Assembly: GCA_048882045.1 (NCBI GenBank)
Contig: JBHLRZ010000008.1
Coordinates: 1 to 64,000, forward strand
Origin: Candidatus Thorarchaeota archaeon
Lineage (GTDB): Archaea > Asgardarchaeota > Thorarchaeia > Thorarchaeales > Thorarchaeaceae
Length of the DNA: 64,000 nucleotides
Reading direction: 5' to 3'
Shown here: positions 1 to 64,000 of the stretch, in pieces
Numbering within the stretch: position 1 is the stretch's first letter
How the letters are laid out: each line of letters starts with the position of its first letter
Position numbers and translations under genes: made by a program
Notes under the pieces: generated by a model
Told to the model about the DNA's origin: nothing
Database searches by the model: none
What the model saw: only the letters and a program-made list of their open reading frames with translations

Positions 1-1
1 T

Positions 2-907
2 CACTTTTGTGGTGTATATGGTCATAAACCTAGCCTAAATGTTGTCCCTATGCATGGTCATATCCCACCTCCCCCAGTAGTCACAGCACCACCTCAGGAT
101 TTAGCTGTGGTTGGACCGCTTGCCCGACGTGCAGCTGATCTCAGATTAGCACTTGAAATCATCGGAGGACCCGGTCCAGATGATGCGGTCGCATATAGCT
201 GGAATCTACCACCTGCGAGAGGAACTCGCTTAACGGATTATCGTATTGGTTACAAAATAGATGATCCGCTTTGCCCGGTTACTTCTAGTGTGAAGGAGGT
301 GTTATCTCAAGCTGTTGAAACACTTCGAAAGACAGGAGTAGTTTTGGAAGAAGGTTGGCCTCCTGGTGTCAATCCTTCGAATCAATATGATACCTATCTT
401 TTCTTATTATATTCCGGATATGCGTACCAACTACAAGACGAAAAAATAGTGGAATTTCACCAACTAGCTGCAAATCAGGATAAGTTCTACCAATCAAGGC
501 TTGCGCATGCATGGATTGCCCCACACAAACATTTCCAATCAGCCAGCTTCGCACGGATAGCAGCCAGAGAAATATGGCAAGATTACTTCCGTACTCACGA
601 TGCTTTTCTCCTCCCTACAGCATTTATTCCTGCATTTCCTCACGACCACCGTCAATCATTTGACGATCGCATTCTAAAAACTCCAGAAGGCCCAAGACAA
701 TATTGGGATTTATTATTCTGGATATCCTTTGCAACAATGACTGGTCTTCCTGCAACCACGGCTCCGATTGGACTTACAAAAGAGGGATTACCAGTAGGTA
801 TTCAAATAATAGGCCCTTTCTTAGAAGATGCAACTCCAATAGATATTGCTGGTAAATTGGCGGATATCATTGGGGGATTCCAACCGCCAGAGGGCTACGA
901 ACCTTGA
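2..907 (+). CDS. Amidase signature family protein (5'-truncated by window edge)
   Basis: Frame is open from base 2 (HFCGVYGHKPSLNVVP); also GPLARRAADL and TGLPATTAPIG..GLPVGIQIIG amidase motifs. Confidence 0.9.
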   Translation, partial: HFCGVYGHKPSLNVVPMHGHIPPPPVVTAPPQDLAVVGPLARRAADLRLALEIIGGPGPDDAVAYSWNLPPARGTRLTDYRIGYKIDDPLCPVTSSVKEVLSQAVETLRKTGVVLEEGWPPGVNPSNQYDTYLFLLYSGYAYQLQDEKIVEFHQLAANQDKFYQSRLAHAWIAPHKHFQSASFARIAAREIWQDYFRTHDAFLLPTAFIPAFPHDHRQSFDDRILKTPEGPRQYWDLLFWISFATMTGLPATTAPIGLTKEGLPVGIQIIGPFLEDATPIDIAGKLADIIGGFQPPEGYEP

Positions 908-1000
908 TAATTCATACATAGTGTTGTTACTCAAAAGCCTGTTCACACTCGTTTAAATCTGAGTTTGTAATATAGTGTGAAACAGCAGGAATGTGTACAG

Positions 1001-2113
1001 ATGCCAAAGACAAGTCGAGCTGCAGTGGTTCCCAGACCAAATGAGGATTTGGTGATTGAAGAATATGAGCTTCCTGAACTCCAACCTGGTGCTGCCCTGA
1101 TGAAGGTGGGACTGGCCGGGTGTTGCGGGACAGACGTCCACCTATGGCACGGCAACCTAGCTGGCGTGCCCTATCCCCTGATATTAGGACACGAAGTCGT
1201 CGGGACTATCGAAGCTATAGGATCGAGCCCTATCAAGGATTTAGATGGCAATGAACTGAAGGTTGGAGACCGTGTTGGATTCCATGACGTAACAGACACT
1301 TGCTTCTCTTGTTACTTCTGTCTTATTGCAGACGCCCCAACAAAGTGTCCAAATCGAAAGGTTTACGGTATAACGATGGACTCTACAAAGTTTCCACGTT
1401 TGATAGGTGGGTACAGTGAGTACCTCTATCTTAAACCTGGAACTCATATCATGAAGTTACCAGATCACGTAAGTTTCGAAGGAGCAAGTGCAGTCGGGTG
1501 CGCAATGCCAACTGCTGTTCACACAGTACTCAGAAGTCCTATGAGGTGGGGGAAGAATGTAGCTATTCAAGGAGCTGGCCCTGTAGGATTGATGATTGCA
1601 GTTCTTACAAGTATTAGCGGGGCTGCATCTGTCACTGTGTTGGACAAGGCAAAGAATCGTCTTGAGCTCGCAAAGAAATTCGGAGCAACTGATACGCTCA
1701 ATGTTGGCGAAACTACACTCGAAGAAAGAAAAGAAAAGTTAAGAGAAATTTCAGGTACCTATGGACCAGATATTGTCTATGAAGCGACTGGTAGTCCTCA
1801 TGCGATTCCTGAGGGAATAGAACTGGTCAGGGAGGGTGGAGCCTATACCATCTGTGGTCAGTATACAGACCATGGAACTACTGAGATCAATACCCACCTG
1901 ATGAACAAGAAGCATCTGGACATCAAGACCGTCTGGGGTTCCAGAACACTTCATGTCTATAGAGGTATCAAGACTATTGGTGAACACTATGACCGTTTTC
2001 CATTTGAGGATCTGGTGACTCATCGGTTCTCATTAGATGATGCTCAGAAGGCTCTCGAGGCTCAGGAAAAGCAGGTGTCTCTCAAAGCTGTAATCAAACC
2101 GCATGGTGATTGA
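1001..2113 (+). CDS. Zinc-dependent (MDR) alcohol dehydrogenase
   Basis: GCCGTDVH, GHE..G, structural Zn motif CFSCYFC...C, GAGPVG; ATG at 1001 preferred over GTG at 977. Confidence 0.9.
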   Translation: MPKTSRAAVVPRPNEDLVIEEYELPELQPGAALMKVGLAGCCGTDVHLWHGNLAGVPYPLILGHEVVGTIEAIGSSPIKDLDGNELKVGDRVGFHDVTDTCFSCYFCLIADAPTKCPNRKVYGITMDSTKFPRLIGGYSEYLYLKPGTHIMKLPDHVSFEGASAVGCAMPTAVHTVLRSPMRWGKNVAIQGAGPVGLMIAVLTSISGAASVTVLDKAKNRLELAKKFGATDTLNVGETTLEERKEKLREISGTYGPDIVYEATGSPHAIPEGIELVREGGAYTICGQYTDHGTTEINTHLMNKKHLDIKTVWGSRTLHVYRGIKTIGEHYDRFPFEDLVTHRFSLDDAQKALEAQEKQVSLKAVIKPHGD

Positions 2114-3296
2114 TATGGATTACACAATTCAGAGAGAAAAGGCTAACCAGGCATGCAAAATACTCGTCGAACAAGATATCGATGCATGGTTGGTTTGGGT
2201 CCGCGAGACCTCCCAAATGGCTGATCCAGTGTTAGAGCTAGTATTCGGAGGCGACTTGACCTGGCAGTCAGCTCTCATCTTTACTAGAGACGAGAAGATT
2301 GCTATAGTCGGGAATTTTGATAGAGATGGTGTGAAGGTAAAGGAAATCTTCGACACCATCATCCCTTACACCACAAGCATACGTGAGGAGCTCGTCAAGC
2401 ACCTCGCAAGAAAAGATCCTAAGAAGATTGCTATCAACTACAGTGTTAATGATGTTGCAGCAGATGGACTCAGTGTTGGAATGCACACCCTACTTCTGGA
2501 TTATCTGAAGGACACACCCTACATTGGAAGATTAATGTCCGCTGAACACCACATCAACAAGCTACGAGGACGAAAAACATCAGAAGAGGTAGTAAGGATT
2601 CGTAGAGCCGTGGAAATCACTGAGGACATCTTCAAGCTGGTCAAGGGCTTCGTCAAGGTTGGAATGACTGAACTTGAGGTCTACAAGTTCTTCCACAAAT
2701 GCATGAATGAACGAGGAGTTACAAGTGCTTGGGATGCTACCCAGAACCCTGCTGTTGACGCTGGACCTTACAAGCAGTTTGGCCATGCTGGACCTACTGA
2801 TCATGTCACCAAGGAGGGTCACCTTCTCCACTTTGACTTTGGTGTGAAGTACAACGATTACTGCTCAGATATCCAAAGAATGTTCTTTTTCGGAGAGAAG
2901 AAAGACATACCCACCGAGGTTCAACATGCATTTGAAACTGTAAGAGATGGTATCCAAGCTGCCGCAAATTGGATTAGACCTGGAGCTGTTGGGTATGAAG
3001 TTGACACTATCGCACGCGACTTTGTGAAAGAAGCTGGTTATGAAGAATATCAACACGCATTGGGCCACCAGCTTGGGCGATTGGCTCATGATGGGGGAAC
3101 TCTTCTAGGTCCGAAATGGGAGCGATACGGTGATAGCCCGATGGGAGTCGTAGAAGTTGGTAACGTCTTCACTCTTGAGTTCTATGTCACAACAAAGCAT
3201 TATGGACAAGTGAGCTTGGAAGAAGACATTCTAATTACAAGACAGGGATGTGAGTTTCTCTCAAAGCCACAGAAAGAACTGATTTGTATCAGCTAG
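2103..3296 (+). CDS. Xaa-Pro aminopeptidase (M24 family)
   Basis: DFGVKYNDYCSDIQR, HALGHQLG..AHD, FTLE and LEED metal ligands. Confidence 0.9.
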   Translation: MVIDMDYTIQREKANQACKILVEQDIDAWLVWVRETSQMADPVLELVFGGDLTWQSALIFTRDEKIAIVGNFDRDGVKVKEIFDTIIPYTTSIREELVKHLARKDPKKIAINYSVNDVAADGLSVGMHTLLLDYLKDTPYIGRLMSAEHHINKLRGRKTSEEVVRIRRAVEITEDIFKLVKGFVKVGMTELEVYKFFHKCMNERGVTSAWDATQNPAVDAGPYKQFGHAGPTDHVTKEGHLLHFDFGVKYNDYCSDIQRMFFFGEKKDIPTEVQHAFETVRDGIQAAANWIRPGAVGYEVDTIARDFVKEAGYEEYQHALGHQLGRLAHDGGTLLGPKWERYGDSPMGVVEVGNVFTLEFYVTTKHYGQVSLEEDILITRQGCEFLSKPQKELICIS

Positions 3297-3363
3297 AAAG
3301 AGACTCATCCATTGCTCCAATTCTGTATCTTGAATTTAGCTCTAGTTTCCTCTTTCATGTAAT

Positions 3364-5304
3364 TCACTCAGCCATGTAGGGATCATAATCGAAGTCTATG
3401 TCTGCGTAGCCAACCTCTTTGAGAAGATTCTCAATGGATTCAGCTCCTGTAACCCATGAGAGTTCCCAAGAGTCGTCATCTGTCAGTATCAACTCAACAT
3501 CCGGAAGATCTCCAAGGAGATTGTGATCCATCTCAATCGTGTCCTGATATGCTCCTGTCAGAGCAAGAACAAAGTACGACTTTGAAACATTCGAGAGATT
3601 TCCAACAGGGATGCCATCACCTATCGCTCCTCCAGGAATAGTAATTGGTCTATTGTCTTTGGTGAACCAGATCTTGTCAGTATGTTGCCTATAGAACTGA
3701 GTGATTTCTCCATCAGAATCACAAGTTATGTCCACAAGCCTTACTGTTGTTTCTGGTTGAACATGAAGGTCCTCGATAGGAATCACCGGAAAGTGCTGTT
3801 TTACAAGTACATGATCAGCTATGCTATTGAAAACGCTGAAGTTCCCAATAACTAAGTGTTCAGGGTGCCAGAAGCTTCTCACAAGCTCGTCGAACTTGTA
3901 AGACTTGAGGTTCATCTCCACAAGTTTCTTTCTTGCTGCACTTTCAAGATTGCCAGTAATCATCTCTTGTTCATGGATGAAGTCAATTCCTTCCAAGGTC
4001 AAGCCACTAAATCTTTCATGGAAATCATTCCAGATATCAGCCAGTTCTGGCAAGGATTTGGCTTTCCCAATACATTCTAGAAATCTGAATTCTTCTTGTT
4101 GAGCGGTTTCAGTAACATATTCTCCATCTGGTTTTGGAAAGATAGAACGGACCTCAAGAGCTTCGACAATGACCATAGATGCCAATGCAGTCACACCTCG
4201 ACCTGATTCAATCATGATGTTAGGGGCTGGATAACGTTCATTCTGCTCCTTTAGTTGTGATTGAACACCCTCTAACAGCAATCGTGCATACTGGTACATC
4301 AGGTCTGAAGGTCGAGCACTAATGTAGTCAATTGCTAGGCCACCACCAAAGTCAATGTTCAACAAATTGGTTAGACCTCTATCACGAAGGTCTCCATAGA
4401 TCTTTGTCAGGAGCTTCCCGAGGTCTTTGAATGCAGATATCTCTGTGATTTGAGATCCTGCATGTGCCAGAATCGTCTGGACCGATTCATCAAAACCGGA
4501 TTCTTTCAGTAAGTCAATGACCTCATAGAGGTCATGGATACTGAGGCCAAATTTGGAATCTCTTCCTGATGAGTGAGACCAGTGGCCCTCTACGCTGAGA
4601 TATGGTTTGATCCTAAGAACAAGATTGGTCTTTTTTGGATCAAACCTGTCAACAATGAACCTGGCTTCATGTGATGATTCAATAGAGATAGCGATATTGT
4701 ATCCCTCATTGATGCATTGGTTAATGAGATTCAGGTATTCTAGATCCTTTGCTCCATTGCAGACAATGGGTCTGTGTTTCTCAGTTTGAATTACATGCTT
4801 GATGAGTAGAAGTTCTGCTTTTGTACCTGCTTCGAGACCATAATCTGGATCCGATCGTATTATCGCAGTGACGCAATCCTTTCGTTGGTTTACCTTAACA
4901 GGGTATATCCCAATGAATTTTCCACTATATTCAGTTCCTTCAATTGCCTTGTCAAAGGCCATCTTCAGTTTTTTAATTTGATAGGTTATTAGCTGTGGAA
5001 CTCGAAGGGTGAATGAGGATGCATATCCAGGACTATCACCGTTCATCTCCTTAGTCTTTAAGACCATCTCCTTGAAGGTTATGAATTGGTCTTGAAGCCG
5101 AATTCCAAGCATACCATCGTCTGTAATATCAAGGAAGTGAAGGTCATTCCTGCTTACTCCATAGACTAGTCTAGATTTGTCTAATGACCATGTGTCATCC
5201 ACCAATGCATTCACCCATGCTTGTTTTTCTGTGAGCAGTGAACTATTGTTCTTCTTCCTCTCGGATTGTGTCCAACATTCCTTGAAATGCTCGAGCAAGT
5301 TCAC
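3364..5304 (-). CDS. speA: PLP-dependent biosynthetic arginine decarboxylase (fold type III)
   Basis: YPVKVNQ (PLP Lys), GLEAGTK, HAGSQI, DFGGGL, ESGR, DITCDSDG, GAYQD; true start is probably just after the upstream stop (~5240). Confidence 0.85.
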   Translation of the reverse strand: MNLLEHFKECWTQSERKKNNSSLLTEKQAWVNALVDDTWSLDKSRLVYGVSRNDLHFLDITDDGMLGIRLQDQFITFKEMVLKTKEMNGDSPGYASSFTLRVPQLITYQIKKLKMAFDKAIEGTEYSGKFIGIYPVKVNQRKDCVTAIIRSDPDYGLEAGTKAELLLIKHVIQTEKHRPIVCNGAKDLEYLNLINQCINEGYNIAISIESSHEARFIVDRFDPKKTNLVLRIKPYLSVEGHWSHSSGRDSKFGLSIHDLYEVIDLLKESGFDESVQTILAHAGSQITEISAFKDLGKLLTKIYGDLRDRGLTNLLNIDFGGGLAIDYISARPSDLMYQYARLLLEGVQSQLKEQNERYPAPNIMIESGRGVTALASMVIVEALEVRSIFPKPDGEYVTETAQQEEFRFLECIGKAKSLPELADIWNDFHERFSGLTLEGIDFIHEQEMITGNLESAARKKLVEMNLKSYKFDELVRSFWHPEHLVIGNFSVFNSIADHVLVKQHFPVIPIEDLHVQPETTVRLVDITCDSDGEITQFYRQHTDKIWFTKDNRPITIPGGAIGDGIPVGNLSNVSKSYFVLALTGAYQDTIEMDHNLLGDLPDVELILTDDDSWELSWVTGAESIENLLKEVGYADIDFDYDPYMAE

Positions 5305-6715
5305 CTATCTCATCATCTTGAGCAATATACTCTGAGTCTACTTGGAGATCTGACGTGTCAAGCGGCTGATCTCGTATCCTCGCAGCGACATTTCGTTCTG
5401 CTAGGTTCATTAGATATTGCAATGGCCTAGTAATAGTATTCGAAATGGCAACAGCGACTGCTCCCGCTACTATTATACCTCCAATAGTGACCAACAGGAT
5501 GTACTGAGCAGCAGCATCGTTCTGAGCTGCAATACGTGCTTCAAGCTGAGGAATGCTCTCCAGGACTTCCACGAGTGGTACTGAGATCACACAGATGTAA
5601 TCTCCTTTTCCAACCTGAGTGAAGACAAGAATACTCTCATTGTTGTTTCGAGTGTATCGTAGAGTTCCAGAGATACCTTCAGCTACCGAGATAATCTGAC
5701 TAACTTGGTTGCTAGTGAGTGCATCACTGAAGTCCGTCTGGTCATTAATCTCCACATCCTGCAGTGGTGGTAGTCCAGCAATGTAATCCTCATCAGCAAC
5801 TTCTGGATGTGCCACCACGCCGCCTGTAGAATCTAAGAGGAATGCATATCCACTCTTGAGAACCTCCACGTTGATGATTTTCTCTCGAATGTCCTCTATG
5901 GTGATGTCACCTGAAATAACAGCAAACGGAATGCTGTTTCTATACACAACCTTTCCAATCGAAATCAAAAGCACGTTGTCAAACTCGTCATAATAAGGTT
6001 CTACAAAGACCATATCTCCATTTCCTGCCCAGATTGTCTGGTACCAGTACTCACCTCTTGGATCGTAAGGATCTGCAATTCTTTCCACATCCGACAAAGG
6101 TCCAAGAATACTACCAGGATAATTGATGAAGAGTCCATCATCAGCAAATGCAATGTACAACCATCTGAACTCAACTTGGTTGTGAATCGCTTTGAATATG
6201 TAATCAATATTTGATACACGACCTAGCTTGTCTGCACTTGCAGCTTCGTAAGTTCCGTAATCCGTGGAATCATACCCTTGGACATACCAGCTACTGTAGT
6301 CCCAAGAAACATTGAGACCGTAATTGGTGTCAAAGTGATTGTCCACTGGAGCAGGAGCTGGTGCACCTGGCTCGAACAGACGGTCAAAGTAAACTTCTCG
6401 ATACTCGTAGGTTGATCCTGTAGCAAACAATGCTTCAAGCTCTTCAGCAGCAGCGGCAATCATTCCCTCTGCACTAGCCAGTTTCTGGTTGATGACGAGT
6501 GCTGTCTTCTGAGCTGTTTCATCCATGTTTATTTGAATCTGATTTTCCAGTGCTGCGGAGCTCTGGCTGGTAGTTGAGTTGCCAATCAGATCCACAAATG
6601 TGAGAGAGATGAATCCCGTAGCTGCTAATGACACAAATGAGATTACGATGAAGGTCAGAATGACATTCGTTCTGAATTTTCCCTTCTTCTTGGTTTGGGT
6701 TGATGATTGTACCAT
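5243..6715 (-). CDS. Membrane sensor TM-dCache-TM-HAMP with no cytoplasmic output domain
   Basis: Two TM helices; YDPRGEYWY...VEPYYD...SGD Cache motif; GYAFLLDSTGGVVAHP; C-terminal HAMP (ITRPL...DEIGELARAFQGM) followed by stop. Confidence 0.85.
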   Translation of the reverse strand: MVQSSTQTKKKGKFRTNVILTFIVISFVSLAATGFISLTFVDLIGNSTTSQSSAALENQIQINMDETAQKTALVINQKLASAEGMIAAAAEELEALFATGSTYEYREVYFDRLFEPGAPAPAPVDNHFDTNYGLNVSWDYSSWYVQGYDSTDYGTYEAASADKLGRVSNIDYIFKAIHNQVEFRWLYIAFADDGLFINYPGSILGPLSDVERIADPYDPRGEYWYQTIWAGNGDMVFVEPYYDEFDNVLLISIGKVVYRNSIPFAVISGDITIEDIREKIINVEVLKSGYAFLLDSTGGVVAHPEVADEDYIAGLPPLQDVEINDQTDFSDALTSNQVSQIISVAEGISGTLRYTRNNNESILVFTQVGKGDYICVISVPLVEVLESIPQLEARIAAQNDAAAQYILLVTIGGIIVAGAVAVAISNTITRPLQYLMNLAERNVAARIRDQPLDTSDLQVDSEYIAQDDEIGELARAFQGMLDTIREEEEQ

Positions 6716-6729
6716 TCATAACACCTCCA

Positions 6730-9603
6730 TCAGTAGTCTACAGTTGTCCCTCCCACTTCCAGCTGTGCCATCAGGACTCCAACCTTCTCAAAAGCCCGTT
6801 CTATGTCCAACTTCACATTAGTGCTATCTACCACAGAGATGTATTGTCCCTGTGGAATGTGGTCACAAATCGATTCGAGGAGTTCCTCGGTCGTTATGTG
6901 GTTTCCAGTCCTTGATGACTTGATTCTTCGCTTTGTATCTGCCCTATCTGAGAGCTCGTGACCTACACCTATTATCAGAAGGTTGACATCAAGGTGATGG
7001 TCTCGAATGAATCCCTCGATGGTGAGAGGTCGGTTTCTCTTTAAACGGTCTTTTTCTGTCAAGATACCTTCGAGAACATCCAACGAATACCTCTTCGAAC
7101 TGTTGTCCTGACCGTCAGTCAGAGCAATGACCCATCTGTGTTCACTAGACTCAATCTTCTCAAGCTCTTCTAATGCTCTACCGAGTGCATCATAGAAAGC
7201 CGTAGCATAGTTTGGATACTTCAGCGACATCAGCGTCTTCACAATTGGATTATCCTCCCCATCACTCTCTCCTTTAATTGTGAGAGGAAGAAGTTCTCGA
7301 TACGACGAGTTGAATACAATCACTGAAGCCGCATCTTGAGGATTGACCTGTCCGTAAAATATCTCCAAAGCACCACGCACAGCAGCGCGAATCCTGTTCT
7401 GTGCCTGCATGCTACCTGAGTAATCTATGACGAAGGTTACACTCTTCTTGTACAGGATGGACCTCCTGAGCTTCTCAGCTTGTCGTCTCACATCATGGCT
7501 TGGCTTGTCCATCTGATCTAGAACATCAGCTAGACGCTGCATAGCAAACACAACAAGCCAGAGTTCATCAGTTTCTTTACCGGAAGAGATTGCATTGTTG
7601 TATTCATCTTCAGCTTGCTTCCACCTACCTTGTGCCTGATGTAGCTCTCCCTCATGAAAATGTATGTATGCAAGGCTTCTCATATAGTCAATCGAGGTTG
7701 CAAGTTCCTTTGCTTCTTCAAACTTTGAATGAGCTTGACTGTATCGACCATCCCGCATCATAACGAGTCCCATTGCATCTAATCTTCTCGCGAGGCCGTA
7801 GGAGTTGTCTAGGGTTCGATCAATGGCTTCCGCGTCCTCAAGCAGAGCCATGGATTTGTCTGCGTGTCCTCTGTCCATCTCAGCTAGTGCCATATTGTGG
7901 TAGAGTGATGCAACCCTAATCATAGCATCTTTCTCGTCTGCACCGTCCTCCTTGGACTTCTCCAAAAGACTCTGAGCAATTACCATCGATTGCTCATAGT
8001 AGTCAATAGCATTCTCTGGATCCCCACGTTGTCTGAATACGTTGCCAATGTTCAATAGCATAGTCTGTTGGCCTTCTGGAATCCCCAATCTCTGGCTAAT
8101 TTCTAGGAGATTCTGGTAGTTGGCCAGTGCTCTGTTGAGGTCGCCTCTTATGAAAGCCTGATTTCCAAACCTTGCAGCTTCTTGGAAACTTAACAATGCA
8201 TCAACAGTTGTTCCTACCTCTTCGTACATCGCTCCTGCTGTTGTTACTCCCCTCGTGAAGTCTTGCTTAGCCATCTTCTTCACAAGACGAGTCATCTCAG
8301 AGATTGGTTGTACAACTGCATGTGCTCTGCGATAAGACACTACAATAACTCCTCCAGCTACTAAAGCCAAAACACCACCAAGTGCAATTGTGAGTAAGAG
8401 TGTCTGAGTTGCCACCGATGCCAACATGGCTGTTGCAGGTGCTACTACATCAGAGTCTGGGACTATTACTGCAAGCACATAGTCGGTGTTAGATACATTT
8501 ACGAAAGCCATGTGCCACTGCTGACCGTTCTTCTGAAACTCAATCCGACCTGATTCTTGCGTCAGGACTGTTGATGTGAGTTGAACGTTGAAAGCAACAG
8601 CTTCAGAGCTGGTTGAGGAACCAAACTCAAGTGTAGTTATTGGAGCAGGTTCATCGAAAACATCCAAGTCTGGATGGGCTACGACAACTCCAGTACTGTT
8701 TAGAAGGAACGAGTATCCGTTAGTAAGGACCTTTGTACCCAGAATTTTCTCGTTTATTGTTGCCATTGTGACATCAGCAGAAACTACTCCAATCAATGTT
8801 CCATTGTCAAACCTTACAGGTCTCCCCATCGAAATCACGAGACCTACTGAAGGATCAACGTATGGCTGAGTGAAGACCACACTGTCATCGCTTGGATTCT
8901 GTGCGACAACATTAGTATACCATATCTCCGCATTTGGGTCGTAGTCGATCTCTGGAGGTCCGACCTCTTCGTTGTCATCCCATTGGAAATATATGAGGTT
9001 GTCAAAAGGATAGTTTCTGAAAAGATGCTGATCAGAGATTCCCAGATCGAAACCCATGTACAACCATCTATAGTCTTCGTTCATTTCATGGAGCGCCTTG
9101 AAGATATTCACCATGTTTGAAGACACATCTAGGGCATACTGTGTCCTTGGATTCAGGTCATGGGGATCGTTGTTGTTCCAATATGGTCGCGGCATGTAGT
9201 AGCAATCAGTCTGGAATGTGATGAAGTCCGAGAAATACGCGTCAACAATCTCGGGATCCGTTTCGAATGTCAAATCGCCCCATTGGGGCTCTTCGGATTG
9301 GTCCCAATAATAGCTATATCTTGCTGTAGCATTAATCCTCCCATTGAACAGGTCTTCGCAGTAAGCTTCCATCATATAGACACCGTCGACATAGTTCTGC
9401 CAACGCTCTTCGATGAAGAGTCCTGTATCATTAGAGAGTCTCATTAGGTTGGCCAGTTCTTCGGCCTTTAATTCCTCTGCAGCATCGCCTGCATTTGCAT
9501 TTGCCACATCGATTATTGCAAAAACCGAAAGTGACGCAATCACCAGAATCGGTATCAATGCAACTGCGACAAATGTGACTACAATCCGTTTTGAAATTTC
9601 CAT
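6730..9603 (-). CDS. Membrane receptor TM-dCache-TM-HAMP-TPR-vWA
   Basis: Cache motifs YDPNAEIWY and TQPYVD; HAMP; several TPRs (LLNIGNVFRQRGDPENAIDYYEQS); vWA MIDAS DYSGS..T..LTDG. Confidence 0.88.
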   Translation of the reverse strand: MEISKRIVVTFVAVALIPILVIASLSVFAIIDVANANAGDAAEELKAEELANLMRLSNDTGLFIEERWQNYVDGVYMMEAYCEDLFNGRINATARYSYYWDQSEEPQWGDLTFETDPEIVDAYFSDFITFQTDCYYMPRPYWNNNDPHDLNPRTQYALDVSSNMVNIFKALHEMNEDYRWLYMGFDLGISDQHLFRNYPFDNLIYFQWDDNEEVGPPEIDYDPNAEIWYTNVVAQNPSDDSVVFTQPYVDPSVGLVISMGRPVRFDNGTLIGVVSADVTMATINEKILGTKVLTNGYSFLLNSTGVVVAHPDLDVFDEPAPITTLEFGSSTSSEAVAFNVQLTSTVLTQESGRIEFQKNGQQWHMAFVNVSNTDYVLAVIVPDSDVVAPATAMLASVATQTLLLTIALGGVLALVAGGVIVVSYRRAHAVVQPISEMTRLVKKMAKQDFTRGVTTAGAMYEEVGTTVDALLSFQEAARFGNQAFIRGDLNRALANYQNLLEISQRLGIPEGQQTMLLNIGNVFRQRGDPENAIDYYEQSMVIAQSLLEKSKEDGADEKDAMIRVASLYHNMALAEMDRGHADKSMALLEDAEAIDRTLDNSYGLARRLDAMGLVMMRDGRYSQAHSKFEEAKELATSIDYMRSLAYIHFHEGELHQAQGRWKQAEDEYNNAISSGKETDELWLVVFAMQRLADVLDQMDKPSHDVRRQAEKLRRSILYKKSVTFVIDYSGSMQAQNRIRAAVRGALEIFYGQVNPQDAASVIVFNSSYRELLPLTIKGESDGEDNPIVKTLMSLKYPNYATAFYDALGRALEELEKIESSEHRWVIALTDGQDNSSKRYSLDVLEGILTEKDRLKRNRPLTIEGFIRDHHLDVNLLIIGVGHELSDRADTKRRIKSSRTGNHITTEELLESICDHIPQGQYISVVDSTNVKLDIERAFEKVGVLMAQLEVGGTTVDY

Positions 9604-9649
9604 CTATCTAACACCACTTTATTGTACGAGTCTTATCCTTCAACTCTCT

Positions 9650-11089
9650 TCAACCACTCCAGGTTGCAAGTTCTTTCACCATTTTCTTAGCGAAGTCATC
9701 AACATCTTGTTTCTCTTCTAGAATGAACTCATCCCCTGACAAGGAACCTTTTATCGTCCCCTCTCCAAGTAGGATGATCAGTGTTCGTCGCAGTATTCTG
9801 CGGTCCACTCCTGTTTCATTCTCAAGACGATGAACATCCAGTGTATCAGAACCAACAAGAAGGTCTCTAAGAGTGCCTTCAACTCTTTGAACATCCCGTT
9901 TTGAAGGCATGGGCATCTTCTTCTCGGTTTCCGTTCTAACAAACACATTACCGTCGATATGCCCTTCTATCGCATCACTCTGAATCATTGCCTGAAGGCT
10001 TCTACGAAGATTATACGCCGCTGGTCTTGGTAGTGTTCGTCTAAGTATTCGATCCAGTTCCTTGAGTTTGATTCTCTTGTGCTTCGATGTAATCGAATCA
10101 ATACTTTCTTGGATGTATTCTTCAATTACATATTCTTCAATCATCTCTAACTTGGCGCCGCATGAAGAGCAGGTTGACGCTTCCGGTGATGTTGGAGCAC
10201 CACAGTTTCCACATTTGATTGCTCTTCTATAAAGCACAGTTTTTGTTGATCCAATCTGCTGAAGGATCACCTTCTCAGTACGTGTCGCCTTGCCTGTGTC
10301 TTGAACCTCCCAGAAGCTCAGTTTCCTGTCCTTCGTACTTACAACAAGAAAAGCTACATCTGAGATATCATCAGGAATACCGGTAGCCATTGCTCTTGGT
10401 GTGTCACCAACATCGAGGCGAGTTACTTCGTTCCCATCAATGTCCCACATTCTCAGCGTCGAAGACTGGTCCCCAGTAATGAACATGGTCCGGTCACCAA
10501 ATGATAGCACTGCAAAGACTGACAGATGAGAACCGAGTTGAAGCTCTTTCAGCTGATATCCCGCAGCTGTTAGGACTGTGACAAGTCCTCTTTTGTCAGC
10601 TACAACTACTTCCAGTTCTGTATCCCTAGTAATGTCTTCCAACCAGACATCTGCAACAGGGTCTCTCATTGTTTTAGTGAAGATGGCATCTGTGTCATCA
10701 TTATAGAGAATTACTCTATTGTTCTGAAGTGCAACGACAACCTCGGCTGCATCATCACCATCAATGTCACGTGCATCACAGGCAACAATGTTACTCTCGA
10801 GGCGTATATTCCAGACTGGACTTCCCCTGTGGTCGACAACCAAGACCTTCTTTCCGACTCCTCCCACTAGAGCATCCTTTCCCTCCCCCTCTACGTCCCC
10901 AACAGCAATACATCTGACCTTGCTACTCCATTTTCTTGTGCTGCGAAGGGTACCTTGGGCATCAAAGACTCTCAACCTATCTCCATAGTCTAGCGAGAAT
11001 ATCTGAGTGCTAGCATCCTGTTTCTGACGAACGTACACAGAGTAGACGTTCGCAGATGTAGCCACCTCTGCAACCGAGCGAATCTTCAC
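9650..11089 (-). CDS. Beta-propeller (FG-GAP/WD40-like) + double Zn-ribbon + PCI-like winged-helix protein
   Basis: Repeats GDVEGEGKDALV, DIDGDDAAEVVV, DITRDTELEVVV; CGNCG..CSSCG; LQAMIQSDAIEGHIDG and LLGEGTIKGSLSG; GTG start at 11089 avoids overlap with the HDAC gene. Confidence 0.7.
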   Translation of the reverse strand: MKIRSVAEVATSANVYSVYVRQKQDASTQIFSLDYGDRLRVFDAQGTLRSTRKWSSKVRCIAVGDVEGEGKDALVGGVGKKVLVVDHRGSPVWNIRLESNIVACDARDIDGDDAAEVVVALQNNRVILYNDDTDAIFTKTMRDPVADVWLEDITRDTELEVVVADKRGLVTVLTAAGYQLKELQLGSHLSVFAVLSFGDRTMFITGDQSSTLRMWDIDGNEVTRLDVGDTPRAMATGIPDDISDVAFLVVSTKDRKLSFWEVQDTGKATRTEKVILQQIGSTKTVLYRRAIKCGNCGAPTSPEASTCSSCGAKLEMIEEYVIEEYIQESIDSITSKHKRIKLKELDRILRRTLPRPAAYNLRRSLQAMIQSDAIEGHIDGNVFVRTETEKKMPMPSKRDVQRVEGTLRDLLVGSDTLDVHRLENETGVDRRILRRTLIILLGEGTIKGSLSGDEFILEEKQDVDDFAKKMVKELATWSG

Positions 11090-11159
11090 TTTTTTACCTG
11101 CACCCTTATGCACACTTGTTCCTAAGCCATATAAGTGTGCACAGATTTCGAGCAGAACA

Positions 11160-12242
11160 ATGAAGAATGCTAACAAATGCAAGGTTGGTTTTGTCTGGAA
11201 CCCTTCATTGGAAACCTTCGATTTTGGAACGAAGCATCCAATCAAAGTGGGAAGATTTCAAATGGTACGTGATTTTCTGGCCGCACATGACTTCCTTGAT
11301 CAATCTAACGTTGAGATTCTAAAACCCGAACCACTTTCTGATGACTTGTTGAAGAAGATCCACGCACAGAAGTATCTGGATGCTGTTCGCAGAATGTCTG
11401 AAACCGGTGAAGGTGAGATTGCCATCGACACGCCTGCATTTCTTGGTATATATGACAATGCGAGCATCACTTCTGGAGCTACTGTAACTGGAGTAAGGGC
11501 TGTTGCCAGCGGGAAGGTGAACCATTTCTTATCTCCTACTGGCGGATTCCATCATGCAAAGTTTGAATGGGGCGGAGGATTCTGTATCTTCAATGATGTT
11601 GCTGCTGCTGTATACAAGTTGAAGGATTTTGGTTACCAGAAAATTCTCATTGCTGACTTCGATGTTCATCACGGAAATGGAACTCAGACATATTTCTATG
11701 ATGATCCCAAGGTCATGCAGATTTCGTTCCACGAGGAACCAGAATGGATGTATCCCCATGATGGTTTCATAGATGATATCGGTGAAGGTCCCGGTCGTGG
11801 ATTCAATATCAACGTACCTTTTCCAATGGACTCATGCGATGGTGTATATCGATATGCGTTTGATGAGATTGTACCACCACTCATCGAGTTTTTCCAACCT
11901 GACTTCACCATCTTTTTACCCGGTTTCGATGCCCATTACATGGATCGTCTTGCACACCTTAATCTAACCACTGACCTGATTCGATACATTACTGAATTCT
12001 TTCATAATGCTGCACATAGACTAAGTGAAGGTCGTCTTGGTGTCTTAGCTGGGGGTGGATATACAAATGACTCCTTCAAGTGGGGACTTGGGGTTGTCAT
12101 GTCGATCCTTACTGGGTTCGATTATGAACCACCCAAACAAGAACCACCCTACGATGATGATGAAGAAACATGGGATTTGGTACGTGCCAATGTAGAGAAA
12201 ATCAAGAAACTAGTCTTTCCTTTACATGACATCCCATATTGA
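11160..12242 (+). CDS. Histone deacetylase / AcuC family Zn-dependent deacetylase
   Basis: HP, GGFHHA, GFCIFND, DFDVHHGNG, GFDAH, GGGY motifs. Confidence 0.93.
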   Translation: MKNANKCKVGFVWNPSLETFDFGTKHPIKVGRFQMVRDFLAAHDFLDQSNVEILKPEPLSDDLLKKIHAQKYLDAVRRMSETGEGEIAIDTPAFLGIYDNASITSGATVTGVRAVASGKVNHFLSPTGGFHHAKFEWGGGFCIFNDVAAAVYKLKDFGYQKILIADFDVHHGNGTQTYFYDDPKVMQISFHEEPEWMYPHDGFIDDIGEGPGRGFNINVPFPMDSCDGVYRYAFDEIVPPLIEFFQPDFTIFLPGFDAHYMDRLAHLNLTTDLIRYITEFFHNAAHRLSEGRLGVLAGGGYTNDSFKWGLGVVMSILTGFDYEPPKQEPPYDDDEETWDLVRANVEKIKKLVFPLHDIPY

Positions 12243-12356
12243 CGCCAATCTAACATAGTCATGAAGGATACCCTCTTAATGACCCTTGTCAGGTTTCTAT
12301 AGAAGGATGTATATGAGGTTCTGACAAAAGTGCGAGAATAACCTGGAGTTTCGGTC

Positions 12357-13718
12357 ATGCTAGTGAGAGAAGATGTATGCAATCCTTCGAGGTGCTCATT
12401 AGAGTGTGTGAGTGCTTGTAGGACCGTGCATGGTGCTGTTGAAACACCACTCGTCTTTCATGGAGAACTCAATCATCCGACCATCAATTCAGCCAGCTGC
12501 ACCCTATGTCTTGCTTGTCTTCGTACATGTCCGTTCAATGCAATCTCTCTTTCCTCTCAAATATCCGTTACGAAAGATTTTGGACCTTGGGCTGATGTCC
12601 CTCTGTCTGAAACCCGTCCGTACGAAGTCGAATCTTCAATCTCTCCTATGTCTGAAGCAGACACAATTTTTGCTAGGGTCCAGTATGATCCGGAGTATGA
12701 ATTCTATCAAAAGACGGAGTTTTCCGGCGCTGAAGTCATGATTGGTAAGAATATTCCTGGCTATGGTCGTTTCGAAAACGAACTTAGTATTGCCGCTTGG
12801 AAGCTCTATGATTCGCGTGAATCGATTAAAAGATCAGGTATCGGTCTCGACTCAGATGCAAGGGAGCAGGGAGAGATTCATGAGAAACATTCTAAGACAC
12901 TCACTTCCATGGTTAAAAAAGCGGCAAAGTTCTTTGGAGCTAGCATGGTAGGAGTCGCTCCTCTGGATCGGAATTGGATTTATTCCGTGAACAGAAGAGG
13001 AGAGCCATATGATGTTCCTGATAGCTATCAATTTGCCATAGTCATGGCTGTTGAAATGGACTATGATGCGATTGCCACATCACCTGCTTTCACAAGTTCT
13101 GCAGCGACAGGTCTAGGTTATTCAATGATGGCATTCATTGAGCTCGAACTTGCAGCATTCGTTCAGCGACTGGGATACAATGCGATTACTTGTGGGAATA
13201 ATGTCGCACTTAGTGTGCCACTTGCGATTGATGCAGGACTTGGACAATATGGTCGGCATGGTCTTCTGATTACAAAACCATATGGTCCTCGAGTCAGAAT
13301 TGCCAAAATTCTCACAGACATGCCTCTAAAGAGAGACTATCCTGACCCAGGTTTTTGCAGATCTGTTATACAGTTTTGTGAAACTTGTAAAAAATGTGCA
13401 ACTAATTGCCCTTCACAATCAATCCCATATTACAAGGAACAGACTTGGCAAGGAACATCCAAATCAAACAACTCCGGCATCAAGAAATGGTATGTCGATG
13501 TGGAGAGCTGCTACGGATTTTGGGTGGAGAATGGATCAGAGTGCTCTAACTGTATTCGATCGTGTCCATTTAACAAGAAAGATGGTTTCTTCCATCGGAC
13601 TGTTCTTTGGCTTGTCCAACATATGTCTTGGTTGAATCGTCTGATTGTATTAATGGATGATTTTGCTGGCTATGGGAAACAAAAGGACAGTAGTACATTT
13701 TGGAAAAAATTCAGGTGA
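12357..13718 (+). CDS. rdhA: Reductive dehalogenase-like corrinoid Fe-S protein with N-terminal RLI-type ferredoxin domain
   Basis: VKKAAKFFGASMVG, AIDAGLGQYGRHGLLIT..YGPRVR, FCETCKKCATNCP, CYGFW..ECSNCIRSCP. Confidence 0.8.
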   Translation: MLVREDVCNPSRCSLECVSACRTVHGAVETPLVFHGELNHPTINSASCTLCLACLRTCPFNAISLSSQISVTKDFGPWADVPLSETRPYEVESSISPMSEADTIFARVQYDPEYEFYQKTEFSGAEVMIGKNIPGYGRFENELSIAAWKLYDSRESIKRSGIGLDSDAREQGEIHEKHSKTLTSMVKKAAKFFGASMVGVAPLDRNWIYSVNRRGEPYDVPDSYQFAIVMAVEMDYDAIATSPAFTSSAATGLGYSMMAFIELELAAFVQRLGYNAITCGNNVALSVPLAIDAGLGQYGRHGLLITKPYGPRVRIAKILTDMPLKRDYPDPGFCRSVIQFCETCKKCATNCPSQSIPYYKEQTWQGTSKSNNSGIKKWYVDVESCYGFWVENGSECSNCIRSCPFNKKDGFFHRTVLWLVQHMSWLNRLIVLMDDFAGYGKQKDSSTFWKKFR

Positions 13719-13833
13719 TTTATTCACCTACGGAAGGCATAATTGTTGTTTCTGTAGCTTTTGAATTAAAACCATTCAAATAATACAATGTGATTTATGA
13801 CAGCCAAACTAAGAATAAACCGCATTCGGGAGT

Positions 13834-15315
13834 ATGGGTAATTTGTCTAAAAAGACAAGGAAACGGACCTCAAAAGAAAAATCCCCTAAGACTCATAAGA
13901 AGGAACCCGAACTCCCTGCTGTTAACGACGATATCCTATATGATATCTTGAATAACTCTCACGAAGGAATAGCGATTGTAGGCGATGACTACAAACTTGA
14001 ATATGTAAATGAGAAGACCTGTCAAATTTTTCGGGGACATCCAAAAGACCTTCTCGGTCATGACTTCAGAAAATTCATCAAACAGGACATGGCGAAAATT
14101 GTTGCTGAAAGATATACCACAAGACAACAAGGAAAAGACGTGCCAAATGAGTATTCGATTGAGATCATTAGAAAAGACGGGTCAGTTGGAACAGCAGAAT
14201 TGAAAATTACTACGACTGTTGGTCCTGATGGTAAGTCAAAGACTATTGCTCATGTCCTTGATGTCACTGAACTAGTTGCTGAAACAGAAGCTTTCGAGGA
14301 ATCAGAAACCCGCTATCAGATGCTAGTAGAAACCATGAAAGATGGTCTTGTAATTGATGATGCTGATGGTAATTTTGTATACACGAATGATGCATTCTGC
14401 GATATGATTGGATATTCGCCTGATGAATTAATAGGACGTCCATGGATAGAATATACTCACGAAATGGATCCTGAAAAACTCATACAGAAAATCTCAGATC
14501 GCAAATCGGGTAAGTCTGAGAGTTATGAGCTTTATTGGATAACTAAGACCGGCGACCTAGTACCCACCATAATCTCAGCGACTCCCCACATAGACAGGGA
14601 TGGAAAATTCGTAGGGACCTTCGCAGTTGTCACTGAAATATCTGCTCAGAAGGATGCTGAAGAAACTGTCCAGTTCTACCTTGATTTACTCTCTCATGAT
14701 ATCGCAAACCAACTACAGGTGATAATGACAAGTAGTGGAATGCTCGAAGAAGAAGTACCTCCTTCTTACGTAGATGAGGCCAGACAAGATATCCTAGATG
14801 CTGTTGAGCGTTGCAATCGACTCATCACCAAGGTCAAGCGGGCTGCCCAGATACGAAACATACCTCTTTCAAAAATAGATGCGATTCCAGTCCTCAAAGA
14901 AAAAATCAAGATTCTCGAACGTGTCTATGGCGCTAGCGTACACGCAGAGGGCTTGAAGAAGAAGTTCATTGTCGAAGCTGACGTTTTACTCGGTGAGATG
15001 ATTTGGAACCTATTGGAAAATGCTGCAAGGCATAATCCCAAAGATGAGAAGCAGGTCTGGGTCTCTTGTGAAACAACAAATGGAGCTTATAGACTCATTG
15101 TTGCTGACGATGGTTCAGGACTTAGTGACATGAGGAAGAAACTCCTCTTTTCTGAGAGAAAGTATGGTGGCGGTGTTGGTCTGACGCTGGTGAGTCAGAT
15201 GATTCGTAAATACGGAGGATCAATTGAAGTCACAGATCGAGTCGATGGTCAACCTGAATTAGGGTCCAAGTTCATTGTCACCCTGAAGCAAGCCACTCCA
15301 AGAAAGAAGCGCTGA
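13834..15315 (+). CDS. Cytoplasmic PAS-PAS sensor histidine kinase
   Basis: Two PAS/PAC repeats; H-box LSHDIANQL; N-box NLLENAARH; DDGSG and GVGL boxes. Confidence 0.92.
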   Translation: MGNLSKKTRKRTSKEKSPKTHKKEPELPAVNDDILYDILNNSHEGIAIVGDDYKLEYVNEKTCQIFRGHPKDLLGHDFRKFIKQDMAKIVAERYTTRQQGKDVPNEYSIEIIRKDGSVGTAELKITTTVGPDGKSKTIAHVLDVTELVAETEAFEESETRYQMLVETMKDGLVIDDADGNFVYTNDAFCDMIGYSPDELIGRPWIEYTHEMDPEKLIQKISDRKSGKSESYELYWITKTGDLVPTIISATPHIDRDGKFVGTFAVVTEISAQKDAEETVQFYLDLLSHDIANQLQVIMTSSGMLEEEVPPSYVDEARQDILDAVERCNRLITKVKRAAQIRNIPLSKIDAIPVLKEKIKILERVYGASVHAEGLKKKFIVEADVLLGEMIWNLLENAARHNPKDEKQVWVSCETTNGAYRLIVADDGSGLSDMRKKLLFSERKYGGGVGLTLVSQMIRKYGGSIEVTDRVDGQPELGSKFIVTLKQATPRKKR

Positions 15316-15319
15316 TCCA

Positions 15320-15604
15320 TCAGATTCTGTTTTCGATTCTCTTGTAAAGTCCTTCAAAGAATTCTTTCTTCTTTATATCATTGATTTTGAAGAAGTTGGT
15401 CTTGATGCGATAGAGTCTGTTCTTGACTTCATCATATTTCTTCAATGTCTTCTTACGGACAGCAGTATCAATGACTGCTGTAACCTTCTCTGGAAAGGTA
15501 TCGATATATTGACATCTGTTTATCTGGATGTGAAAAAGAGTGCTTTTCAGGATGTCAGTTCTAGAGATACATCTAGTCTCTACGGTCATATGCACGGTCC
15601 CCAT
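15320..15604 (-). CDS. Small basic hypothetical protein
   Basis: 94-aa ORF filling the gap between flanking genes; no recognisable motif. Confidence 0.55.
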   Translation of the reverse strand: MGTVHMTVETRCISRTDILKSTLFHIQINRCQYIDTFPEKVTAVIDTAVRKKTLKKYDEVKNRLYRIKTNFFKINDIKKKEFFEGLYKRIENRI

Positions 15605-15728
15605 TTACTGGAGGCTGGTTATTTCTTAAGAAGATTCTAGAAAAAGCATTCATTAAATCTAGTAATACTCTCCGTACTTTAGGAGTTGGAGTTTTATATT
15701 GCTTAGAGATATTCAGACATGAGTAGAC

Positions 15729-16427
15729 ATGCGTGTTGCGTCAGTAATCGATATCAGCTTGGTTGATGTTCCTAGAATTCCTGTAACAGTTCTCTTTACT
15801 GCTGGTTGCAACATGGATTGTTCTTTCTGTCAGAACGCTGAAATCATCCCAAGAAATTCTGGGCAAGAAATGGAGCTTCCAGATATTGTCACTAAACTTA
15901 CTGGAAACCTGACTGACGGTTATTGCATAACAGGTGGAGAGCCAACTATCCAACGAGACCTTCCCGAACTCCTTAATTTAATTCGAGAACAGGAGGTATC
16001 CAAACATATCAATCTCAATACTCAAGGAACCAGACCCGAAGTTCTTGAACAATGCCTCCCTTTTTTGGATTCGGTATGGTTTGATATTAAAACAACTCCT
16101 CAACGGTACGCTGAGGTTTGTCGAGTCCGGCTCAATCCATGGCCCAAGGTTAAGACTAGTATCGATCTTCTAGTGGATTCCGATATCAAGTTCTGGCCGC
16201 GTACTACCTATGTTGGTGGTTTGATTAGCTACCATGAATTATTAGATATTGCTGAGATTCTATTGGATTTTGGATACAGAGGGGACTATCTAATCCAGAA
16301 TTTCAAGAAATCCTCGGGAACTCGAGCACATGACGTGTCGACCTACTATGAACCTGAGATATCCGAAATTGAACAGATAGTTGACCAGATTCCTCAAGGA
16401 ATTAACCTGAAACTAGAATGGCGATAA
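15729..16427 (+). CDS. nrdG: Radical SAM anaerobic ribonucleotide reductase activase-like protein
   Basis: ISLVDVP..VLFTAGCNMDCSFCQN, ITGGEPT. Confidence 0.75.
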   Translation: MRVASVIDISLVDVPRIPVTVLFTAGCNMDCSFCQNAEIIPRNSGQEMELPDIVTKLTGNLTDGYCITGGEPTIQRDLPELLNLIREQEVSKHINLNTQGTRPEVLEQCLPFLDSVWFDIKTTPQRYAEVCRVRLNPWPKVKTSIDLLVDSDIKFWPRTTYVGGLISYHELLDIAEILLDFGYRGDYLIQNFKKSSGTRAHDVSTYYEPEISEIEQIVDQIPQGINLKLEWR

Positions 16428-16532
16428 GCGTCAATGTAGCGAACACACAGACAACCTTTTAAACGCCCTAGGATTGACGTTCATTTGACAACGCCAGACG
16501 TTAGGTCTTATATTGTTGGAGAATTTCAAACC

Positions 16533-17279
16533 ATGTTTCCTTCTCAGCAGTCAATGGCTTATGATCGATCGTTCACAATCTTTAGTCCTGAGGGACGATT
16601 ATACCAAGTAGAATATGCTATGGAAGCGGTTCGTCATGGACCACTAGCTGTAGGTGTCAAAGCTGTTGACGGAGTGGTTCTTGTGGGTGAGAAAAGGGCT
16701 CCCCACTCATTGGCAGACCTTGCTTCACTCAGGAAGATCGTTCTTATTGATGATCATATTGGGACTGCAATTGCCGGTCTTCACGCAGATGCTAGAAGGT
16801 TGATCAATGAGGCTAGAGTAAATGCTCAACTGTTCCGAATAAGCTATGATGAACCTACATCTATACACTCGCTTGTTGTTGAGTTATGCGACCTGAAGCA
16901 GGCACATACCCAATATGGCAATTATGGACGACCTTTTGGAGTTTCTCTATTGGTTGCAGGTGTCGATGATGATGGTCCAAATCTCTATACAACCGATCCT
17001 TCTGGCTCATTCTGGGGTTGGAAAGCTACTGCAATTGGAAAGGATGCTGATGTGGTTCGTGATTTCTTCCAAGAAAAGTACAAACCGACAATGAACCTTG
17101 CAGCGGCTCAGAAACTGGCTATTGAAGGTCTGTTGAAAGTGAGTGAAAAGGGTGATGCCACTCCTGAGGAACTTGCTGAATTTATTGAGATTGGGGCCAT
17201 TAATACGACTGATAAAATGTTCAAGATTTTCAGTCAGGATGAGGTCACTGCAGCACTTCGTGCCCATCTATCTGCTTGA
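16533..17279 (+). CDS. psmA: Proteasome alpha subunit
   Basis: YDRSFTIFSPEGRLYQVEYA signature, RPFGVSLLVAG, TDPSG. Confidence 0.96.
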   Translation: MFPSQQSMAYDRSFTIFSPEGRLYQVEYAMEAVRHGPLAVGVKAVDGVVLVGEKRAPHSLADLASLRKIVLIDDHIGTAIAGLHADARRLINEARVNAQLFRISYDEPTSIHSLVVELCDLKQAHTQYGNYGRPFGVSLLVAGVDDDGPNLYTTDPSGSFWGWKATAIGKDADVVRDFFQEKYKPTMNLAAAQKLAIEGLLKVSEKGDATPEELAEFIEIGAINTTDKMFKIFSQDEVTAALRAHLSA

Positions 17280-18164
17280 TTGGTCAACTAATCTGTCAAT
17301 AATTAGAGATGCAACATCAATCCCTGTCACTCGTGAGAGAGCACTCCATGAAGGAGCTGCATTTGCTTCGATGACACATGGTCCATCTTTTGATTCTATT
17401 ATATCTACTCCAGTGTAGTCTAGGTTTAACACTTCAGCTACTCGAATTGCGCACTCCTCGTACTCGGGTGTCAACTGCGCGATTTCTGCATTGCCTCCAC
17501 CATGTACATTAGTTCTCCACTCGTCCTGAACATTATCTGGGACATACCGATACATGGCTCCAATTAGTTTCCCACCAATCACGAAGCCACGGATATCTCG
17601 ATTTGGTTTCTCAACAAGTTCTTGGATGTAGAGGACCTGACCAAGCTGATGAATGAACTTCATTGCACGATAAGCTAGCTCTGGATGGTCTGATCTGATA
17701 GCACCCATACCCCGAGCACCGATCAATGGCTTGATAACAACTTCCCCCACCTCTTCTACGAAATTGATCGCTGCTTCTAGATTCTCCCCTATGTATGTAC
17801 GTGGAACACGAATTCCAGCTTTATTCAGTGCTGTGAGTGTTGCATACTTGTCCTTTGCACGTCGGAACGAGTATGCTGGATTCATCACATAAATCCCTGC
17901 ATCTTCAAAGTGTTCCAGAAGACTAATTCTGAAAGTTATCTGATCTCCAGTTCCAAATCCAATTGTCCTTACTATCACTCCATCCATATTGGAAACATCT
18001 TCCTCATCAAGGTAAGTGAATTTGTTTGGAATCTCAGCCGCAATCTCGGGGAGTCTAAATGGCTTGGGTGTATGGCCATTTGCTTTGATTGCATCTATCA
18101 GACCCTTTGTTGCCCAGTTATTCACATTCTCATGATAGATTATGCCGAATAAAAGACCAGACAT
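17268..18164 (-). CDS. RimK-family ATP-grasp alpha-L-glutamate ligase (MptN-like)
   Basis: DKY, VIKPLIGARGMG, YIQE, WRTNVHGGG, GVDI, EANAAP; DQITFR segment. Confidence 0.85.
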   Translation of the reverse strand: MSGLLFGIIYHENVNNWATKGLIDAIKANGHTPKPFRLPEIAAEIPNKFTYLDEEDVSNMDGVIVRTIGFGTGDQITFRISLLEHFEDAGIYVMNPAYSFRRAKDKYATLTALNKAGIRVPRTYIGENLEAAINFVEEVGEVVIKPLIGARGMGAIRSDHPELAYRAMKFIHQLGQVLYIQELVEKPNRDIRGFVIGGKLIGAMYRYVPDNVQDEWRTNVHGGGNAEIAQLTPEYEECAIRVAEVLNLDYTGVDIIESKDGPCVIEANAAPSWSALSRVTGIDVASLIIDRLVDQSSR

Positions 18165-18284
18165 ATGAATCATCTCGCAACTGATGAACAACTGACTCAT
18201 AGTCCTGTTAAAAGGTCTGTCCAAATTGATGAGTGGTCCATGGAAAAAGGTTCGAATGCACTTAATCAAGACAGTGTGACAAAC

Positions 18285-18950
18285 TTATGATGTCATCTGC
18301 CCTACAAAACTGACTACTAGGTCTTCGAATTGTTCTAACTCATGGATGAAAGAGTTCAGCTTGAAGACTGGGACAACTGGAACTCCTTCATGGAACTCGA
18401 CTTCCTCTACGAGCCAAGTGACTATCACTGGGAATATAGTATATGGACCTTGAGTCAATGTTGGAAGTTTCTTAGAGAGCCTGTCCAACTCATTTGATAG
18501 CTCGGATGTCCTTGTCTTCTGTTTTTCCGCCGCGATCTTTAAAGCTGATGCTTTTCCTCCACGTACTCCCCACATTTTTGCATCAACTGCGATTATTGTT
18601 CTTCCTCGGATACCTACTACATCTATCTCCATCCCTTGAATCTCAGAGTTACCACGTCTTCTAAAACTCTCCACACACTTGTAGCTGTTCTCGGAGAGAA
18701 TTCCTGCAACAAATCCTTCGAAGTCTTTCCATGTTAGAAGCTCAATAATCTCTGAAACTTTCGCACCACCAGTCACAGCAGTCATTGCGAGATCAATCCT
18801 CTTGTTCCTGTCTATACTAAAGGGAGAGGTTGAAGGAATTCCTAATTGACCGAGTAATTCTTTGTTCAAAGATTTGATATCTGATACTTCATTGCCTTCT
18901 TTCGATTGTTTGAGTAGTTCATTTATTGTTTGGATGATATCTGATGACAT
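18285..18950 (-). CDS. PD-(D/E)XK restriction-endonuclease-like protein (Mrr/NERD-like)
   Basis: WKDFEGFVA..L, EIDVVG, VDAKMW. Confidence 0.7.
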   Translation of the reverse strand: MSSDIIQTINELLKQSKEGNEVSDIKSLNKELLGQLGIPSTSPFSIDRNKRIDLAMTAVTGGAKVSEIIELLTWKDFEGFVAGILSENSYKCVESFRRRGNSEIQGMEIDVVGIRGRTIIAVDAKMWGVRGGKASALKIAAEKQKTRTSELSNELDRLSKKLPTLTQGPYTIFPVIVTWLVEEVEFHEGVPVVPVFKLNSFIHELEQFEDLVVSFVGQMTS

Positions 18951-19014
18951 ATTCGTATTGTCAACATCGCGCTAGTTTATAACACCAATTGATGACAGGG
19001 AATTAGGTGGTCCG

Positions 19015-19503
19015 ATGTCAAGTCACGAAGGTTGGCGACGTGTACTCCAGGCTTTCGAAGACTGGATCTCTTATGAGAGTACTGAGTTTGGTCCATATAC
19101 AGGTTATTTTTCACTTGAGAACCTGCGAGACCTCACAAGCCGAGAACGTCTAGACTGGATGTCATCGATGTACGAAGAGATAATCCCTAGGCGAGTGGAT
19201 AGGTGCAGAGCTGCTCAGGTAGCATTCGAAGACTTTCTTCCCTACATGCCTGATCCAGCAGCCCGAGATGTAGTTCAATCAATGATAGATTTGACATTAG
19301 TTCTAGCAGGTGATATCCTCGGAATGAGTGACACCTTCCATTCCATGAGAGAGGAATATCAAGAAAGCGGGATGGATGAGATTGTACCCTACCTCTCAGA
19401 CCTTGCAGACATGGAGGAAAGCATCCGTCATCACATGAGTCTATTTAGTCAGGGATTTGGCAAACTCCGATCAATGGGACTTGAGATGCCAGACATTGAA
19501 TAG
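19015..19503 (+). CDS. Hypothetical alpha-helical protein
   Basis: 162-aa ORF preceded by AGGTGG SD-like element. Confidence 0.7.
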   Translation: MSSHEGWRRVLQAFEDWISYESTEFGPYTGYFSLENLRDLTSRERLDWMSSMYEEIIPRRVDRCRAAQVAFEDFLPYMPDPAARDVVQSMIDLTLVLAGDILGMSDTFHSMREEYQESGMDEIVPYLSDLADMEESIRHHMSLFSQGFGKLRSMGLEMPDIE

Positions 19504-19577
19504 TCACGTGGCTGGAAAGATTTAAGTGATTATTTCCTAGACGGACTTTTGACTAAACCAACGAGGTGAAAAACGCA

Positions 19578-19685
19578 ATGGGTACGGAAACAACCACTGC
19601 CCATCGATCTCGGGTTACAAACGCGAAAGGTGACTGTCAAATTATGTCACACAGAGGTGAATGCGTTCTTACGCTCCTGCAGTGA
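19578..19685 (+). other. Possible 35-codon leader ORF overlapping the wHTH regulator start
   Basis: GAGGTGA SD followed by ATG at 19578; stop TGA at 19683-19685. Confidence 0.3.
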
Positions 19686-20001
19686 GCGTGAGGTCTCTAC
19701 TAATTTTCATAGTCTTCTTGCATCGTTCTTGCAACTGGCAGAGGCTAGGTTAAGCGATACACAGAAACTTGTACTGAGAACGAGTCGTGACCTGCTAAGA
19801 TTCAATGAGTTCTCTCTAACTGGATTGGCAGATGTGGTATCACGACGAAGTGGAGTTCCATATAGCACAGTAAAGTGGAACCTGCGATCTCTCAAGGACA
19901 TGGGTCTGCTGACAGGAGGAGATCTCAACAATAAGGGACAGTTTGCCTCTTTGACGGATGAAGCCCGAATGCTGGTGGAATACCTAGAGAGAGCTCTCTA
20001 G
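19630..20001 (+). CDS. Winged-helix DNA-binding protein
   Basis: LSDTQKLVL...SLTGLADVVSRRSGVPYSTVKWNLRSLKDMGLL...LTDEAR; start uncertain (19630 or 19657). Confidence 0.75.
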   Translation: MTVKLCHTEVNAFLRSCSEREVSTNFHSLLASFLQLAEARLSDTQKLVLRTSRDLLRFNEFSLTGLADVVSRRSGVPYSTVKWNLRSLKDMGLLTGGDLNNKGQFASLTDEARMLVEYLERAL

Positions 20002-20005
20002 TACA

Positions 20006-20039
20006 AGGGGGACTCAATGTCCCCTCCCCTTTCTTTTTT
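20006..20039 (+). terminator. Hairpin plus pyrimidine/T tract
   Basis: GGGGAC-TCAAT-GTCCCC followed by a T-rich tail right after the wHTH stop. Confidence 0.55.
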
Positions 20040-20112
20040 GACAGGTCATCGACAAAAAGTTCAGGGGGCTTCCCAACACTCTGCGGGAGCTGCTGTGCTT
20101 TACGATCCAACA

Positions 20113-20515
20113 TCATCGCATCTTCTTGTTGAACAGACTCCAACCTTGGGGGTATGAGAGTCTTGACCTCTTCGAGGTTGGTCGCTGATGTTAAGACGAT
20201 ATCGACCGATTTGCTTTCACTGGGTTCAATGTTCCCCAGATTCCATTGCAGTCCGGTCGCAACATCTAGGGTAAATGACTTGCTTTCGGTTGATTCTGAT
20301 CTGCAGAACAAACCATCTAGATAGTAGGTCTGGCAGAATCCACTCTTATACTCCGCAGGATTGTGGATGAGCAAGCAGTCCTTACCAGCAGGATCTATCA
20401 GACTGAGGCGCCTTATGAAGAAGCTTAGACGACCAGAACCTCAGGATGAACACTCGACATTATATGTGACGTCCAACCTCGGTTTCCGATTTCCGGTTTC
20501 CAAGATCTCAGACAT
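20113..20515 (-). pseudogene. Gene with in-frame TGA in a CxxU context and a probable 1-nt frameshift: degraded gene or selenoprotein
   Basis: ATG 20515 gives MSEILETGNRKPRLDVTYNVECSS(TGA 20443-20441)GSGRLSFF, in frame with ORF 19925..20374; removing one base from the C5 run (20148-20152) gives the end PQGWSLFNKKMR*. Confidence 0.55.
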
Positions 20516-20661
20516 GATTGAACACTATGCCTATGCTGATGTCCCGTTGGGCTGTTTTGGTTTAAACGTCATGATTGCTATGAGTTATCAGTACTTTGTG
20601 TCATAGGTCATAAAGTTGATAAACGACGCACAAACAGCCTCAATAGTCTGGTGTTTTTGAA

Positions 20662-21894
20662 ATGACAAATCTCACCGTTGAACAGCTCCAAAAGTGGTAT
20701 CGCAAGCAGCTCCGAGCCAAGTCTAAAGACTTTATCAAACAAGCGGAGAAGAGTTATCGGATTGTAGAAACCACACTGAAAGACATTGAAGAGCTGTCCA
20801 AAGAATTTACAGACGAGGAGGATCTTGACGACATAGAATCGGGTGGAATTGCCTCAAGGTTTGCTATGAAAATCGGTGAGATCGTCGATGATTTTTATGT
20901 CGACAAAGACATTACCTACGAGAATACTGAAGCAATGCAGAAGGAAATACAGCACTTCATCCAAGAACTTTGGGGTGCTGGAGCCCGCTGGATAAAGAGA
21001 ATGGACAAACGCTACAAGAATACTATCAAGACACTTGATTCGTATATGAAAGAGCTTGCCAAAGAGATGAACAGAATTAGCAAACTTCTTTTTGAGTTCA
21101 GTTGGGTCAAGGACCTCGAACGCATTGGAGGGCGTATTGATACTCTCCACGATTTGACATTTAGCAAGGAGATTTTTGATGAACAGATTCGTCAGGTTCG
21201 CGAGAAGATCAAGTCCGCACAGACTGAATATAACGCCGCAAAGAAAGCGTACGAAGAATTCACAGACACTTCTAATGTTGCTGAGCTACTCAGTCTAGAT
21301 GAGCAGGCTGAGCACATATCAGGACTTCTGAGGATGAAGCTCAACCCACTAAAGAAACAGGTCAAGAAGTTCATGCAACGTGATACTGGTATAAGAGTTA
21401 GCCCTGCTGGCCAAATCGCTCTGACTGAATATTTCGATGATCCTTACTCCGCGATAACTATAGAGAAAGATGGCTATCCAAATCTCCTCGAGGGACTCAA
21501 TGGTGTACAGGAGGCAATCGAAACCAAGAAACTCAAGCTCAAAGACCGCTTGGCTAGAAGAGCTATTGAAGAGATTGAAGAGATGCGTAAGGGCGGTCTT
21601 AGCAAGCTACAGACTCAGGCTAAGGAGATTGAAGAAAAACGACACACATATGCTGGTTCGGATGTTTATTCTCAGAACGACGACCTCCGTCAAGCGCTTA
21701 GTGAAGCTGAGAAGAACCTCGAATATCATCGCAATGATATACTCAGGTTGAGAGATGACATAACACGACAGATTGACAAGGTGCAAGAATTCAAGAGTCG
21801 TATTGAATCAGAAATCCAGGATGCTTTTAGCGAAAAGGTGACAATTCATGTCGAAGTCAGCTTGGAACCATTACTCGAGTTGACACAAATCTAG
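20662..21894 (+). CDS. Coiled-coil hypothetical protein
   Basis: 410 aa, E/K/Q-rich heptads, no Walker motifs. Confidence 0.75.
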   Translation: MTNLTVEQLQKWYRKQLRAKSKDFIKQAEKSYRIVETTLKDIEELSKEFTDEEDLDDIESGGIASRFAMKIGEIVDDFYVDKDITYENTEAMQKEIQHFIQELWGAGARWIKRMDKRYKNTIKTLDSYMKELAKEMNRISKLLFEFSWVKDLERIGGRIDTLHDLTFSKEIFDEQIRQVREKIKSAQTEYNAAKKAYEEFTDTSNVAELLSLDEQAEHISGLLRMKLNPLKKQVKKFMQRDTGIRVSPAGQIALTEYFDDPYSAITIEKDGYPNLLEGLNGVQEAIETKKLKLKDRLARRAIEEIEEMRKGGLSKLQTQAKEIEEKRHTYAGSDVYSQNDDLRQALSEAEKNLEYHRNDILRLRDDITRQIDKVQEFKSRIESEIQDAFSEKVTIHVEVSLEPLLELTQI

Positions 21895-21911
21895 TATTCG
21901 AGGATTATACG

Positions 21912-22733
21912 TTGAGAGTCCTAGTCACATCGGTTCAAGATACTGCAAGTTCCACTATAAAGGAGGTACTAATCAACAATTATGCATTCTTGGAGTCTGA
22001 CGAGTCTTTCGAAGGGAATGTTGTGTTTTCCAATGGTGAAACCAAACTCATCACAACTAAGCGAGACATGATCTATTGTGACCATCTCGAGAACCATTTT
22101 GAGGCTGAGGTCTTCATCTTCTGTTCCAAACATAGGGCTGAGTCAGGAAAACCCGCTCTACTAGTTCATAGCACAGGGAATCTTGGTAGAGAGGCTGAAT
22201 TTGGCGGCAATCCTCATCAACTCTCAATAGCTTCTCCGGTATTAGTCAGTGTGGCTCTAAGGACCCTCTATCAGGAACGCAACAATCGAGGATTGGATGA
22301 GTTTGATGTTTCCTTGGAAGTCACACATCATGGCCCCACATCAATGAACACTCCTCTAGTATTTATTGAACTGGGGAGTTCAGAAGAGTATTGGACTCAC
22401 CTAGAAGGAGCAAAGGCTGTAGCTGCAGCAATCATGCAGTGTGTGGAAACTCCGTTAACTGGTGAAGCCGTAATTGGATTTGGGGGCACTCACTATGCTA
22501 ACAAATTCAACAAGCTTGTTCTTGAGAAGGATTACAACATCGGGCACATGGCACCAAAATACGCCATCAATGGTCTTACGAGTGAGGTTCTGCAACAGAT
22601 GATATCTAGATCTACCAACCCTATCGTCAAAGCCGTGATTGATTGGAAAGGAACTAACTCAGAGAACAAGGACCACCTTCTTCCATTGCTTGAAGCAGCC
22701 AATATTGAAGTAATTCGTGCAAGGAAAGCATAA
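21912..22733 (+). CDS. dtdA: Archaeal D-aminoacyl-tRNA deacylase (DTD2)
   Basis: SKHRAESGKPALLVHSTGN, EVTHHGPT, FIELGS, GFGGTHY. Confidence 0.93.
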   Translation: MRVLVTSVQDTASSTIKEVLINNYAFLESDESFEGNVVFSNGETKLITTKRDMIYCDHLENHFEAEVFIFCSKHRAESGKPALLVHSTGNLGREAEFGGNPHQLSIASPVLVSVALRTLYQERNNRGLDEFDVSLEVTHHGPTSMNTPLVFIELGSSEEYWTHLEGAKAVAAAIMQCVETPLTGEAVIGFGGTHYANKFNKLVLEKDYNIGHMAPKYAINGLTSEVLQQMISRSTNPIVKAVIDWKGTNSENKDHLLPLLEAANIEVIRARKA

Positions 22734-22806
22734 GACTTCATTCCCGAAAGGCTAATTACTCTCCCTGTATCAAAACGAACATTGTCGCTATCCAGTAGGG
22801 GATTTT

Positions 22807-23745
22807 ATGGCCACGGAGAAAAGCGATGCAGCGATCAAGGATATTCAAAAAAAGGTTGAGAAACTAGCAGAGGATCTCACGGAAATTCGTGACGAGCTCA
22901 AAGACGTGAAGTCTCAGGTCCTTCCAATATCTAAAATCGATGAACTAATTTCAACAGTCACTGACAGTCTAGATAAGTCGTTAGGCAAGAAGCTTGATGA
23001 TGTTTCTAAGTCGGGAGACATGACTAAGAAAGTTGATGAGCTCGCAAAATCTGTTACGACAATAGGTTCTGATGTCACTGAAATCAAGGAATCTAAAGAG
23101 TTTGAAGTCCTCATCAAAAAAGTGGACGATGTTCTTGTTTCTACTGCTGATATCGATGTCATTGCCAAGAAGCTTGATGATCTCCAGGGATATATAGCAA
23201 GTCTCTCAGGAATCGAAGAAAAGGTGCAAGATCTGTCAAGTAAATTTGATGAAACAAATGAGATTGTTGGCATCATCGTACGACAGCTGGATGATATCGA
23301 ACGAAAATACAATCAGGCAAGTGAGAAGGTCGCAGCGGCTGCAGAACAGATTACAAAGTTGGTTGAAGAGGGTGGGGTAATTAATTCGGAAACAGATAAG
23401 ACTGAGAAAAAGCCGAAAGAAAAGACAGAAACTAAGGCGCCTAAGGTCAAAGACCCCACTAAAGCAAGCCTTCCCTCTACAATCGATACTCTTATGGAAG
23501 GATTGTTGGATCTTGTTGTTCCGCAGACCGAAGCATCCGATATGGCTGAGGCTCTCGAAGATGTGCGTGACAAATTGACCACCCAGATTGAGGGACACAC
23601 ACCGGTATTATTCCAGTTTGGAAAACGCGCACGTGAGCTCAAGTCATATCCTCCTACAGCAACGTTGAATGAGAACGACATTGCCAGTCTGAGCCGAGAG
23701 ATAAAATCATGGACGAGTAAGCTGAAAGAAACAGCAAAAGGCTAG
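22807..23745 (+). CDS. Coiled-coil protein with C-terminal helical domain
   Basis: Heptad repeats over aa 1-190, a K/E/T linker, then a helical C-terminal domain. Confidence 0.75.
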   Translation: MATEKSDAAIKDIQKKVEKLAEDLTEIRDELKDVKSQVLPISKIDELISTVTDSLDKSLGKKLDDVSKSGDMTKKVDELAKSVTTIGSDVTEIKESKEFEVLIKKVDDVLVSTADIDVIAKKLDDLQGYIASLSGIEEKVQDLSSKFDETNEIVGIIVRQLDDIERKYNQASEKVAAAAEQITKLVEEGGVINSETDKTEKKPKEKTETKAPKVKDPTKASLPSTIDTLMEGLLDLVVPQTEASDMAEALEDVRDKLTTQIEGHTPVLFQFGKRARELKSYPPTATLNENDIASLSREIKSWTSKLKETAKG

Positions 23746-23898
23746 AAAGTAGACTCAAATTTGATTCGTAAACTCACTACCTGTTACATATCTTTATTTC
23801 CCTTGAACATAATGCGCAATTAGACTCACTTTCAGTGAACAAAATACAGAAACACTTGAGCGAGATTTTTCTTTCGCTCACTATCGACAGAGTGGTTT

Positions 23899-24702
23899 GT
23901 GATCTCAATGGAACTAAAGAAACACAAAGAAGAACTTTCTACAAGATTGAGCCTTCTTGATGCTGCAGCCGATAATCAGCTGGCAAAAGAATTGATTGAA
24001 CTTCATGAGGAGAAATGCACTGCTTGTCAAGAAGATAGACTCAGTTGCACTGTGCGGCCTCGATGTATGAATCGGAACTTCTTGAATGCTCTTATTGAGA
24101 TCGGGGTTAGTCCACAGGACTTGCCAAGCTTCTGCTATAGTCAGTATCTAGAGCAGATTAGACGGTATATCTTAGATAAGAAAGGTCGTGGTATGGATGA
24201 CCGAAGAATTCCTATCCGTGATCTCCTCTCCACGCTGAGTGTCAGTTCAATCCGACAGTTCTCGACCAAGTTCAAGAAGATTTGGAAGAACTATTCTTCA
24301 GTGAATGAAAACGATATCATGCTAATTGCTGGCGATGGTCTATTGTTTCGATTTGATTTTTCAAGAGGGATTGTCACCCTTAATCCCACACAGAATGAAA
24401 TCGACAACTATGACGTTTTTCGACTCTATAGCTCCCTCTTTTCAGATTATTATGATTTGAAGACGAGTGTTTTTGATCTGACACTAAACTGGTGGCTCAT
24501 TACCTTCGAAGTGAAGGGAAAAGATCCAGCAAGTATCAAGAGTCTGCTGAAGAGTGAGCCCGCTAAGGCATTTGACACTATTTACACTGAGGATGTGGAT
24601 GACTCCACTCTGATACGAGCCGAGGTCGTCGTTGATGGTGGTTCGCCATTGGTCAAAACAGGTCAGCTACAAGGTCTCTTTGAGTTAGTGTCAAACTTGT
24701 AA
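23899..24702 (+). CDS. Hypothetical protein with Cys cluster
   Basis: CTAC-x6-C-x5-C plus a later Cys; 267-aa ORF. Confidence 0.7.
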   Translation: MISMELKKHKEELSTRLSLLDAAADNQLAKELIELHEEKCTACQEDRLSCTVRPRCMNRNFLNALIEIGVSPQDLPSFCYSQYLEQIRRYILDKKGRGMDDRRIPIRDLLSTLSVSSIRQFSTKFKKIWKNYSSVNENDIMLIAGDGLLFRFDFSRGIVTLNPTQNEIDNYDVFRLYSSLFSDYYDLKTSVFDLTLNWWLITFEVKGKDPASIKSLLKSEPAKAFDTIYTEDVDDSTLIRAEVVVDGGSPLVKTGQLQGLFELVSNL

Positions 24703-24765
24703 AACCGAGAAAATGGAAACAGGACCGTATATGCGGCTTGACCATTTCAACGGTGGGATGCACAA

Positions 24766-27700
24766 ATGAGTAATGAAGCAATTACGGAAGCGGTTTCCGT
24801 ATTAAAATCAAATCTTGGCATCACAGATGCCGAGTCAAAGGCTCTTCTCCCGATACTTATCGGCGGAAACATGACTGTAGGTGGAGTCTCTCAGATGATA
24901 GGAGAGGCTGTTCCAACAGTTAAGAAGACCCTTCAGCGATTGGTGAATAAAGGGCTGATCAAAGAGATAGAAGGTATTGTCCCGGTCTATCGTGCCATAC
25001 CTCCCAACCTTTCACTCTTGAATGATTTGTCCGAGATTAACAATGAAGTGGTAAGTCTAACTGACATTTCTCAAAAGACTTTCGACTCTAATACCAAGGA
25101 GATAGATTCCGCGGTTAAAAAAGTCATCAAGTCCAAGACGACGTCACTTGACAAAGTGAACACATCACTCACGCGTTATGAGGAGAGAATGGCTAAACTA
25201 GTAAGTTCTCGAATAGAACAAATGAAGACTAGTGCAAATGCAGTAATGGAGTCTCTTTCCGAAGAACTCGAAGAGGTTCTTAACAAGCTCGACGTTACGA
25301 TTGATAATCGACTAGGCTCGAAAATCACTGAACTCCAGGGAGAGATTGACAAGAGTCAGCTAGCGCTAGAACAAGATGTCAAGAAGATTTCTCGAGAGTT
25401 TGACAAATGGCTAAAAGCTGAACGAAAAACCACCTTGGCTGATATTACTGAGTTTGAATCCAAGTCAGCTGGGCTCATTAAGGCGGCAAGGACCGCAGTT
25501 ACGAAAACCTTGACAGCATCATCCGAGGTTCTCCAAAAGATTGCACAGAAGACTACACAGACACTTAGTTCAATGGTTTCAGCAGCATCGGACGACGGGG
25601 TTGAAGTATTAAATGAAGTTTCTGGAGATCTGACGCAACTCCTGACACAGATAGAGTCTGAACTTGGACAGACCTATTTAGTAGGAAAGGAATCACTTCG
25701 AGAGGTCCTAAGCGAAGCAAGGACAATCCCGGATGATTTCGGCGAATTTGTAAAGACTCGAATACATACTAGTGCTGCGATTGCTGAGAATGCAGTTGGC
25801 GGAGTTGAAACCTGGAAAGAAGAAGTGGCAAGTTTCATGGATGTAGCATCCCAATCCGTGATTTCACAGCTCGATCAGGTTGCATCAACTGATGCTAACT
25901 ACATCGATGTCATGAAGAATACATTGACCTCCCACATCGATAAGTTGAATGGAATGATTAAGGAGGAGTATCTTGAGCTCCAAAACCTAAGTACTTCTCT
26001 TGGCACTGACTGCGAAACCACTCTCGCCGATACGCGAGTTCTCATGCTTGAAATCCTAGAAGACCAGAATATGAAAGAACAAGCGAGTTGCGACGCAGCG
26101 GCAAAGACACTTCACAAAGATCTTGATGGCTGGGTATCAACCACGATACAATCGATTGAGAAGAAACTTAGTGATACAACAACCGAGGTAAGTTCAATAC
26201 TAGATACTGAATCATCCGAGCTCAACAGTATTGCAGAAAACATGAATAGTCGCTTGAAGAGTGCTTTCAATTCGATTATCAAGTCCACTACTACAAAGAA
26301 TGAAGCACTAATCTCTGCCGTAAAGACAACTACGCACAACTTCGAAACAAGTATTGGAGAGAGACTCGAGGAACTCATTGGTAGTTTCACAACCACGACA
26401 GAGAAACAGATTCGAGATTCCAAGAAGCTATACCAACAACTAAGAGACCGTCTTGACAATCGCATGACAAAAAGCATTACATCGATTAATTCTGAAGCGA
26501 ATCGCATTCAAAACGAGATTGACTCAATTATCCAACAACAAGATAATCGGATCGAACAACACACCTTGGCAATTCGTGAAGAGTTCCACACTCACCTTGA
26601 GGATATCACACGTCAATTCGTGACTCTGACACAGGGACTTGAAGCAACCTTCAATGGATTGCTCTCAAGCCAGACAGTTGAAGCTCAGGACCTTATCACA
26701 CTATCTCACACCGAGTTCAAGACTGCTTTGAAGAACGAAATGGCAAACCTCAAGGAAGACTCTCAAAAACTACAGCAGGAATACTCTGCAGAGCTTGGAA
26801 TGAAAATCGATGAGGTTGCTGCCTCAGTTGCTGGTTTTAAGAAGAACCTTGAAGAGGTTGCAGTCCAAAAGAAACAGCAAATTTCCAAGAGCATGACCCA
26901 AGCGCTAAATCAACTACAAACAGGTATTCAGAGTACTGAAAACAGTCTTCGTGAAATGGAAGAAGGTACAATTAAGCAGTTTATAGATACAATGGACCAA
27001 GTGTCACAAGAGTTCAACCTATCAATAAACAGTGCCCGTGATAACATCTCTGAAAGATTGGACAATGTTCGTGCAGATACTACAGCCGCTCTTGAGAAGA
27101 GCACTGCAGCTGCTAAAAGGACTGCTGACACCTTCATAACCGAACAAAAGGAATCCAAGCAACGTACATTAGCTGATACTAGCAAGAAGATAAACAGACT
27201 CGCTACAAAACGCATCAAAGCATCCACTGCAAATATTGAGGATTTCCATGCCCTCCTCTCCGAAAAAGAAGTGGGCGGCGTAAAGTCTAGGAACACTGCT
27301 AAAGATGAAGTAATCAAAGCAATAGAGGCTCGAAGATCAGAGGTAGTGCAAGCATTTGATGCTGCATCGGTATGGGTCGATTCGACCATGTCAAACATGG
27401 GAACGTCGCTAGATACTTTCGGTACGAAGCTTGGAAATGAATTGACTTTGATGCAGAGTAGTCTATTGAAGTCTGCAGATGAAGCAGCTGCATCGATCAC
27501 TGAACGGGGTGATGAAGCAATAAACCGATTCGCAGAGATAACCTCCACTCTTATTGAGAATTCTGAGGTCGCAGTCACGGAGCAACTCAACGCATTTGGT
27601 GCTGATTGTGCGACCGCTCTTGTGAAAGGAACTGATGCCTTTACACAAATGCCAAGTAAAATCCTTGAAGGAATCGAGGCTCTTGATGCAACGATTGCTG

Positions 27701-28662
27701 AAGAAACCACACAAAGCTATAGTGTTGTTGTTGACAAACTAGCAACTGCTTTTACCGAGTTCCAAAGATCCTCTGAGTCTGCATCTGAGGAGTTTCGCAA
27801 CCTCTTAGAGCAATCTTCCATCCAAACGACTGAGAAAAGAAATGAAGCTATTGAAGCTGTAAAGAAAAGTGCAAACTTGACAAACCAACAAGCAGCAAGG
27901 AAGTTGGAAACGATAGGGCTCGAACTAAAAACACAGCTCAGTACAGAGTCATCATATCTGATTGAGAAAGTACGCGCTGAGGCCACTCGAAAGAACCTTG
28001 TCATTACAGAGTCTGTCACCGAGGCAAACAAATTGACCTCGGAAGAGTTGTCCCAGTTGCATCAGGCTCGTAGTACAGCTCTTGCTGAATTCAATGATCA
28101 TGTGGACAAGACTTTCCGAAGAACATCGAATGAGCAGAAGAAGAAGCTCAATGCTTTGAACAAGAATTACCAGGAGACAATAGCAGGAGTGACAGAACTC
28201 ACAACAAGAGCTGTTGAAATTCTTGGAGCAGTCCACAAAGCCACCGAAATCCTTCTTGAGGTCCCAACTGAACGCACATGGTATCTAAGAGGTTCTGAAG
28301 AGGCATGCGCACACATTGGTGATATGGCCAAGCGAGCAAACGAATCCATTGTGGTTGCTATTCCAGACATAGATTGTCTGAAGCTGGCACAACTAGCAAA
28401 AGCAAGGACTGCAAAACGCAAGGTCTTGATCATTCCAGAATCTGATGAATCATCTCCCGAGATTGAGTCGCTAACAGGCTGGAGAATATGGCATACAAAG
28501 ACACCAATGCTTCTTTGTGTTGCTGATGACAAGGAAGTCCTTGTAGGCGGAACGGGAGATTCAAAGAACCCAATTGCTGTGGTATCAGAAGATGAAACCT
28601 ATCTCCGATTATACCATGACGTATTGGGGCCACGATTAGTCCAGGGTCGGGTCGTTTCATAG
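24766..28662 (+). CDS. Giant TrmB-family protein: wHTH + ~1100-aa helical rod + PLD-like effector domain
   Basis: LGITDAESKALL..LQRLVNKGLIKEIEG.VPVYRAIPP (TrmB DNA-binding domain); C-terminal WYLRG..IGDMAKRANESIVVAIP..LCVADDKEVLVG. Confidence 0.8.
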   Translation: MSNEAITEAVSVLKSNLGITDAESKALLPILIGGNMTVGGVSQMIGEAVPTVKKTLQRLVNKGLIKEIEGIVPVYRAIPPNLSLLNDLSEINNEVVSLTDISQKTFDSNTKEIDSAVKKVIKSKTTSLDKVNTSLTRYEERMAKLVSSRIEQMKTSANAVMESLSEELEEVLNKLDVTIDNRLGSKITELQGEIDKSQLALEQDVKKISREFDKWLKAERKTTLADITEFESKSAGLIKAARTAVTKTLTASSEVLQKIAQKTTQTLSSMVSAASDDGVEVLNEVSGDLTQLLTQIESELGQTYLVGKESLREVLSEARTIPDDFGEFVKTRIHTSAAIAENAVGGVETWKEEVASFMDVASQSVISQLDQVASTDANYIDVMKNTLTSHIDKLNGMIKEEYLELQNLSTSLGTDCETTLADTRVLMLEILEDQNMKEQASCDAAAKTLHKDLDGWVSTTIQSIEKKLSDTTTEVSSILDTESSELNSIAENMNSRLKSAFNSIIKSTTTKNEALISAVKTTTHNFETSIGERLEELIGSFTTTTEKQIRDSKKLYQQLRDRLDNRMTKSITSINSEANRIQNEIDSIIQQQDNRIEQHTLAIREEFHTHLEDITRQFVTLTQGLEATFNGLLSSQTVEAQDLITLSHTEFKTALKNEMANLKEDSQKLQQEYSAELGMKIDEVAASVAGFKKNLEEVAVQKKQQISKSMTQALNQLQTGIQSTENSLREMEEGTIKQFIDTMDQVSQEFNLSINSARDNISERLDNVRADTTAALEKSTAAAKRTADTFITEQKESKQRTLADTSKKINRLATKRIKASTANIEDFHALLSEKEVGGVKSRNTAKDEVIKAIEARRSEVVQAFDAASVWVDSTMSNMGTSLDTFGTKLGNELTLMQSSLLKSADEAAASITERGDEAINRFAEITSTLIENSEVAVTEQLNAFGADCATALVKGTDAFTQMPSKILEGIEALDATIAEETTQSYSVVVDKLATAFTEFQRSSESASEEFRNLLEQSSIQTTEKRNEAIEAVKKSANLTNQQAARKLETIGLELKTQLSTESSYLIEKVRAEATRKNLVITESVTEANKLTSEELSQLHQARSTALAEFNDHVDKTFRRTSNEQKKKLNALNKNYQETIAGVTELTTRAVEILGAVHKATEILLEVPTERTWYLRGSEEACAHIGDMAKRANESIVVAIPDIDCLKLAQLAKARTAKRKVLIIPESDESSPEIESLTGWRIWHTKTPMLLCVADDKEVLVGGTGDSKNPIAVVSEDETYLRLYHDVLGPRLVQGRVVS

Positions 28663-29121
28663 GTCATATACATACTCGATGGCATCTTCGTCGAAGTAGT
28701 AGCCATCGAGTCTTCCCGACTCAACATACCCTAGACTCTCGTAGAGTCGTCGTGCTCCAGTGTTACTCTCACGTACTTCAAGGAAACAAGATGACATCCC
28801 TGATTCTATGAGCTTGTCCTGAACATGTTTCATGAGAAGCCTACCATATCCTTTCCTTCTCTCATCCTCTATGATAGCCAAGTTCAGTATGTGCCCCCTA
28901 GTACTAACTGTATCTGTTTCCCAAACTGCATATCCTGATAGTTTCCCATCGATTTCTAATATGTCCATTAAAAGTTGCCCATCATCAGTGGTAATTCGCC
29001 CTTTTTGCATACAGATTCTCAAGTATATTGTATATTCCCAAACATCAGCAAAGCTTGTTCTCTCAATATACATGACGTCATCAAGGTCACCTAGCCTGAC
29101 TGGTCGAATGTTGTAATTCAT
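28657..29121 (-). CDS. rimI: RimI-like N-acetyltransferase
   Basis: GHILNLAI..RRKGYG, LEVRESN..ARRLYESLGY, YY..EDA. Confidence 0.85.
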   Translation of the reverse strand: MNYNIRPVRLGDLDDVMYIERTSFADVWEYTIYLRICMQKGRITTDDGQLLMDILEIDGKLSGYAVWETDTVSTRGHILNLAIIEDERRKGYGRLLMKHVQDKLIESGMSSCFLEVRESNTGARRLYESLGYVESGRLDGYYFDEDAIEYVYDL

Positions 29122-29138
29122 TTCCCCCCACTCCCTCT

Positions 29139-29513
29139 CTAGAATGAATCGCGATCAACACTACTCCCACATGCTGAGCAGAATGACGCATTCTCCGGTA
29201 GAGGACTTCCGCATACCTGACACATTGATTCAATCTTAAGAACTCCCAAACTGGGATCCTGATACTTTGAGAATCTTGCGTCCCCAGTAAATTGGCTATT
29301 GGCCCAATAGAAGAAAGCCAACATGGTTACAAGACTGATTATGATTATGATGGGGGCGAGTAAAGCATCACCAACGAAGAAAAATGGGAACACAAAGACC
29401 CCTCCACTTGATGAGTCAGTTATGAGTAAAGCACCCACACTTACCATAACGAAACCAATGACAAAAAGGAGAAGCTCTCTAATTTTCAAATCTGTTCGTC
29501 TTGACCTTTTCAT
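29139..29513 (-). CDS. Small membrane protein with C-terminal double Zn-ribbon
   Basis: Hydrophobic helices followed by CQVCG...FCSACG. Confidence 0.75.
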   Translation of the reverse strand: MKRSRRTDLKIRELLLFVIGFVMVSVGALLITDSSSGGVFVFPFFFVGDALLAPIIIIISLVTMLAFFYWANSQFTGDARFSKYQDPSLGVLKIESMCQVCGSPLPENASFCSACGSSVDRDSF

Positions 29514-29629
29514 TTGTCTTAATAATTCTATACCAAATAGCGTGATAGAAAAGGGACATAAGACATATCAACAACATATGGAATATCAGTAGAGCACGTC
29601 CACAGTAGCAATCATTAGAGATTTCTACG

Positions 29630-30199
29630 ATGGTGTGGGGGTTTGACCGGATGACGCCAACCGACAAGAAAATGAAGAAGAACGTCAGAGAGAAGTCTCG
29701 CTACCTCTTCAAACTGACAGTAGTCGGACCTGATGACTCTTTATTGGAAGATGTTCTTTCCACATTCGATCCTGTTGTAAAAGTCGATGGAATTCGGATT
29801 GTATCAGCAGAACATTCTACTGATTCCTCAGAAGTTCGCGCAGTCTTCATGTCCCCAAAACATGCTGCTCTTGACATCCTTCTGTCCCTTACCTTCAAAG
29901 GTGCCAGTGCTGTCATCATTGTCTTGAGGGAACCTGATCCGGAACTGGAAACAGTATACCGTAATGAGATCAGAGAGAATTTAGGAGCAAGGATTCCAAC
30001 AAGAGTTGTGACTATCGGTTCCACTCTTGATAAGTTCAAGCGAACTGAGATTCATCACACCTTTGACGAGTTGATCGAGGAGATTCTTGCTCGTCTAAAG
30101 AAAGAACAGAAAGCAAAGAAGGCCAAGGAGAAACAGAAGACCACCAAGACCAAAGCAAAAACTGAATCCAAGAAAAAGTCTACCAAGAAGAAAAAGTGA
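29630..30199 (+). CDS. Degenerate Rab/Ras-like small GTPase-fold protein with Lys-rich tail
   Basis: YLFKLTVVG, LTFKGASAVIIV and EIHHTFDELIEEIL match the Rab scaffold; P-loop GK[ST], DxxG and NKxD are absent. Confidence 0.55.
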   Translation: MVWGFDRMTPTDKKMKKNVREKSRYLFKLTVVGPDDSLLEDVLSTFDPVVKVDGIRIVSAEHSTDSSEVRAVFMSPKHAALDILLSLTFKGASAVIIVLREPDPELETVYRNEIRENLGARIPTRVVTIGSTLDKFKRTEIHHTFDELIEEILARLKKEQKAKKAKEKQKTTKTKAKTESKKKSTKKKK

Positions 30200-30245
30200 A
30201 ACGACGTAACACGAACCTTTTTTTCGATTCTCGATTCCCCAGACA

Positions 30246-31112
30246 TTGGTGTCAGTAGTGGAATCTGAGAAGAAACGCTCCGACGAGTACTGGATGGGTG
30301 TCAGAGATGCCCTTAGAATGGTTGATAGTTTCAATAAATGGGCGCAGAGAAACAAAGATCGAGCAAAGGACCTGGACGACTTCATTCATGATGGTCTTAT
30401 CGCAGCGGCCAAGCGATGCGAATCATGTCTGAAAGATGACCTAGGTCTCACATTCGTAGAAGGTGAAGATCATCCCCTCTCAGAATCGATTCCATCTGGT
30501 TATCAGGCGAAACCTCCAGAGGAAAAATCTGAAGATGTTGCTCTTCCACCTGCAGACGAGGCCATCACAATTGAATCAGTTAGTCGGTCAGATTCCGAGG
30601 AAATGGATGACATCATCCTTGAAGGACCGACTCGTGAGTTTTCTTCAGATTTTGAACTAGTGGAGCCTTTTCCTCTTGTAGTTGACTCATCTCCGCCAGA
30701 ACCAGAACTTGAAACAACAGATGCGGAAAAGCCATCCTTCACCTGGGCTGATTATGAGGAAGCGGTGACACCGTCGAAGAGCGATTCTGCTACTGAGGAA
30801 ATTGACGATGACGAACCACCTTTCGATATTGAACCAGAGGATGAAGAAGAAGAGTTAGAGGAGCTCCCGATTGAAGAACCTGTATCACTCGAACCTTCGA
30901 AGGTTCTTACACCGTCTGATGAACCAGCCATTCCTACTGCTGAGTATGAGAGTACCATCGGTGAAGGGCAAGCTCTACCTGAAGAAGAAGATGAAGAAAT
31001 AGACGCTCCTGAGCCAATAATTGAACCTCCTGCACCTCCTCCACCACCTGAGAGTGAAGAAGACGAGGATGAACGTCGTCGTCGCGCTAGGCGACTGTTC
31101 TTTGGGGACTAA
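30246..31112 (+). CDS. Acidic Pro-rich, largely disordered protein
   Basis: Folded-looking N-terminal 70 aa with CxxC; E/D/P-rich remainder ending PPAPPPPPESEEDEDERRRRARRLFFGD. Confidence 0.75.
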   Translation: MVSVVESEKKRSDEYWMGVRDALRMVDSFNKWAQRNKDRAKDLDDFIHDGLIAAAKRCESCLKDDLGLTFVEGEDHPLSESIPSGYQAKPPEEKSEDVALPPADEAITIESVSRSDSEEMDDIILEGPTREFSSDFELVEPFPLVVDSSPPEPELETTDAEKPSFTWADYEEAVTPSKSDSATEEIDDDEPPFDIEPEDEEEELEELPIEEPVSLEPSKVLTPSDEPAIPTAEYESTIGEGQALPEEEDEEIDAPEPIIEPPAPPPPPESEEDEDERRRRARRLFFGD

Positions 31113-32152
31113 GAACTCGGACCTATTATGTCATGAAAGATTTTGGTTGCTTCATCAGCAGTTGCAATCCCTTTTACCACAAGGTTGCCTGCTCGCATGA
31201 TGGTGATTCTTACATCATCAGAGGTCTCAACAACAAGAAAACGCTTCATTCTTTTCACAGAGTATTTTTTTTCTAGTTTGTTTGCCAGCTCTTCCAAATC
31301 AATGTTCATGAGCTTCTCTGGAGCGATATTATAGCTCTGTGAACACAGTTGTGTAACTCGAATCTCATTGCTACCACTTGGCTTGTAGATTTTCGGATCT
31401 GAACAGACCTCACAGTCGGTAGCTTTCCCAATGTCAAAGAAGTCAAAGCTCATTGAACTCGTGTCTATAGTCATCAACCGATTTGCGAGAGCTGGCTCTC
31501 TTCCTAGTGTCAATTGCAGGACTTCATTGACTTGTATCGAGGCAGCCAGTGAGAGTAATACAGGGGAAACTCCAACCATTGCGCATGTGTTCTCTGGATT
31601 GTCTTGAGCATCTCCCATAACACAATGTAGACATCCAGTTTTTCCTGGAATGAAAGTTGTCAGGTTTGAGTAATATTCAATAGCGCCTGCAAAAACATAG
31701 GGGATTCCCAATAAGATACTTGCTCGATTGACTGCTCTCCTCGCAAGAAACGAGTCAAGACCATCCACAATTACGTCTGCTCCCTTCAAGACGTCGACTG
31801 CATTCTCGTCTGAAACGGAAACACAGATGGGATCAAAGCTGACCTCGGGGTTCATTCGACTAAGATTTTCAGCAGCCACCTCTGCCTTCGGTAGTCCGAT
31901 ATCTTCTGTGTTGAAAATCGTCTGTCTCTGGATGTTGGACAATTCTACAATATCTCGGTCCACTATCCTAATCCTTCCGAATCCGATTGCAGTGAGAAGA
32001 CGAAGGGAAGGACTTCCAAGACCACCAGCTCCTACCTGAACTACTGTCGTGTTCATGATGGTTTCCATATCCTCCTCCGATAAATCACGGAGAGCCAGCA
32101 TTCTGGAATATCTTTCTCGCTGTTCGTCTGTAAGCTTCATCTCGTAATACAT
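31109..32152 (-). CDS. ThiF/MoeB/E1-like adenylyltransferase
   Basis: RYSR, VGAGGLG, DRDIVELSNIQRQ, CLHC, CAMVG, CEVC. Confidence 0.92.
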   Translation of the reverse strand: MYYEMKLTDEQRERYSRMLALRDLSEEDMETIMNTTVVQVGAGGLGSPSLRLLTAIGFGRIRIVDRDIVELSNIQRQTIFNTEDIGLPKAEVAAENLSRMNPEVSFDPICVSVSDENAVDVLKGADVIVDGLDSFLARRAVNRASILLGIPYVFAGAIEYYSNLTTFIPGKTGCLHCVMGDAQDNPENTCAMVGVSPVLLSLAASIQVNEVLQLTLGREPALANRLMTIDTSSMSFDFFDIGKATDCEVCSDPKIYKPSGSNEIRVTQLCSQSYNIAPEKLMNIDLEELANKLEKKYSVKRMKRFLVVETSDDVRITIMRAGNLVVKGIATADEATKIFHDIIGPSS

Positions 32153-32199
32153 GAACGCAGCGGCTCACTTAAAGCCTTGGACCAATATTTCGGACCATC

Positions 32200-33024
32200 A
32201 TGGAGTACGAATCTGAGGTTGCAGTTGCATTGAAACGGAGTCCATCAGAGGCTTTAACCACAGCACTCTCCAAGCTCACCATTCCTCTTGATCCTCCTAA
32301 GAAAATCAACCAAGTCATCATAAAACCATCAATCTATGACCCAGGTCTACCTGGGAACACGGATGTTCGAATGGTTGGTGCTATTGTTCGAATGTTCAAA
32401 TCGTTAGGAACAGTCAAGATAGTTGAGAGTGACAATCCTATTCGGACAACTGCTGATGCTTTCACTAAAAGTGGTTACAATTCTCTGGTCCAAGAAGGTG
32501 TAGAGCTATGCAATCTCACCGATGCTGATATGATCCCAGTCTCATTTCCCAACTATTTCTTCAAAAACCGTCGAATGCCAGAACTTCTCCATTCAGGAGG
32601 ATTTCTAATTAATGTTGCCACACTCAAAGCTGAACCTGAGATTTGCACAGTTGGGGCAGGGATTAAGAACCTCTTTGGGCTTATACCTGAAACTGACAAG
32701 AGCATTTATCATTCATCGATAGACGATGTCCTGATGGACCTTCTTTCAATCTATACTCCACATCTTACAATCATAGACCTCACTCAGGTTGTTATCGGTG
32801 AGAGAGTCAATAGACAGGTCAAGATTGTTGGAGGCGTTGCTGTGAGCACTGACCCTGTCGCTGTAGATTCTTATTGTGCAAGTCTACTTGGATACAACCC
32901 ATTGAAGATCGAACATCTTTTGAAGGCTCACAAGATTGGCTTTGGCGAGATACTTTCGGACCTAATCAGGGTCAGAGGAACAGAGCATCAGATTCATGAG
33001 CTTGAACGTATATTGAGAGAATAA
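32200..33024 (+). CDS. DUF362 domain protein
   Basis: VIIKP, INVATLK, IKNLFG, STDPVAVD..LLG. Confidence 0.8.
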   Translation: MEYESEVAVALKRSPSEALTTALSKLTIPLDPPKKINQVIIKPSIYDPGLPGNTDVRMVGAIVRMFKSLGTVKIVESDNPIRTTADAFTKSGYNSLVQEGVELCNLTDADMIPVSFPNYFFKNRRMPELLHSGGFLINVATLKAEPEICTVGAGIKNLFGLIPETDKSIYHSSIDDVLMDLLSIYTPHLTIIDLTQVVIGERVNRQVKIVGGVAVSTDPVAVDSYCASLLGYNPLKIEHLLKAHKIGFGEILSDLIRVRGTEHQIHELERILRE

Positions 33025-33118
33025 TTCTGCGTCAGGAAAGACTTTATCATGCCATTAATTTAGCCTGAAAACCTATTGCAGTCTCTGATTGTAATGATTG
33101 GACCTTAAGGTGGTTCAT

Positions 33119-34285
33119 ATGGACTGGACTTCACATACCATGGAAAGAATCCCTGCTTCTGGAACACTCAAGATGTTTGACCTTGCGAGGAAACTCGAAG
33201 CAGAAGGGAGACGTGTTTTTCACTTTGAGGTCGGTCAACCAGATTTCCCAACACCCGATAACATAATCGACGCTGGTATTCAGGCTCTTAAAGATGGACA
33301 CACTAGATATACCTCTTCACGTGGTATTCCCTCTCTTTTACAAGCGATTGAATCCTCCTATGGTCGTCGAGGAATGGAGATAGATGGTGGAAAAAATGTC
33401 ATTGTTACTCCAGGTGCAAAGATGGCCCTGTTTCAAGGATTCTTAAGTGTTCTAGATACTGGGGATGATGTTCTACTTCTTGCTCCAGCATGGCCAACAT
33501 ATCGTGTGATGATAAGAACAGCTATTGCAAAACCAATAGATGTCAGTACTAAGTCTGGCTATGAACTTGATAGGGAAGCTCTCAAGAACGCGGCATCTAA
33601 ATCGGTCACAGCCATCATCATTAATTCTCCGAACAACCCATCTGGTGGCGTTCTATCCAAAGACGATTTGAAGTTCATATTTGACCTAGCAGAGGATCGT
33701 GATTTTGTAGTCTTTTCAGACGAAATCTATGAAGCACTAATCTATGGCGACACTAAAAGAGCATCAATGCTCGAAGTGGATCCTACTCTCGAACGGACTT
33801 TGATCATCAATGGATTTTCCAAAACGTATGCAATGACTGGTTGGCGTCTAGGATATGCAATCGGAAATGAAGAAGTAATTGAAAATATGGTCCGCATCCA
33901 GCAAAATACTACTTCATGCGCAGCCTCATTCGTACAATATGCTGGAGTCGAGGCATTGGAAGGTGACCAGAGTTCAGTACTCAAGATGATTAGTGCATAT
34001 GAAGAACGTCGAGATCTTCTCAGTAAGTTGCTAAACAGGATTCCTGGTGTGAACTGTATTAATCCGAAAGGTGCATTTTATGCATTTCCAGACTTTTCTG
34101 CAGTCGGACTTAGCAGTCAGACACTCGCTGAGTTGATCCTTAGAAAGACTGGTCTTTGTACCACACCTGGCATTGTATTTGGCAAGAAATATGACAATAA
34201 TCTGAGGTTTTCCTACGCAGCAAGCATGGACGACATAAAGGAAGGTCTCGAGCTACTGACTGAATTCATCCCTACACTATACTAG
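33119..34285 (+). CDS. Class I PLP aminotransferase (aspartate aminotransferase-like)
   Basis: GQPDF, NSPNNPSG, SDEIY, NGFSKTYAMTGWRLG. Confidence 0.93.
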   Translation: MDWTSHTMERIPASGTLKMFDLARKLEAEGRRVFHFEVGQPDFPTPDNIIDAGIQALKDGHTRYTSSRGIPSLLQAIESSYGRRGMEIDGGKNVIVTPGAKMALFQGFLSVLDTGDDVLLLAPAWPTYRVMIRTAIAKPIDVSTKSGYELDREALKNAASKSVTAIIINSPNNPSGGVLSKDDLKFIFDLAEDRDFVVFSDEIYEALIYGDTKRASMLEVDPTLERTLIINGFSKTYAMTGWRLGYAIGNEEVIENMVRIQQNTTSCAASFVQYAGVEALEGDQSSVLKMISAYEERRDLLSKLLNRIPGVNCINPKGAFYAFPDFSAVGLSSQTLAELILRKTGLCTTPGIVFGKKYDNNLRFSYAASMDDIKEGLELLTEFIPTLY

Positions 34286-34295
34286 GGTGAAATGA

Positions 34296-34871
34296 TTGAG
34301 CTCCGATGAGAAACAAATACATTTTGAATGCACCAAATGCGGTGCATGCTGCCGAGAGGATAAACTCCTTGTAACTGTGACAGGTAATGACTTGGCTCGT
34401 ATCTCTAGGATTCTTGGATTGGCCGCTGGGGAACTGATCAGAGCAGTAGACTTCTACCTTGTTTCTGGAATGACTTCTCATGAAGGATTACGCGATTTTC
34501 CTCCCCTCCAGACAGAGAAGGGGCCAGCTTACATTGCACTCAAGAAGATGGAAAATGGCGACTGTGTCTTTCTCAAGGACAACCTCTGCATGATTCACAC
34601 AATACGACCAGTAGTTTGCATGTCCTTCCCATTTGTGTTCGAAGATGCAGGAGATCATCGAAGATGGGGTTTAAGTGCAATGAAGGACATCTGTCCCGGT
34701 CTTGGTACAGGACCCCGGGTCATAGGTTCAGATTTACTCGACCTTGCTGATACTATTTTGGAGGATCTTATCATCTTCAGACGATTCGCTGAGGAATGGA
34801 ATACTATTGAAGAACCTACTGCTCATAAGCTGATAGAAACAATACTCTCTGATCCAAGATTCTCTGTCTAG
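34296..34871 (+). CDS. YkgJ-family Cys-cluster (Zn/Fe-chelating) protein
   Basis: FECTKCGACC, CVFL...CMIH..RPVVCMSFPF, CPG. Confidence 0.88.
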   Translation: MSSDEKQIHFECTKCGACCREDKLLVTVTGNDLARISRILGLAAGELIRAVDFYLVSGMTSHEGLRDFPPLQTEKGPAYIALKKMENGDCVFLKDNLCMIHTIRPVVCMSFPFVFEDAGDHRRWGLSAMKDICPGLGTGPRVIGSDLLDLADTILEDLIIFRRFAEEWNTIEEPTAHKLIETILSDPRFSV

Positions 34872-35848
34872 AGTTTGGTGAGTATCTGGAGAATATTGCC
34901 AAAATTATGCTCGACAGTCCTGCTTTTTTCTGCATACTCTCCAAGGATTAGGAAACGTTCGTCTGTTCCAGCCAATTCACGGTATTTGTCTGACCTTATC
35001 TTCGAGTGAATCTCATTGTTCAGTATCAAGATGTCGTCTGATGATCTCAGGATGTATTGGAGCATCTTGATCAACATGTCAAACTGTTGAATATCCCTGA
35101 GTTGAAGTGTTTGACTATAGAACTGGAATTCGAGCCTATCGAGTCGTTCCCGCATTCGAACGAGTTCTAGCATCCAGGGATCTACCTCTTCCCTTTCCAG
35201 TTCATCCCCGAACCTAGCCCAATAGTTCTGCTGCTCAAGGAGCTGCACCAAGTAGTTGCGTAGGAATTGAAAATGATCTATGCCTTCCTCAATATCATCC
35301 TCAGTACCAATGGGCTCCATCATCTGATCAGTCTGACTGTGTTTCACTGCAATCATGAGGGAGAATTTATCGACATATTTCTTCACTTCGTCAGTCTTTT
35401 CCTTCTCTGTCATGAGGTCAGTGAATGTGTCTCCCAGTGTGAGTATGAACTTATACAAGCACTCTGAACAGATTTCTGCACTACTTGTAATCTCCTTTGT
35501 AGAAAGGAATTGCATTGCATCCTCGAGGTCATTTCCCGGGACATCCTTTCCATGTATTCTTAGTACCCATCCTTGTGAGATACAGTAGACTTTGTTATTT
35601 GGATAGTTGATAAATATCGAAGCATAGCAGACATTTCCATCAGTAGCTCTTTCTTCTTGCATACTCTCCTTGTCAAAATGGAAAGAAAAGATAGAGGGGT
35701 CGATTTCTATCGCGTCAATCTCTAGCACACTGTCGTTATTGACACACAGTTTTTCATCACCGAAGACCTTGTAGCAGGGACAACCTCGTATCAACTTGAT
35801 TGATCCTTGTTGCTCCTCCTGGTTCTGAGCGCCGTACACGGTCTTCAT
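34868..35848 (-). CDS. Hypothetical Cys-motif protein, paralog B
   Basis: IRGCPCY, CVNND, CYASI, YCISQ, CSECLY; paralogous to 35908..36879. Confidence 0.8.
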   Translation of the reverse strand: MKTVYGAQNQEEQQGSIKLIRGCPCYKVFGDEKLCVNNDSVLEIDAIEIDPSIFSFHFDKESMQEERATDGNVCYASIFINYPNNKVYCISQGWVLRIHGKDVPGNDLEDAMQFLSTKEITSSAEICSECLYKFILTLGDTFTDLMTEKEKTDEVKKYVDKFSLMIAVKHSQTDQMMEPIGTEDDIEEGIDHFQFLRNYLVQLLEQQNYWARFGDELEREEVDPWMLELVRMRERLDRLEFQFYSQTLQLRDIQQFDMLIKMLQYILRSSDDILILNNEIHSKIRSDKYRELAGTDERFLILGEYAEKSRTVEHNFGNILQILTKL

Positions 35849-35907
35849 CTCATCTCAAGCCTACTTTCAGGACATTCCTGACTACTCAAGTACCCATTTA
35901 GCAGTTA

Positions 35908-36879
35908 TTATGAAGTATTTGAATCGATTTCGTGTAATACTGATACCAAGTTACTGAATCGATACTCAGTTTCCTTCCTTTTCTGAGTGTGTTGAGAAAG
36001 CATTTCCTGAATGTTTGCTGGAATTGCATCTCGATTCATCAGGTCATTTGTCCTTTCACGAATTTCATCGTTTGTCCTCATGACTCGCTCTGATACATTT
36101 ACCATAAAATGAAGGGCATCAAGCGGGTGAGTTTCTTCTCTTTCATCCTCCAATGCTTGTACTTGAAAAAGGAAGACAGATTCAAGCCTTGAAAGAGTAC
36201 TGTAAGACTCTATCAGGGCAATGAGGTCAGATTCAGCCTGAGACTTCTTCAGATTGCGAATCATCGAAATCCAATGTGACCGAGTTCTATTAAGATCATT
36301 CATGTAACTTGGCAAGTGTTTCTTGAAATCCTCAATCCCGTTAGTATCATCGTAACCACTGAGTTGCATAGCTATCGTGTTTGCAAGATTCCTCACGTAT
36401 GAATCGATGATTTCTCTCCTCTCATCATCTGTCAGAAGGCTTTCCGAGCTCTCGCCCATTGTTCTCAGGTATCTGTATAGACAGTCTGAGCACAATACTC
36501 CGTCTCTGTGTTTTTCTGAGGAGGTTACGAACTGAAGTGCACTATCAATCTCTGAGGCTTTGACATCATGGTTGTTGATACGAATCCTCTGACTTTGACT
36601 TACGCAATAACAGTATCCCTCTTCTCTGTCTAGGAATGTTATGAGGTAACACAGATTTTCATTTGAACTTCCAAACTCCTCTAGGTTGTCTTTTGATGTA
36701 AGGGAATCGAAGAAGCTTGGATCAACAGAGATAGCTCTAATCGGATTCACTGTGTCATTATTCAGACATACCTTCTCCAGGTTTGAAGAGTTTCCAAATT
36801 CCCGATAACAGGGACAGCCTCTTACAATTAGGGTCATACCATCAGTGTGGTCGATGAGATTGGCTGGGTTAATGTTCAC
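35908..36879 (-). CDS. Hypothetical Cys-motif protein, paralog A
   Basis: VRGCPCY, CLNND, CYLIT, YCVSQ, CSDCLY. Confidence 0.8.
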   Translation of the reverse strand: MNINPANLIDHTDGMTLIVRGCPCYREFGNSSNLEKVCLNNDTVNPIRAISVDPSFFDSLTSKDNLEEFGSSNENLCYLITFLDREEGYCYCVSQSQRIRINNHDVKASEIDSALQFVTSSEKHRDGVLCSDCLYRYLRTMGESSESLLTDDERREIIDSYVRNLANTIAMQLSGYDDTNGIEDFKKHLPSYMNDLNRTRSHWISMIRNLKKSQAESDLIALIESYSTLSRLESVFLFQVQALEDEREETHPLDALHFMVNVSERVMRTNDEIRERTNDLMNRDAIPANIQEMLSQHTQKRKETEYRFSNLVSVLHEIDSNTS

Positions 36880-37020
36880 TCGAGAGGCCTCTGAAGTATC
36901 GACTTCTTATCACATATTAATGAATAAGAGCAGATAGCAGTTTTCTTTGCAGCCAACTTCTACAGGTGGCAACGTTCTCAGAAATAGTTCACATTTGAAT
37001 GAATCTCGCATGTGAGGATG

Positions 37021-37043
37021 AAACGAGCCTGTGGGACTCGCTT
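37021..37043 (-). terminator. Hairpin downstream of the cdrS-like gene
   Basis: AAGCGAGTC-CCACA-GGCTCGTTT on the minus strand just after the stop. Confidence 0.4.
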
Positions 37044-37050
37044 ATACAGA

Positions 37051-37191
37051 TCAGCCCCACAGTTCTCTCTTCAAAAGATCCCTAATTGCGATGCGAATGG
37101 CTTCTGATCGGTTTGGATAGAGGTTGCTCTCAACCAATTTCTCCAGACCATCCACATAGGTTTCGGGAATGTGCAGCGTTACAAGTTTCAT
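37051..37191 (-). CDS. cdrS: CdrS-like ribbon-helix-helix protein, 46 aa (absent from the ORF track)
   Basis: MKLVTLHIPETYVDGLEKLVESNLYPNRSEAIRIAIRDLLKRELWG*; YPNRSEAIR.AIRDLL is the CdrS/CopG RHH signature; GGGTGA SD upstream. Confidence 0.85.
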   Translation of the reverse strand: MKLVTLHIPETYVDGLEKLVESNLYPNRSEAIRIAIRDLLKRELWG

Positions 37192-37746
37192 AGTGGTATT
37201 CACCCAAGTATGCTTGGTGTCATACGTCAATATGATTGTAAGTAATACTCGGTCGATATTCGAATCTTTAACGAAGACATCAGCTAAACTATGGCATATA
37301 TCAGACGACGGAATTGCACCAATCCTGGGTCGTGCTGATTGTGGACAGATAGAGAGGCATTGACAATCTATTCAAAAAAAAAATCTTCATTGTTGAGAAA
37401 TAGTGGGTGAATCTCTGGACCTATCAAACCTTGGTCTATAGAAATGGGGAGCATGATAGCTCCCTTTTCATAAAAGAGAAAGACGTACAAACACCGGGAG
37501 GAAGATTGTACGCCACGACATAAGCATTGATGCTTCTCATAAGTCATCTTGTATATTGTAGCCAATACTGGGTCAGTACTCTGTGTATTATTGAGGACTT
37601 TTTGGCGTATCGTGAGGGTCAATACTGAGTATAGTTTCAAATTCAAACATTGATGAATCCTTCTTCGGCTACTGCCGACCTCTCGGAATACATTTATGCT
37701 AGCTGAATGTTACCGTGGCCGTTCAACATAATGTTGAGGTGTACAA

Positions 37747-38508
37747 ATGGCTTCAGATGCAGAGAGTAAAGCAGCTGGTAAAGCCGAGGATGAAGTGAAG
37801 GTTACCAAAGAGCTCGAATCCCTTAAATGGATTCGAGAGAGGCGCTCTATCCGAGAGTTTACTGGCGAGAAAATCCCCGATGAAGACATCGAGTTAATAT
37901 TAGAAGCGGCGCGACATGCCCCAAGTCCAGAGAACATGTTGATGATGCGTTTCATTGTCATACGTGATGACCAAGAAACAAAGGTATTTCTTGCTGATAT
38001 CGCGCAAGAAATGGCTCAGACAGCTTTTGGTGGAGCTCCTTTTGAACTTACAAGTGGTAGAAACTGGTTCATTAGTGACCCTTACAGAGCAGCTGTCTAT
38101 GCCCGACTCAGGGATGGCGAATTATTCAGATACCCCGAGAAAAGTGACACAGTCATCATTGTCTGCGCTAGTGACTCATGGCATGATGCAGGATATCTCT
38201 ATCCCAACTCACTATTCGGATCCGTTGTCTGTGGTATGGCTGTCCAAAATATGTGGCTAACTGCTACAGAACTCGGATATGGATGTGGATACGAGGCTCT
38301 TGTTGCTTCCGATCCACGCCATGCAGAACTGATTCGTGATAGACTTGGAATCCCGCCAATCTGGGAACCTCTAACAGCGTTCTGTATTGGACAGCGAGTG
38401 TCACCAAGAGCACTAGGTCCTAGCAGAGCTCCTCTAGAAGGGCTAATGTATGACGAACGATGGGGCAATCCATACAAAAGAATAGCATTCAGGAAGGAGG
38501 ACAAGTAA
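37747..38508 (+). CDS. Nitroreductase-family flavoprotein (copy 1)
   Basis: IRERRSIREF, ILEAARHAPSPEN, MAVQNMWLTATELGYG. Confidence 0.9.
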   Translation: MASDAESKAAGKAEDEVKVTKELESLKWIRERRSIREFTGEKIPDEDIELILEAARHAPSPENMLMMRFIVIRDDQETKVFLADIAQEMAQTAFGGAPFELTSGRNWFISDPYRAAVYARLRDGELFRYPEKSDTVIIVCASDSWHDAGYLYPNSLFGSVVCGMAVQNMWLTATELGYGCGYEALVASDPRHAELIRDRLGIPPIWEPLTAFCIGQRVSPRALGPSRAPLEGLMYDERWGNPYKRIAFRKEDK

Positions 38509-38509
38509 G

Positions 38510-39037
38510 ATGGACGTTAATTTCGAAGGCGAAACTTTCGAGAACATGAAGAAGTTGGCTGAGGAGGCTGGTCTTACTCCTGAAGGGCTCATTGAAGTGG
38601 TCATGGAACAATTCTGTGACAACAAGGGTGCAAGAGTCTATACAGGCAGATGGACTGGTGGAGAAGTAGACGGTGAGAAAGGATTCCGTTATGTGCCTCA
38701 ATGGCCTTTCCGACCAGGATTCAAGGAGGCCACTGGCGACAAGGTGAAGAAATGGAAGTCTGGAGGAAAATCCTATAGGCCTCATCCAACAGGCGCATGG
38801 CCATTCTATCCACGGCTTAAGGAAGGCGATATTCAGCACGAATATTGGAACACCAAAAAGATGATTCACCAAGCTTTCATCAATGATAGAAAAGGCCGAG
38901 TTGTTGTCTTGATGGAAGGCGACAAGTATGACGCCTTCTTGGACAAAGTGAAACAGAGAAAGGGCAACTTCTGGGCAACCTCTGTGGATGCTGCAATGCA
39001 TGAAGCTGTGGATGAATGGATGGCAAAGGAGGAATAA
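38510..39037 (+). CDS. Hypothetical protein with RHH-like termini and a repeated WPFxP motif
   Basis: Tightly coupled to the nitroreductase (AGGAGG SD, 1-nt gap); WPFRP and WPFYP. Confidence 0.75.
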   Translation: MDVNFEGETFENMKKLAEEAGLTPEGLIEVVMEQFCDNKGARVYTGRWTGGEVDGEKGFRYVPQWPFRPGFKEATGDKVKKWKSGGKSYRPHPTGAWPFYPRLKEGDIQHEYWNTKKMIHQAFINDRKGRVVVLMEGDKYDAFLDKVKQRKGNFWATSVDAAMHEAVDEWMAKEE

Positions 39038-39040
39038 AAG

Positions 39041-39400
39041 ATGTCACAACTACAAGAATTCTTCAAATTCCTGATGACACAGTGCAATACCAAGGATGAC
39101 CTAAAGAAGCAGCTCGCTGAGTGGGTGGGTCCTTACCATGGCAAGATCCTTCAGGTTCACACCGAGGAAGGTGACAGTTACATGGTTGTTACAAAGGATA
39201 AGATCGAGATATTCGATGGAGTCTATCCAAGTCCTGATGTTATATACAAAGCCAACTCAGAAACATTACTTGGTATCTTTACTGGGGAAATTCCATTCAG
39301 AGATACGATGAAGGATGGAAGTCTTGAAGTGATCGGAAATGCTCACGAGAGTGATCCTCTTGCCAACCTAATTCTTGCGGTCATGATGGGAGCAATGTAG
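39041..39400 (+). CDS. SCP2 sterol/lipid-binding domain protein
   Basis: G..PSPDVIYKANSETLLGIFTGEIPF..TMKDGSLEVIGN matches the SCP2 C-terminal pattern. Confidence 0.8.
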   Translation: MSQLQEFFKFLMTQCNTKDDLKKQLAEWVGPYHGKILQVHTEEGDSYMVVTKDKIEIFDGVYPSPDVIYKANSETLLGIFTGEIPFRDTMKDGSLEVIGNAHESDPLANLILAVMMGAM

Positions 39401-39411
39401 GAGGTCTAGCA

Positions 39412-40533
39412 ATGGTGAAAAAGATCGCAGTCATAGGCGCTGGGCTCATGGGCGCAGGTATTGCCTATGTATCAGCATGGAATGGCTTTGAAGTCGCGCT
39501 CGTGGATATCAAACAAGAGTTCGTTGATGCAGGTATGGAACGTATTCGTACCGATGTCATGACTGGTATTGATAAGGGAAAGATCTCCATGAGCGAAGCT
39601 GAAGGCCTTATGGGTAGGTTGAGTCCTACTACTAACACCGAGGAGGCCGTCAAGGATGCTGACTTGGTTATTGAGGCTATCTTCGAGAACATGGATGTAA
39701 AGAAAGAGGTCTTTGCCAAGATTGATGCTGCTGCACCACCATCCACGATTCTGGCAACAAACACATCATCACTAAGTATTGATGAACTGGCAGGAGCTAC
39801 AAAACGTCCTGACAAATTCATTGGTATGCACTATTTCTCACCTGTTCCAGCCATGAAGCTTCTAGAGCTAGTAATTGGAGATAAAACAGGTGATGAAACT
39901 ATTGCAGTTGCTGAAGAAGTTGGGAAGAAACAAGGTAAGACGACAGTGATAGCCAAGAACAGCCCAGGCTTCATTGTTAATCGAATCCTCAATCCAGCAA
40001 TGCTCGAGGCGATTCGGATGTTAGAACGTGGCGAAGCAACGAAGGAGGAGATTGATAATGCAATGGTGAGTGTAGGTCGGGCTCCAGCAGGTCCCTTCAC
40101 GTTGGGTGATTTTGTTGGGCTTGATATTGCATTCAATGCTTTGTCGACACTCTACAGAGAGCTTGGAGACTGCTTCACGCCTCCTGATACCCTGAAGAAC
40201 CTTGTCGAAGCAAAACACTTGGGTATGAAGACCAAGAGAGGCTTTTACTCATATGGAGGAGAGGAAATTCCACCAGAGCCTCCGAAAGGTGCCGATCCTC
40301 AGTGGATTGTGGAACGGATCAATATACCCGCCATACGAGAGGCAATGATTCTTGTTGATGATGGCATCGCTTCTGTAGAAGACATCAATATGGCCATGAA
40401 ACTTGGTGCAAGCTGGCCCATGGGTCCATTCGAAATGCTTGAGAATTATGGTGTTGACAAGGTCCGTGATTTCATCAAGAAACTCAATGATGAACTAGGG
40501 GACTGCTATTCTGTACCAAAATATCTAGGTTAG
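39412..40533 (+). CDS. 3-hydroxyacyl-CoA dehydrogenase (copy 1)
   Basis: VIGAGLMG, VIEAIFE, TNTSSL, GMHYFSP, PGFIVNR; duplicated C-terminal domain. Confidence 0.93.
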   Translation: MVKKIAVIGAGLMGAGIAYVSAWNGFEVALVDIKQEFVDAGMERIRTDVMTGIDKGKISMSEAEGLMGRLSPTTNTEEAVKDADLVIEAIFENMDVKKEVFAKIDAAAPPSTILATNTSSLSIDELAGATKRPDKFIGMHYFSPVPAMKLLELVIGDKTGDETIAVAEEVGKKQGKTTVIAKNSPGFIVNRILNPAMLEAIRMLERGEATKEEIDNAMVSVGRAPAGPFTLGDFVGLDIAFNALSTLYRELGDCFTPPDTLKNLVEAKHLGMKTKRGFYSYGGEEIPPEPPKGADPQWIVERINIPAIREAMILVDDGIASVEDINMAMKLGASWPMGPFEMLENYGVDKVRDFIKKLNDELGDCYSVPKYLG

Positions 40534-40541
40534 AACATGCT

Positions 40542-40572
40542 GGCAGGGTTCAATCCCTGCCTCCTCATTTTT
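40542..40572 (+). terminator. Hairpin plus T tract ending operon 37747-40533
   Basis: GGCAGGG-TTCAAT-CCCTGCC followed by TCCTCATTTTT. Confidence 0.6.
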
Positions 40573-40667
40573 GAAAGAATATTGGTTAAAATCAGTAACC
40601 ATTCCCCCATGATAAATGAGGTTTATAAGTCGGTCACTCTCTCCGAAATCCGTATAATCTCCGAAAG

Positions 40668-41489
40668 GTGGAAAAAATGCCAGAGTATGAAACATTACTT
40701 TACTCAAAGGAAGGTTCGTTTCTTTCTCCTGCAAAGAACGTAGCTGTAATCAAGATGAATCGCGTTGATGCCATGAATGCCTTCAACGCAACTATCCTCA
40801 ACGAGCTTGTTGAAGCTCTGAAAGAGGCTGAAAACGATCCAGAGGTAAGGTCAATCGTAATCGCATCAACACACGATAAGGTGTTTGGTGTTGGTGCAGA
40901 CCTTAAGGAGGCGCAGGCACTCCTGAGTTCACCTGATGAAGTTCAACCTCTCTTGAAACAAGGTATCGAAGCTATTGATACTGTTGCAAAGCTCTCCAAG
41001 CCAGTAATAGCAGCCGTTAATGGACTTTGTCTTGGCGGTGGTTTCGAACTTGCTCTCGCCTCTGATATCCGAATCTGTGATACTGAGGCAAAGCTTGGAG
41101 CAGTAGAGGTTGGAATTGGATTAATTCCATCATGGGGAGGATGCTGTAGACTCCCCAGAATTGTTGGACTTGGAAAGGCAATGGAGATGACTCTAACTGG
41201 CGGACAGATCACAGCGCAAGAGGCTCTGGAGATGGGACTTGTGAGCAAAGTCGTTGGCAAGGATGAGTTATTGAGCCAAGCTATGTGGTACGGAGCGAAA
41301 TTTGGTGGAAATGCACCAGTAGCTTTGAAGCTAGCAAAACAAGCGACGCATATGGCTTTCGAGAGTGACTATAAACACAATTTCGAGTTTCAAGTCGACG
41401 CTGGTGTTCAATGTTTCCACACAAAGGATCTTGCTGAAGGAATCGCCTCGGTCTTTGAGAAAAGACGCGGAAAATTCACGGGAGAGTAA
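40668..41489 (+). CDS. Enoyl-CoA hydratase/isomerase (crotonase)
   Basis: FGVGADL, KPVIAAVNGLCLGGGFELALASDIR, E..IGLIP. Confidence 0.92.
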   Translation: MEKMPEYETLLYSKEGSFLSPAKNVAVIKMNRVDAMNAFNATILNELVEALKEAENDPEVRSIVIASTHDKVFGVGADLKEAQALLSSPDEVQPLLKQGIEAIDTVAKLSKPVIAAVNGLCLGGGFELALASDIRICDTEAKLGAVEVGIGLIPSWGGCCRLPRIVGLGKAMEMTLTGGQITAQEALEMGLVSKVVGKDELLSQAMWYGAKFGGNAPVALKLAKQATHMAFESDYKHNFEFQVDAGVQCFHTKDLAEGIASVFEKRRGKFTGE

Positions 41490-41497
41490 CTTTTCTT

Positions 41498-41532
41498 GGT
41501 CCTCCCAATTGGGAGGATCTTCTCTTTCTTTC
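41498..41532 (+). terminator. Palindromic hairpin between convergent genes
   Basis: TCCTCCCAATTGGGAGGA flanked by T/C-rich tracts. Confidence 0.6.
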
Positions 41533-41542
41533 ATAGAAATTT

Positions 41543-42013
41543 CTACCAGATTATTCTCCCCATGTCTCTGGCCCGCAATGACTTTGTAAGTTCTCCCAAG
41601 TGATACATACAATGCCGCATAACATAGATGTACTTGTGCAGAATGGACTTGAATCCCCGCCGCGCAAAACCATCGGTTCCTAGCACCTCTTGGTCACTTA
41701 GCCCCTTCAATATCTTCAGTGTCTGCTTCTTAACTCGTTTAACATAATCTTCGAAGAATTCTCGATCTTTCTTCAAGAGTGCCTCTGTTTCTTTTCTCCT
41801 AGAATTCGCGGATACATCGTTTATTGGTGTCCATTCACTTTCCGAATTACTATTGTAGAATTCAATTGCCTCAACAATGTGAAATAGAATGTATGCATAC
41901 ACCCAGTCCTTTTCATCTTCTCTCCAGAAATCGCCATCCATCCTCGAAACAGCTTGGTTAATCATCTTAAAGGTGGAATTCATCTCGAAAACCAGGGTTT
42001 GAACAATTGACAT
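41543..42013 (-). CDS. DinB/YfiT-like four-helix protein
   Basis: ILFHIVEAIEFY and HCMYHLGEL His motifs. Confidence 0.8.
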   Translation of the reverse strand: MSIVQTLVFEMNSTFKMINQAVSRMDGDFWREDEKDWVYAYILFHIVEAIEFYNSNSESEWTPINDVSANSRRKETEALLKKDREFFEDYVKRVKKQTLKILKGLSDQEVLGTDGFARRGFKSILHKYIYVMRHCMYHLGELTKSLRARDMGRIIW

Positions 42014-42212
42014 ATCCTGCTCTCAATAGGTATGTGTCATTAATGTTGCTCCCCCTTTAATCTATATAATCGCCTCCGGAGTACCATCCTTCTTTTTGAG
42101 GGTTAATCGTCAACCTTAAGACCCCGTAGTCGATGGGAAGTTACATACTGTATACAATTGAGCCAATCTCTGGAAACACAAGACTGGCTCTTCCCACGGA
42201 GGACAAGAAAAG

Positions 42213-43379
42213 TTGGCAAGAAAAGTTGCTGTCGTCGCTGGAGGCCACAGCAAATTTGGAAAACGATACGATGCCACGATGAGAGAGCTAAGTGCTGAGG
42301 CCTACAAACCGATCTATGACGAAGGACTCACACAGGATAAGATAGACGCCAGTGTTCTCTCATATGCTGCATCGCAATTCTCTGGACAAGGCGCAGGATC
42401 TGCGTTGATAGCAGACTATCTCGGGTTACAAGACAAACCTCACCTGAGAGTGGAATCTGCATGTACTACTGGAACTGCCAGCCTCAGAGCAGCTTGGGGT
42501 ATGGTGGCCTCAGGCCTCTACGATGTAATGTTGGTGTTGGGTGTTGAACAGATGAATCGTGTATCATCTGCCACTGCAACAGAGTATATGTCACAGGCAG
42601 GTGATATGCGTTGGGAATATCCATTTGGTATCAGTTTCCCTGCATTCTATGCATTGATGGCTTCACGCTACATGAGCGAATATAACATGGAGCATGATAC
42701 ATTGGCTAAGATATCTGTGAAGTCCCACCATTATGGATCACTAAATCCAAAGGCTCATCTTCCGAAAGAAGTGTCTTTCGAAGAAGCGAACAATGCTGTT
42801 CCAATTTGCAGACCGTTGAATCTCTATGATTGTAGTCTTATAACGGATGGTGCTGCCGCTGTCGTCATTGCTGCAGAGGATTGTGTGAAGGAGTTTACTG
42901 ACAGGCCCATGTGGATTAAAGGAATCGGTGCTGGTGCATCAGAAATGATGATTCAGGACCGACCAAGTCTCACCTCGATTCCAGGAGCTAAACGTGCTGC
43001 TAAGGCAGCCTACAAAATGGCTGGAGTTGAACCTAAGGACATCGATATGGCTCAGGTTCATGACTGTTTCTCTATCGCAGAACTCATCGCTTATGAGGAC
43101 TGTGGCTTTGCTGAACCTGGAAAAGGTCCAGAGATGGTTGAGAACAAAGAAATGTATCACGATGGTAGAATTCCTGTGAACTGTGATGGTGGTCTGAAAA
43201 GCAAGGGCCATCCACTAGGCGCCACAGGCGTTTCTATGACCTATGAAATCTTTAAGCAGATGCGTGGAGAGGCTGATTTGCCATCACGACAGATTGACGA
43301 TGTCAAACTTGGACTGGCACACAATGTAGGACAGTCGGGTCAATTTGTCAATGTGTTCATCTTTGAGAGGGGTTGGTAA
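42213..43379 (+). CDS. Thiolase (archaeal SCPx-type acetyl-CoA acetyltransferase)
   Basis: VESACTTG, HDCF, GGLKSKGHPLGATG, AHNVG. Confidence 0.93.
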   Translation: MARKVAVVAGGHSKFGKRYDATMRELSAEAYKPIYDEGLTQDKIDASVLSYAASQFSGQGAGSALIADYLGLQDKPHLRVESACTTGTASLRAAWGMVASGLYDVMLVLGVEQMNRVSSATATEYMSQAGDMRWEYPFGISFPAFYALMASRYMSEYNMEHDTLAKISVKSHHYGSLNPKAHLPKEVSFEEANNAVPICRPLNLYDCSLITDGAAAVVIAAEDCVKEFTDRPMWIKGIGAGASEMMIQDRPSLTSIPGAKRAAKAAYKMAGVEPKDIDMAQVHDCFSIAELIAYEDCGFAEPGKGPEMVENKEMYHDGRIPVNCDGGLKSKGHPLGATGVSMTYEIFKQMRGEADLPSRQIDDVKLGLAHNVGQSGQFVNVFIFERGW

Positions 43380-43382
43380 GAA

Positions 43383-43796
43383 ATGGCTGAACAGAAAGAA
43401 GTCTACCTTGGTTACTCAACAGACAAGGCTGTGACACCATTCCTCCAGAAATTCCTTGAGGCTCTCGATGAAGGAAAACTCATGAAGAGCAAGTGCCCAA
43501 AGTGTGGGGCGGAATATCTACCACCGAGACAGCATTGTCAGAAAGACATGACTGAGTGTGAGCTGATAGAGGAAACTGAACGTGAAGCAAAGCTTTATTC
43601 TTATGTCATTGTGGACTTTGCTCCAGCAAGTCTGTCTTCAAAACAGCCCTATATAGTGGCCATCGGAGAGTTTCCATCAGGGCTTAGATTGACTGCCCAT
43701 ATCACCAACCCGATGGGTCCACCCACCGTCGGCATGCCTCTCAAACTAGCATTTGAAACACAAGACAAGATGACCACCTACAAGTGGCTCGTATAA
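43383..43796 (+). CDS. DUF35 Zn-ribbon/OB-fold thiolase partner
   Basis: KCPKCG..YLPPRQHC, LYSY, PY.VAI; directly downstream of the thiolase. Confidence 0.9.
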   Translation: MAEQKEVYLGYSTDKAVTPFLQKFLEALDEGKLMKSKCPKCGAEYLPPRQHCQKDMTECELIEETEREAKLYSYVIVDFAPASLSSKQPYIVAIGEFPSGLRLTAHITNPMGPPTVGMPLKLAFETQDKMTTYKWLV

Positions 43797-43803
43797 ATAG
43801 GTT

Positions 43804-43831
43804 GAGCCTTCGGGCTCTCCCTCTCATTTTT
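43804..43831 (+). terminator. cUUCGg hairpin plus T tract
   Basis: GAGCC-TTCG-GGCTC followed by TCCCTCTCATTTTT. Confidence 0.65.
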
Positions 43832-43836
43832 CTAGG

Positions 43837-44073
43837 TTAATTTCTCCTTGTTTTAGCTCTGAACGAGATACAACCATTCGGACACTCATCAATGCAATTT
43901 CCACAATCCTTACAATACTGAATGTGCGCAACCTGAGGTTTCTCGTCTAGCTTCTCATAGACACCATACCTACACGTCTTTAGACATGTCCCACACCCAT
44001 CACAACAGGTTTCATCAATTATTGTAGGAATATGTGTCCACCTTTGGCTTTTTACCGGTGATTCATTATCCAT
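43837..44073 (-). CDS. 2x[4Fe-4S] ferredoxin
   Basis: CDGCGTCLKTC and CKDCGNCIDECP. Confidence 0.9.
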   Translation of the reverse strand: MDNESPVKSQRWTHIPTIIDETCCDGCGTCLKTCRYGVYEKLDEKPQVAHIQYCKDCGNCIDECPNGCISFRAKTRRN

Positions 44074-44099
44074 CTTTTGAATGATGCTCTATGTACAAA

Positions 44100-44453
44100 T
44101 TAGTGACTATATTTTGAGAGTGACTCAAGAACTTTGGACCACCTGGTCTGTCTTGATACTTCCTTCAAGGTACTGAAATAGACCAGTAATGCATCATCCG
44201 AATTACAACAATCAATCTTGATCAGAGCATCTTCGATCAAATCTTTAACATCTTCAAACCTACGTCTGCCCTCGTTACGCCGGTAGTCTGAGAAGATGAC
44301 ATAATCTCGTTTTGTGCTCCTCAGTGCGGCGATGAGCTTCGACTCTTCTTGAACTAGAGTTCTGAAATCATAAGTCTTCTGAAGGTTCTCTTTCATAGCA
44401 CTAAGATTCTGTTTCCAGGTTGCCTTTCTATCACCTGAATCCACGTAGTTCAA
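44100..44453 (-). CDS. Hypothetical protein
   Basis: ORF with a probable TTG start at 44453 after GGAG. Confidence 0.65.
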   Translation of the reverse strand: MNYVDSGDRKATWKQNLSAMKENLQKTYDFRTLVQEESKLIAALRSTKRDYVIFSDYRRNEGRRRFEDVKDLIEDALIKIDCCNSDDALLVYFSTLKEVSRQTRWSKVLESLSKYSH

Positions 44454-44626
44454 TCTCCGGTTGAGGGGGTAGTAATGACTAGAGTAAACTCGCAATTAAA
44501 TATTAAGTGAAATCCAAGGATTCGGCGCGTTTTCCTCTGGGTCTTAAATGGTTTCAATCCCCAAAATGACTTCCTAATGCTTATTACGTAGCTTGAACCC
44601 TCCGCATTCAATGAGGAGGAAGAACT

Positions 44627-45412
44627 GTGTCTGAACAGGAAGTTCTCTATGAAGTAGCTGATGGAGTCGCAACCATCACAATAAATCGACCTGCGAAATA
44701 CAATGCCTTGAACGGTGCTGTAAGAGAATATCTCACTGATTTCTTGAAGAAAGCGGAAGAGGATGATTCCGTCAGAGTTGTTGTCCTGACAGGGGCTGGT
44801 GAGAAGGCCTTCGCAGCTGGGGCTGACATCTCTCAATTTCCAGGAGTTAACTCCAAAGAAGTACGGCCAGCAGCCAAACAAGGACAGGATATCAGTGTCT
44901 ATATTGAGTCAATGAACAAACCAGTAATCGCTTCTGTAAACGGCATTGCTCTGGGAGGAGGCTGTGAGCTAGCAATGTCCTGCGACATTAGGTATGCATC
45001 CGCAAATGCAAGATTCGGACAACCTGAGATTCTCTTGGGAATCATTCCGGGTTATGGAGGTACTGTCAGACTCCCGCGACTTGTAGGTCTTGGAAATGCA
45101 AAAGAGCTCGTATACACGGGAGACCAGATCAAGGCTGACGAAGCATTACGGATGGGTCTAGTCAACAAAGTGTTTGATTCTGTCGAAGAACTCCATAAAG
45201 GTGTCAAGGAACTCACAGATAAGCTCGTTGAGAGACCTGGTGTCGCAATTAAATTAGCAAAACAATCGCTGAACAGCTCGTGGCAAATGTCTCTTCGTGA
45301 TAGTCTCGCACTCGAGCTGGATGTGTTTTGTCAAACATTCGATACAGAAGACAAGGAAGAGGGTGTGGCAGCTTTTCTTGAGAAGCGAAAAGCTGAGTTC
45401 AAACACAAGTAA
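44627..45412 (+). CDS. Enoyl-CoA hydratase
   Basis: AFAAGADI, NGIALGGGCELAMSCDIR, GQPEILLG. Confidence 0.93.
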   Translation: MSEQEVLYEVADGVATITINRPAKYNALNGAVREYLTDFLKKAEEDDSVRVVVLTGAGEKAFAAGADISQFPGVNSKEVRPAAKQGQDISVYIESMNKPVIASVNGIALGGGCELAMSCDIRYASANARFGQPEILLGIIPGYGGTVRLPRLVGLGNAKELVYTGDQIKADEALRMGLVNKVFDSVEELHKGVKELTDKLVERPGVAIKLAKQSLNSSWQMSLRDSLALELDVFCQTFDTEDKEEGVAAFLEKRKAEFKHK

Positions 45413-45499
45413 TCATGTGGACTCAATTAAATGAGTTTGTATATATAGCACCCCACCAATAGTGGAATTGAGGTTTCGGGTGCGTTTATCCTGCGAGGA

Positions 45500-46270
45500 G
45501 TGAAAATGACAACGAATGCTAAGGAAAAATCAGATGCAAGCAGTGAGAAGATTCAGGACACCAAAGTTGCAGCTGGTCTAGATGTTCTAAAACATGTCAG
45601 GTCCCGACGATCAATACGTGAATTCACAGGTGGAAAGATTCCGGATGATCATATAGAGTTGATTTTGGAAGCAGCACGACATGCTCCAAGTCCTGAGAAC
45701 ATGCTCATGATTCGTTTGATTGTGATTCGAGATGATCAGGGGACAAAGGAGTTTCTCGCTGACATAGCGCAGGAAAACGCCCGAACGGTGTTCGGAAATT
45801 CACCTTTCGAGCTTACAAGCGGGAGGAACTGGTACATTAGTGATGAGTATCGAGCTGGTGTGTTCTCCCGCCTTAGAGAAGGAGAACTGTTCAGATATCC
45901 CGAGAAGAGTGACACAGTGATTGTTGTCTGCGCTAGCAACGCATGGCATGACGCAACAAAGTTGTATCCCAATGAGCTCTTTGGTTCAGTTGTCGCAGGT
46001 ATGGCTATTCAAAATATGTGGATGGTGGCAACTGCGATGGGGTACGGTTGCGGCTATGAGGCTTTAGTCTGTTCAGACGCTCGACATACTGAGATGATAC
46101 GTGAAAGAATAGGGATTCCACCCATTTGGACTCCTCTGACAGCTTTCTGTGTTGGGATCCCGGTATCAAAAAGACATCTTGGACCCAGCCGTCCACCACT
46201 TGAAGGGCTCCTATATGATGAACGATGGGGTAAGCCTTACACACGAATTGCTTTCAGAGAAAAGGATTGA
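45500..46270 (+). CDS. Nitroreductase-family flavoprotein (copy 2)
   Basis: Close paralog of 37747..38508 with shared ILEAARHAPSPENML, PFELTSGRNW and ELFRYPEKSDTVI. Confidence 0.9.
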   Translation: MKMTTNAKEKSDASSEKIQDTKVAAGLDVLKHVRSRRSIREFTGGKIPDDHIELILEAARHAPSPENMLMIRLIVIRDDQGTKEFLADIAQENARTVFGNSPFELTSGRNWYISDEYRAGVFSRLREGELFRYPEKSDTVIVVCASNAWHDATKLYPNELFGSVVAGMAIQNMWMVATAMGYGCGYEALVCSDARHTEMIRERIGIPPIWTPLTAFCVGIPVSKRHLGPSRPPLEGLLYDERWGKPYTRIAFREKD

Positions 46271-47403
46271 GAAAAATGGAAGTCAGAAAAATAGCAGTAA
46301 TTGGTGCTGGTCTTATGGGTACAGGAATCTCATATGTGTCAAGGGCATCTGGATATGAGGTGATTATGACTGATTTGGATGATGACGCAATACAACGAGG
46401 TCTGTCAAGGTTCCTGGGCTATGTGGAATCAGGAATCAAACGGGGAAAGTTATCTCCCGAAGATGGTGAGAAGTTAGTCAGTAAGCTAACCACTACAACA
46501 AACTTGAGCGAGGCAGTCAGTGATGTGGACCTAGTCATAGAGGCAGTCTTCGAAGATATGGATGTCAAGAAGAAGCTGTTCAAAGAAATGGACAGTGTTG
46601 CAAAGCCCCACACAATCCTCGCTTCCAACACATCCTCCTTGAGCATAACCGAGCTTGGTAAAGTGACAAACCGACCGAACAAGGTAGTTGGGATGCACTA
46701 TTTCTCCCCTGTTCCTGCAATGAAGCTTCTAGAGGTCATAGTGGGTAAAGAAACGAATGAGGACACAATTCAAACTGCTTTGGAGGTTGGCGAGAAGCAG
46801 AGAAAGATTACAGTGAAGGCAATCGATAGCCCAGGTTTTATTGTCAACAGACTCCGTGCGCAGATTGGGAGGGCAATATACCAAATCTATGAACAAGGCT
46901 TAGCAAGTGCTGAAGAGATTGACACAGCAATGAAAGAGAAGTTCGGTGTACCGATGGGATCATTGGAACTTGCTGACTTTGTAGGCTTGGATGTATCACT
47001 TGGTACAGGGAGTACTCTTGAGAGAGAATTGGGAGAATGCTACAAGGTTCCTGAAATACTCAAGAAATATGTGAAAGAAGGAAGACTCGGAAGAAAGACT
47101 AGCAAGGGTTTCTATGCATATGAGGATGGACAGAAACGGTCACTTGACGAACCAAAGGGTGCTGATCCGGATTGGTTGGTCACAAGAGTCATCATGCCCT
47201 ACCTTAGGGAAGCCATGATTGAGCTAGAGACTGGAATTGCATCAAAAGAGGACATTGACAAAGCCATGAAATTGGGTTCTAATTACCGAGAAGGGCCCTT
47301 TGAAACCATTGAGCGACTCGGGCTTGATTTGGTGCGTGAAGAGTTGCTGAAACTCCAAAAAGAATTTGGAGATTGTTATAGTCTTCCAAAGATGCTTCAG
47401 TGA
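46267..47403 (+). CDS. 3-hydroxyacyl-CoA dehydrogenase (copy 2)
   Basis: VIGAGLMG, SNTSSL, GMHYFSPVPAMKLLE, PGFIVNR. Confidence 0.93.
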   Translation: MRKMEVRKIAVIGAGLMGTGISYVSRASGYEVIMTDLDDDAIQRGLSRFLGYVESGIKRGKLSPEDGEKLVSKLTTTTNLSEAVSDVDLVIEAVFEDMDVKKKLFKEMDSVAKPHTILASNTSSLSITELGKVTNRPNKVVGMHYFSPVPAMKLLEVIVGKETNEDTIQTALEVGEKQRKITVKAIDSPGFIVNRLRAQIGRAIYQIYEQGLASAEEIDTAMKEKFGVPMGSLELADFVGLDVSLGTGSTLERELGECYKVPEILKKYVKEGRLGRKTSKGFYAYEDGQKRSLDEPKGADPDWLVTRVIMPYLREAMIELETGIASKEDIDKAMKLGSNYREGPFETIERLGLDLVREELLKLQKEFGDCYSLPKMLQ

Positions 47404-47422
47404 TATAGGGGTGAATAGATTC

Positions 47423-48208
47423 ATGGCAGAGGATTTGGTTATTTATGATGTAGAAGATGCGATTGCGACAATCACGATTAACCGCGTGGAGAAATACAAT
47501 GCCTTCAATCTCGCAGTGAAGGAGTCACTACTCACAATGTTCAAACGAGCAGAGGAGGATCCGTCAGTCCGAGTCGTTGTTGTTACTGGTGCAGGTGAGA
47601 AGGCATTCATCTCTGGAAGTGACATCACAGATTTCGTGGGACGGGATTCGGAGAGCATCAAAGATGTTGTTTGTCCCAGTCGTGATATTGCTGAATACAT
47701 GACATCAATGACTAAGCCAATAATTGCATCCATCAACGGCTATGCACTTGGTGGAGGCTGTGAGCTGGCTTTGGCATGTGACATTCGGTATTCATCATCC
47801 AATGCACAACTAGGTCTTCCAGAGATTAATCTTGGAACAATTCCTGGAAATGGAGGAACTGCAAGACTACCCAGACTTGTTGGTGTAGGAATCGCGAAAG
47901 AACTCATCATGACAGGAGGTCGGATAAGCGCTCAGGAAGCCCATCGAATCGGACTCGTAAACAGAGTCTTTGATTCTCAGGCTGAACTAAGGGAGGGTGT
48001 GATGGAACTCGCAAAGAAACTCTCCGAAATGCCAGGAGTTGCTCTAGGTCTGGCAAAACAGTCAATTCAGAAAGCCTGGGACCTCTCACTCGATGAACAT
48101 CTTGCTTTTGAGCTCGTTGCATTTTGTCAGACCTTTGACACTGAAGACAAAGAAGAAGGTGTAGCAGCTTTCCTCGAGAAACGTAAACCCCACTTCAAAC
48201 ATAGGTAA
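47423..48208 (+). CDS. Enoyl-CoA hydratase
   Basis: AFISGSDI, NGYALGGGCELALACDIR, GLPEINLG; paralog of 44627..45412. Confidence 0.93.
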   Translation: MAEDLVIYDVEDAIATITINRVEKYNAFNLAVKESLLTMFKRAEEDPSVRVVVVTGAGEKAFISGSDITDFVGRDSESIKDVVCPSRDIAEYMTSMTKPIIASINGYALGGGCELALACDIRYSSSNAQLGLPEINLGTIPGNGGTARLPRLVGVGIAKELIMTGGRISAQEAHRIGLVNRVFDSQAELREGVMELAKKLSEMPGVALGLAKQSIQKAWDLSLDEHLAFELVAFCQTFDTEDKEEGVAAFLEKRKPHFKHR

Positions 48209-48212
48209 TGAA

Positions 48213-49148
48213 TTAGGACTTTAGAACCTGAAGGTGTCCATCCTCAAGAAGAACGCGATCGCTCTTTGACAGATGTTCAATGTGCTTATCTAGCATGATT
48301 TCTTCGAAAAGAAGGTAGACCGGATTGGAAATTTTAGGATAGACTATGGGAATTTGAGCTAACTGTTTCACTGTATCTGCTCCTTCCTCAATATGATGTA
48401 GAATTTCTTCGTCACGTTGGTCGAAGTACGCTAAGTAGTTCCTGAGCTGCTCATCAAGCTTCTCTGTTACTGGATCCAAAAGGTGACTGCTAATCCCCAT
48501 TCTGGGCTGCAAATCTATTATTCTCTCAATAGACTTCTTGAAATCTTCTAAATCACTAACGACATTTCCATACCATGGGCCGAAATCTGTGAGGTCTATA
48601 TCCACAAGGAATATCTTCTCAAATCCATTGATGCCAAAACAAGTATGGTCATGAGTATGACCTGGTGAATGGATAGGTATGAGTCGCACCTCACCACAAT
48701 CTATTGGCTTATCGTCACGGAATGTGCCATCAACTATGTAGTCCTCTTTTACATGTGGTAGTTTTGAATTTAGCAAGGTCAGCCATTGATCCTTTGTTTC
48801 GGGATTAACTATTCCAATGGTTTTCATCATGGTCTGAAAGCTTTCAACTGCATCCTTAGCCAATGGGTGACATAATACTTCACAATCGGATACCCGTCGA
48901 AAGTACATTGTGTAACCTTTGTGATCAGCATGATAATGTGAAAGCACGATACGATCGAGGTCTTTGGGTTGGTGGCCTAAGTCTTTGAGAGTTGAAATGA
49001 CCTGCTCTGGATGAGAGCCAGCATCAACAAGAGTGAGAATCTCATCATCAATCAACAGTGTATTTGCTTCTGGAAAACGACCTTCATATTTCCCTCTAAC
49101 AAGATGAACATGTGGTTCAATCTCAATATGAGCAGGATGGTCTAACAT
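48213..49148 (-). CDS. MBL-fold metallo-hydrolase
   Basis: LVDAG, SHYHADH, PGHTHDH, SSH. Confidence 0.88.
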   Translation of the reverse strand: MLDHPAHIEIEPHVHLVRGKYEGRFPEANTLLIDDEILTLVDAGSHPEQVISTLKDLGHQPKDLDRIVLSHYHADHKGYTMYFRRVSDCEVLCHPLAKDAVESFQTMMKTIGIVNPETKDQWLTLLNSKLPHVKEDYIVDGTFRDDKPIDCGEVRLIPIHSPGHTHDHTCFGINGFEKIFLVDIDLTDFGPWYGNVVSDLEDFKKSIERIIDLQPRMGISSHLLDPVTEKLDEQLRNYLAYFDQRDEEILHHIEEGADTVKQLAQIPIVYPKISNPVYLLFEEIMLDKHIEHLSKSDRVLLEDGHLQVLKS

Positions 49149-49225
49149 TACAATTCGAATGTTTATCAAACAAATAACTGTCATGGTAGGACAATCTATA
49201 TGACGCCCTGTACATATGCACAGTA

Positions 49226-50695
49226 TTGGTGACAGATATGAGTGACCGTCTGTTCGCAATTTTTGATATTGGCACTACTGGAACACGATCCGTCATTGTC
49301 GACGAAGAGGGACGTGAATTAAGCAAAGCGTATGAAGAATATCCATCTAAGCCCTCTAATCTCAAAACTCATGAACAGCCAGCAGACACATTTTGGAGAA
49401 CTTCTGCAAATACAATGCAACGGGCGCTTTCAGGGTGTACACATGGCGCTGAAGCCATTGTTGGAGTCGTTGTCACAACTACGCGTGATTCTATCACTCC
49501 GATTGATAAGGAAGGTAAACCGCTCGCGCCAACTGTCACTTGGGTAGACAACCGGTCCACAGAGAAGAGTAAGGAGCTAGCGGAACATATCGGCCCTAGA
49601 AACAGTCTCAAAAAGATGATGTGGTTTCTTGAAAACAAACCTGATCTTTTCAAAAAGACACACAAATGGGTACTATTGGATGCTTACATCAATAACAAGC
49701 TGTGTGATGTCTTGGTTAGTTCACCCGCTGATGCTAGATTTGGTCCATTCGATCATGAAAAACTTCAATGGTCCGATGAACTGTGTGAACTCACAGAAAT
49801 TCCAATGGATAAGCTTACTGAGATCGTTGATTCAGGAACTACAATTGGAGATGTAAGCGAATTCGCCGCCAAAGCAACAGGTCTAAGGAAAGGGACTCCT
49901 GTCATAATGGGAAGTGGGGACCAACAGTGTTCAGCCCTTGGAATGGGTGTATTTGAAACAGGACGTGTTAAAGCAACTACAGGAACTGGAACATTTGTCA
50001 TTACACATCTTGAAGAGTATATGGAGGATCCATATGTCATGTTCTGTAATCCCTCCGCTATCCCCGGTAAATGGATTCTTGAAGGAGTTACTCCTGGGAC
50101 CGGTCTGACGTACAAATGGTATAGAGACCAGTATTGCGAACCAGAAATGGCACTTGCCGCTCAAACTCAGAAGGATGTATATCAAATCATAGAATCTTCA
50201 GCAGCCACGGTTCCAGCTGGGAGTGACGGATTGGTCATCTTTCCATTCATGGCATATAATCTAGGAATATTCTATCATCTTGGGTTTGGTCATACCAAAG
50301 CCCATGTAGCCAGAGCCATCATGGAAGCCAATGGCTACAGTATCCACATGTATCTCGAGATGATGGAAGGCATGCTCGATGTTGAATTCACAGAGCTTCG
50401 AATTGATGGTGGTGGTGCTACCTCACCTCTCTGGCGTCAGATCCAGGCTGACTGCACAAACAAGACCGTTCTACTCCCTAAGGTGAGAGACTCCACAGTC
50501 ATTGGTGCTGCGATGCTGGGTACTGTTGGAAGTGGTATCTATGGTGACCATTCGGAAGCATTTGAGAACATGTTTCATGTAGAAGAACGACGTGAACCAA
50601 TTCCTGAAAACGTTGAGGTGTATGAGAAACTATATCCAGTCTTCAACAAGATGGTGATTGCAGAAATGGGTAACATTCTGGACTCTATATCATAG
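49226..50695 (+). CDS. FGGY-family carbohydrate kinase (glycerol kinase-like)
   Basis: DIGTTGTR, WVDNR, GDQQCSALG, TGTG, DGGGA. Confidence 0.88.
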   Translation: MVTDMSDRLFAIFDIGTTGTRSVIVDEEGRELSKAYEEYPSKPSNLKTHEQPADTFWRTSANTMQRALSGCTHGAEAIVGVVVTTTRDSITPIDKEGKPLAPTVTWVDNRSTEKSKELAEHIGPRNSLKKMMWFLENKPDLFKKTHKWVLLDAYINNKLCDVLVSSPADARFGPFDHEKLQWSDELCELTEIPMDKLTEIVDSGTTIGDVSEFAAKATGLRKGTPVIMGSGDQQCSALGMGVFETGRVKATTGTGTFVITHLEEYMEDPYVMFCNPSAIPGKWILEGVTPGTGLTYKWYRDQYCEPEMALAAQTQKDVYQIIESSAATVPAGSDGLVIFPFMAYNLGIFYHLGFGHTKAHVARAIMEANGYSIHMYLEMMEGMLDVEFTELRIDGGGATSPLWRQIQADCTNKTVLLPKVRDSTVIGAAMLGTVGSGIYGDHSEAFENMFHVEERREPIPENVEVYEKLYPVFNKMVIAEMGNILDSIS

Positions 50696-50712
50696 ATATG
50701 GACACGATGTGA

Positions 50713-52380
50713 ATGGGCGAATCTGAATTTGATGTTGTAGTAATCGGAGGCGGCAGTACCGGGACTGCTGTTGCTCGAGACTGTGCAATGCGTGGACTGA
50801 GGACTCTTCTGCTAGAACGTGATGATATTGCTTCAGCCACAGTTGGAACCTGCGCGGGAATGATCTCTTCGGGTCTCAAATATCGTAGGGAACCTGATAT
50901 CGTTACGATGTGCTCGAGAGAGGTGGTGCACTTCAAGAACATCTCTAAACATATCATCATGAAAGTCCCAATCTTAACCCCATTCTTCAGTTTGGAAGAG
51001 GTAGGGAGCAGTACAGATTATGTAACATCGTACGCAGACCACGCGGAAGAGAGAAATGTCCCTGAAATGCTGTTTCTTACCCCTGATGCGGCTGTTGAGT
51101 TAGAACCAAAAATCAACCCAGATATTCTGGCAAGTGTCTACTATGAAGAGTACTTTATTGATCCGTTTAGATTGTGCATGCTCCAGGCATTGGATGCTAT
51201 GAATCATGGTGCTGTCGTTAAGACATATTGTGAAGTTGTCGATATTGAAATTGACGACCAAGAAGGAAGAGTTGAGAATGTTGTCTTCTACAACAGAATT
51301 ACTGGTGAAATTGAAAGGATCCATACAAAGTCCATAGTGAACGCCGCAGGACCTTGGGGCCGCAAGATTGCAGAGAATGCAGGAGCAACCTTGGAGCTTC
51401 GACTCAACAAAGGATCTCATATCATACTTGATAGAAGAGTTGTCAATGTGGGCGTTATTGTGAAATCCCTCGACGGCAGATGGGTCTATCTAATACCTCA
51501 TGAAAACACTACATTGCTTGGAACCACTGCACTCGATACCTGGGAAGATCCTGATTCATTAGTAGCCACCTTAGATGAGATAGAATATTTACTCCAAAGT
51601 TTTGAAAAACATGTACCTTCGATTCGTGAGGCTCGAATCATTCGGACCATGGTCGGTGTGAGACCTTTGGTGCCTCAGTGGAATATGCCAGAAGATGATG
51701 TTACCAGAGGCTACGAAGTTATCGATCATGAAATCAGAGATGACATCAAAGGATTGATCAGCTTCACAGGCGGCAAACTCGTCATGTGTAGAATCATGGC
51801 TGAGGATGCTACTGACCTTGTATGTAAGATGCTTGGAAAGAAGACTAAGTGTACAACTCATGAGAAACCACTTCCTGGGAATGAAGCAGATGTGGATATA
51901 ATCGCACTCTCGAATGAATTTGGGCTCTCCATGCATACCCTTGAAAGAATGCGTGTTCGAAGGGGAACTGAGATTGTCAAAATCCTCGAACTAACTAAGA
52001 ATCATCCTGAATGGAAGACAGCAATCTGTACTTGTGAACCAGTCATCGAGGCTGAGATTCGATATGCAATAAGAGAAGAGTTCCCACAAACGCTAAACGA
52101 TCTGCGCCGAAGGCTAAGACTTGGGACAGGTCCCTGCCAAGGAACATTTTGTACATACAAAGCTGCAGGTATTCTCGCAGAAGAGCTTGAGCTAAGTGGC
52201 GATGACTTTCTGGTTGATATTCTTGACTTTCGAGCCGAGAGATGGAAAGGTATCAGACCCTCCTTGAGAGGTGAACAACTTGCACAGGAAGAACTTGCTC
52301 AAGGCATGTATGCATGCGTGGGGAATCTAGACCAGTCTGATGTGGACTATGACATCAAACCCTGGGAGGAGGGGACATAA
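50713..52380 (+). CDS. glpA: Anaerobic glycerol-3-phosphate dehydrogenase subunit A
   Basis: VIGGGSTG..VARDCAMRGL, VNAAGPW, GVRPL, C-terminal ICTCE..RLGTGPCQGTFC. Confidence 0.88.
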   Translation: MGESEFDVVVIGGGSTGTAVARDCAMRGLRTLLLERDDIASATVGTCAGMISSGLKYRREPDIVTMCSREVVHFKNISKHIIMKVPILTPFFSLEEVGSSTDYVTSYADHAEERNVPEMLFLTPDAAVELEPKINPDILASVYYEEYFIDPFRLCMLQALDAMNHGAVVKTYCEVVDIEIDDQEGRVENVVFYNRITGEIERIHTKSIVNAAGPWGRKIAENAGATLELRLNKGSHIILDRRVVNVGVIVKSLDGRWVYLIPHENTTLLGTTALDTWEDPDSLVATLDEIEYLLQSFEKHVPSIREARIIRTMVGVRPLVPQWNMPEDDVTRGYEVIDHEIRDDIKGLISFTGGKLVMCRIMAEDATDLVCKMLGKKTKCTTHEKPLPGNEADVDIIALSNEFGLSMHTLERMRVRRGTEIVKILELTKNHPEWKTAICTCEPVIEAEIRYAIREEFPQTLNDLRRRLRLGTGPCQGTFCTYKAAGILAEELELSGDDFLVDILDFRAERWKGIRPSLRGEQLAQEELAQGMYACVGNLDQSDVDYDIKPWEEGT

Positions 52381-53757
52381 ATGGATCTAGATGCTGACCT
52401 CCTTGTCATAGGCGGTGGAATGGCTGGACTCATTGCTGGTACTGTAGCTGCAGAGAACGGACTCAATACAGTGCTTCTCAGAAAGGGACAGAGCGCCACA
52501 GCTTTCTCCTCTGGTGCGATCGATGTAATTGGCTATCTGCCCGAGGCTACTTCTCCATTCATCACACCGGAAGAAGGTCTCACTGCAATTGCTGGACTCT
52601 ATCCCCTTCACCCGTACAGTGTGATTGGATATGGTGAAGATGTCTTACCAGATGATGTAGTCGATGCAATCATTTCTCGAACTAGAGAATCAGTTCATTG
52701 GTTGAAGAATCGGCTCAGTGACACAAACAGTCCTCTTGTCGGTGATTTTGAGTCAAACATGAATGCGATGACAATTCTTGGGACTACCAAACCCACTTGT
52801 CTGGTACAGAAGACATTGGATCCGCTAGATCTGGAAGAGAATGAAGATAGCATATTATTGATTGCTGGAATTTCTGGTTACCCCGATTTTAATCCTTCAG
52901 CAGCTGCGAAGACGTATCTTGAAGACCGCGTTGCTCTAAGCCAACCGCCACGCAAGGTTGCTCATTGTAACATACACACTAGTCCATTTGGAAATAAGCA
53001 AAACTTGTCCGCTGTTGAGATTGCGCGTCATCTAGACCACAAGTATGGACTAGACGAAGTGGCACAACAGCTAAAGGAACACACAGAGAGAATTGGCGCG
53101 ACACATGTTGCTCTCCCACCAATAATTGGTCTACGCAATGCAGTTGATAATCAGACTAGATTAAAGCAAATCCTGGGAGCACATGTTTTTGAACTCCTAG
53201 GTTTTCCACCATCGGTACCGGGACTTCGCCTCCAATTGGCTCTAGAGGAGATGTTCAAGAGAGCTGGAGGGAAATTGCTTGTCGGTCATAACGCCATATC
53301 CTATGAAAAACAGAATGACATTGTTGAGAATGTAAAAGCACAGGCTCCTCGAAGACACCTAAAGATCAAAGCCAAGGCATTCATTCTTGCCACAGGGAAA
53401 TTCATCGGCGGCGGACTCTCTGGTGATGAGAACGGTGTTCGAGAAACTATGTTTGGTCTAATGACAGTAACTGGCTCATATCACTCAGCAGAGGACATCC
53501 TACCTTCGAAGGAAACAAATCGGTTTGCCATTACTCCTGAGGGGCAGCCTGTCTATTCGACCGGTGTAACAATTGATCCACACTTCCGTCCTATACAAGA
53601 TGAGGGTGTTGAATGGGCAAGAAACCTCTTTGCTGCAGGTTCAGTACTTGCTGGATACAACTATGCTGTTGAGAAGAGTGGACTAGGAGTCGCATTGACC
53701 AGTGGTTTTAGTGCTGCACTGCATGCATCTAACTACGTAAAGGAGGTGGCCAAATGA
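52381..53757 (+). CDS. glpB: Anaerobic glycerol-3-phosphate dehydrogenase subunit B
   Basis: GQSATAFSSGAIDV, PPSVPGLRL, LATGKFIGGGL, NLFAAGSVL..EKSGLGVA. Confidence 0.9.
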   Translation: MDLDADLLVIGGGMAGLIAGTVAAENGLNTVLLRKGQSATAFSSGAIDVIGYLPEATSPFITPEEGLTAIAGLYPLHPYSVIGYGEDVLPDDVVDAIISRTRESVHWLKNRLSDTNSPLVGDFESNMNAMTILGTTKPTCLVQKTLDPLDLEENEDSILLIAGISGYPDFNPSAAAKTYLEDRVALSQPPRKVAHCNIHTSPFGNKQNLSAVEIARHLDHKYGLDEVAQQLKEHTERIGATHVALPPIIGLRNAVDNQTRLKQILGAHVFELLGFPPSVPGLRLQLALEEMFKRAGGKLLVGHNAISYEKQNDIVENVKAQAPRRHLKIKAKAFILATGKFIGGGLSGDENGVRETMFGLMTVTGSYHSAEDILPSKETNRFAITPEGQPVYSTGVTIDPHFRPIQDEGVEWARNLFAAGSVLAGYNYAVEKSGLGVALTSGFSAALHASNYVKEVAK

Positions 53758-54992
53758 ACGAGAATGAGGCTTTCGAATATGCAAAGACGACTCTGAAGGA
53801 GGAGAGAATCACACCCTTCAGAGCTGATGAGATGGATGTCGTCAAGTCTGTCGAATCTTGCATTAACTGCGGGCTCTGTATTCAACACTGCCCAGTCGTC
53901 GCTGCAGTCGGAGTAAATCGTTTCAGCGGCCCTCGAAGCATAGCAGTAGAATTGAGTAGGTCTCCTCCTGAGTTCTGGACAACTGCTGACACAGTCTATC
54001 TGTGTACTGGTTGTGGTACATGTCGAGAAGTATGTCCCAAGGACGTCAACATTCCTGAAGTTGTCAATATGATTCGCTCTCGTATTTTCGAGTACCGACC
54101 AGAACTAGTTCCCAAGGGGTTCTATGTAGTCCGAGAAGTAATTACAGAACATAACCTGGCCTTCGAGCCATGGGAGGACTTGGAGGAGAAAGCAGAGAGT
54201 AGAGATATGCGTCTGGAGCGACTCGGACTTCCATTCATTGAAGATGCAAAACTGTCCGATGCTGAAGTCATTTTCTATCCTGGTTGTCAGGCTGAGGAAC
54301 GAGCACAGGAGGTCCGTGAGGCTGCAAAGGTGATTTTGGACTTCTTTGACGTCAACTACACTGTACTGGATGAAATGTCCTGCTGCGGTCTACCATCAGT
54401 TCTGATGGGTGATCACGCGACTGCAACGAACCTGGCAAAGAAACTCCATGAAAAAGTGAGAAAAATCGGAGCCAAGATGGTTGTCACGACATGTGCTGGG
54501 TGTACTGGCAATCTTTCAGAGATTTCTGAACGAGATGAGTGGGGAATACCTACAGTACACGTCTTAGAGTTTCTTGCTGAGCAAGTAGGTTTTGAAAGAA
54601 TTGAGAAAGCCTTTGGCGAAGCATCAGACTACTCAGATGTTCATGTATCTGTTCATGATCCTTGCCACCTCATCAAACACACTTCTCGTCAAATTATGGA
54701 TTATGCACTTGATATCCTCCGGAGAGTTCCGGGTGTCAGAGTATCAGAGTCCAATGCACACGATTCTTGTTGCGGCGGAGGTGGTCTAGTGTCATATCAC
54801 GCAAAAGATGTAGCCAATGCAGTCGTCAGAGAGAACCTTAAGGCAATCAATGAGACTGGTGCAGAAAGAATAGTAACCCCCTGTCCTCTGTGTACTGCCC
54901 AAATTGAAAGTAATCTGTTCAGGACTGGAAGTTCCGTTGAAGTCGATGATCTGACGGTGTTCTTGGCTCAAAGGCTTCCTAAGAAAAGGTGA
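53754..54992 (+). CDS. glpC: GlpC-like Fe-S protein (2x[4Fe-4S] + CCG domains)
   Basis: CINCGLCIQHCP, CTGCGTCREVCP, CCG, HDPCH, CCGGGG; follows glpAB. Confidence 0.8.
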   Translation: MNENEAFEYAKTTLKEERITPFRADEMDVVKSVESCINCGLCIQHCPVVAAVGVNRFSGPRSIAVELSRSPPEFWTTADTVYLCTGCGTCREVCPKDVNIPEVVNMIRSRIFEYRPELVPKGFYVVREVITEHNLAFEPWEDLEEKAESRDMRLERLGLPFIEDAKLSDAEVIFYPGCQAEERAQEVREAAKVILDFFDVNYTVLDEMSCCGLPSVLMGDHATATNLAKKLHEKVRKIGAKMVVTTCAGCTGNLSEISERDEWGIPTVHVLEFLAEQVGFERIEKAFGEASDYSDVHVSVHDPCHLIKHTSRQIMDYALDILRRVPGVRVSESNAHDSCCGGGGLVSYHAKDVANAVVRENLKAINETGAERIVTPCPLCTAQIESNLFRTGSSVEVDDLTVFLAQRLPKKR

Positions 54993-56428
54993 AGAGTCTC
55001 ATGCTTGATCCCAAAACAAAAGAAGAAGCTCTCAAGAAGATCCGTAAGATTGTGGGTAAAGACAATATCACGGAGCTTGAAACAGACAGGATATTGAATG
55101 CTCATGATGCTTGGCCACTTGCTCTAGCAAAGATTCGAGCTGCTGAGATTCTCCCTCAAGCTGACTTGGTGGTCTTCCCAGGAAATACTGAAGAAATTTC
55201 TAAAATCCTTATGATAGCCAATGAGTTAAACATTCCAGTGATACCTGTCGGAGGAGGAGCCGGAACTTGTGGTGGAACAGTGCCTTTGTATGGTGGAATT
55301 CATCTCGACCTGAAAAGATTGAACAAAATCTATGAGATTGACCATTCCTCCTTGACTGTCCGAGTACAAGCAGGAGTGGTAGGAATTGATCTTGAGGAGG
55401 ACGTGAATCGACATGGGTACACAACTGGTCACACGCCAACTTCATCCCGCGCATCAAATGTTGGTGGTTTCATTGCTACTAGATCCGGAGGATCAATGTC
55501 GTCACTCTATGGCAAGATAGAGGATTTGACACTAGGACTCGAGGTAGTCCTGCCGGATGGATCCATCGTCAAGACAAAGGCTGTACCTCGACAATCTGTC
55601 GGACCTGACCTGCGTGAGCTGTTCATAGGATCTGAGGGTACACTAGGAGTAATTACTGAAGCAACACTTCGTCTTTTTCCGCAACCTGAAGAAAGGCGAT
55701 TCCGAAGTCTGAGCTTTCCTGACGTTCATAGTGGCTTAGAGGCAATTCGTAAGATATTTCGAGAGAGTATCCTCCCATCAGTGGCTCGGCTCTATGATCC
55801 AGAAGACGCATCATATAGTTTCTCAAATCATTTTGAGTTTGAGGAAGGTCATTGCATCATGCTTCTAGCTTTTGATGGAGATAAGAAGAAAGTAGAGATT
55901 GATGAGGCAAGGTCTCTAGTTATCTGTAGGGAAGAAGGAGGAACGGAACTTAGAGAAAACATCGCCAAATACTGGTGGGAACACCGTTTTGACATGTATT
56001 ATCCATCTCGACTGACAACCACTGGCTATACTGTAGTTGACACCATCGACATAGTTGCGACATATGATAAACTCGAAAATGTGTATTACGCTATGAAGAA
56101 GGCAATGGAGGCATACGACACATTTGTCATCTCGCACTTCTCTCACATGTATCAGAATGGCGGAAGTATCTACATGATTTTCTATTCGTCACAGCCTGAT
56201 GCAAAGTCTGCATGGGAAACCTATGACAAGATCTTTGCAGATGGAGTTGCAGCCTGTCTGAGAGAAGGAGGGACAATGAGTCATCAGCATGGTGTAGGAC
56301 TCTCGCGAACAACTTTCACTGAAGACGAACTGGGTTCAGGTTTTGACGTACTCAAAAAGATCAAAGAGGTCTTGGATCCCAACGGAATAATGAATCCTGG
56401 AAAACTCGGTCTGGGGGTGCGCAAGTGA
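54989..56428 (+). CDS. FAD-linked oxidoreductase (VAO family), alkyl-DHAP-synthase-like
   Basis: SNVGGFIATRSGG..YGKIEDL, PRQSVGPDL, GSEGTLGVITE, GGSIYMIF, SHQHGVG, DPNGIMNPGK. Confidence 0.82.
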   Translation: MKSLMLDPKTKEEALKKIRKIVGKDNITELETDRILNAHDAWPLALAKIRAAEILPQADLVVFPGNTEEISKILMIANELNIPVIPVGGGAGTCGGTVPLYGGIHLDLKRLNKIYEIDHSSLTVRVQAGVVGIDLEEDVNRHGYTTGHTPTSSRASNVGGFIATRSGGSMSSLYGKIEDLTLGLEVVLPDGSIVKTKAVPRQSVGPDLRELFIGSEGTLGVITEATLRLFPQPEERRFRSLSFPDVHSGLEAIRKIFRESILPSVARLYDPEDASYSFSNHFEFEEGHCIMLLAFDGDKKKVEIDEARSLVICREEGGTELRENIAKYWWEHRFDMYYPSRLTTTGYTVVDTIDIVATYDKLENVYYAMKKAMEAYDTFVISHFSHMYQNGGSIYMIFYSSQPDAKSAWETYDKIFADGVAACLREGGTMSHQHGVGLSRTTFTEDELGSGFDVLKKIKEVLDPNGIMNPGKLGLGVRK

Positions 56429-57549
56429 CCGATCTTGAGCGGATAGCGGAGCAAGTGCGAATGTGTGCCGGTTGTCCGAAAATGTGTAGACACGTGTGTC
56501 CAACATTCTTCGCTTGGCGGTCAGATGCTCCCACTCCTCACGGTCGAGCACTGCTCATACATCATGAAATCTCGGGTTCCCGTGATATTGACGACAGAGG
56601 TGTGGAAGTACTCTACCAGTGCCTTGAGTGTAGCCACTGTCTAACTTGGTGCAAGCCAGAGATTGACATCGCTTCGCTTATAGAACAAAAAAGACGCGAA
56701 CTCGTGGCAGAAGGAAGACAACCGAAGGGCCTCAGGAAACTTTCTGTATCTGTACGAAAGAAATTCAATCCGTTCAACGAACCTTCAGACAATAGGAATG
56801 ACTGGATTAAAACGAAGAAGGGCAAAGGCACACCAGTGCTCTATTTCGTAGGTTGTCTATCTTCTTACCGTGAGAAAGAGATTGCAAATGACACTGTAAT
56901 GTCACTCGAGCTACTTGGTTATCGTGTGACTGTCACTGCCGACGAAAGATGCTGTGGTTCACCTCTATTCAGGACCGGAGACGTAGAGGGAGGACTCGAG
57001 ATAGCCAAGCACAATGTCGCTATTTTGAATAATCTGGAAGTCCAAGAAATTGTCACATCCTGCCCAGGATGTTATCGTTTATTGACACAGGACTATCCAA
57101 CTCACGGTCTGGAGATCAATAAACCCGTTCGACACGTCAGTCAGGTTTTGTCCGAATCCCTAGAGAAACTTCCAATTTCCAAATATGATGGAAATATCAC
57201 CTATCACGATCCATGCCATTTAGGAAGGCACAGTGGCATCTATGATCAACCAAGGGATGTAATTGCTCATATATCTGGAAAACCAATAGTTGAAATGGAA
57301 CGGAATCGAAACAACTCGACCTGCTGTGGCAACGGAGCTGGTTTGAGAACATTATTTCCAGATGCAGCCAAGAAGATTGGTACTGAAAGAATCCGCCATG
57401 CAAAAGACGTGAATGCAAAATACATTGTAACATCTTGCCCTTTTTGCAAGAATATGCTCGAATCCCAGACTGACGAATCAGTATCCGTGATGGATTTACC
57501 TCAGTTTGTTACCAAAGCTTGGATGCGCCGCGATGTTAAGATAGATTAG
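56425..57549 (+). CDS. CCG-domain Fe-S oxidoreductase (HdrD/GlcF-like)
   Basis: CAGCPKMCRHVCP, CLECSHCLTWC, CCGSP, YHDPCHLGR, CCGNG. Confidence 0.88.
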   Translation: MTDLERIAEQVRMCAGCPKMCRHVCPTFFAWRSDAPTPHGRALLIHHEISGSRDIDDRGVEVLYQCLECSHCLTWCKPEIDIASLIEQKRRELVAEGRQPKGLRKLSVSVRKKFNPFNEPSDNRNDWIKTKKGKGTPVLYFVGCLSSYREKEIANDTVMSLELLGYRVTVTADERCCGSPLFRTGDVEGGLEIAKHNVAILNNLEVQEIVTSCPGCYRLLTQDYPTHGLEINKPVRHVSQVLSESLEKLPISKYDGNITYHDPCHLGRHSGIYDQPRDVIAHISGKPIVEMERNRNNSTCCGNGAGLRTLFPDAAKKIGTERIRHAKDVNAKYIVTSCPFCKNMLESQTDESVSVMDLPQFVTKAWMRRDVKID

Positions 57550-57556
57550 GACCGAT

Positions 57557-58690
57557 GTGATTCACACAATGATTGATATGGATGCTGAAGAATCCCTAAG
57601 GCTAAAAGTGCGGCTACTGACACAGGGTGCTTCTCTACCTGAGGGTGAATCGGGAGGGAGGCAAGGTGGCGCTGGTCCGGTAGGTGGCCGATACTTCTAT
57701 TTGCCAAATGGTCGGCCATGTGGCATCCCAATTCGGAGGGGAGAAATGGCAGCCATATATCATTCTGCCCCAATTGAGCCTACTGATAACCCTGAAATCT
57801 GGCTTTATGATGATAAATATGAGTTCAGGTTGATTCCTATACCAAAGTTCTACAAACTCAAAACATCTGATGGTATTGAATTCAGTAAAATTGCTCTATT
57901 ACATGGCTCTCGAACATTAGCAACAACAGTCTATCAGTCGTGTAGATACTGGTCACTTGGGATGGAATGTAAATTTTGTACAATCCCTCATTCACATACC
58001 TCTGGCAATACAGTTCTTCAGAAGACTCCAAAGCAGATTTCGGAAGTAGTATTGGCGGCTGAGAGTGAAGGAGTGGTTGATGATGTGTTGCTCACAACTG
58101 GAACGCCCGAATCTCCCGACATGGGAGTTGAAAATCTGATTCATATAATTAAAGCTATTAGAGAATCAACATCAATCCCAATAGCTGTTCAGTTTGAACC
58201 CCCAGTTGATAAGAGTACAATCAAGTTAGTGGCTGACGCTGGTGCAAATGCTGTTGGAATGCATATCGAAAGCGCTGATGAATCAATACGTGAGGATGTA
58301 TGTCCAGGAAAATATGAGCACGGTTCCTTGGATTTGTACAAAAGGAGCTGGCATCACGCTCTCGAATACTTTGAAAAAGGAAATGTAAGCACATACATCT
58401 TACATGGTTTGGGAGAAAACCACGAACGAACATTATCCCTTGTGGACGAGTTAGCCGAAGCAGGAATAATGCCCATTGTAGCTCCTGTCCGCCCTTCAGG
58501 AGGTAGTCAACTTGCTGACTACATTCCAACATATGTGAATGATCTAGAAGGGTCGGTTGAATTATACAAAAAGGTAGGTGCTATCCTCTACAAACATGAT
58601 TTGAATCCAGAAAAGACACTGGGAGGTTGTCACAACTGTGGAGGTTGTACACCAATCCAAGAGGCATATTACTGGGCTGCACAGTTATAA
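57557..58690 (+). CDS. Radical SAM protein, MSMEG_0568-like
   Basis: KIALLHG..LATTVYQSC-x8-CKFC, LTTGT, C-terminal GCHNCGGC. Confidence 0.8.
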   Translation: MIHTMIDMDAEESLRLKVRLLTQGASLPEGESGGRQGGAGPVGGRYFYLPNGRPCGIPIRRGEMAAIYHSAPIEPTDNPEIWLYDDKYEFRLIPIPKFYKLKTSDGIEFSKIALLHGSRTLATTVYQSCRYWSLGMECKFCTIPHSHTSGNTVLQKTPKQISEVVLAAESEGVVDDVLLTTGTPESPDMGVENLIHIIKAIRESTSIPIAVQFEPPVDKSTIKLVADAGANAVGMHIESADESIREDVCPGKYEHGSLDLYKRSWHHALEYFEKGNVSTYILHGLGENHERTLSLVDELAEAGIMPIVAPVRPSGGSQLADYIPTYVNDLEGSVELYKKVGAILYKHDLNPEKTLGGCHNCGGCTPIQEAYYWAAQL

Positions 58691-58745
58691 AAATCTGGAT
58701 GAATACGAGAAGTTAAAGCATCGAATCTTTATTTTGTCCAATGCC

Positions 58746-59237
58746 ATGGACGACTATCGGGCTGAAGAGATAATCATCGTTGAATTCACTGAAGATGATG
58801 CTATAGAGATATCTGAACTCTTCAGTCAGGTTTGGCCTTTAGCAACCGAATATCCTGAACATTGGCGAAATAAAAGGATCTATACACCAGAACAAATTGT
58901 TGATGATATGAAGACTGGATATCATTACTTTGGTAGCCGCTTAAGCGGTAGAATTGTTGGACTTTACAAGGCAAAAATTACTGAAAAGGGATTATTCGGT
59001 GAACATCAGACAGTACGTCCTGAATGTAGGGCTACTGGATTGGCTTCTGCAATGTACATCCAATTTGCAGAGTATGGACGAGCCAATGGTTGCAAACGGA
59101 ATTACTGTAACATCTTAGTTGGTCAGGAAGTCGGAGAGAAGCTTATGAAAAAGTATGGCTTTCGTCCTTGGGGTGAACCATATGAACAGGATGAGGGAAT
59201 GTTGGTCCAGATGTATGAACGACTTCTCGATGACTGA
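58746..59237 (+). CDS. GNAT acetyltransferase
   Basis: VRPECRATGLAS (motif A), KKYGF. Confidence 0.8.
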   Translation: MDDYRAEEIIIVEFTEDDAIEISELFSQVWPLATEYPEHWRNKRIYTPEQIVDDMKTGYHYFGSRLSGRIVGLYKAKITEKGLFGEHQTVRPECRATGLASAMYIQFAEYGRANGCKRNYCNILVGQEVGEKLMKKYGFRPWGEPYEQDEGMLVQMYERLLDD

Positions 59238-59261
59238 CACTCCGAAAGACCTTTAGACGAT

Positions 59262-60968
59262 ATGAATTGCCACAGGCTCAACATCCCGAAGAGTGATATC
59301 ATGGAAGTCTTTCCTATTCTTGTCGATGGAGAAGAGGTTGACACAGGAAAATACACGGTCTTTCCTGATATGGAAAAGGTCACAGCAGATCCAGGTTTGG
59401 CTATTGCACTACAGATGCAACAAACCTCTTCGTTCTCTCGATTCATTTTCTCAAAGACACCAAGCTTGATTCCTCAGAGTTCTCCTGACATGAGGTTTCT
59501 TCGGGAATACAGGAAGTATCATGGAGTTCCCAAGTACACTAAGGATGAGCTAGATGAAGTGGCATACGCCAAGATTTCAGTAGCACGTGAGGAAGATATC
59601 GAACGTGCGCTGAAAGCAGGTACTCGGGACCACAAGAAGCTCTTCAATCCATTTAGACTTCCTGACATGGGTGTAACTCTGGATGAACGTGCGGACGCTC
59701 TCTACGAGGCAGGACTTGCTCTGAAGAAGAACTGGGAATCAGTCCGAGACATTTCGATTAAGGAAGGTGTTCCACTAGGCACTCTGAAGTGGACTTGGGA
59801 ACTATTCGAGCCTTCTGCTTACAGAAAATCAGTGGATGAATGGGGAAATCTTCTAGATGTTATTGAGGATCCTGGACTTGATGGAGGCCGGAACTATCGG
59901 TTTAGAGAACCATATGGAATATCTTGTCTCTTCACACCCTATAACTCACCAATTGCACTCGGCATCCTCTCAATAACTTCCTCCATCCTCGCAGGAAACT
60001 CTACAATTTTGAAACCTCCAAATAAAGTCCCTCTTAGTACGATTCTCTTAGGAAGGATCTACGTGGAATCCTTTCTTGATAGAGGACTACCACCATCATT
60101 GCTTCAAGTTCTAACTGGAGATGGCAAACGCATGATGAACAGGTTCATGTCCGACTCACGTGTGGGTGCAATAGTATGGTACGGGGACAGTGACACTGGC
60201 ATCAAGCTCTGGGCTGAAGCCACTTCCAAACGAATCCAGATGGCTCCTGAGCTTGCAGGTAGTGATGCTTGCCTTGTGTGGGGCAGAGATGTGGATCTTG
60301 AGAAGGCAGCTGATATCATCGTTCGAGGAAGGTATCTTGGTAGCGGGCAAGCTTGCATGGCGGTCAAAAGATTGCTTGTTCAAGATTCACTCCATGACGA
60401 ACTCGTACGACTTGTTGTTGAAGAATCTGAAAAACTCAAGGTGGGTCTCCCATCAGATCCTGATGTCACACTACCTCCTGTAGGATTTACAGCTCTCTAT
60501 CAGTTAATTGACCAGATGGAGGATGCCATTGCCAAAGGAGCAAAGATTGAAACAGGTGGTTATCGTGTTAACTATCTTGACGAGCTTGATCCTGCAGGTC
60601 TGTTCTACAAACCAACTGTTCTGACAAATATCAATCTGGATATGCGACTGATGCAGGAAGAAGTGTTCGCCCCTGCACTCCCTGTTTATCCAGTATCGAG
60701 TGTTGATCAAGCAATAGAGGTTGCGAACAACTCGAGGTTTGGACTACGGTCATCGGTCATCACAGATGACATCAAGGTTCGCCAACAATGGATAAAGGAA
60801 ATCCAATCAGCAGGCGTAGGCATGGGTGATGACCACGTTTACTATGACCCTTACATGCCTCATTTGGGAGGTTACAAGGACTCAGGCATCGTTGGTGGAA
60901 AGTACTTCACAACTATGCTTACACGAATGAAGTACGTGCATACAGGTCCAGACAGTGGATTTCTATGA
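59262..60968 (+). CDS. Aldehyde dehydrogenase with atypical N-terminal extension
   Basis: REPYG..TPYNSP, ILKP, ELAG, GQACMA, EEVFAP, GGYKDSG. Confidence 0.9.
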   Translation: MNCHRLNIPKSDIMEVFPILVDGEEVDTGKYTVFPDMEKVTADPGLAIALQMQQTSSFSRFIFSKTPSLIPQSSPDMRFLREYRKYHGVPKYTKDELDEVAYAKISVAREEDIERALKAGTRDHKKLFNPFRLPDMGVTLDERADALYEAGLALKKNWESVRDISIKEGVPLGTLKWTWELFEPSAYRKSVDEWGNLLDVIEDPGLDGGRNYRFREPYGISCLFTPYNSPIALGILSITSSILAGNSTILKPPNKVPLSTILLGRIYVESFLDRGLPPSLLQVLTGDGKRMMNRFMSDSRVGAIVWYGDSDTGIKLWAEATSKRIQMAPELAGSDACLVWGRDVDLEKAADIIVRGRYLGSGQACMAVKRLLVQDSLHDELVRLVVEESEKLKVGLPSDPDVTLPPVGFTALYQLIDQMEDAIAKGAKIETGGYRVNYLDELDPAGLFYKPTVLTNINLDMRLMQEEVFAPALPVYPVSSVDQAIEVANNSRFGLRSSVITDDIKVRQQWIKEIQSAGVGMGDDHVYYDPYMPHLGGYKDSGIVGGKYFTTMLTRMKYVHTGPDSGFL

Positions 60969-61005
60969 GTCCAAAGATTGAACAGTCTGAACATCAGTCA
61001 GACAT

Positions 61006-62322
61006 ATGATGAATTCAGAGCAATCAGCTAGGTCAGAGGCTATTGATGCACTTGTCGAGTATGAGCATTCAAAGACATCAATGAGAACTCTTCTTCGGGA
61101 CATGCAGACGACTTCAGCTGACGCTCCTGATTTCTCACGTTTCACTCAGTCACTCGCTATCTCAGTGATACGCTTTCAGAACACAATCGACTTTCTTCTC
61201 ACCCGGTCTCTTGGAAAACAGAGACCTCGGGATCTTGATGATCGGACAAGGAACATTCTCCGACTTGCACTCTTTGAGTCCCGATGGCAAGGTGTTGAAT
61301 CAGAGCTTGTATTTTCGAACTATCCACAGGTCAAGGAATTGTTCTATGAGGAGTTTCTGAAAGCCATCTCGATTGACCTCGATTCTGCAACCCAAAATAT
61401 GCCCCTGCCAAACAGGCTGAGTTTGCGACTCTCTCATCCCTCGTTTCTTGTGGAAACACTTCTCGATAATCTCGGGGAGAAAGAATCTGTCGATTTGATG
61501 GTTGCTAACAACAAACATCGCTTCTACTATATTCGGCCCAACCGTCTTTTTGGCGAAACTGATTCCGTGATCGAGTCACTCAGTGGTGTCGAATTCACAA
61601 TAGACAATGATGTTCCAGAGGTCTACAGAATAGAGAAGGGTGTGGAAATCCTTGTGAGTTCGGATCTTTTCAGAGAGGGTCGTTTATTGATTCAAGATAA
61701 GGCCAGTGTTGCCACAGTCAATGTTCTTGATCCGCAGCCTGGTGAGAAGATATGGGATGCATGTGCAGCTCCAGGGATGAAGACCCAATTGATTGCTGAG
61801 CGACTCGAGGGTGAGGGGGAGATTATTGCAACAGATATCTATGAGGATCGATTGGAGATCGCCAAAAATCGTTCCAGACAACTAGAAGCTTATAACATTA
61901 CTTGGTTACATGCAGATGCTACAAAGACTCCAGTTCTTGATGCTGATAAGATTTTGATTGATGCTCCATGTACTTCAACAGGTGTTTTACAGACATATCC
62001 TTCCTTCAAGTGGAGACTCAACAAATACACGCTCGTTGCTTTGATGACAGTTCAAAACAAGATTCTGGATGCGGTTATCTCAGCATATAGTGATAGACCT
62101 GGAACTGAGATAGTGTTCTCGACTTGTTCCATTCTTCCTCATGAAGGAGAGTCACAGATTGACTCCGTTATGAAGCATCACAACATAGAGCTTCTTGAGA
62201 CCCCAATCTTTGGAGATACTGGGTATTCTGCCTTCGACTGCTCAGAAAGAGTGCAGAGACTATTTCCCCACCGACATCAATGCAGCGGATTCTTCATTTC
62301 GAGGTTCAAAATCAAGCACTGA
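61006..62322 (+). CDS. RsmB/NOP2/Sun m5C RNA methyltransferase with NusB-like N-terminus
   Basis: QDKAS, DACAAPGMKT, DAPCTSTG, STCS. Confidence 0.92.
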   Translation: MMNSEQSARSEAIDALVEYEHSKTSMRTLLRDMQTTSADAPDFSRFTQSLAISVIRFQNTIDFLLTRSLGKQRPRDLDDRTRNILRLALFESRWQGVESELVFSNYPQVKELFYEEFLKAISIDLDSATQNMPLPNRLSLRLSHPSFLVETLLDNLGEKESVDLMVANNKHRFYYIRPNRLFGETDSVIESLSGVEFTIDNDVPEVYRIEKGVEILVSSDLFREGRLLIQDKASVATVNVLDPQPGEKIWDACAAPGMKTQLIAERLEGEGEIIATDIYEDRLEIAKNRSRQLEAYNITWLHADATKTPVLDADKILIDAPCTSTGVLQTYPSFKWRLNKYTLVALMTVQNKILDAVISAYSDRPGTEIVFSTCSILPHEGESQIDSVMKHHNIELLETPIFGDTGYSAFDCSERVQRLFPHRHQCSGFFISRFKIKH

Positions 62323-63289
62323 TTCTTCTTTCTACTGACTCCATGACTCTACGAGCGAATTCCCTGTCATCCTTGAATGACCAAGGTATCTCCAAGAATG
62401 TCTTGTTCGCAGTAATCATTAGGTTTTCATCTCTATTGATTAGGACCTTGAAGATCAGTTTGGTCCACTCAAAACATGGGTGCTCGTTGAAAGCTTGGCT
62501 ATCTCCTGATTCAGCTGCGGCTTTTGTCAAGTATGCAATACCTTCCTTTGGTTTCCCAAGCATTAGATCTGCGAGAGCTCCCATGCATGCAAGAGTTACC
62601 GCATTCTTCACCATTCCTGATTTGATGTAGGATTTTGCTCCGTCCTTGTATTCTTCGCCTTTCTTCGTATAAAGTGACCTACCATGACTGAATATCAGAT
62701 CTCTTGTGTCACTCTTAGTTTCAGTTTCAGCTTTCTTTAAGGAAACTCCACCCAAGACCGCAGCCTTCAACTCTGCCTGCATCTCTGTGGTAGGTGCTCG
62801 TTCAGCAACGCTCCTTGCCTTCTCTATCATCTCTGTACCTGCTGCTAGAAGTTCCTCCTTGACAGAAGAGTTGTTCAGAGCAGGATCTCCCTCTGCAATC
62901 CCGTCTTCGAAAACAATTCTAGCTGCTATGAAGAAATCATATGCTTTACTGATGAGGTCATGCTTATTTGCAAACTCTATGGCTTTAACATACGCAAGTA
63001 TCGCATTGTCTGTTTCGCCCAAGTTCTCGAACTGAGTAGCAGACTCCAATAACCATGGAAATGCATCTGTACTGTTTGACTGTATGGCATCTTGTCCTCT
63101 TGCAAGTGAGCTATAAGCATCAATACAAATTGTGGCTAGATCAGGAATTGAGCACTTCGCATTGACCTCTGCATCTGTAAGTTTATTCCCCCTCAATCTA
63201 CAGTACGGTTCGCCTGTATCTTCAGTGGACCCCAACCATGTGCAGTTGTTTTCGTAAGCCACAAATCTCACTTCGCTTCTAATATCCAT
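62312..63289 (-). CDS. Helical-repeat (TPR/SNAP-like) hypothetical protein
   Basis: SATQFENLGETDNAILAYVKA and AKSYIKSGMVKNA helical-repeat patterns; Cys-containing N-terminus. Confidence 0.65.
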   Translation of the reverse strand: MDIRSEVRFVAYENNCTWLGSTEDTGEPYCRLRGNKLTDAEVNAKCSIPDLATICIDAYSSLARGQDAIQSNSTDAFPWLLESATQFENLGETDNAILAYVKAIEFANKHDLISKAYDFFIAARIVFEDGIAEGDPALNNSSVKEELLAAGTEMIEKARSVAERAPTTEMQAELKAAVLGGVSLKKAETETKSDTRDLIFSHGRSLYTKKGEEYKDGAKSYIKSGMVKNAVTLACMGALADLMLGKPKEGIAYLTKAAAESGDSQAFNEHPCFEWTKLIFKVLINRDENLMITANKTFLEIPWSFKDDREFARRVMESVERRISA

Positions 63290-63381
63290 CTCAATCTTTA
63301 ACTTGAATCTTAAAAAACCAACTCTCGCTGTATCGTTATCTTTAACTGAGGCTAGATAGGGGAATTTGTGAGGTATTCACA

Positions 63382-63786
63382 CTGAGTGACGATGACACTG
63401 AGCTAGCCATGATACGACGTAAGAAGATGGCTGAGTTAGTGGCAAGGGAAAAGCAGATGCAAGCTCAAAAAGAACAGAAGGAGAAGACTGAGGTTGAAAG
63501 AAACAAGCTTCTTCAGCGGTTCTTAGCACCAGACGGACGTAAGTACCTTGAGGCCCTAAAAACCAATGATCCTCCTGTGGGTAAGAGGGTCGAAGATGTT
63601 CTTCTGTATCTGATCGTCTATCGTGGTCTACGTCAGATAATCACACAATTGGATGTTCACTATGTCGAAAGACAAGTCAAAGGAGAACCCACAAAGATAC
63701 GTGTTCAACGAGATGGCGAAACCTCTGACTTCGGGACATATGTGAAAGAAGCTATCAAAGAGAGCAACAACAAGAAAGAAGACTAA
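63382..63786 (+). CDS. PDCD5-family dsDNA-binding protein
   Basis: (M)SDDDTELAMIRRKKMAEL..LLQRFLAPDGRKYLEALK..KIRVQR; probable CTG start at 63382. Confidence 0.85.
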   Translation: MSDDDTELAMIRRKKMAELVAREKQMQAQKEQKEKTEVERNKLLQRFLAPDGRKYLEALKTNDPPVGKRVEDVLLYLIVYRGLRQIITQLDVHYVERQVKGEPTKIRVQRDGETSDFGTYVKEAIKESNNKKED

Positions 63787-63955
63787 CACAATGTCTGTGC
63801 TCTGCCTTTCCACTCTCTGATTGTATACTGAAGTTCTTGACGGTGACCAGCTTGTTTCCGCCTAGAGTCTGCTGATCAATTATTATGGTCTTATCTCTAA
63901 GACGTTCATTGACATCATCGGTAGTGGTGGTCCCGAATCTTAGGTCCATATCCAT
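63755..63955 (-). CDS. Possible small hypothetical protein
   Basis: 66-aa ORF near the window end; no motif. Confidence 0.3.
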   Translation of the reverse strand: MDMDLRFGTTTTDDVNERLRDKTIIIDQQTLGGNKLVTVKNFSIQSESGKAEHRHCVSLLSCCCSL

Positions 63956-64000
63956 CGATAATTAAAGGCTGCTCGTTTGGATAGGAACAGAACGGAGTGT

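Follow-up and report, generated by a model that had tools for sequence, protein, structure and literature searches.

A putative enzyme-free Cache-HAMP receptor pair linked to a probable arginine decarboxylase in Asgard archaea

INTRODUCTION

Transmembrane signaling in prokaryotes is classed by enzymatic or chemotaxis outputs. The closest described relatives of the receptors considered here are the dCache_1AA amino acid receptors, including PctA, PctB, and PctC of Pseudomonas and Mlp24 and Mlp37 of Vibrio, in which a dCache_1 domain lies between two transmembrane (TM) segments and is followed by a HAMP domain (PMC8915833, PMC10589655). Their amino acid motif comprises Y121, R126, W128, Y129, Y144, and D173 in PctA numbering (PMC10589655). 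The dCache_1AM receptors (PctD, PacA, and McpX), which sense biogenic amines, arose from the amino acid sensor when the carboxylate-binding Arg was lost; their motif includes an upstream insertion with a conserved R103/D133 pair, plus one more aromatic residue for cation-pi contact, and among archaea they are reported only in Halobacteriota (PMC10589655).

Other known systems share parts of the same layout. Methyl-accepting chemotaxis proteins (MCPs) and integrins act non-enzymatically, through conformational changes that alter the docking of cytoplasmic partners, and integrins also combine a vWA/MIDAS module with a beta-propeller. A vWA and a dCache_1 domain occur in one protein in alpha2delta and CACHD1, where the vWA is extracellular and inserted in the Cache region. 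BatA/BatB-type membrane proteins combine TPRs with a MIDAS-bearing vWA, and the RavA-ViaA system, which binds the fold I lysine decarboxylase LdcI, ties a vWA protein to an amino acid decarboxylase.

Archaea need agmatine for tRNA-Ile agmatidine and for polyamines. Here, we describe a four-gene locus (genes A to D) from a Candidatus Thorarchaeota archaeon, which looks like an undescribed kinase-free coupling of amine sensing to agmatine synthesis. No description of the B/C receptor family was found in the literature on Asgard vWA, Cache, HAMP, and TPR proteins or on the Thorarchaeota arginine decarboxylase.

RESULTS AND DISCUSSION

Organization of the locus

The window analyzed is a 64,000-nucleotide stretch (positions 1 to 64,000 of contig JBHLRZ010000008.1, assembly GCA_048882045.1). 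Genes A, B, C, and D are four co-oriented open reading frames (ORFs) on its minus strand (Table 1). The tight packing described in the initial annotation was confirmed for the first two junctions, with gaps of 46 nt between A and B (9604-9649) and 14 nt between B and C (6716-6729). The abutting or overlapping C-D junction holds only for the longest D ORF, whose GTG start at 5304 overlaps C by 62 nt. Since D orthologs align only from about residue 25-39 of this ORF, the likely start is the GTG at 5214, leaving a 28-nt gap. The GTG start of A at 11089 is preceded by a GGTG-type ribosome-binding site and fits the length range (479-481 aa) of about 120 orthologs in the databases. A scan for bacterial-type promoters and terminators, which is ill-suited to archaea, returned sites no more commonly than in shuffled sequence.

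TABLE 1 Features of the locus (window coordinates)
Feature	Coordinates	Strand	Description
Gene A	9650..11089	-	479-aa cytoplasmic protein; ORF with GTG start; AF2 model, pLDDT 83.5
A domains			Six-bladed beta-propeller (residues 1-263), helix, CxxC..CxxC Zn ribbon (about 292-315), two winged helices (339-385, 416-457)
A propeller	10301..11089	-	Top face is the predicted B-docking surface, including invariant Y16 and D34-Y35-G36 (alignment, complex model)
Gene B	6730..9603	-	957-aa receptor; Pfam, AF2 model (pLDDT 81.8), hydrophobic runs
B layout, N-terminal part			TM1 (about 7-30), dCache_1 (about 35-395), TM2 (401-424), HAMP-like segment (425-478)
B layout, C-terminal part			About 5.5 TPRs (479-700), capping helix (701-716), vWA (719-949)
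B Glu226	8926..8928	-	Position of PctA carboxylate-binding Arg126 (alignment to 5LTX, family table)
B TPR capping helix	7456..7503	-	Residues 701-716, PSHDVRRQAEKLRRSI; predicted A contact
B MIDAS	7411..7425	-	D727-Y-S-G-S731, plus T801 and D830; identical in all family members examined
Gene C	5243..6715	-	490-aa paralog of the B sensor half; TM1, dCache_1, TM2, HAMP
C Glu222	6050-6052	-	At the Arg126 position
Gene D	3364..5304	-	SpeA-like fold III PLP decarboxylase; probable start GTG 5214, 616 aa
D C-terminal tail	3367..3390	-	DYDPYMAE; beyond the region aligning to canonical SpeA

A putative enzyme-free receptor and its paralog

Most of the dCache-HAMP-TPR-vWA architecture proposed for B was recovered by Pfam, which called dCache_1 (PF02743; 52.4 bits, above the gathering threshold of 45), TPR_12 (66.2 bits), VWA_2 (41.3 bits), and VWA (32.7 bits). 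The HAMP domain (PF00672) was not called in the B protein of the window at E<=0.01. It is nevertheless suggested by an ortholog match (E 2.2e-4), by a helix-gap-helix in the AF2 model, and by P433 and E462, as the AS1 Pro and AS2 Glu of a HAMP, which are invariant in 30 sequences; the ortholog in family f14 scores 21.9 bits against a threshold of 25 (f1, f5, f9, f12, f14, f18, f19, f20, f26, and f27 are family labels in our Asgard survey). As proposed initially, B is devoid of an enzymatic output: Pfam returned neither a kinase nor an MCP, GGDEF, or phosphatase domain. No MCPsignal match was obtained in B or C, yet one database record labels an ortholog "McpC."

Together with the first TPRs, the MIDAS is the most conserved region of B. 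Its intactness, also part of the initial annotation, was upheld by alignment of the putative metal-coordinating set D727-Y-S-G-S731, T801, and D830 with the corresponding sites in vWA structures (TRAP, ANTXR2).

C resembles the sensor half of B (29% similarity over residues 6-441) and ends after its HAMP domain in a short acidic tail (REEEEQ), with no output domain. The HAMP domain scores 27.6 bits, above the cutoff of 25, and dCache_1 scores 44.4 bits, just below the cutoff of 45 (51.5 for the f14 ortholog of C). All loci examined have B and C side by side. We infer that they most likely form an enzyme-free, two-subunit transmembrane receptor, a heterodimer around a shared HAMP bundle.

A related receptor pair is also present on a giant-virus MAG contig.

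The best PDB sequence matches are bacterial dCache_1 amino acid receptors (E 1e-9 to 2e-10), which share the TM, dCache_1, TM, HAMP topology of C and, with its HAMP-like segment, of B. Unlike these receptors, B and C are encoded as an obligate paralog pair, and B ends in TPR-vWA and C in nothing, instead of an MCP, kinase, cyclase, or phosphatase output. In contrast to MCPs, they have no homology to the MCP signaling domain, and no CheA or CheW is encoded nearby. B further differs from the MoxR-vWA systems in having a sensor domain and HAMP-like segment, and no MoxR ATPase occurs in the neighborhoods scanned.

The sensor pocket suggests a decarboxylated ligand

When aligned to PctA (5LTX), B and C both keep equivalents of Y121, W128, Y129, Y144, and D173, which is five of the six pocket residues. 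Both fall short of the dCache_1AA motif at the sixth, R126, which is replaced by Glu (E226 and E222). None of the SpeA-linked receptors has Arg at this position. However, the canonical Arg is kept by both receptors of the unlinked f26 pairs (YRWYYD) and, in f18 and f14, by the B member of the second pair. Two distinct clades of the B tree show this relation between Arg and SpeA linkage. A pocket Arg is likewise absent from the f9 and f27 receptors, although their genomes have no SpeA, so Arg loss alone does not predict a SpeA link.

Because the amino group-binding residues are kept while the carboxylate-binding Arg has become Glu, a decarboxylated amino acid or polyamine is proposed as the ligand. 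The leading candidate would be agmatine, which the neighboring SpeA would produce. The pocket matched none of the experimentally defined amine motifs that could be compared. The dCache_1AM receptors likewise derive from Arg loss (PMC10589655), and the loss in B and C is probably independent of theirs.

The propeller protein is predicted to dock on the TPR arm of B

No TM segment was found in A, and Pfam gave weak propeller and Zn-ribbon matches. A PDB sequence search with A yielded only weak WD40 matches. A Foldseek search of the PDB for specific fold relatives was equally unspecific, returning generic propellers (NHL, WD40, BBS2/9/1, ITFG2). The initial annotation had assigned a PCI domain to A, which had to be abandoned: PF01399 gave no match at E<=0.01, and in the AF2 model the tail folds as two winged helices, each preceded by one helix. 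This region is confined to Thorarchaeaceae and is therefore not part of the core; only the propeller and the Zn ribbon are common to all Asgard families. A consists of little else in f26 and f27, and the f9 version has an insert of another kind.

Modeling of the A-B complex gave a median score of 0.62 (runs of 0.66, 0.00, and 0.62), whereas the best of three controls scored 0.00. The score mark is attained by 58/80 solved complexes and 2/110 mismatched pairs, rates that apply only roughly to A-B since the analysis used its own alignments. Contact agreement between the A-B runs was at least 0%, nil by the tool's own measure, and partner pLDDT was at least 74. The predicted contacts join the propeller face of A to residues 693-714 of B, with none in the vWA. 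His703, within the predicted interface, is found in all 23 A-linked receptors and in none of the 17 without A. Its presence changes at least twice on the B tree, and with only about two independent transitions it could follow clade history instead of binding.

The model thus supports, as a prediction, docking of A on the helix capping the B TPRs. Recruitment of the propeller protein by B, as first suggested, is predicted by this model and accompanied by the covariation of His703 with the presence of A. The model does not bear out the integrin-like vWA output that was thought to recruit it, as A is placed on the capping helix and not at the MIDAS. The arrangement also departs from that of integrins in having a cytoplasmic vWA and a cytoplasmic propeller, which reside in separate proteins, membrane protein B and soluble A. 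The term "eukaryote-style" signaling stays an analogy.

A docked propeller protein with a Zn ribbon and two winged helices could also be a nucleic acid-binding regulator, held on the TPR arm of B and released or captured upon ligand binding, with SpeA as one target. Gene regulation would then be the main output. This would be modeled on membrane-sequestered transcription factors, and it fits the status of A as a dedicated single-copy neighbor of B/C. We consider this reading unlikely, because the winged helices occur in Thorarchaeaceae only and A differs in f26, f27, and f9, because the receptor and SpeA occur with no A in four families (f14, f20, f5, and f12), and because the invariant MIDAS is left without a role.

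Gene linkage to SpeA across Asgard archaea

D carries the catalytic motifs YPVKVN, GGGL, ESGR, and CDSDG and scores 71.9 bits with Orn_Arg_deC_N. It matches the SpeA equivalogs over their full length at scores below their cutoffs (TIGR01273, 329 against 624; NF003763, 340 against 369). The genome (93% complete) has no other PF02784 gene, and no pyruvoyl arginine decarboxylase (PF01862) was found in it. With intact motifs and no second enzyme detected, D looks like a housekeeping arginine decarboxylase. Its tail belongs to a motif, (D/E)(D/N/S)PY[MFLV], that is conserved in 11 of 13 receptor-linked SpeA proteins and may serve as a docking peptide.

The B family is present in 114 of 400 Asgard genomes, spanning nine GTDB families. 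It is a large family, with full-length matches in about 90 clusters at 50% identity, whose names gave no taxonomic information on the distant members. D is limited to seven families (f1, f5, f12, f14, f18, f19, and f20); B is present in six of these. D follows C in f1, f14, and f20, is encoded divergently from B in two families (f18 and f5), and lies 6 kb away in f12. Outside f1, B and D are within 6.1 kb of each other in 16 of the 23 genomes having both, and the other seven are explained by contig breaks. The coupling is not universal: in genome G370, B and D are 180 kb apart, and some Thorarchaeaceae have D without B (e.g., G391, 98% complete). Strong A-family matches in B-bearing genomes all adjoin B/C: the gene lies upstream of B in f1 and downstream of C in three families (f26, f9, and f27), and in f18 its orientation is convergent.

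The expectation of conserved synteny in related Asgard genomes was thus borne out, with B and C always adjacent and A and D recurring in differing orders and orientations. As adjacency persists while order and orientation vary by family, this points to a functional neighborhood and not to shared descent alone. The recurrent linkage also provides strong support for the suggested connection to the agmatine-pathway gene speA. The genes could still be neighbors by descent only, with the B/C output unlinked and SpeA and the propeller gene unrelated to it. Within the genus, synteny does extend to the whole neighborhood, taking in unrelated genes for ADH, an M24 peptidase, and an HDAC-family protein. 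This reading is already disfavored and highly improbable in our estimation, given that adjacency outlasts rearrangement across at least nine families, that pocket chemistry covaries with D and the linker His with A, and that the A-B complex model passes its controls. The HDAC-family, ADH, and M24 genes were themselves rejected as members of the system, their synteny being limited to close relatives of the window genome.

The tight linkage of SpeA, with its conserved acidic tail, and the use of vWA and TPR as assembly modules are also compatible with a membrane scaffold or metabolon. In such a complex, B/C/A would position SpeA, and perhaps transporters, to channel arginine uptake or agmatine export without any signaling. 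The MIDAS would then be an assembly or chaperone site as in MoxR-vWA systems, for which RavA-ViaA with its lysine decarboxylase offers a distant parallel, although D is a fold III enzyme. We regard this as decidedly unlikely. No MoxR AAA+ protein or transporter is encoded among the nine genes at the window locus or the ten at the f14 locus, and two intact ligand-binding dCache domains and HAMP modules under selection point to signal input. In addition, f26, f9, and f27 retain B-C-A in genomes where SpeA was not found (0/14, 0/135, and 0/4, respectively).

Proposed mechanism

In our preferred reading, which we hold to be evenly poised between right and wrong, B/C is an enzyme-free receptor for an agmatine-type ligand, with regulated docking as its output and feedback on SpeA. 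The ligand signal would cross the HAMP, whose second helix is modeled to continue directly into the first, invariant TPR, and would reach the cytoplasmic TPR-vWA arm without catalytic activity. Propeller protein A is predicted to bind the helix capping the TPRs, and the invariant MIDAS may grip an acidic residue of a second partner, for which the DDPY[MF] tail of SpeA and the acidic tail of C are candidates. The net effect would be feedback matching agmatine and polyamine synthesis by the sole SpeA to the outside amine level, through direct control or localization of the enzyme. In Thorarchaeaceae, an alternative route is conceivable in which A is released and its Zn ribbon and winged helices bind nucleic acid.

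The receptor pair is tied to the only agmatine route detected in the genome. If the reading is true, coupling of a Cache-HAMP input to TPR-vWA docking modules and their own propeller partner would add a scaffold-type class of output. Among archaea, the Asgard lineage stands nearest to the eukaryotes, in which scaffold-based signaling dominates. The ligand hypothesis is open to direct test on recombinant sensor domains, requiring no culture of the organism.

A broader and more speculative view, to us a long shot, is that these loci reflect an ancient Asgard principle. A heterodimeric Cache receptor would act purely by reshaping a cytoplasmic TPR-vWA scaffold, on which a propeller adaptor and, by way of the MIDAS, a metabolic enzyme are captured, giving receptor-to-enzyme signaling without a kinase or second messenger. 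The pair would have been exchanged among Asgard archaea and giant viruses or the eukaryotic hosts of the latter, and may relate to the origin of alpha2delta/CACHD1-type vWA-Cache proteins. No evidence of direct descent was obtained when comparing the B dCache to alpha2delta/CACHD1, and the B vWA differs from theirs in being cytoplasmic and following the HAMP-like segment and TPRs. At the sequence level, CACHD1 (8s7c) matches the B dCache with an E value of 7.7e-8.

Gene content and architecture of the receptor locus

Genes B and C encode a real, conserved, and undescribed receptor system without enzymatic output. They lie on contig C8 of a 3.6-Mb Asgard metagenome-assembled genome (93% complete), together with gene A, which encodes a propeller protein, and the decarboxylase gene D. 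Almost identical database proteins carry the label Thorarchaeota. The spacers of 46 nt (A-B) and 14 nt (B-C) reported in the initial annotation were confirmed by the ORF coordinates. For the C-D junction, originally described as abutting or overlapping, a 62-nt overlap is possible, but a GTG start of D at 5214, leaving a 28-nt gap, is more probable.

Features of the receptor locus and its surroundings in the window
Feature	Position	Strand	Characteristics
Genes A-D	3364-11089	minus	four ORFs occupying the stretch
Gene A	9650-11089	minus	GTG start; 479 aa; without membrane segment
Gene B	6730-9603	minus	957 aa; dCache_1 flanked by two hydrophobic helices
Gene C	5243-6715	minus	490 aa; paralogue of N-terminal half of B
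Gene D		minus	SpeA-like PLP decarboxylase, full length
HDAC-family gene	11160-12242	plus	divergent from A, 70-nt spacer
Sensor kinase gene	13834-15315	plus	PAS-PAS-HisKA-HATPase; 2.6 kb from A

In the structural model of A (pLDDT of 83.5), residues 1 to 263 form a six-bladed beta-propeller; a helix, a zinc ribbon of the CxxC..CxxC type, and a pair of winged helices follow. In B, the dCache_1 domain is followed by a HAMP-like segment (helix-gap-helix), ten TPR helices with a further helix capping them, and a vWA domain. C shares 29% identity with B across residues 6 to 441 and terminates a few acidic residues past the HAMP. Pfam and NCBIfam detected no catalytic domain in B or C, bearing out the proposal of a receptor that lacks a kinase or other enzymatic output. 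D has intact motifs for the PLP lysine, the glycine loop, and the catalytic Cys.

Conservation of the module across Asgard archaea

Within the genus, the whole region is syntenic, including unrelated flanking genes, making comparisons at this level uninformative; therefore, 400 Asgard genomes were searched. Full-length relatives of B were found in 114 of them, spanning nine GTDB families (denoted by f numbers). When the four window proteins were mapped onto 40 fetched loci from other genera and families, B and C were adjacent and in the same order in all mapped loci. D is located 3' of C in f1, f14, and f20; in f18 and f5 it diverges from B, and in f12 it is 6 kb off. A lies 5' of B in f1 and after C in f26, f9, and f27; in f18 its orientation is convergent. 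Searched across the phylum, D was found in 108 genomes from seven families (f1, f5, f12, f14, f18, f19, and f20), all of which except f19 also contain B, and gave no match in the 153 genomes of f26, f9, and f27. Outside f1, 23 genomes have both B and D: in 16 of them the two are at most 6.1 kb apart, and in the other seven, the contig end is reached first. The profile search with A yielded a single strong match per genome, adjoining B/C wherever B is present. Exceptions include some Thorarchaeaceae with D but without B, and genome G370, where 180 kb separates B and D. Such persistent adjacency in the face of extensive rearrangement provides good evidence that the genes form a functional unit, with B and C as its core and A and D as recurrent accessories. 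The neighborhood is conserved across Asgard families, and in this lineage the receptor is strongly tied to SpeA at the genomic level.

Several loci deviate from this organization. Adjacent genes in f9 encode a shortened system (L049:8551-10739, L069, and L070), consisting of a 574-aa HAMP-TPR-vWA protein without Cache, a 153-aa stub akin to the HAMP end of C, and a 614-aa A homologue. The C proteins of f12 are longer (583 to 665 aa; L037:11110-12860, L038:293-2290, and L060), and their C-terminal extension resembles HEAT/armadillo-type repeats. In this lineage, the "output-less" partner thus seems to have acquired its own docking module. A small RING-finger ORF (115 aa; zf-RING_2, E value of 6e-5; L015:12958-13305) upstream of B in the f14 genome G039 occupies the slot held by the propeller gene in Thorarchaeaceae.

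In the window, the HDAC-family gene (Hist_deacetyl, E value of 1e-74; without NCBIfam name) adjoins the module only in close relatives (L050 and members of the genus); other genera of Thorarchaeaceae do not have it there. The HDAC family includes acetylpolyamine amidohydrolases, and such a neighbor would fit a polyamine theme. The sensor kinase gene, syntenic within the genus and unlinked to the module in other families, indicates that conventional kinases are also present in this organism.

Probable agmatine source and the sensor pocket

Neither a pyruvoyl arginine decarboxylase nor a fold-III decarboxylase other than D was detected in the genome, and two arginase/agmatinase-family genes are located elsewhere. 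D is thus probably the sole agmatine source of the cell, which makes a regulatory link plausible. Two f20 loci (L039:15135-16574 and L040:15215-16654) contain a second, shorter fold-III decarboxylase paralogue of 479 aa just 3' of the SpeA-like gene.

The dCache domain of B aligns with PctA, PctB, PctC, and Mlp37. The dCache_1 amino-acid motif consists of Y121, R126, W128, Y129, Y144, and D173 (PctA numbering), in which R126 contacts the ligand carboxylate (PMC10589655). The pocket reads Y-E-W-Y-Y-D in B and identically in C, and thereby departs from the amino-acid-sensor motif in a single defining residue, R126. In the 77 sensor domains of the fetched loci, Arg never occupies this position in receptors linked to SpeA; most of these have Glu or Gln. 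The f26 pairs retain the canonical Arg in B as well as in C. So does receptor B in the second pairs of f18 and f14, which have no SpeA, and a quick maximum-likelihood tree of B shows the contrast in two distinct clades. Receptors of f9 and f27 also lack the Arg, though SpeA is absent there, so the association between Arg loss and SpeA is one-directional. Decarboxylation strips precisely the group bound by R126, and the simplest reading is therefore a decarboxylated ligand. From the pocket residues, we infer that B/C may sense a decarboxylated amino acid, with agmatine as the obvious candidate. The ligand is proposed as a hypothesis, as are a B/C heterodimer, the partner of the MIDAS, and the effect on physiology.

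Predicted docking of the propeller protein and candidate MIDAS partners

Complex prediction of B (residues 476 to 957) with A (residues 1 to 335) points to A as a direct partner of the receptor TPR arm. Three runs scored 0.66, 0.00, and 0.62 (median of 0.62), compared to 0.00 for the best of three controls; the score mark, which 58 of 80 solved complexes attained as against 2 of 110 mismatched pairs, is only a rough guide here, as custom alignments were used. Contact agreement between runs was at least 0%, and partner pLDDT at least 74. In the model, the TPR-capping helix of B (residues 693 to 714) spans the top face of the propeller and contacts a single loop of each blade. Among the residues contacted is Y16, and only two others are likewise invariant in the A family. 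Independently of the model, His703 in this helix occurs in all 23 receptors adjoining A, from five families, and in none of the 17 without A. It is missing in the second f18 pair, while the first pair of the same genome has both A and the His, and its distribution needs at least two transitions on the B tree. Together, the model and the His703 pattern lend moderate support to docking of A on the TPR arm; the model supports binding but does not show it. While the four-gene arrangement in the initial annotation is confirmed, its interpretation is only partly supported: recruitment of the neighboring propeller protein is predicted, but the MIDAS lies outside the interface, which disfavors an integrin-style propeller-MIDAS contact and, with it, recruitment of the propeller by an integrin-like vWA output.

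Conservation in B is highest at the HAMP-TPR junction, in the first TPRs, and at the MIDAS. As initially proposed, the MIDAS is intact: its residues (DxSGSM, T, and LTDGxDN) do not vary among the 30 aligned members and line up with the metal site in vWA domains of known structure. Since families lacking SpeA or A keep it just as those possessing them do, a universal partner is expected. The sole universal neighbor is C, which has an acidic C-terminal tail. In addition, 11 of 13 receptor-linked SpeA proteins carry a conserved acidic-aromatic C-terminal motif, (D/E)(D/N/S)PY[MFLV], outside the region alignable to canonical SpeA. Such peptides are of the type bound by TPR or MIDAS sites. Hypothetically, either the tail of C or this SpeA motif could be the MIDAS partner.

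Comparison with known systems and relatives beyond Asgard archaea

No description of this receptor family was found in the literature. The input half of B/C is an ordinary dCache_1-HAMP receptor in layout, whereas the output is unlike that of MCPs, kinases, cyclases, and phosphatases, and resembles no described output class. Bat-type vWA-TPR membrane proteins and MoxR-vWA systems have domains in common with B, but include a MoxR ATPase, not detected in the gene neighborhoods examined here, and lack a sensor. The combination of vWA and Cache domains also occurs in alpha2delta and CACHD1 (CACHD1 versus B Cache, E value of 7.7e-8), yet their vWA domain is extracellular, unlike that of B.

When 1.8 billion representatives were searched by profile, approximately 90 clusters matched over the full length, and some of these bear an N-terminal extension of around 600 aa. 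Members of 1500 to 2130 aa (P0316-P0318, P0329, P0335, P0381, and L071:7001-11566) hold the entire B architecture in their C-terminal ~900 residues, and their 600- to 1100-aa extension has no Pfam hit on record. Three low-GC metagenomic contigs (L071-L073) carry B-like genes, in L072 and L073 with a C-like gene upstream. Moreover, a scan of viral contigs revealed a B/C-like pair at 5398-9765 of a giant-virus MAG contig (L075; IMGVR GVMAG-M-3300023179-27_000001; 116 kb, 29% GC), in which a C-like gene (503 aa) precedes a full-length B relative (883 aa) with an intact MIDAS and a canonical amino-acid pocket, DPRCRVWY, that keeps the Arg. The family thus extends outside the Asgard archaea.

What the first reader, a model, noticed from the sequence alone, without database searches (positions are those of the whole stretch)
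6041..8946. Both Cache sensors replace the carboxylate-binding Arg with Glu, suggesting amine (agmatine-like) ligands
Seen: YDPRGEYWY and YDPNAEIWY, with the downstream Y-x-D and final D retained. Known: the amino-acid-sensing dCache_1 motif (YDPRxRPWY in PctA-type receptors) uses that Arg to bind the ligand carboxylate, and the Tyr/Asp to bind the amino group. Inference: the R-to-E change favours decarboxylated or cationic ligands. The adjacent arginine decarboxylase makes exactly such a molecule, suggesting a produce-and-sense loop.
Basis: partly seen in the sequence, partly recalled or inferred. Interest (0 to 1): 0.7.

Follow-up and report, generated by a model that had tools for sequence, protein, structure and literature searches.

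The report
Arg-to-Glu Cache sensor pair beside SpeA
Two neighbouring membrane sensors of a Thorarchaeota genome keep the amino-group half of the universal amino-acid-binding pocket but carry Glu where the carboxylate-binding Arg should be, and this sensor type sits beside an arginine decarboxylase gene across Asgard archaea, which makes them good but untested candidates for archaeal agmatine or polyamine receptors.

Summary
YDPRGEYWY lies at window 6041-6067 (minus strand) and YDPNAEIWY at 8917-8943. They align column for column with YDPRxRPWY of PctA, PctB and Mlp37. Arg126 is replaced by Glu, while Y121, W128, Y129, Y144 and D173 are kept.

The change is a family trait. Position 126 is E or D in all 121 short-receptor homologues. 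It is E (107), Q (13) or L (1) in 121 long-receptor homologues, and never R.

The trio (long dCache-HAMP-TPR-VWA, short dCache-HAMP, SpeA-like gene) recurs in Thor, Heimdall, Hod and other lineages, with different flanks and rearranged order. It is adjacent in 26 of 30 sampled Asgard genomes that carry the pair. Two related pairs whose long receptor keeps Arg126 have no SpeA nearby.

In this genome the SpeA-like gene is the only arginine decarboxylase candidate found. The two receptors are its only dCache_1 proteins.

The ligand is still unproven. I measured no pocket geometry and there is no binding test. A divalent-cation site is a real rival. The direction of the proposed "loop" is open. 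I rate it a new variant of a known sensor kind that can be tested directly.

The parts
6730..9603 (-). Long receptor P0002: TM1 (about residues 3-37), extracellular dCache_1 (about 38-397), TM2 (about 397-424), degenerate HAMP-like linker, TPR repeats (about 476-700) and a VWA domain with a DxSxS MIDAS motif (722-883; VTFVIDYSGSMQ at 7405-7440)
   Evidence: AF2 ectodomain model with pLDDT 87.7.
8917..8943 (-). P0002 N-terminal half of the pocket motif, YDPNAEIWY. Glu226 (8926-8928) is in the Arg126 column.
8773..8862 (-). P0002 amino-group half of the motif: Y248-V-D250 (8854-8862) and D277 (8773-8775)
   Evidence: Y248 is kept in 118 of 121 homologues; D250 and D277 in all 121.
5243..6715 (-). 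Short receptor P0001: TM1 (about 14-41), extracellular dCache_1 (about 42-400), TM2 (about 401-429) and HAMP (424-486). It ends right after HAMP with no output domain. A GGAGGTG ribosome-binding site lies upstream and there are 14 nt between the P0002 stop and its ATG.
   Evidence: AF2 ectodomain model with pLDDT 83.1.
6041..6067 (-). P0001 N-terminal half of the pocket motif, YDPRGEYWY. Glu222 (6050-6052) is in the Arg126 column.
5906..5995 (-). P0001 amino-group half of the motif: Y241-Y-D243 (5987-5995) and D270 (5906-5908)
   Evidence: These are invariant columns of alignment A1.
3364..5214 (-). SpeA-like PLP-dependent arginine decarboxylase. The probable start is GTG at 5214, 28 nt after the P0001 stop. 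The longer ORF reaching 5304 overlaps P0001.
   Evidence: The best PDB relatives are the biosynthetic arginine decarboxylases 3NZP, 3NZQ and 3N2O. It is the only PF02784 match in the genome.
9650..11245 (-). Upstream gene of the same strand: beta-propeller, Zn-ribbon and a C-terminal helical region (start codon uncertain). Homologues accompany both acid-type and Arg-type receptor pairs.

Best explanation
P0002 and P0001 are the two partners of a kinase-less Asgard membrane receptor. It probably works as a heterodimer through the long N-terminal helices of the dCache_1 ectodomains. In both partners the membrane-distal pocket derives from the amino-acid-binding dCache_1AA pocket. The half that clamps a ligand amino group is kept (Y144, D173, plus Y-x-D), and so are W128, Y129 and Y121. 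The Arg that clamps the alpha-carboxylate is replaced by Glu or Asp, often followed by a second acidic residue. I infer that this turns the site into a strongly anionic, aromatic-lined pocket for a protonated amine without a carboxylate. Agmatine, putrescine or a related polyamine is the most likely ligand. Ligand binding would be passed through TM2 and HAMP to the cytoplasmic TPR-VWA scaffold and to accessory beta-propeller, Zn-ribbon or HEAT proteins. The system is functionally coupled to the adjacent SpeA-like arginine decarboxylase, the only arginine decarboxylase candidate found in this genome. It most likely matches agmatine and polyamine synthesis to the external supply, or reports the cells' own released product. 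Shown here: the motif, its conservation, the fold, the gene linkage, and the match between pocket type and SpeA linkage. Inferred: the ligand class, signalling through the scaffold, and the direction of coupling.
For: 1. Motif and alignment to PctA, PctB and Mlp37.
2. Position 126 is acidic in 121 of 121 short-receptor homologues and never Arg in 121 long-receptor homologues. W128, Y129, Y144 and D173 are kept.
3. Both AF2 ectodomain models are confident (pLDDT 83 and 88). [quoted passage not shown]
4. The trio long receptor + short receptor + SpeA-like recurs with unrelated flanks, and with changed order or orientation. It is seen in Thor (L001-L004), Heimdall (L006), Hodarchaeales (L007), L008, L009, L026, L027 and the separate clade of L030.
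5. In a sample of 151 Asgard genomes, 30 carry the pair. SpeA-like is directly adjacent in 26, lies 6 kb away in 1, and is unresolved because of contig ends in 3.
6. In SpeA-linked pairs position 126 is E, D, Q, W, F or Y and never R. Two pairs whose long receptor keeps Arg126 (L031, Arg in both partners; L028, Arg in the long and a degenerate pocket in the short partner) have a beta-propeller gene but no SpeA within 7 kb.
7. The trees put Arg-type and acid-type subclades inside both the long and the short superclade. The switch therefore happened in parallel in the two partner lineages.
8. After position 126, the columns that best separate the types are 244 and 127 (P or G becomes D or E). 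The pocket segment has mean net charge -5.9 in acid-type against -2.0 in Arg-type domains.
9. The own genome is 93% complete. It shows no pyruvoyl arginine decarboxylase and no AdoMetDC homologue. SpeA-like is its only PF02784 gene. TiaS and deoxyhypusine synthase are present, so agmatine is needed. The two receptors are its only PF02743 hits.
10. Published precedent: the dCache_1 receptors TlpQ and McpU bind agmatine at 150 nM and 0.48 uM in a highly negative pocket. The primary amine is held by Tyr, Asp and Asp, and a Glu holds a second nitrogen (PMC6234866).
11. The heterodimer model of the two ectodomains supports binding. The score is 0.87 against 0.00 for the best of 3 controls. That mark was reached by 58 of 80 solved complexes and 2 of 110 mismatched pairs. 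The runs agree in at least 84% of contacts and the partner pLDDT is at least 84. The interface runs along the N-terminal helices and leaves the pocket residues free.
Against: No binding data exist and I inspected no model coordinates. The placing of Glu in the pocket rests on homology alone. Some SpeA-linked lineages have Gln or an aromatic residue instead of an acid at position 126. The window's own P0002 lacks the second acidic residue that is usual in its family (E-I instead of E-D/E). About nine sampled genomes have a SpeA-like gene without the receptors, so the enzyme does not need them. One Arg-type long receptor (P0283) has an unidentified 611-aa gene just upstream and no DNA could be fetched, so the type-to-SpeA rule rests on two clean Arg-type cases. 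TlpQ and McpU are not among the top sequence or fold matches. The equivalence of TlpQ Glu170 to position 126 could not be tested. The tested dCache_1AM amine sensors did not bind agmatine or putrescine (PMC10589655), so an amine pocket does not by itself mean polyamine binding. SpeA-like is cytoplasmic and the cluster holds no exporter. Gene linkage shows functional coupling, not ligand identity. The complex pass may reflect likeness to solved dCache dimers, and it cannot tell a heterodimer from a homodimer.
Confidence: 0.5

Rival explanations
1. The pocket is a site for a divalent or inorganic cation (Mg2+, Ca2+ or similar), not for an organic amine. Three or four carboxylates (E222, often D/E223, D243, D270) plus Tyr hydroxyls would chelate a metal. 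The receptor would adjust polycation (polyamine) synthesis to the external supply of divalent cations.
For: The conserved residues cluster as carboxylates and the segment is strongly negative. Linkage to SpeA fits equally well, because polyamines and Mg2+ can partly replace each other as cellular polycations (general knowledge). dCache_1 domains that bind inorganic ions are mentioned in PMC10589655.
Against: The aromatic residues of the amino-acid pocket (Y121, W128, Y129, Y144) are fully retained, which suits an organic ammonium group better than a bare metal. The f12 lineage replaces the acid at position 126 with W, F or Q while keeping SpeA nearby. That change favours cation-pi binding of an amine and removes a metal ligand.
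Confidence: 0.15
2. The receptors sense the substrate side: arginine or another basic amino acid or peptide. The guanidinium or epsilon-amino group would be held by the new Glu in a non-canonical pose. SpeA would then be tuned to substrate availability.
For: The nearest solved relatives all bind amino acids, including Arg (PctB 5LT9, and 6IOT and 6IOV with arginine). Substrate sensing next to an enzyme gene is common.
Against: Canonical Arg126 pockets already bind arginine well, so loss of Arg126 is not needed. R126A lowers amino-acid affinity 61-fold in PctA (PMC8915833). A Glu in that place would repel an alpha-carboxylate. The two related pairs whose long receptor keeps Arg126, which are the expected amino-acid sensors, are the ones not linked to SpeA.
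Confidence: 0.12
3. The pocket no longer binds a small molecule. The two proteins would act as a membrane scaffold or anchor for cytoplasmic partners, and adjacency to SpeA would reflect only co-transcription or inherited gene order.
For: No enzymatic output domain is present; there are only HAMP, TPR, VWA, HEAT and beta-propeller modules. One related short partner (L028) does have a degenerate motif.
Against: W128, Y129, Y144, D173 and the acidic position 126 are invariant or nearly so down to 34-57% identity and across Asgard classes. This argues for selection on the pocket. The linkage survives rearrangement and complete turnover of the flanks, so it is not simple inherited synteny.
Confidence: 0.1

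Closest known systems
dCache_1AA amino-acid sensors (PctA, PctB, PctC, Mlp24, Mlp37, Tlp3; Gumerov et al. 2022, PMC8915833)
   Same: Same fold and closest sequence and structure relatives. Same motif frame, Y-x4-[R]-x-W-Y ... Y ... D, with Y121, W128, Y129, Y144 and D173 kept and the same 15-residue spacing.
   Different: The defining Arg126 is Glu or Asp. The pocket segment is about 4 charges more negative. The ectodomain is about 100 residues longer. The output is HAMP alone or HAMP-TPR-VWA, rather than an MCP, kinase or cyclase domain.
TlpQ / McpU polyamine and histamine chemoreceptors of Pseudomonas (PMC6234866)
   Same: They are dCache_1 domains that bind agmatine, putrescine, cadaverine and spermidine in a highly negative distal pocket. 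The primary amine is held by Tyr, Asp and Asp (Y208/D210/D239, the Y-x-D ... D pattern), and a Glu (E170) contacts a second nitrogen. This is the binding mode proposed here.
   Different: They are not close in sequence or in the fold ranking (absent at E<=1, and from the top 50). I could not test whether E170 corresponds to position 126. They are methyl-accepting chemoreceptors of bacteria, and I know of no reported link to a decarboxylase gene.
dCache_1AM amine sensors (PctD, PacA, McpX, M. mazei HK 3LIB; Cerna-Vargas et al. 2023, PMC10589655)
   Same: They also derive from dCache_1AA by loss of the carboxylate-binding residues while the W/Y pair and the final Asp are kept. They bind cationic amines.
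   Different: In AM domains Y121 and R126 are not conserved, and there is an upstream insertion with an R103-D133 pair and a cation-pi aromatic. The ligands are small methyl-, ethyl- or quaternary amines, and agmatine and putrescine did not bind. Among archaea they were reported only in Halobacteriota. The Asgard domains keep Y121, have a conserved acid at position 126, and are closer to AA-type structures.
Eukaryotic alpha2delta / CACHD1 (dCache_1 plus VWA)
   Same: They combine dCache_1 and VWA in one polypeptide. alpha2delta chains are among the best Foldseek matches. Some relatives give weak VWA_N hits.
   Different: In alpha2delta the VWA is inserted inside the extracellular Cache domain and Arg is retained (gabapentin and Leu binding). 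Here the VWA is cytoplasmic and C-terminal, after TM2, HAMP and TPR.

Membership tests
dCache_1 (Pfam PF02743) | Profile match over the curated cut-off, and a double PAS-like fold with a long N-terminal helix between two TM segments | tested here: met
   P0002 scores 52.4 bits against a cut-off of 45. P0001 scores 44.4 bits as a protein (just under) and 46.0 bits in the genome search. The AF2 models were searched with Foldseek for P0001 only: E about 1e-11 to Mlp24, PctA, PctB and Tlp3. TM segments flank the domain.
dCache_1AA (amino-acid sensor) | Arg at PctA position 126 contacting the ligand carboxylate | tested here: not met
   Glu222 in P0001 and Glu226 in P0002. There is no Arg in 242 family homologues.
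dCache_1AA (amino-acid sensor) | Y121 and W128 (carboxylate side), Y144 and D173 (amino side), with 13-17 residues between the motif halves | tested here: met
   P0001 has Y217, W224, Y241 and D270. P0002 has Y221, W228, Y248 and D277. The spacing is 15 residues.
dCache_1AM (amine sensor, Cerna-Vargas 2023) | AM_motif: upstream insertion with an R103-D133 pair, a cation-pi aromatic, loss of conservation at Y121 and R126, and a hydrophobic M215 and S217 | tested here: inconclusive
   The full motif exists only as a figure and I could not map it column by column. Y121 is conserved here, unlike in AM domains. PDB sequence ranking puts AA-type domains (PctB, 4.6e-10) ahead of 3LIB (5.6e-7) and 7PSG (6.6e-4).
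TlpQ/McpU-type polyamine dCache | Primary amine held by Y-x-D plus a distal Asp; an extra Glu for the second nitrogen; a strongly negative pocket | tested here: inconclusive
   Y-x-D and the final Asp are present, and the segment charge is -5.9 against -2.0. No TlpQ or McpU sequence or alignment was obtainable, so residue equivalence is untested.
Biosynthetic arginine decarboxylase SpeA (NF003763 / TIGR01273) | Score over the equivalog cut-off; PLP-Lys motif (YP[VL]KVNQ), GGGL..DY, ESGR and CDSDGE motifs | tested here: inconclusive
   The scores are 339.8 bits against a cut-off of 369, and 329.4 against 624, both below the equivalog cut-offs. The motifs are present and the three best PDB relatives are all SpeA enzymes (1.4e-59 to 1.6e-46). 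Substrate specificity was not tested.

The most novel reading that the evidence does not exclude
The acid-for-Arg126 switch defines a previously undescribed amine- or polyamine-specific subclass of dCache_1. It is distinct from dCache_1AM and from TlpQ/McpU. It arose in parallel in both partners of a heterodimeric, kinase-less Asgard receptor (dCache-HAMP-TPR-VWA plus dCache-HAMP) that is genetically locked to the cell's only arginine decarboxylase. That would make it the first receptor for polyamine homeostasis or signalling in archaea, in the lineage closest to eukaryotes.
Probability: 0.35. Interest if true: 0.8.

Novelty: new variant of a known kind. Interest (0 to 1): 0.62.

Why it matters
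Ligands are unknown for almost all archaeal receptors. The published amine-sensing dCache class was found in only one archaeal phylum, and a commentary on that work asks why it has not spread more widely in archaea (PMC10655580). If this reading holds, a one-residue signature would assign a ligand class to a conserved Asgard receptor pair: Y-x4-[ED]-x-W-Y with Y144 and D173 kept. It would give the first handle on how Asgard archaea monitor agmatine and polyamines, which they need for tRNA-Ile agmatidine and for aIF5A modification. It would also expose a signalling route that uses only scaffold domains (HAMP, TPR, VWA, beta-propeller, HEAT), with no kinase, MCP or cyclase. The natural contrast between Arg-type pairs without SpeA and acid-type pairs with SpeA offers a ready-made experimental control.

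Tried and rejected
1. Direct comparison with TlpQ (6FU4) and McpU (6F9G). They do not appear in phmmer PDB hits at E<=1 or in the Foldseek top 50. I could not obtain their sequences, and the papers give no residue mapping to PctA. The equivalence of TlpQ E170 to position 126 stays open.

2. Pocket geometry. The tools return no model coordinates, so the refuting test 'Glu outside the pocket' could not be run. Only homology and local pLDDT are available (about 91 around E222 and about 88 around E226).

3. The HDAC-like neighbour (11160-12242) as an acetylpolyamine amidohydrolase. Its best PDB matches are HDAC6 and HDAH (1e-60 to 1e-45) and APAH scores only 4e-32. There is no NCBIfam hit, and the neighbourhood is kept only within Thor. 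I do not count it as polyamine evidence.

4. A C-terminal D-P-Y-[MIL] tail of SpeA-like as a docking motif for the receptor. It is clearly present in 10 of the 11 linked copies (the eleventh, L026, has only FPNM). It is also present in 4 of 10 unlinked ones, with a variant (DDSYY) in a fifth, and it is absent in L014, L018 and L019. Inconclusive.

5. Direct binding of SpeA to TPR-VWA. I judge it less likely because Arg-type pairs without SpeA carry the same TPR-VWA output.

6. Context of the Arg-type receptor P0283. No DNA was available and the 611-aa upstream gene is unidentified.

7. SpeD-derived arginine decarboxylases (PMC10407285) as a hidden second enzyme. There is no PF02675 match in the genome.

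Full report
**What is in the window.** On the minus strand four genes follow each other closely.
- A protein with a beta-propeller and a Zn-ribbon (9650-11245).
- P0002 (6730-9603, 957 aa).
- P0001 (5243-6715, 490 aa).
- A SpeA-like decarboxylase (3364 to about 5214).

P0002 has the order TM, dCache_1, TM, HAMP-like linker, TPR repeats, then a VWA domain with an intact DxSxS motif. P0001 has TM, dCache_1, TM and HAMP, and stops right after HAMP. Only 14 nt separate the P0002 stop from the P0001 ATG, and a GGAGGTG site precedes that ATG. The likely GTG start of SpeA lies 28 nt after the P0001 stop. Names attached to near-identical database proteins place the genome in Thorarchaeota.

**Check of the observation.** YDPRGEYWY is at residues 217-225 of P0001 (window 6041-6067). 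YDPNAEIWY is at residues 221-229 of P0002 (8917-8943). phmmer against PDB aligns both without gaps on PctB, PctA and Mlp37 (YDPRxRPWY). It then aligns EPY/QPY on Y144 and GDI/ADV on D173. By alignment, Glu222 and Glu226 therefore occupy the Arg126 column. Y121, W128, Y129, Y144, D146 and D173 are retained, and the spacing of the motif halves (15 residues) is canonical. Y121, R126 and W128 hold the carboxylate and Y144 and D173 hold the amino group. R126A costs PctA 61-fold in affinity and D173A abolishes binding (PMC8915833).

**Is it more than chance?** Among 121 homologues of P0001 (57-93% identity), position 126 is E in 113 and D in 8. W128 is invariant and Y129 nearly so. Among 121 homologues of P0002 it is E in 107, Q in 13 and L in 1. 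The next residue is D or E in 105, and Y121, W128, Y129, D146 and D173 are invariant. By contrast, 112 of 165 domain hits among the 150 best 50%-identity cluster representatives have Arg. AF2 models of both ectodomains are confident (pLDDT 83 and 88). [quoted passage not shown] I could not inspect coordinates. That Glu points into the cavity is therefore inferred from the 7-of-9 identical motif, not measured.

**The decarboxylase link.** Thor relatives at 57-70% identity show the same four genes, but also generally conserved flanks. The deeper relatives are decisive.
- A Heimdallarchaeota locus (L006) and a Hodarchaeales locus (L007) carry long receptor + short receptor + SpeA-like with entirely different neighbours.
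- L008 has SpeA upstream of the pair.
- L009 has SpeA on the opposite strand.
- L026 and L027 have SpeA in divergent orientation.
- L030, from a separate short-receptor clade, also carries the trio.

In a sample of 151 Asgard genomes, 30 carry the pair. SpeA-like is directly adjacent in 26 of them, lies 6 kb away in one (G118), and is unresolved in three because contigs end there. The reverse does not hold. About nine genomes have SpeA-like without the receptors (L013-L021). The receptors therefore look like an accessory to the enzyme, not the other way round.

**Pocket type follows the linkage.** In all SpeA-linked pairs position 126 is E, D, Q, W, F or Y, and never R. The amino-group half is invariant. 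The same receptor architecture also exists with a canonical Arg126.
- L031: long YDPRLRPWY plus short YDPRQRTWY.
- L028: long YDPRDRPWY plus a short partner with a degenerate pocket.

Both loci have a homologue of the beta-propeller gene but no SpeA-like gene within 7 kb. A third Arg-type receptor (P0283) has an unidentified 611-aa upstream gene and no retrievable DNA, so the contrast rests on two clean cases. Trees of the ectodomains, built with column 126 removed, separate a 'long' and a 'short' superclade. Each holds both Arg-type and acid-type subclades. This implies parallel switches in the two partner lineages rather than one inherited change. A scan for type-specific columns finds that, after position 126, the best discriminators are position 244 (the residue after Y-x-D) and position 127 (P or G becomes D or E). 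The 61-residue pocket segment is on average -5.9 in acid-type against -2.0 in Arg-type domains.

**Metabolic setting.** The genome is 93% complete.
- It has no pyruvoyl arginine decarboxylase (PF01862) and no AdoMetDC homologue (PF02675), so no SpeD-derived decarboxylase was detected.
- The cluster's SpeA-like gene is its only PF02784 member.
- Two arginase-fold genes, TiaS and deoxyhypusine synthase are present.

Agmatine is thus required, at least for agmatidine in tRNA-Ile, and this gene is the only source found. Across the Asgard sample the pyruvoyl enzyme and SpeA-like are roughly complementary. The Thor family has 0 of 26 against 24 of 26. The two receptors are also the only dCache_1 proteins of the genome. 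SpeA-like scores below NCBIfam's equivalog cut-offs. It nevertheless has the PLP-Lys and substrate-loop motifs, and the three solved SpeA enzymes are its best PDB relatives.

**How it most likely works.** Both ectodomains present a pocket that still clamps an ammonium group (Y241/D243/D270 in P0001; Y248/D250/D277 in P0002). Where the ligand carboxylate would sit, the pocket now carries the protein's own carboxylate, within reach of W128 and Y121. Such a site should reject alpha-amino acids and accept their decarboxylated products or other cationic amines. Published dCache_1 receptors with this chemistry exist. TlpQ and McpU bind agmatine at 150 nM and 0.48 uM in a highly negative pocket using Tyr, Asp and Asp plus a Glu (PMC6234866). 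They are not close relatives, and I could not establish residue equivalence.

The two ectodomains are predicted to pair along their N-terminal helices. The score is 0.87 against 0.00 for the best of three controls. That mark was reached by 58 of 80 solved complexes and 2 of 110 mismatched pairs. The runs agree in at least 84% of contacts and the partner pLDDT is at least 84. This pass may reflect likeness to known dCache dimers, and it cannot separate a heterodimer from homodimers.

Downstream there are only scaffold modules: HAMP, TPR and VWA, a beta-propeller/Zn-ribbon protein and, in one lineage, Zn-ribbon plus HEAT fused to the short partner. How the signal reaches SpeA is unknown. Because Arg-type pairs use the same output without SpeA, direct binding of TPR-VWA to SpeA is not my favoured route.

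**Rivals.** There are three.
- A divalent-cation site built from the same carboxylates.
- Sensing of arginine in a non-canonical pose.
- A ligand-free scaffold.

The retained aromatic cage, and the W/F/Q variants in lineages where SpeA is still nearby, argue against a pure metal site. The Arg-type pairs not linked to SpeA argue against arginine sensing. The deep conservation of the pocket argues against a dead site. None of the three is excluded.

**Comparison with what is known, and novelty.**
- The domains are dCache_1.
- They fail the defining Arg of dCache_1AA.
- They do not look like dCache_1AM, because Y121 is conserved, AA-type structures are closer, and AM was reported only in Halobacteriota among archaea (PMC10589655).
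- They are at most functional analogues of TlpQ and McpU, a class that paper itself calls uncharacterised.

Searches of the paper library found nothing on Asgard dCache receptors linked to arginine decarboxylase. I therefore class the finding as a new variant of a known kind of sensor. It has good comparative support for the ligand class and for coupling to SpeA, and none yet for the exact ligand or the signalling route.

**Earlier notes of this scan.** The first-stage notes on the same window had already flagged three things: the kinase-free receptor cluster, the output-less co-receptor, and the likeness to alpha2delta. Those notes were untested.

Noticed in passing
window 6730-9603; L008 8001-9467; protein P0276: dCache_1 and VWA occur in one polypeptide. 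alpha2delta and CACHD1 chains are among the best Foldseek matches of the P0001 ectodomain model (TM-score by the model 0.58-0.63). Some relatives give weak Pfam VWA_N hits. The VWA here is cytoplasmic, unlike in alpha2delta. This may bear on where the eukaryotic Cache-VWA combination came from.
   Followed up: partly
L024 296-2305 (-); L025 2694-4652 (+): In one Asgard lineage (family f12) the short receptor is 650-670 aa long. It carries a Zn-ribbon and HEAT repeats after HAMP. In these pairs position 126 is Q (short partner) or W/F followed by Asp (long partner) instead of Glu.
   Followed up: partly
L028 4160-5239; L031 11137-12162; window 9650-11245: A beta-propeller gene homologous to the window's upstream gene accompanies both Arg-type pairs (no SpeA) and acid-type pairs (SpeA-linked). 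It is probably the generic cytoplasmic partner of this receptor architecture.
   Followed up: partly
window 3364-3400 (C-terminus of SpeA-like); loci L001-L027: SpeA-like proteins next to the receptors end in a conserved acidic D-P-Y-[M/I/L] tail (here DYDPYMAE). Three unlinked copies (L014, L018, L019) lack it, but several other unlinked copies keep it.
   Followed up: partly
whole genome G000; Asgard sample of 151 genomes: No pyruvoyl arginine decarboxylase and no AdoMetDC were found in this genome, while TiaS and deoxyhypusine synthase are present. Across Asgard families the pyruvoyl enzyme and SpeA-like are nearly complementary (Thor family 0 of 26 against 24 of 26). This suggests that one arginine decarboxylase type replaced the other, and that polyamine metabolism here centres on agmatine.
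   Followed up: partly
window 11160-12242 (+): A deacetylase of the HDAC family lies divergently next to the cluster in Thor genomes. Its best solved relatives are HDAC6 catalytic domains (about 1e-60), not acetylpolyamine amidohydrolase.
   Followed up: partly
L018 (G026:C1) 8607-13399: A closed Asgard genome without the receptor pair carries two tandem SpeA-like copies. One lies in an 886-aa open frame with an unrelated C-terminal extension.
   Followed up: no

Follow-up and report, generated by a model that had tools for sequence, protein, structure and literature searches.

We found that a nitroreductase-fold FMN protein (NTR), two small proteins, A and B, and an SCP2-like protein constitute a conserved four-gene unit that lies almost always among genes for CoA-thioester enzymes. 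Our preferred reading, which we put forward tentatively, is that this cassette is a putative FMN oxidoreductase of several subunits whose substrates are long-chain acyl- or enoyl-CoA. We found no published description of the four-part cassette in the literature. The unit is described here from a window of 64,000 nucleotides, taken from contig JBHLRZ010000008.1 of a Thorarchaeota MAG (GCA_048882045.1).

Table 1. Features of the acyl-CoA gene cluster and its upstream region in the window.
Feature	Position	Strand	Evidence
TATA-like box GGAATACATTTATGC, inferred promoter-like element upstream of NTR1	37685..37699	+	conserved in alignment
Perfect 7-1-7 palindrome TCAACAT-A-ATGTTGA, between TATA-like box and start codon	37723..37737		sequence
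NTR1, nitroreductase-fold FMN protein, 253 aa, first gene of the cassette	37747..38508	+	PF00881, E 5e-25
unk175, fusion of small proteins A and B, 175 aa	38510..39037	+	no family in Pfam/NCBIfam
SCP2-like lipid/acyl-CoA-binding protein, 119 aa	39041..39400	+	PF02036, E 6.9e-5, 23.6 bits (cut-off 21.3)
HADH1, 3-hydroxyacyl-CoA dehydrogenase with additional C-terminal 3HCDH domain	39412..40533	+	PF02737, E 2.6e-64; PF00725
ECH1, crotonase-type enoyl-CoA hydratase	40668..41489	+	PF00378, E 5.7e-64
156-aa ORF, no family	41543..42013	-	limited to closest relatives (L054 and L065 only)
Thiolase, SCP-x-type	42213..43379	+	PF22691, PF00108; NF004720, 453 bits, over cut-off
DUF35, ChsH2-type zinc ribbon and OB fold, partner of the thiolase	43383..43796	+	PF01796, PF12172
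Ferredoxin, 78 aa, 2x[4Fe-4S]-motif (two Cys-x2-Cys-x2-Cys-x3-Cys)	43837..44073	-	translation
131-aa ORF, no family	44100..44495	-	position kept across Thorarchaeota loci
ECH2, crotonase-type enoyl-CoA hydratase or isomerase	44627..45412	+	PF00378, E 2.6e-72
NTR2, second flavoprotein copy, without its own A, B or SCP2	45500..46270	+	PF00881, E 3e-21
HADH2	46267..47403	+	PF02737, E 1.8e-60
ECH3	47366..48208	+	PF00378, E 1.5e-66
Metallo-beta-lactamase-fold hydrolase, convergent, recurrent neighbor of the cluster	48213..49259	-	PF00753

A Pfam search recovered the cluster genes at the positions given by a first-pass annotation of this DNA. The gene content it had listed (three ECH, two HADH, thiolase with DUF35, SCP2 and ferredoxin) was borne out by Pfam and by the translation of the ferredoxin. 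It had also placed a nitroreductase paralog in both HADH operons; NTR1 and NTR2 share 72% identity over 254 residues and each lies upstream of a HADH gene. Gaps of 1, 3 and 11 nt separate NTR1, unk175, SCP2 and HADH1, and the start of HADH2 abuts the stop of NTR2. The 175-aa ORF, absent from that annotation, is the most tightly linked partner of NTR. Among the other genes, the ferredoxin is kept in some Thorarchaeota loci and the metallo-beta-lactamase-fold hydrolase in many, the latter also adjoining SCP2 in two loci of family f15 (L143 and L144). An FGGY kinase-GlpA operon adjoins the cluster.

Neighborhood analysis found the cassette in at least eight Asgard families, with named Helarchaeota and Hodarchaeales MAGs, and outside Asgard in Bathyarchaeia, one "Halobacteria" MAG and one Dehalococcoidia-type contig; the linkage of NTR to acyl-CoA genes was kept across these lineages. 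About 70 Thorarchaeota loci have this NTR clade with the same set of genes after it, and this recurs in other phyla, which argues that the linkage is not due to chance. The gene order is permuted between lineages (A-B-SCP2-NTR or NTR-A-B-SCP2) while the four genes stay linked, with stops and starts that are tight or overlapping. A and B are two separate ORFs in most lineages and are fused in the window and in Hodarchaeales; NTR::A fusions also occur (P0179 and P0342, the latter on six contigs), as do tandem NTR-NTR fusions, which mimic the usual nitroreductase dimer. Together, these three kinds of fusion support a physical association of the products. SCP2 is kept after A and B in nearly all lineages sampled; in Hodarchaeales it is instead fused to an ACAD. 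The neighbors of the cassette are nearly always HADH, ECH, thiolase/DUF35, ACAD, family-III CoA-transferases, acyl-CoA synthetases, MaoC or HGD-D.

The small proteins are RHH-like at both ends of the fusion. Each half of unk175, for which Pfam and NCBIfam gave no family match, carries a ribbon-helix-helix-like motif and a WPFxPxxKE motif. In a profile search the N-terminus matched CopG (E 6.7e-5), and both ends matched RHH folds (NikR, Arc, antitoxins and PutA) with Z scores of 4.4-4.9. The predicted model of unk175 is extended (pLDDT 84) and gave no globular structural match; a confident but extended model would be expected of a subunit that wraps a partner.

By structure comparison, the fold of NTR1 matches nitroreductases 4dn2, IYD, FbiB-C and BluB. 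FbiB is among its best matches in both sequence and fold, and the nitroreductase-fold C-terminal domain of FbiB (dehydro-F420-0 reductase) uses FMNH2 to reduce an activated C=C bond. NTR1 differs from FbiB in scoring far under the family cut-off (51 vs 249.55 bits), in having no F420 context and in its partners. The Acg-type model NF047509 was likewise matched below threshold (18.8 bits vs a cut-off of 199). Across the NTR clade, the FMN-binding motifs are conserved and about nine Arg/Lys are invariant, as are an RRSIR motif and many Arg; the invariant Arg/Lys are compatible with a polyanionic ligand such as CoA or NAD(P)H. The NTR2-type copy is confined to some Thorarchaeota genomes and to L021-type loci. 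It is placed between ECH and HADH and has no regulator-like partner, which fits a pathway enzyme.

The first-pass annotation had drawn attention to C=C chemistry among nitroreductase-fold enzymes, for which there is real precedent in AlbAB (PMC11055893) and TyzC (PMC10404671). In cyclodipeptide oxidase (AlbA/AlbB), as in the cassette, a nitroreductase-fold flavoprotein (CDOA, PF00881) is paired with a small non-enzymatic partner (CDOB, PF19585) from an adjacent, often overlapping gene; FMN sits at the interface, and the reaction is an alpha,beta-dehydrogenation of a C-C bond beside a carbonyl (PMC11055893). The nitroreductase types nearest AlbA, namely BluB, IYD and FbiB (PMC11055893), are also the best fold matches of NTR1. 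The AlbA partner, however, is the four-helix CDOB rather than two RHH-like proteins and SCP2, and its context is cyclodipeptide synthase clusters rather than the acyl-CoA metabolism of anaerobes. AlbAB uses O2 (PMC11055893); a filament or complex of the cassette proteins is hypothetical. TyzC/OxzB, a flavin-dependent oxidase subgroup of the same superfamily, likewise lie beside lipid-metabolic genes; TyzC is a desaturase of lipid biosynthesis, and the subgroup desaturates lipid-linked substrates (PMC10404671). Unlike NTR, they act on N-acyl amino acids, have ThiF cyclase partners, need O2 and are mainly actinobacterial (PMC10404671). By analogy, AlbAB and TyzC may serve as precedents for C=C chemistry by the cassette.

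The thiolase/DUF35 pair beside acyl-CoA-processing enzymes has a counterpart in the KT/DUF35 fatty-acid synthase complex of Sulfolobus acidocaldarius, and Asgard genomes are reported to be rich in such pairs (bioRxiv 10.1101/2024.07.05.601840). In Sulfolobus, synthesis runs through an SDR reductase, a MaoC dehydratase and an NADPH-dependent MDR enoyl-CoA reductase, and beta-oxidation relies on ACAD and ETF (bioRxiv 10.1101/2024.07.05.601840); the window's cluster has HADH of the (S)-type and ECH of the crotonase type instead. The account of that system includes no nitroreductase, RHH-like or SCP2 component, and the words "nitroreductase" and "SCP2" are absent from the text (bioRxiv 10.1101/2024.07.05.601840).

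Our proposal is that, in strictly anaerobic archaea, the cassette would assist acyl-CoA metabolism of the beta-oxidation type as an accessory component, acting with ACADs, HADH, ECH and thiolase/DUF35 and not replacing ACAD. A flavoprotein dimer would form the catalytic core, clasped by the extended A and B, and the SCP2 subunit would hold or deliver the long-chain acyl-CoA ester. Hydride would be exchanged between NAD(P)H and a C=C of such esters, either the alpha,beta bond or a conjugated dienoyl one, and an enoyl-CoA reductase role for the putative enzyme is a possible direction. NTR2 would have arisen by lineage-specific duplication of the catalytic subunit, with the copy placed in a second operon, ECH-HADH-ECH. 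The four-gene linkage, the fusions, the tight gene spacing and the CoA-enzyme neighbors point to this reading, as do the context of NTR2, the invariant residues, the AlbAB/TyzC precedent and the extended model of unk175. Counting against it are the closest solved structures of the NTR family, which carry no functional assignment, a tandem NTR-NTR locus (L154) with neither partner genes nor CoA genes nearby, and the distribution of the cassette across genomes, which was not complementary to that of OYE/FadH.

RHH domains are usually DNA-binding, which also counts against an oxidoreductase. It is possible, though unlikely, that A and B pair into an RHH heterodimer and bind the operon promoter under control of the NTR flavin redox state and/or SCP2-bound acyl-CoA. 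Such a module would resemble PutA, in which an RHH domain is combined with a flavoenzyme, or RHH antitoxins with an extended partner-holding tail. Both appear among the fold matches, though the cassette shares no sequence homology with them past the RHH motif and its DNA binding is putative. Besides the CopG and RHH matches, a conserved basic RKGR arm ahead of the strand in half B and the position of the cassette at the operon's 5' end would suit a regulator. When 60 Thorarchaeota upstream regions are aligned, the TATA-like box ahead of NTR1 proves to be conserved; it has a single occurrence in the window. The palindrome that follows it is found again, as TCAACA-N(0-4)-TGTTGA, at the same upstream position in the window's Thorarchaeota group, and palindromes in the TATA-to-start interval are about twice as frequent as in shuffles. 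Genome-wide, however, the motif occurs only twice, equal to chance expectation, and the search revealed no regulon in the genome. The RHH strands of A and B are nearly invariant across Thorarchaeota, yet the upstream palindromes vary between loci or are missing. In addition, the half A strand is acidic (D/E-V-N-F-E-G-E), an uncommon property for a strand that contacts DNA, and the NTR2 operon has no A/B. It would also be rare for a regulator to keep strict synteny with an enzyme in several archaeal phyla and a bacterium while gene order is permuted and NTR::A fusions occur.

We consider it improbable that the flavoprotein is a diaphorase or flavin reductase that leaves the acyl chain untouched, recycling NAD(P)H made by HADH or shuttling electrons between ACAD or ferredoxin and another acceptor. 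Characterized nitroreductases are mostly NAD(P)H:acceptor oxidoreductases, and the NTR2 gene is coupled to that of HADH2. Ferredoxin genes are found close to the cassette in the window and beside another ACAD-NTR pair (contig C1), and other nitroreductase paralogs of the window's genome also adjoin ACADs; the nitroreductases on contigs C1 and C13, however, belong to other subfamilies and lack A/B. Nitroreductase flavins generally disfavor one-electron steps, which an exchange with ACAD or ferredoxin would require, and a relay leaves the strictly co-conserved SCP2 lipid binder and A/B partners unexplained.

More improbable still is a substrate outside CoA metabolism, such as an isoprenoid, quinone-like or ether-lipid chain that SCP2 would present, much as UbiJ/UbiT offer polyprenyl substrates to flavoenzymes, with the beta-oxidation neighbors reflecting shared lipid turnover. 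SCP2 proteins bind many lipids, the FGGY kinase-GlpA operon would fit such a role, and L156, like L154, has no immediately adjacent CoA genes; but the recurrent neighbors are overwhelmingly CoA-specific (CoA-transferases, acyl-CoA synthetases, ACAD, HADH and ECH).

The strict version in the first-pass annotation, in which the NTR clade replaces ACAD/ETF in a non-canonical, ETF-independent beta-oxidation, is very improbable: the NTR-A-B-SCP2-HADH-ECH-thiolase-DUF35 operon of Thorarchaeota, family f18 and Bathyarchaeia does combine the cassette with three of the four beta-oxidation activities and no ACAD within the examined stretches, and alpha,beta-dehydrogenation is within reach of the fold (PMC11055893, PMC10404671), but the known desaturases need an O2 acceptor, absent in these anaerobes, and ACADs co-occur in every NTR-positive Asgard genome surveyed, so we rejected the cassette as an ACAD substitute. 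The claim that ACAD, ETF and enoyl reductase were lacking held for ACAD and ETF on the window's contig, where a profile search gave no matches, but an MDR-type dehydrogenase lies within the window at about 1580-1945, 36 kb away from the cluster. The window's genome carries six ACADs, 12 MDR dehydrogenases over cut-off, FadH-like OYE enzymes and, at a contig end, an ETF-family (PF01012) gene, which leaves no demonstrably vacant step for the cassette and so weighs against our oxidoreductase proposal too. Among 151 Asgard genomes surveyed, ACADs were present in 60/60 that were NTR-positive, and ETF-alpha was present in 7/7 genomes of the window's genus. What survives of the earlier interpretation is thus the specific, conserved link of NTR to HADH, ECH and other acyl-CoA genes; the missing ACAD step does not. 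The cassette adjoins ACAD in families f12 and f13, in Hodarchaeales and in Dehalococcoidia. At one locus (L157) its translation is coupled to that of an ACAD; both belong to a run of co-directional genes that includes thiolases, with HADH and ECH downstream on the same strand, past one opposite-strand gene.

We annotated the genes of the window with Pfam and NCBIfam, and these databases bore out the gene list that the first-pass annotation had given for positions 37747-48208. The genome, a Thorarchaeota MAG of 3.6 Mb that is 93% complete, here brings together enoyl-CoA hydratases (ECH), 3-hydroxyacyl-CoA dehydrogenases (HADH) and a thiolase, all classical beta-oxidation activities, with two nitroreductase-fold paralogs, NTR1 and NTR2, that are 72% identical. 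NTR1, a 175-aa ORF that we call unk175, the SCP2-like gene and HADH1 follow one another at spacings of 1, 3 and 11 nt, and the start of HADH2 abuts the stop of NTR2.

Genes of the acyl-CoA cluster in the window
Feature	Position	Strand	Annotation
NTR1	37747-38508	+	PF00881, 89 bits (cut-off 23.5)
unk175	38510-39037	+	175-aa ORF, no family
SCP2	39041-39400	+	PF02036, 23.6 bits (cut-off 21.3), E 6.9e-5
HADH1	39412-40533	+	Pfam/NCBIfam
ECH1	40668-41489	+	Pfam/NCBIfam
Thiolase, SCP-x-type	42213-43379	+	Pfam/NCBIfam
DUF35	43383-43796	+	Pfam/NCBIfam
Ferredoxin, two-cluster	43837-44073	-	
ECH2	44627-45412	+	Pfam/NCBIfam
NTR2	45500-46270	+	PF00881, 76.6 bits (cut-off 23.5)
HADH2	46267-47403	+	Pfam/NCBIfam
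ECH3	47366-48208	+	Pfam/NCBIfam

Several further genes lie in or around this cluster. A metallo-beta-lactamase-fold hydrolase on the minus strand (48213-49259) repeatedly closes the cluster in Thorarchaeota, and in Asgard family f15 a hydrolase of this fold lies directly 3' of the SCP2 gene (L143:4626-5585 and L144:3843-4769; 23-24% identity); it may take part in the pathway too, for example as a thioesterase. A 131-aa ORF without a family (44100-44495, minus strand) occupies the same position in most Thorarchaeota loci, after DUF35 on the opposite strand, and is duplicated in some of them. The operon directly after the cluster (49226-52380) starts with an FGGY-family kinase and a GlpA-like FAD dehydrogenase carrying a BFD [2Fe-2S] domain, and its position adjoining the acyl-CoA genes hints at a shared lipid pathway. 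Two tandem ORFs of ~325 aa on the minus strand (34868-36879) matched no Pfam family.

We compared the neighborhoods of increasingly distant NTR homologs. The conserved linkage of the nitroreductase to acyl-CoA genes, as first proposed, is real and is kept across Thorarchaeota, other Asgard families and Bathyarchaeia; the primary linkage, however, is not to HADH but to the small ORFs that follow NTR. These are two ORFs of ~85-100 aa each, A and B, and then an SCP2-like ORF of ~120 aa, which together with NTR make up what we call the cassette. By alignment, A and B form one protein (A::B, which is unk175 in the window) in the window's Thorarchaeota group and in Hodarchaeales, and are separate in most other lineages. 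Some 70 Thorarchaeota loci share the order NTR-A/B-SCP2-HADH-ECH-thiolase-DUF35, followed 3' of DUF35 by two small minus-strand ORFs, another ECH and then the convergent hydrolase; the second NTR-HADH-ECH set is present in only a subset of Thorarchaeota genomes. The whole string NTR-A-B-SCP2-HADH-ECH-thiolase-DUF35 is kept in Bathyarchaeia (L016) and in Asgard family f18 (L134), and NTR-A-B-SCP2 is kept with varying neighbors in families f7, f8, f13, f15 and f19. An acyl-CoA dehydrogenase (ACAD) gene lies at 2-3 kb in f12, where it is immediately adjacent at one locus (L145), and close by, with two thiolases, in f13; in Hodarchaeales an ACAD::SCP2 fusion is followed by NTR and then A::B. PF02036 was also found in the SCP2 relatives of loci L149, L155 and L156. 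The cassette is among the most tightly conserved uncharacterized units of Asgard acyl-CoA gene clusters.

Searching 1.84 billion representative proteins with the clade profile returned only 30 clusters at E <= 1e-30; the NTR family is narrow. Among the top matches were many proteins of 450-490 aa that join two NTR domains in tandem (NTR-NTR); they come from Helarchaeota, Hodarchaeota, a "Halobacteria archaeon" MAG and Dehalococcoidia. Such fusions suggest a dimer-like unit, a possible counterpart of the nitroreductase homodimer, whose active site lies at the interface. HMMs based on the window family (E 1e-12 to 1e-37) detected B and SCP2 homologs beside the tandem fusion at 6 of 7 loci inspected, and the A profile also matched at 5 of those; the ORF in the A position of L152 was detected only by the B profile. 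At the tandem-fusion loci the order is permuted, either A-B-SCP2-NTR-NTR or NTR-NTR-A-B-SCP2, and one locus (L154) has the fusion without partners. The neighbors include family-I and family-III CoA-transferases, AMP-forming and ADP-forming acyl-CoA synthetases and thiolase/DUF35, as well as SDRs, a 2-hydroxyacyl-CoA dehydratase subunit and ACAD. In a Helarchaeota MAG (L155; GCA_013375455.1, 4421-14533), three NTR-family genes of the clade occur in a 19-kb stretch; a single-domain NTR and one tandem NTR each have A, B and an SCP2-like gene, and the third, also tandem, stands alone. Interspersed among them are family-III CoA-transferases, an NMO/FabK-type gene and an ADP-forming acyl-CoA synthetase.

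Natural NTR::A fusions were found in two proteins, P0179 (337 aa, with A-like residues 265-332; E 1.9e-12) and P0342 (360 aa), which occurs on six contigs from two sources. No other single locus is as informative as that of P0342 (L157). There, the + strand encodes, in order, ACAD, BKACE, an LplA-like protein, two thiolase-like proteins, DUF35, a second ACAD, NTR::A, B, an SCP2-like protein, MaoC and an acyl-CoA synthetase, and after one AMP-binding gene on the opposite strand it continues with HADH and ECH; the stop of the second ACAD overlaps the start of NTR. Since the cassette is kept here in a beta-oxidation locus with ACADs of its own, it is an additional component and not an ACAD substitute.

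This bears on the idea, raised in the first-pass annotation, that the nitroreductase paralog carries out a step left vacant in a cluster without ACAD, electron-transfer flavoprotein (ETF) or enoyl reductase. The cluster was correctly described in that neither ACAD nor ETF matched on contig C8, whose bases 1-64000 are the window, and the ACAD domains PF00441, PF02770 and PF02771 gave no match in any cluster gene or on the rest of that contig. The notion of a missing ACAD was wrong, since the genome has six ACAD genes on other contigs (C1, C2, C7, C10, C13 and C56). It also encodes FadH-like OYE enzymes and 12 MDR-type dehydrogenases above the family cut-off, all of the latter elsewhere than in the cluster. 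ETF-alpha was not found in the assembly, where the sole ETF-family match (PF01012) lies at the very end of contig C12 (86489-87277). Because ETF-alpha is present in 7 of 7 genomes of the window's genus and 22 of 26 of its family, its absence here is attributed to an assembly break; the position of the ETF gene at a contig end likewise indicates that ETF-alpha was lost from the assembly, and calls of absence for this genome need care. Both ACAD and ETF are available to the organism, and the possibility that the cassette replaces ETF was rejected on the presence of ETF-alpha in relatives.

In one evenly drawn set of 151 Asgard genomes, we looked for the NTR clade at E <= 1e-30 and for ACAD. The clade was found in 60 genomes and its distribution follows families: 25 of 26 genomes in the window's own family, 17 of 19 in f12, 6 of 6 in f19 and 5 of 5 in f7 carry it, against 0 of 25 in f9 and 0 of 13 in f5. 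ACAD was present in 131 genomes, among them all 60 with NTR (2-16 matches each); 71 had ACAD without NTR, and NTR occurred in none of the 20 ACAD-negative genomes, a nesting that is only mildly informative, given an ACAD frequency of 87% and the relatedness of the sampled genomes. Substitution of the cassette for ACAD at the genome level is ruled out by this nesting. Genes of the OYE/FadH type showed no distribution complementary to that of the cassette. At one f13 locus (G012:C1:1136594-1139816), a 650-aa FadH-like OYE reductase is encoded ~1.5 kb from the cassette NTR gene, which suggests that the two belong to one pathway and are not alternatives.

The feature is a putative nitroreductase-superfamily flavoenzyme with dedicated small partners. 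The AF2 monomer model of NTR1 (pLDDT 70) has the nitroreductase alpha+beta FMN-binding fold and matched 4dn2, iodotyrosine deiodinase (IYD), the FbiB C-terminal domain and BluB in Foldseek (E 1e-10 to 1e-11, probability 1.0); by sequence, the closest solved structures are Geobacter proteins without assigned function. A putative FMN-phosphate motif near the N terminus, RRSIR, keeps R32, R33, S34 and R36 unchanged in all of 13 diverse members, and about nine further Arg/Lys positions do not vary across the clade. At the C terminus, the conserved tail LGPSR...ERWGNPY.R.AF has low confidence in the monomer model, as expected of a segment that would pack on a partner. Complex predictions of two NTR chains with FMN and unk175 gave run scores of 0.00, 0.61 and 0.00, which are evidence neither way.

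For unk175, the model has an extended shape (pLDDT 84, pTM 0.47). Foldseek returned nothing for it at E <= 0.001 and listed only extended spliceosomal proteins, a single-sequence PDB search yielded no more than a marginal match to CopG, and an ESM Atlas feature search scored <= 0.87, a lead only. The N-terminal motif of profile A2 matched CopG (E 6.7e-5) and ORF56 (E 0.003). Exhaustive structural comparison of the two ends of unk175 retrieved almost only ribbon-helix-helix (RHH) domains (NikR, Arc, RelB, DinJ, TacA and PutA), and residues 1-43 and 126-175 aligned with RHH structures at modest Z scores of 4.4-4.9 (rmsd ~2 Å). Both ends are thus RHH-like, a beta-strand followed by two helices. 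Between them, each half carries a WPFxPxxKE-type motif, such that A reads RHH-WPF and B reads WPF-RHH.

As a mechanism class, we tentatively regard the cassette as a multi-subunit FMN oxidoreductase acting on a C=C bond of long-chain acyl-CoA, a serious possibility that we would place somewhat short of probable; the proposal draws on gene context and on analogy with FbiB, TyzC and cyclodipeptide oxidase. In FbiB, it is the C-terminal domain that reduces an activated C=C bond. TyzC, a desaturase of the nitroreductase superfamily, belongs to lipid synthesis (PMC10404671), and cyclodipeptide oxidase (AlbA/AlbB type) pairs a nitroreductase-fold subunit with a small unrelated partner from an overlapping gene, with FMN at the subunit interface, and uses O2 to carry out alpha,beta-dehydrogenation beside a carbonyl (PMC11055893). 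No gene for the partner of the latter, CDOB (PF19585, four-helix), adjoins the nitroreductase here; unk175 belongs to no Pfam family and is modelled with RHH-like ends and a beta-hairpin rather than as a four-helix bundle. By these analogies, C=C chemistry by the cassette is plausible. Hydride would be moved between NAD(P)H and an alpha,beta (or dienoyl) C=C bond of a long-chain acyl-CoA held by SCP2, and together with ECH, HADH and thiolase/DUF35 this could close a reverse-beta-oxidation or enoyl-CoA dismutation cycle; alternatively, the cassette could be an auxiliary reductase for unsaturated chains, acting after ACAD. The reductive direction is thermodynamically easy in strict anaerobes. 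The boldest form of the proposal, which we think rather unlikely to hold in all its parts, is a new kind of enoyl-CoA reductase/acyl-CoA dehydrogenase, in which a nitroreductase-fold FMN dimer, clamped by two RHH-derived subunits and fed by SCP2, would couple NAD(P)H directly, with no need of ETF, to the C=C step of long-chain acyl-CoA. It would give Asgard archaea, Bathyarchaeia and other sediment anaerobes a one-operon reversible beta-oxidation or fatty-acid-forming cycle (thiolase/DUF35, HADH, ECH and cassette).

For Sulfolobus, ACAD/ETF beta-oxidation and a KT/DUF35-SDR-MaoC complex with an MDR enoyl-CoA reductase have been described, in a paper that reports KT/DUF35 pairs to be abundant in Asgard genomes, leaves nitroreductase and SCP2 unmentioned and describes no RHH-like component (bioRxiv 10.1101/2024.07.05.601840). 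The window cluster resembles this complex in its thiolase/DUF35 pair but contains HADH and crotonase-type ECH in place of the SDR, the MaoC dehydratase and the MDR enoyl-CoA reductase. No relevant paper came up in full-text searches that combined nitroreductase with HADH, SCP2 or ACAD in archaea.

Because RHH domains are normally DNA-binding, we put to the test the reading that A and B are a regulator, an RHH pair that would bind the operon promoter and sense flavin or lipid; on balance we judge this unlikely. Upstream of NTR1 there is a conserved promoter-like element, GGAATACATTTATGC (37685-37699); between this element and the NTR1 start codon comes a perfect palindrome (37723-37737), and palindromes whose stem has 6 bp or more are present in 34% of 130 upstream regions versus 16% of shuffles, many of these loci being close relatives. 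However, the palindrome motif has 2 matches in the genome against ~1.9 expected by chance, on which ground the idea that it marks a regulon was rejected. Among Thorarchaeota sublineages the palindromes differ or are absent whereas the RHH strands of A and B hardly vary, and palindrome type showed no co-variation with RHH strand residues. The strand of half A is acidic, the four genes keep strict synteny across archaeal phyla and a bacterial lineage despite permuted orders, NTR::A fusions exist, and NTR2, which has no A/B, is embedded between ECH and HADH. Taken together, this evidence favors A and B as putative protein partners of the flavoprotein rather than a regulator, although they may have a dual role by analogy with PutA or antitoxins. 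A redox relay, in which the flavoprotein would have a diaphorase-type role, seems to us quite improbable.

Asgard archaea are the closest known relatives of eukaryotes, and whether they synthesize or degrade fatty acids matters for the "lipid divide" and for the origin of eukaryotic membranes. Cassette carriers such as Bathyarchaeia, Helarchaeota and Dehalococcoidia are abundant in anoxic sediments. If the cassette is a flavin-dependent C=C oxidoreductase of long-chain CoA esters, it would be a fifth structural class of enoyl-CoA reductase/dehydrogenase, and RHH-derived proteins would be shown to serve, in a new role, as subunits of an enzyme; if it is instead a regulator that senses flavin or lipids, archaea would have a new system for controlling fatty-acid metabolism. 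Either way, the small size and solubility of the cassette proteins put the question within direct reach of experiment.

Finally, nitroreductase-fold genes lie beside ACADs at two other loci of this genome, where the adjacent small ORFs showed no homology to unk175. An operon on contig C13 (50347-55107; L146:6347-11107) encodes two paralogous membrane proteins, ACAD, a 248-aa nitroreductase that is 31% identical to NTR1, a 182-aa ORF and an HMGL-like protein of the homocitrate/isopropylmalate-synthase type; it has a divergent thiolase/DUF35 pair and no A/B or SCP2. On the minus strand of contig C1 (217101-219995; L147:6101-8995), a ferredoxin (112 aa), ACAD (419 aa), a short nitroreductase of 180 aa and a 137-aa membrane protein are encoded together.
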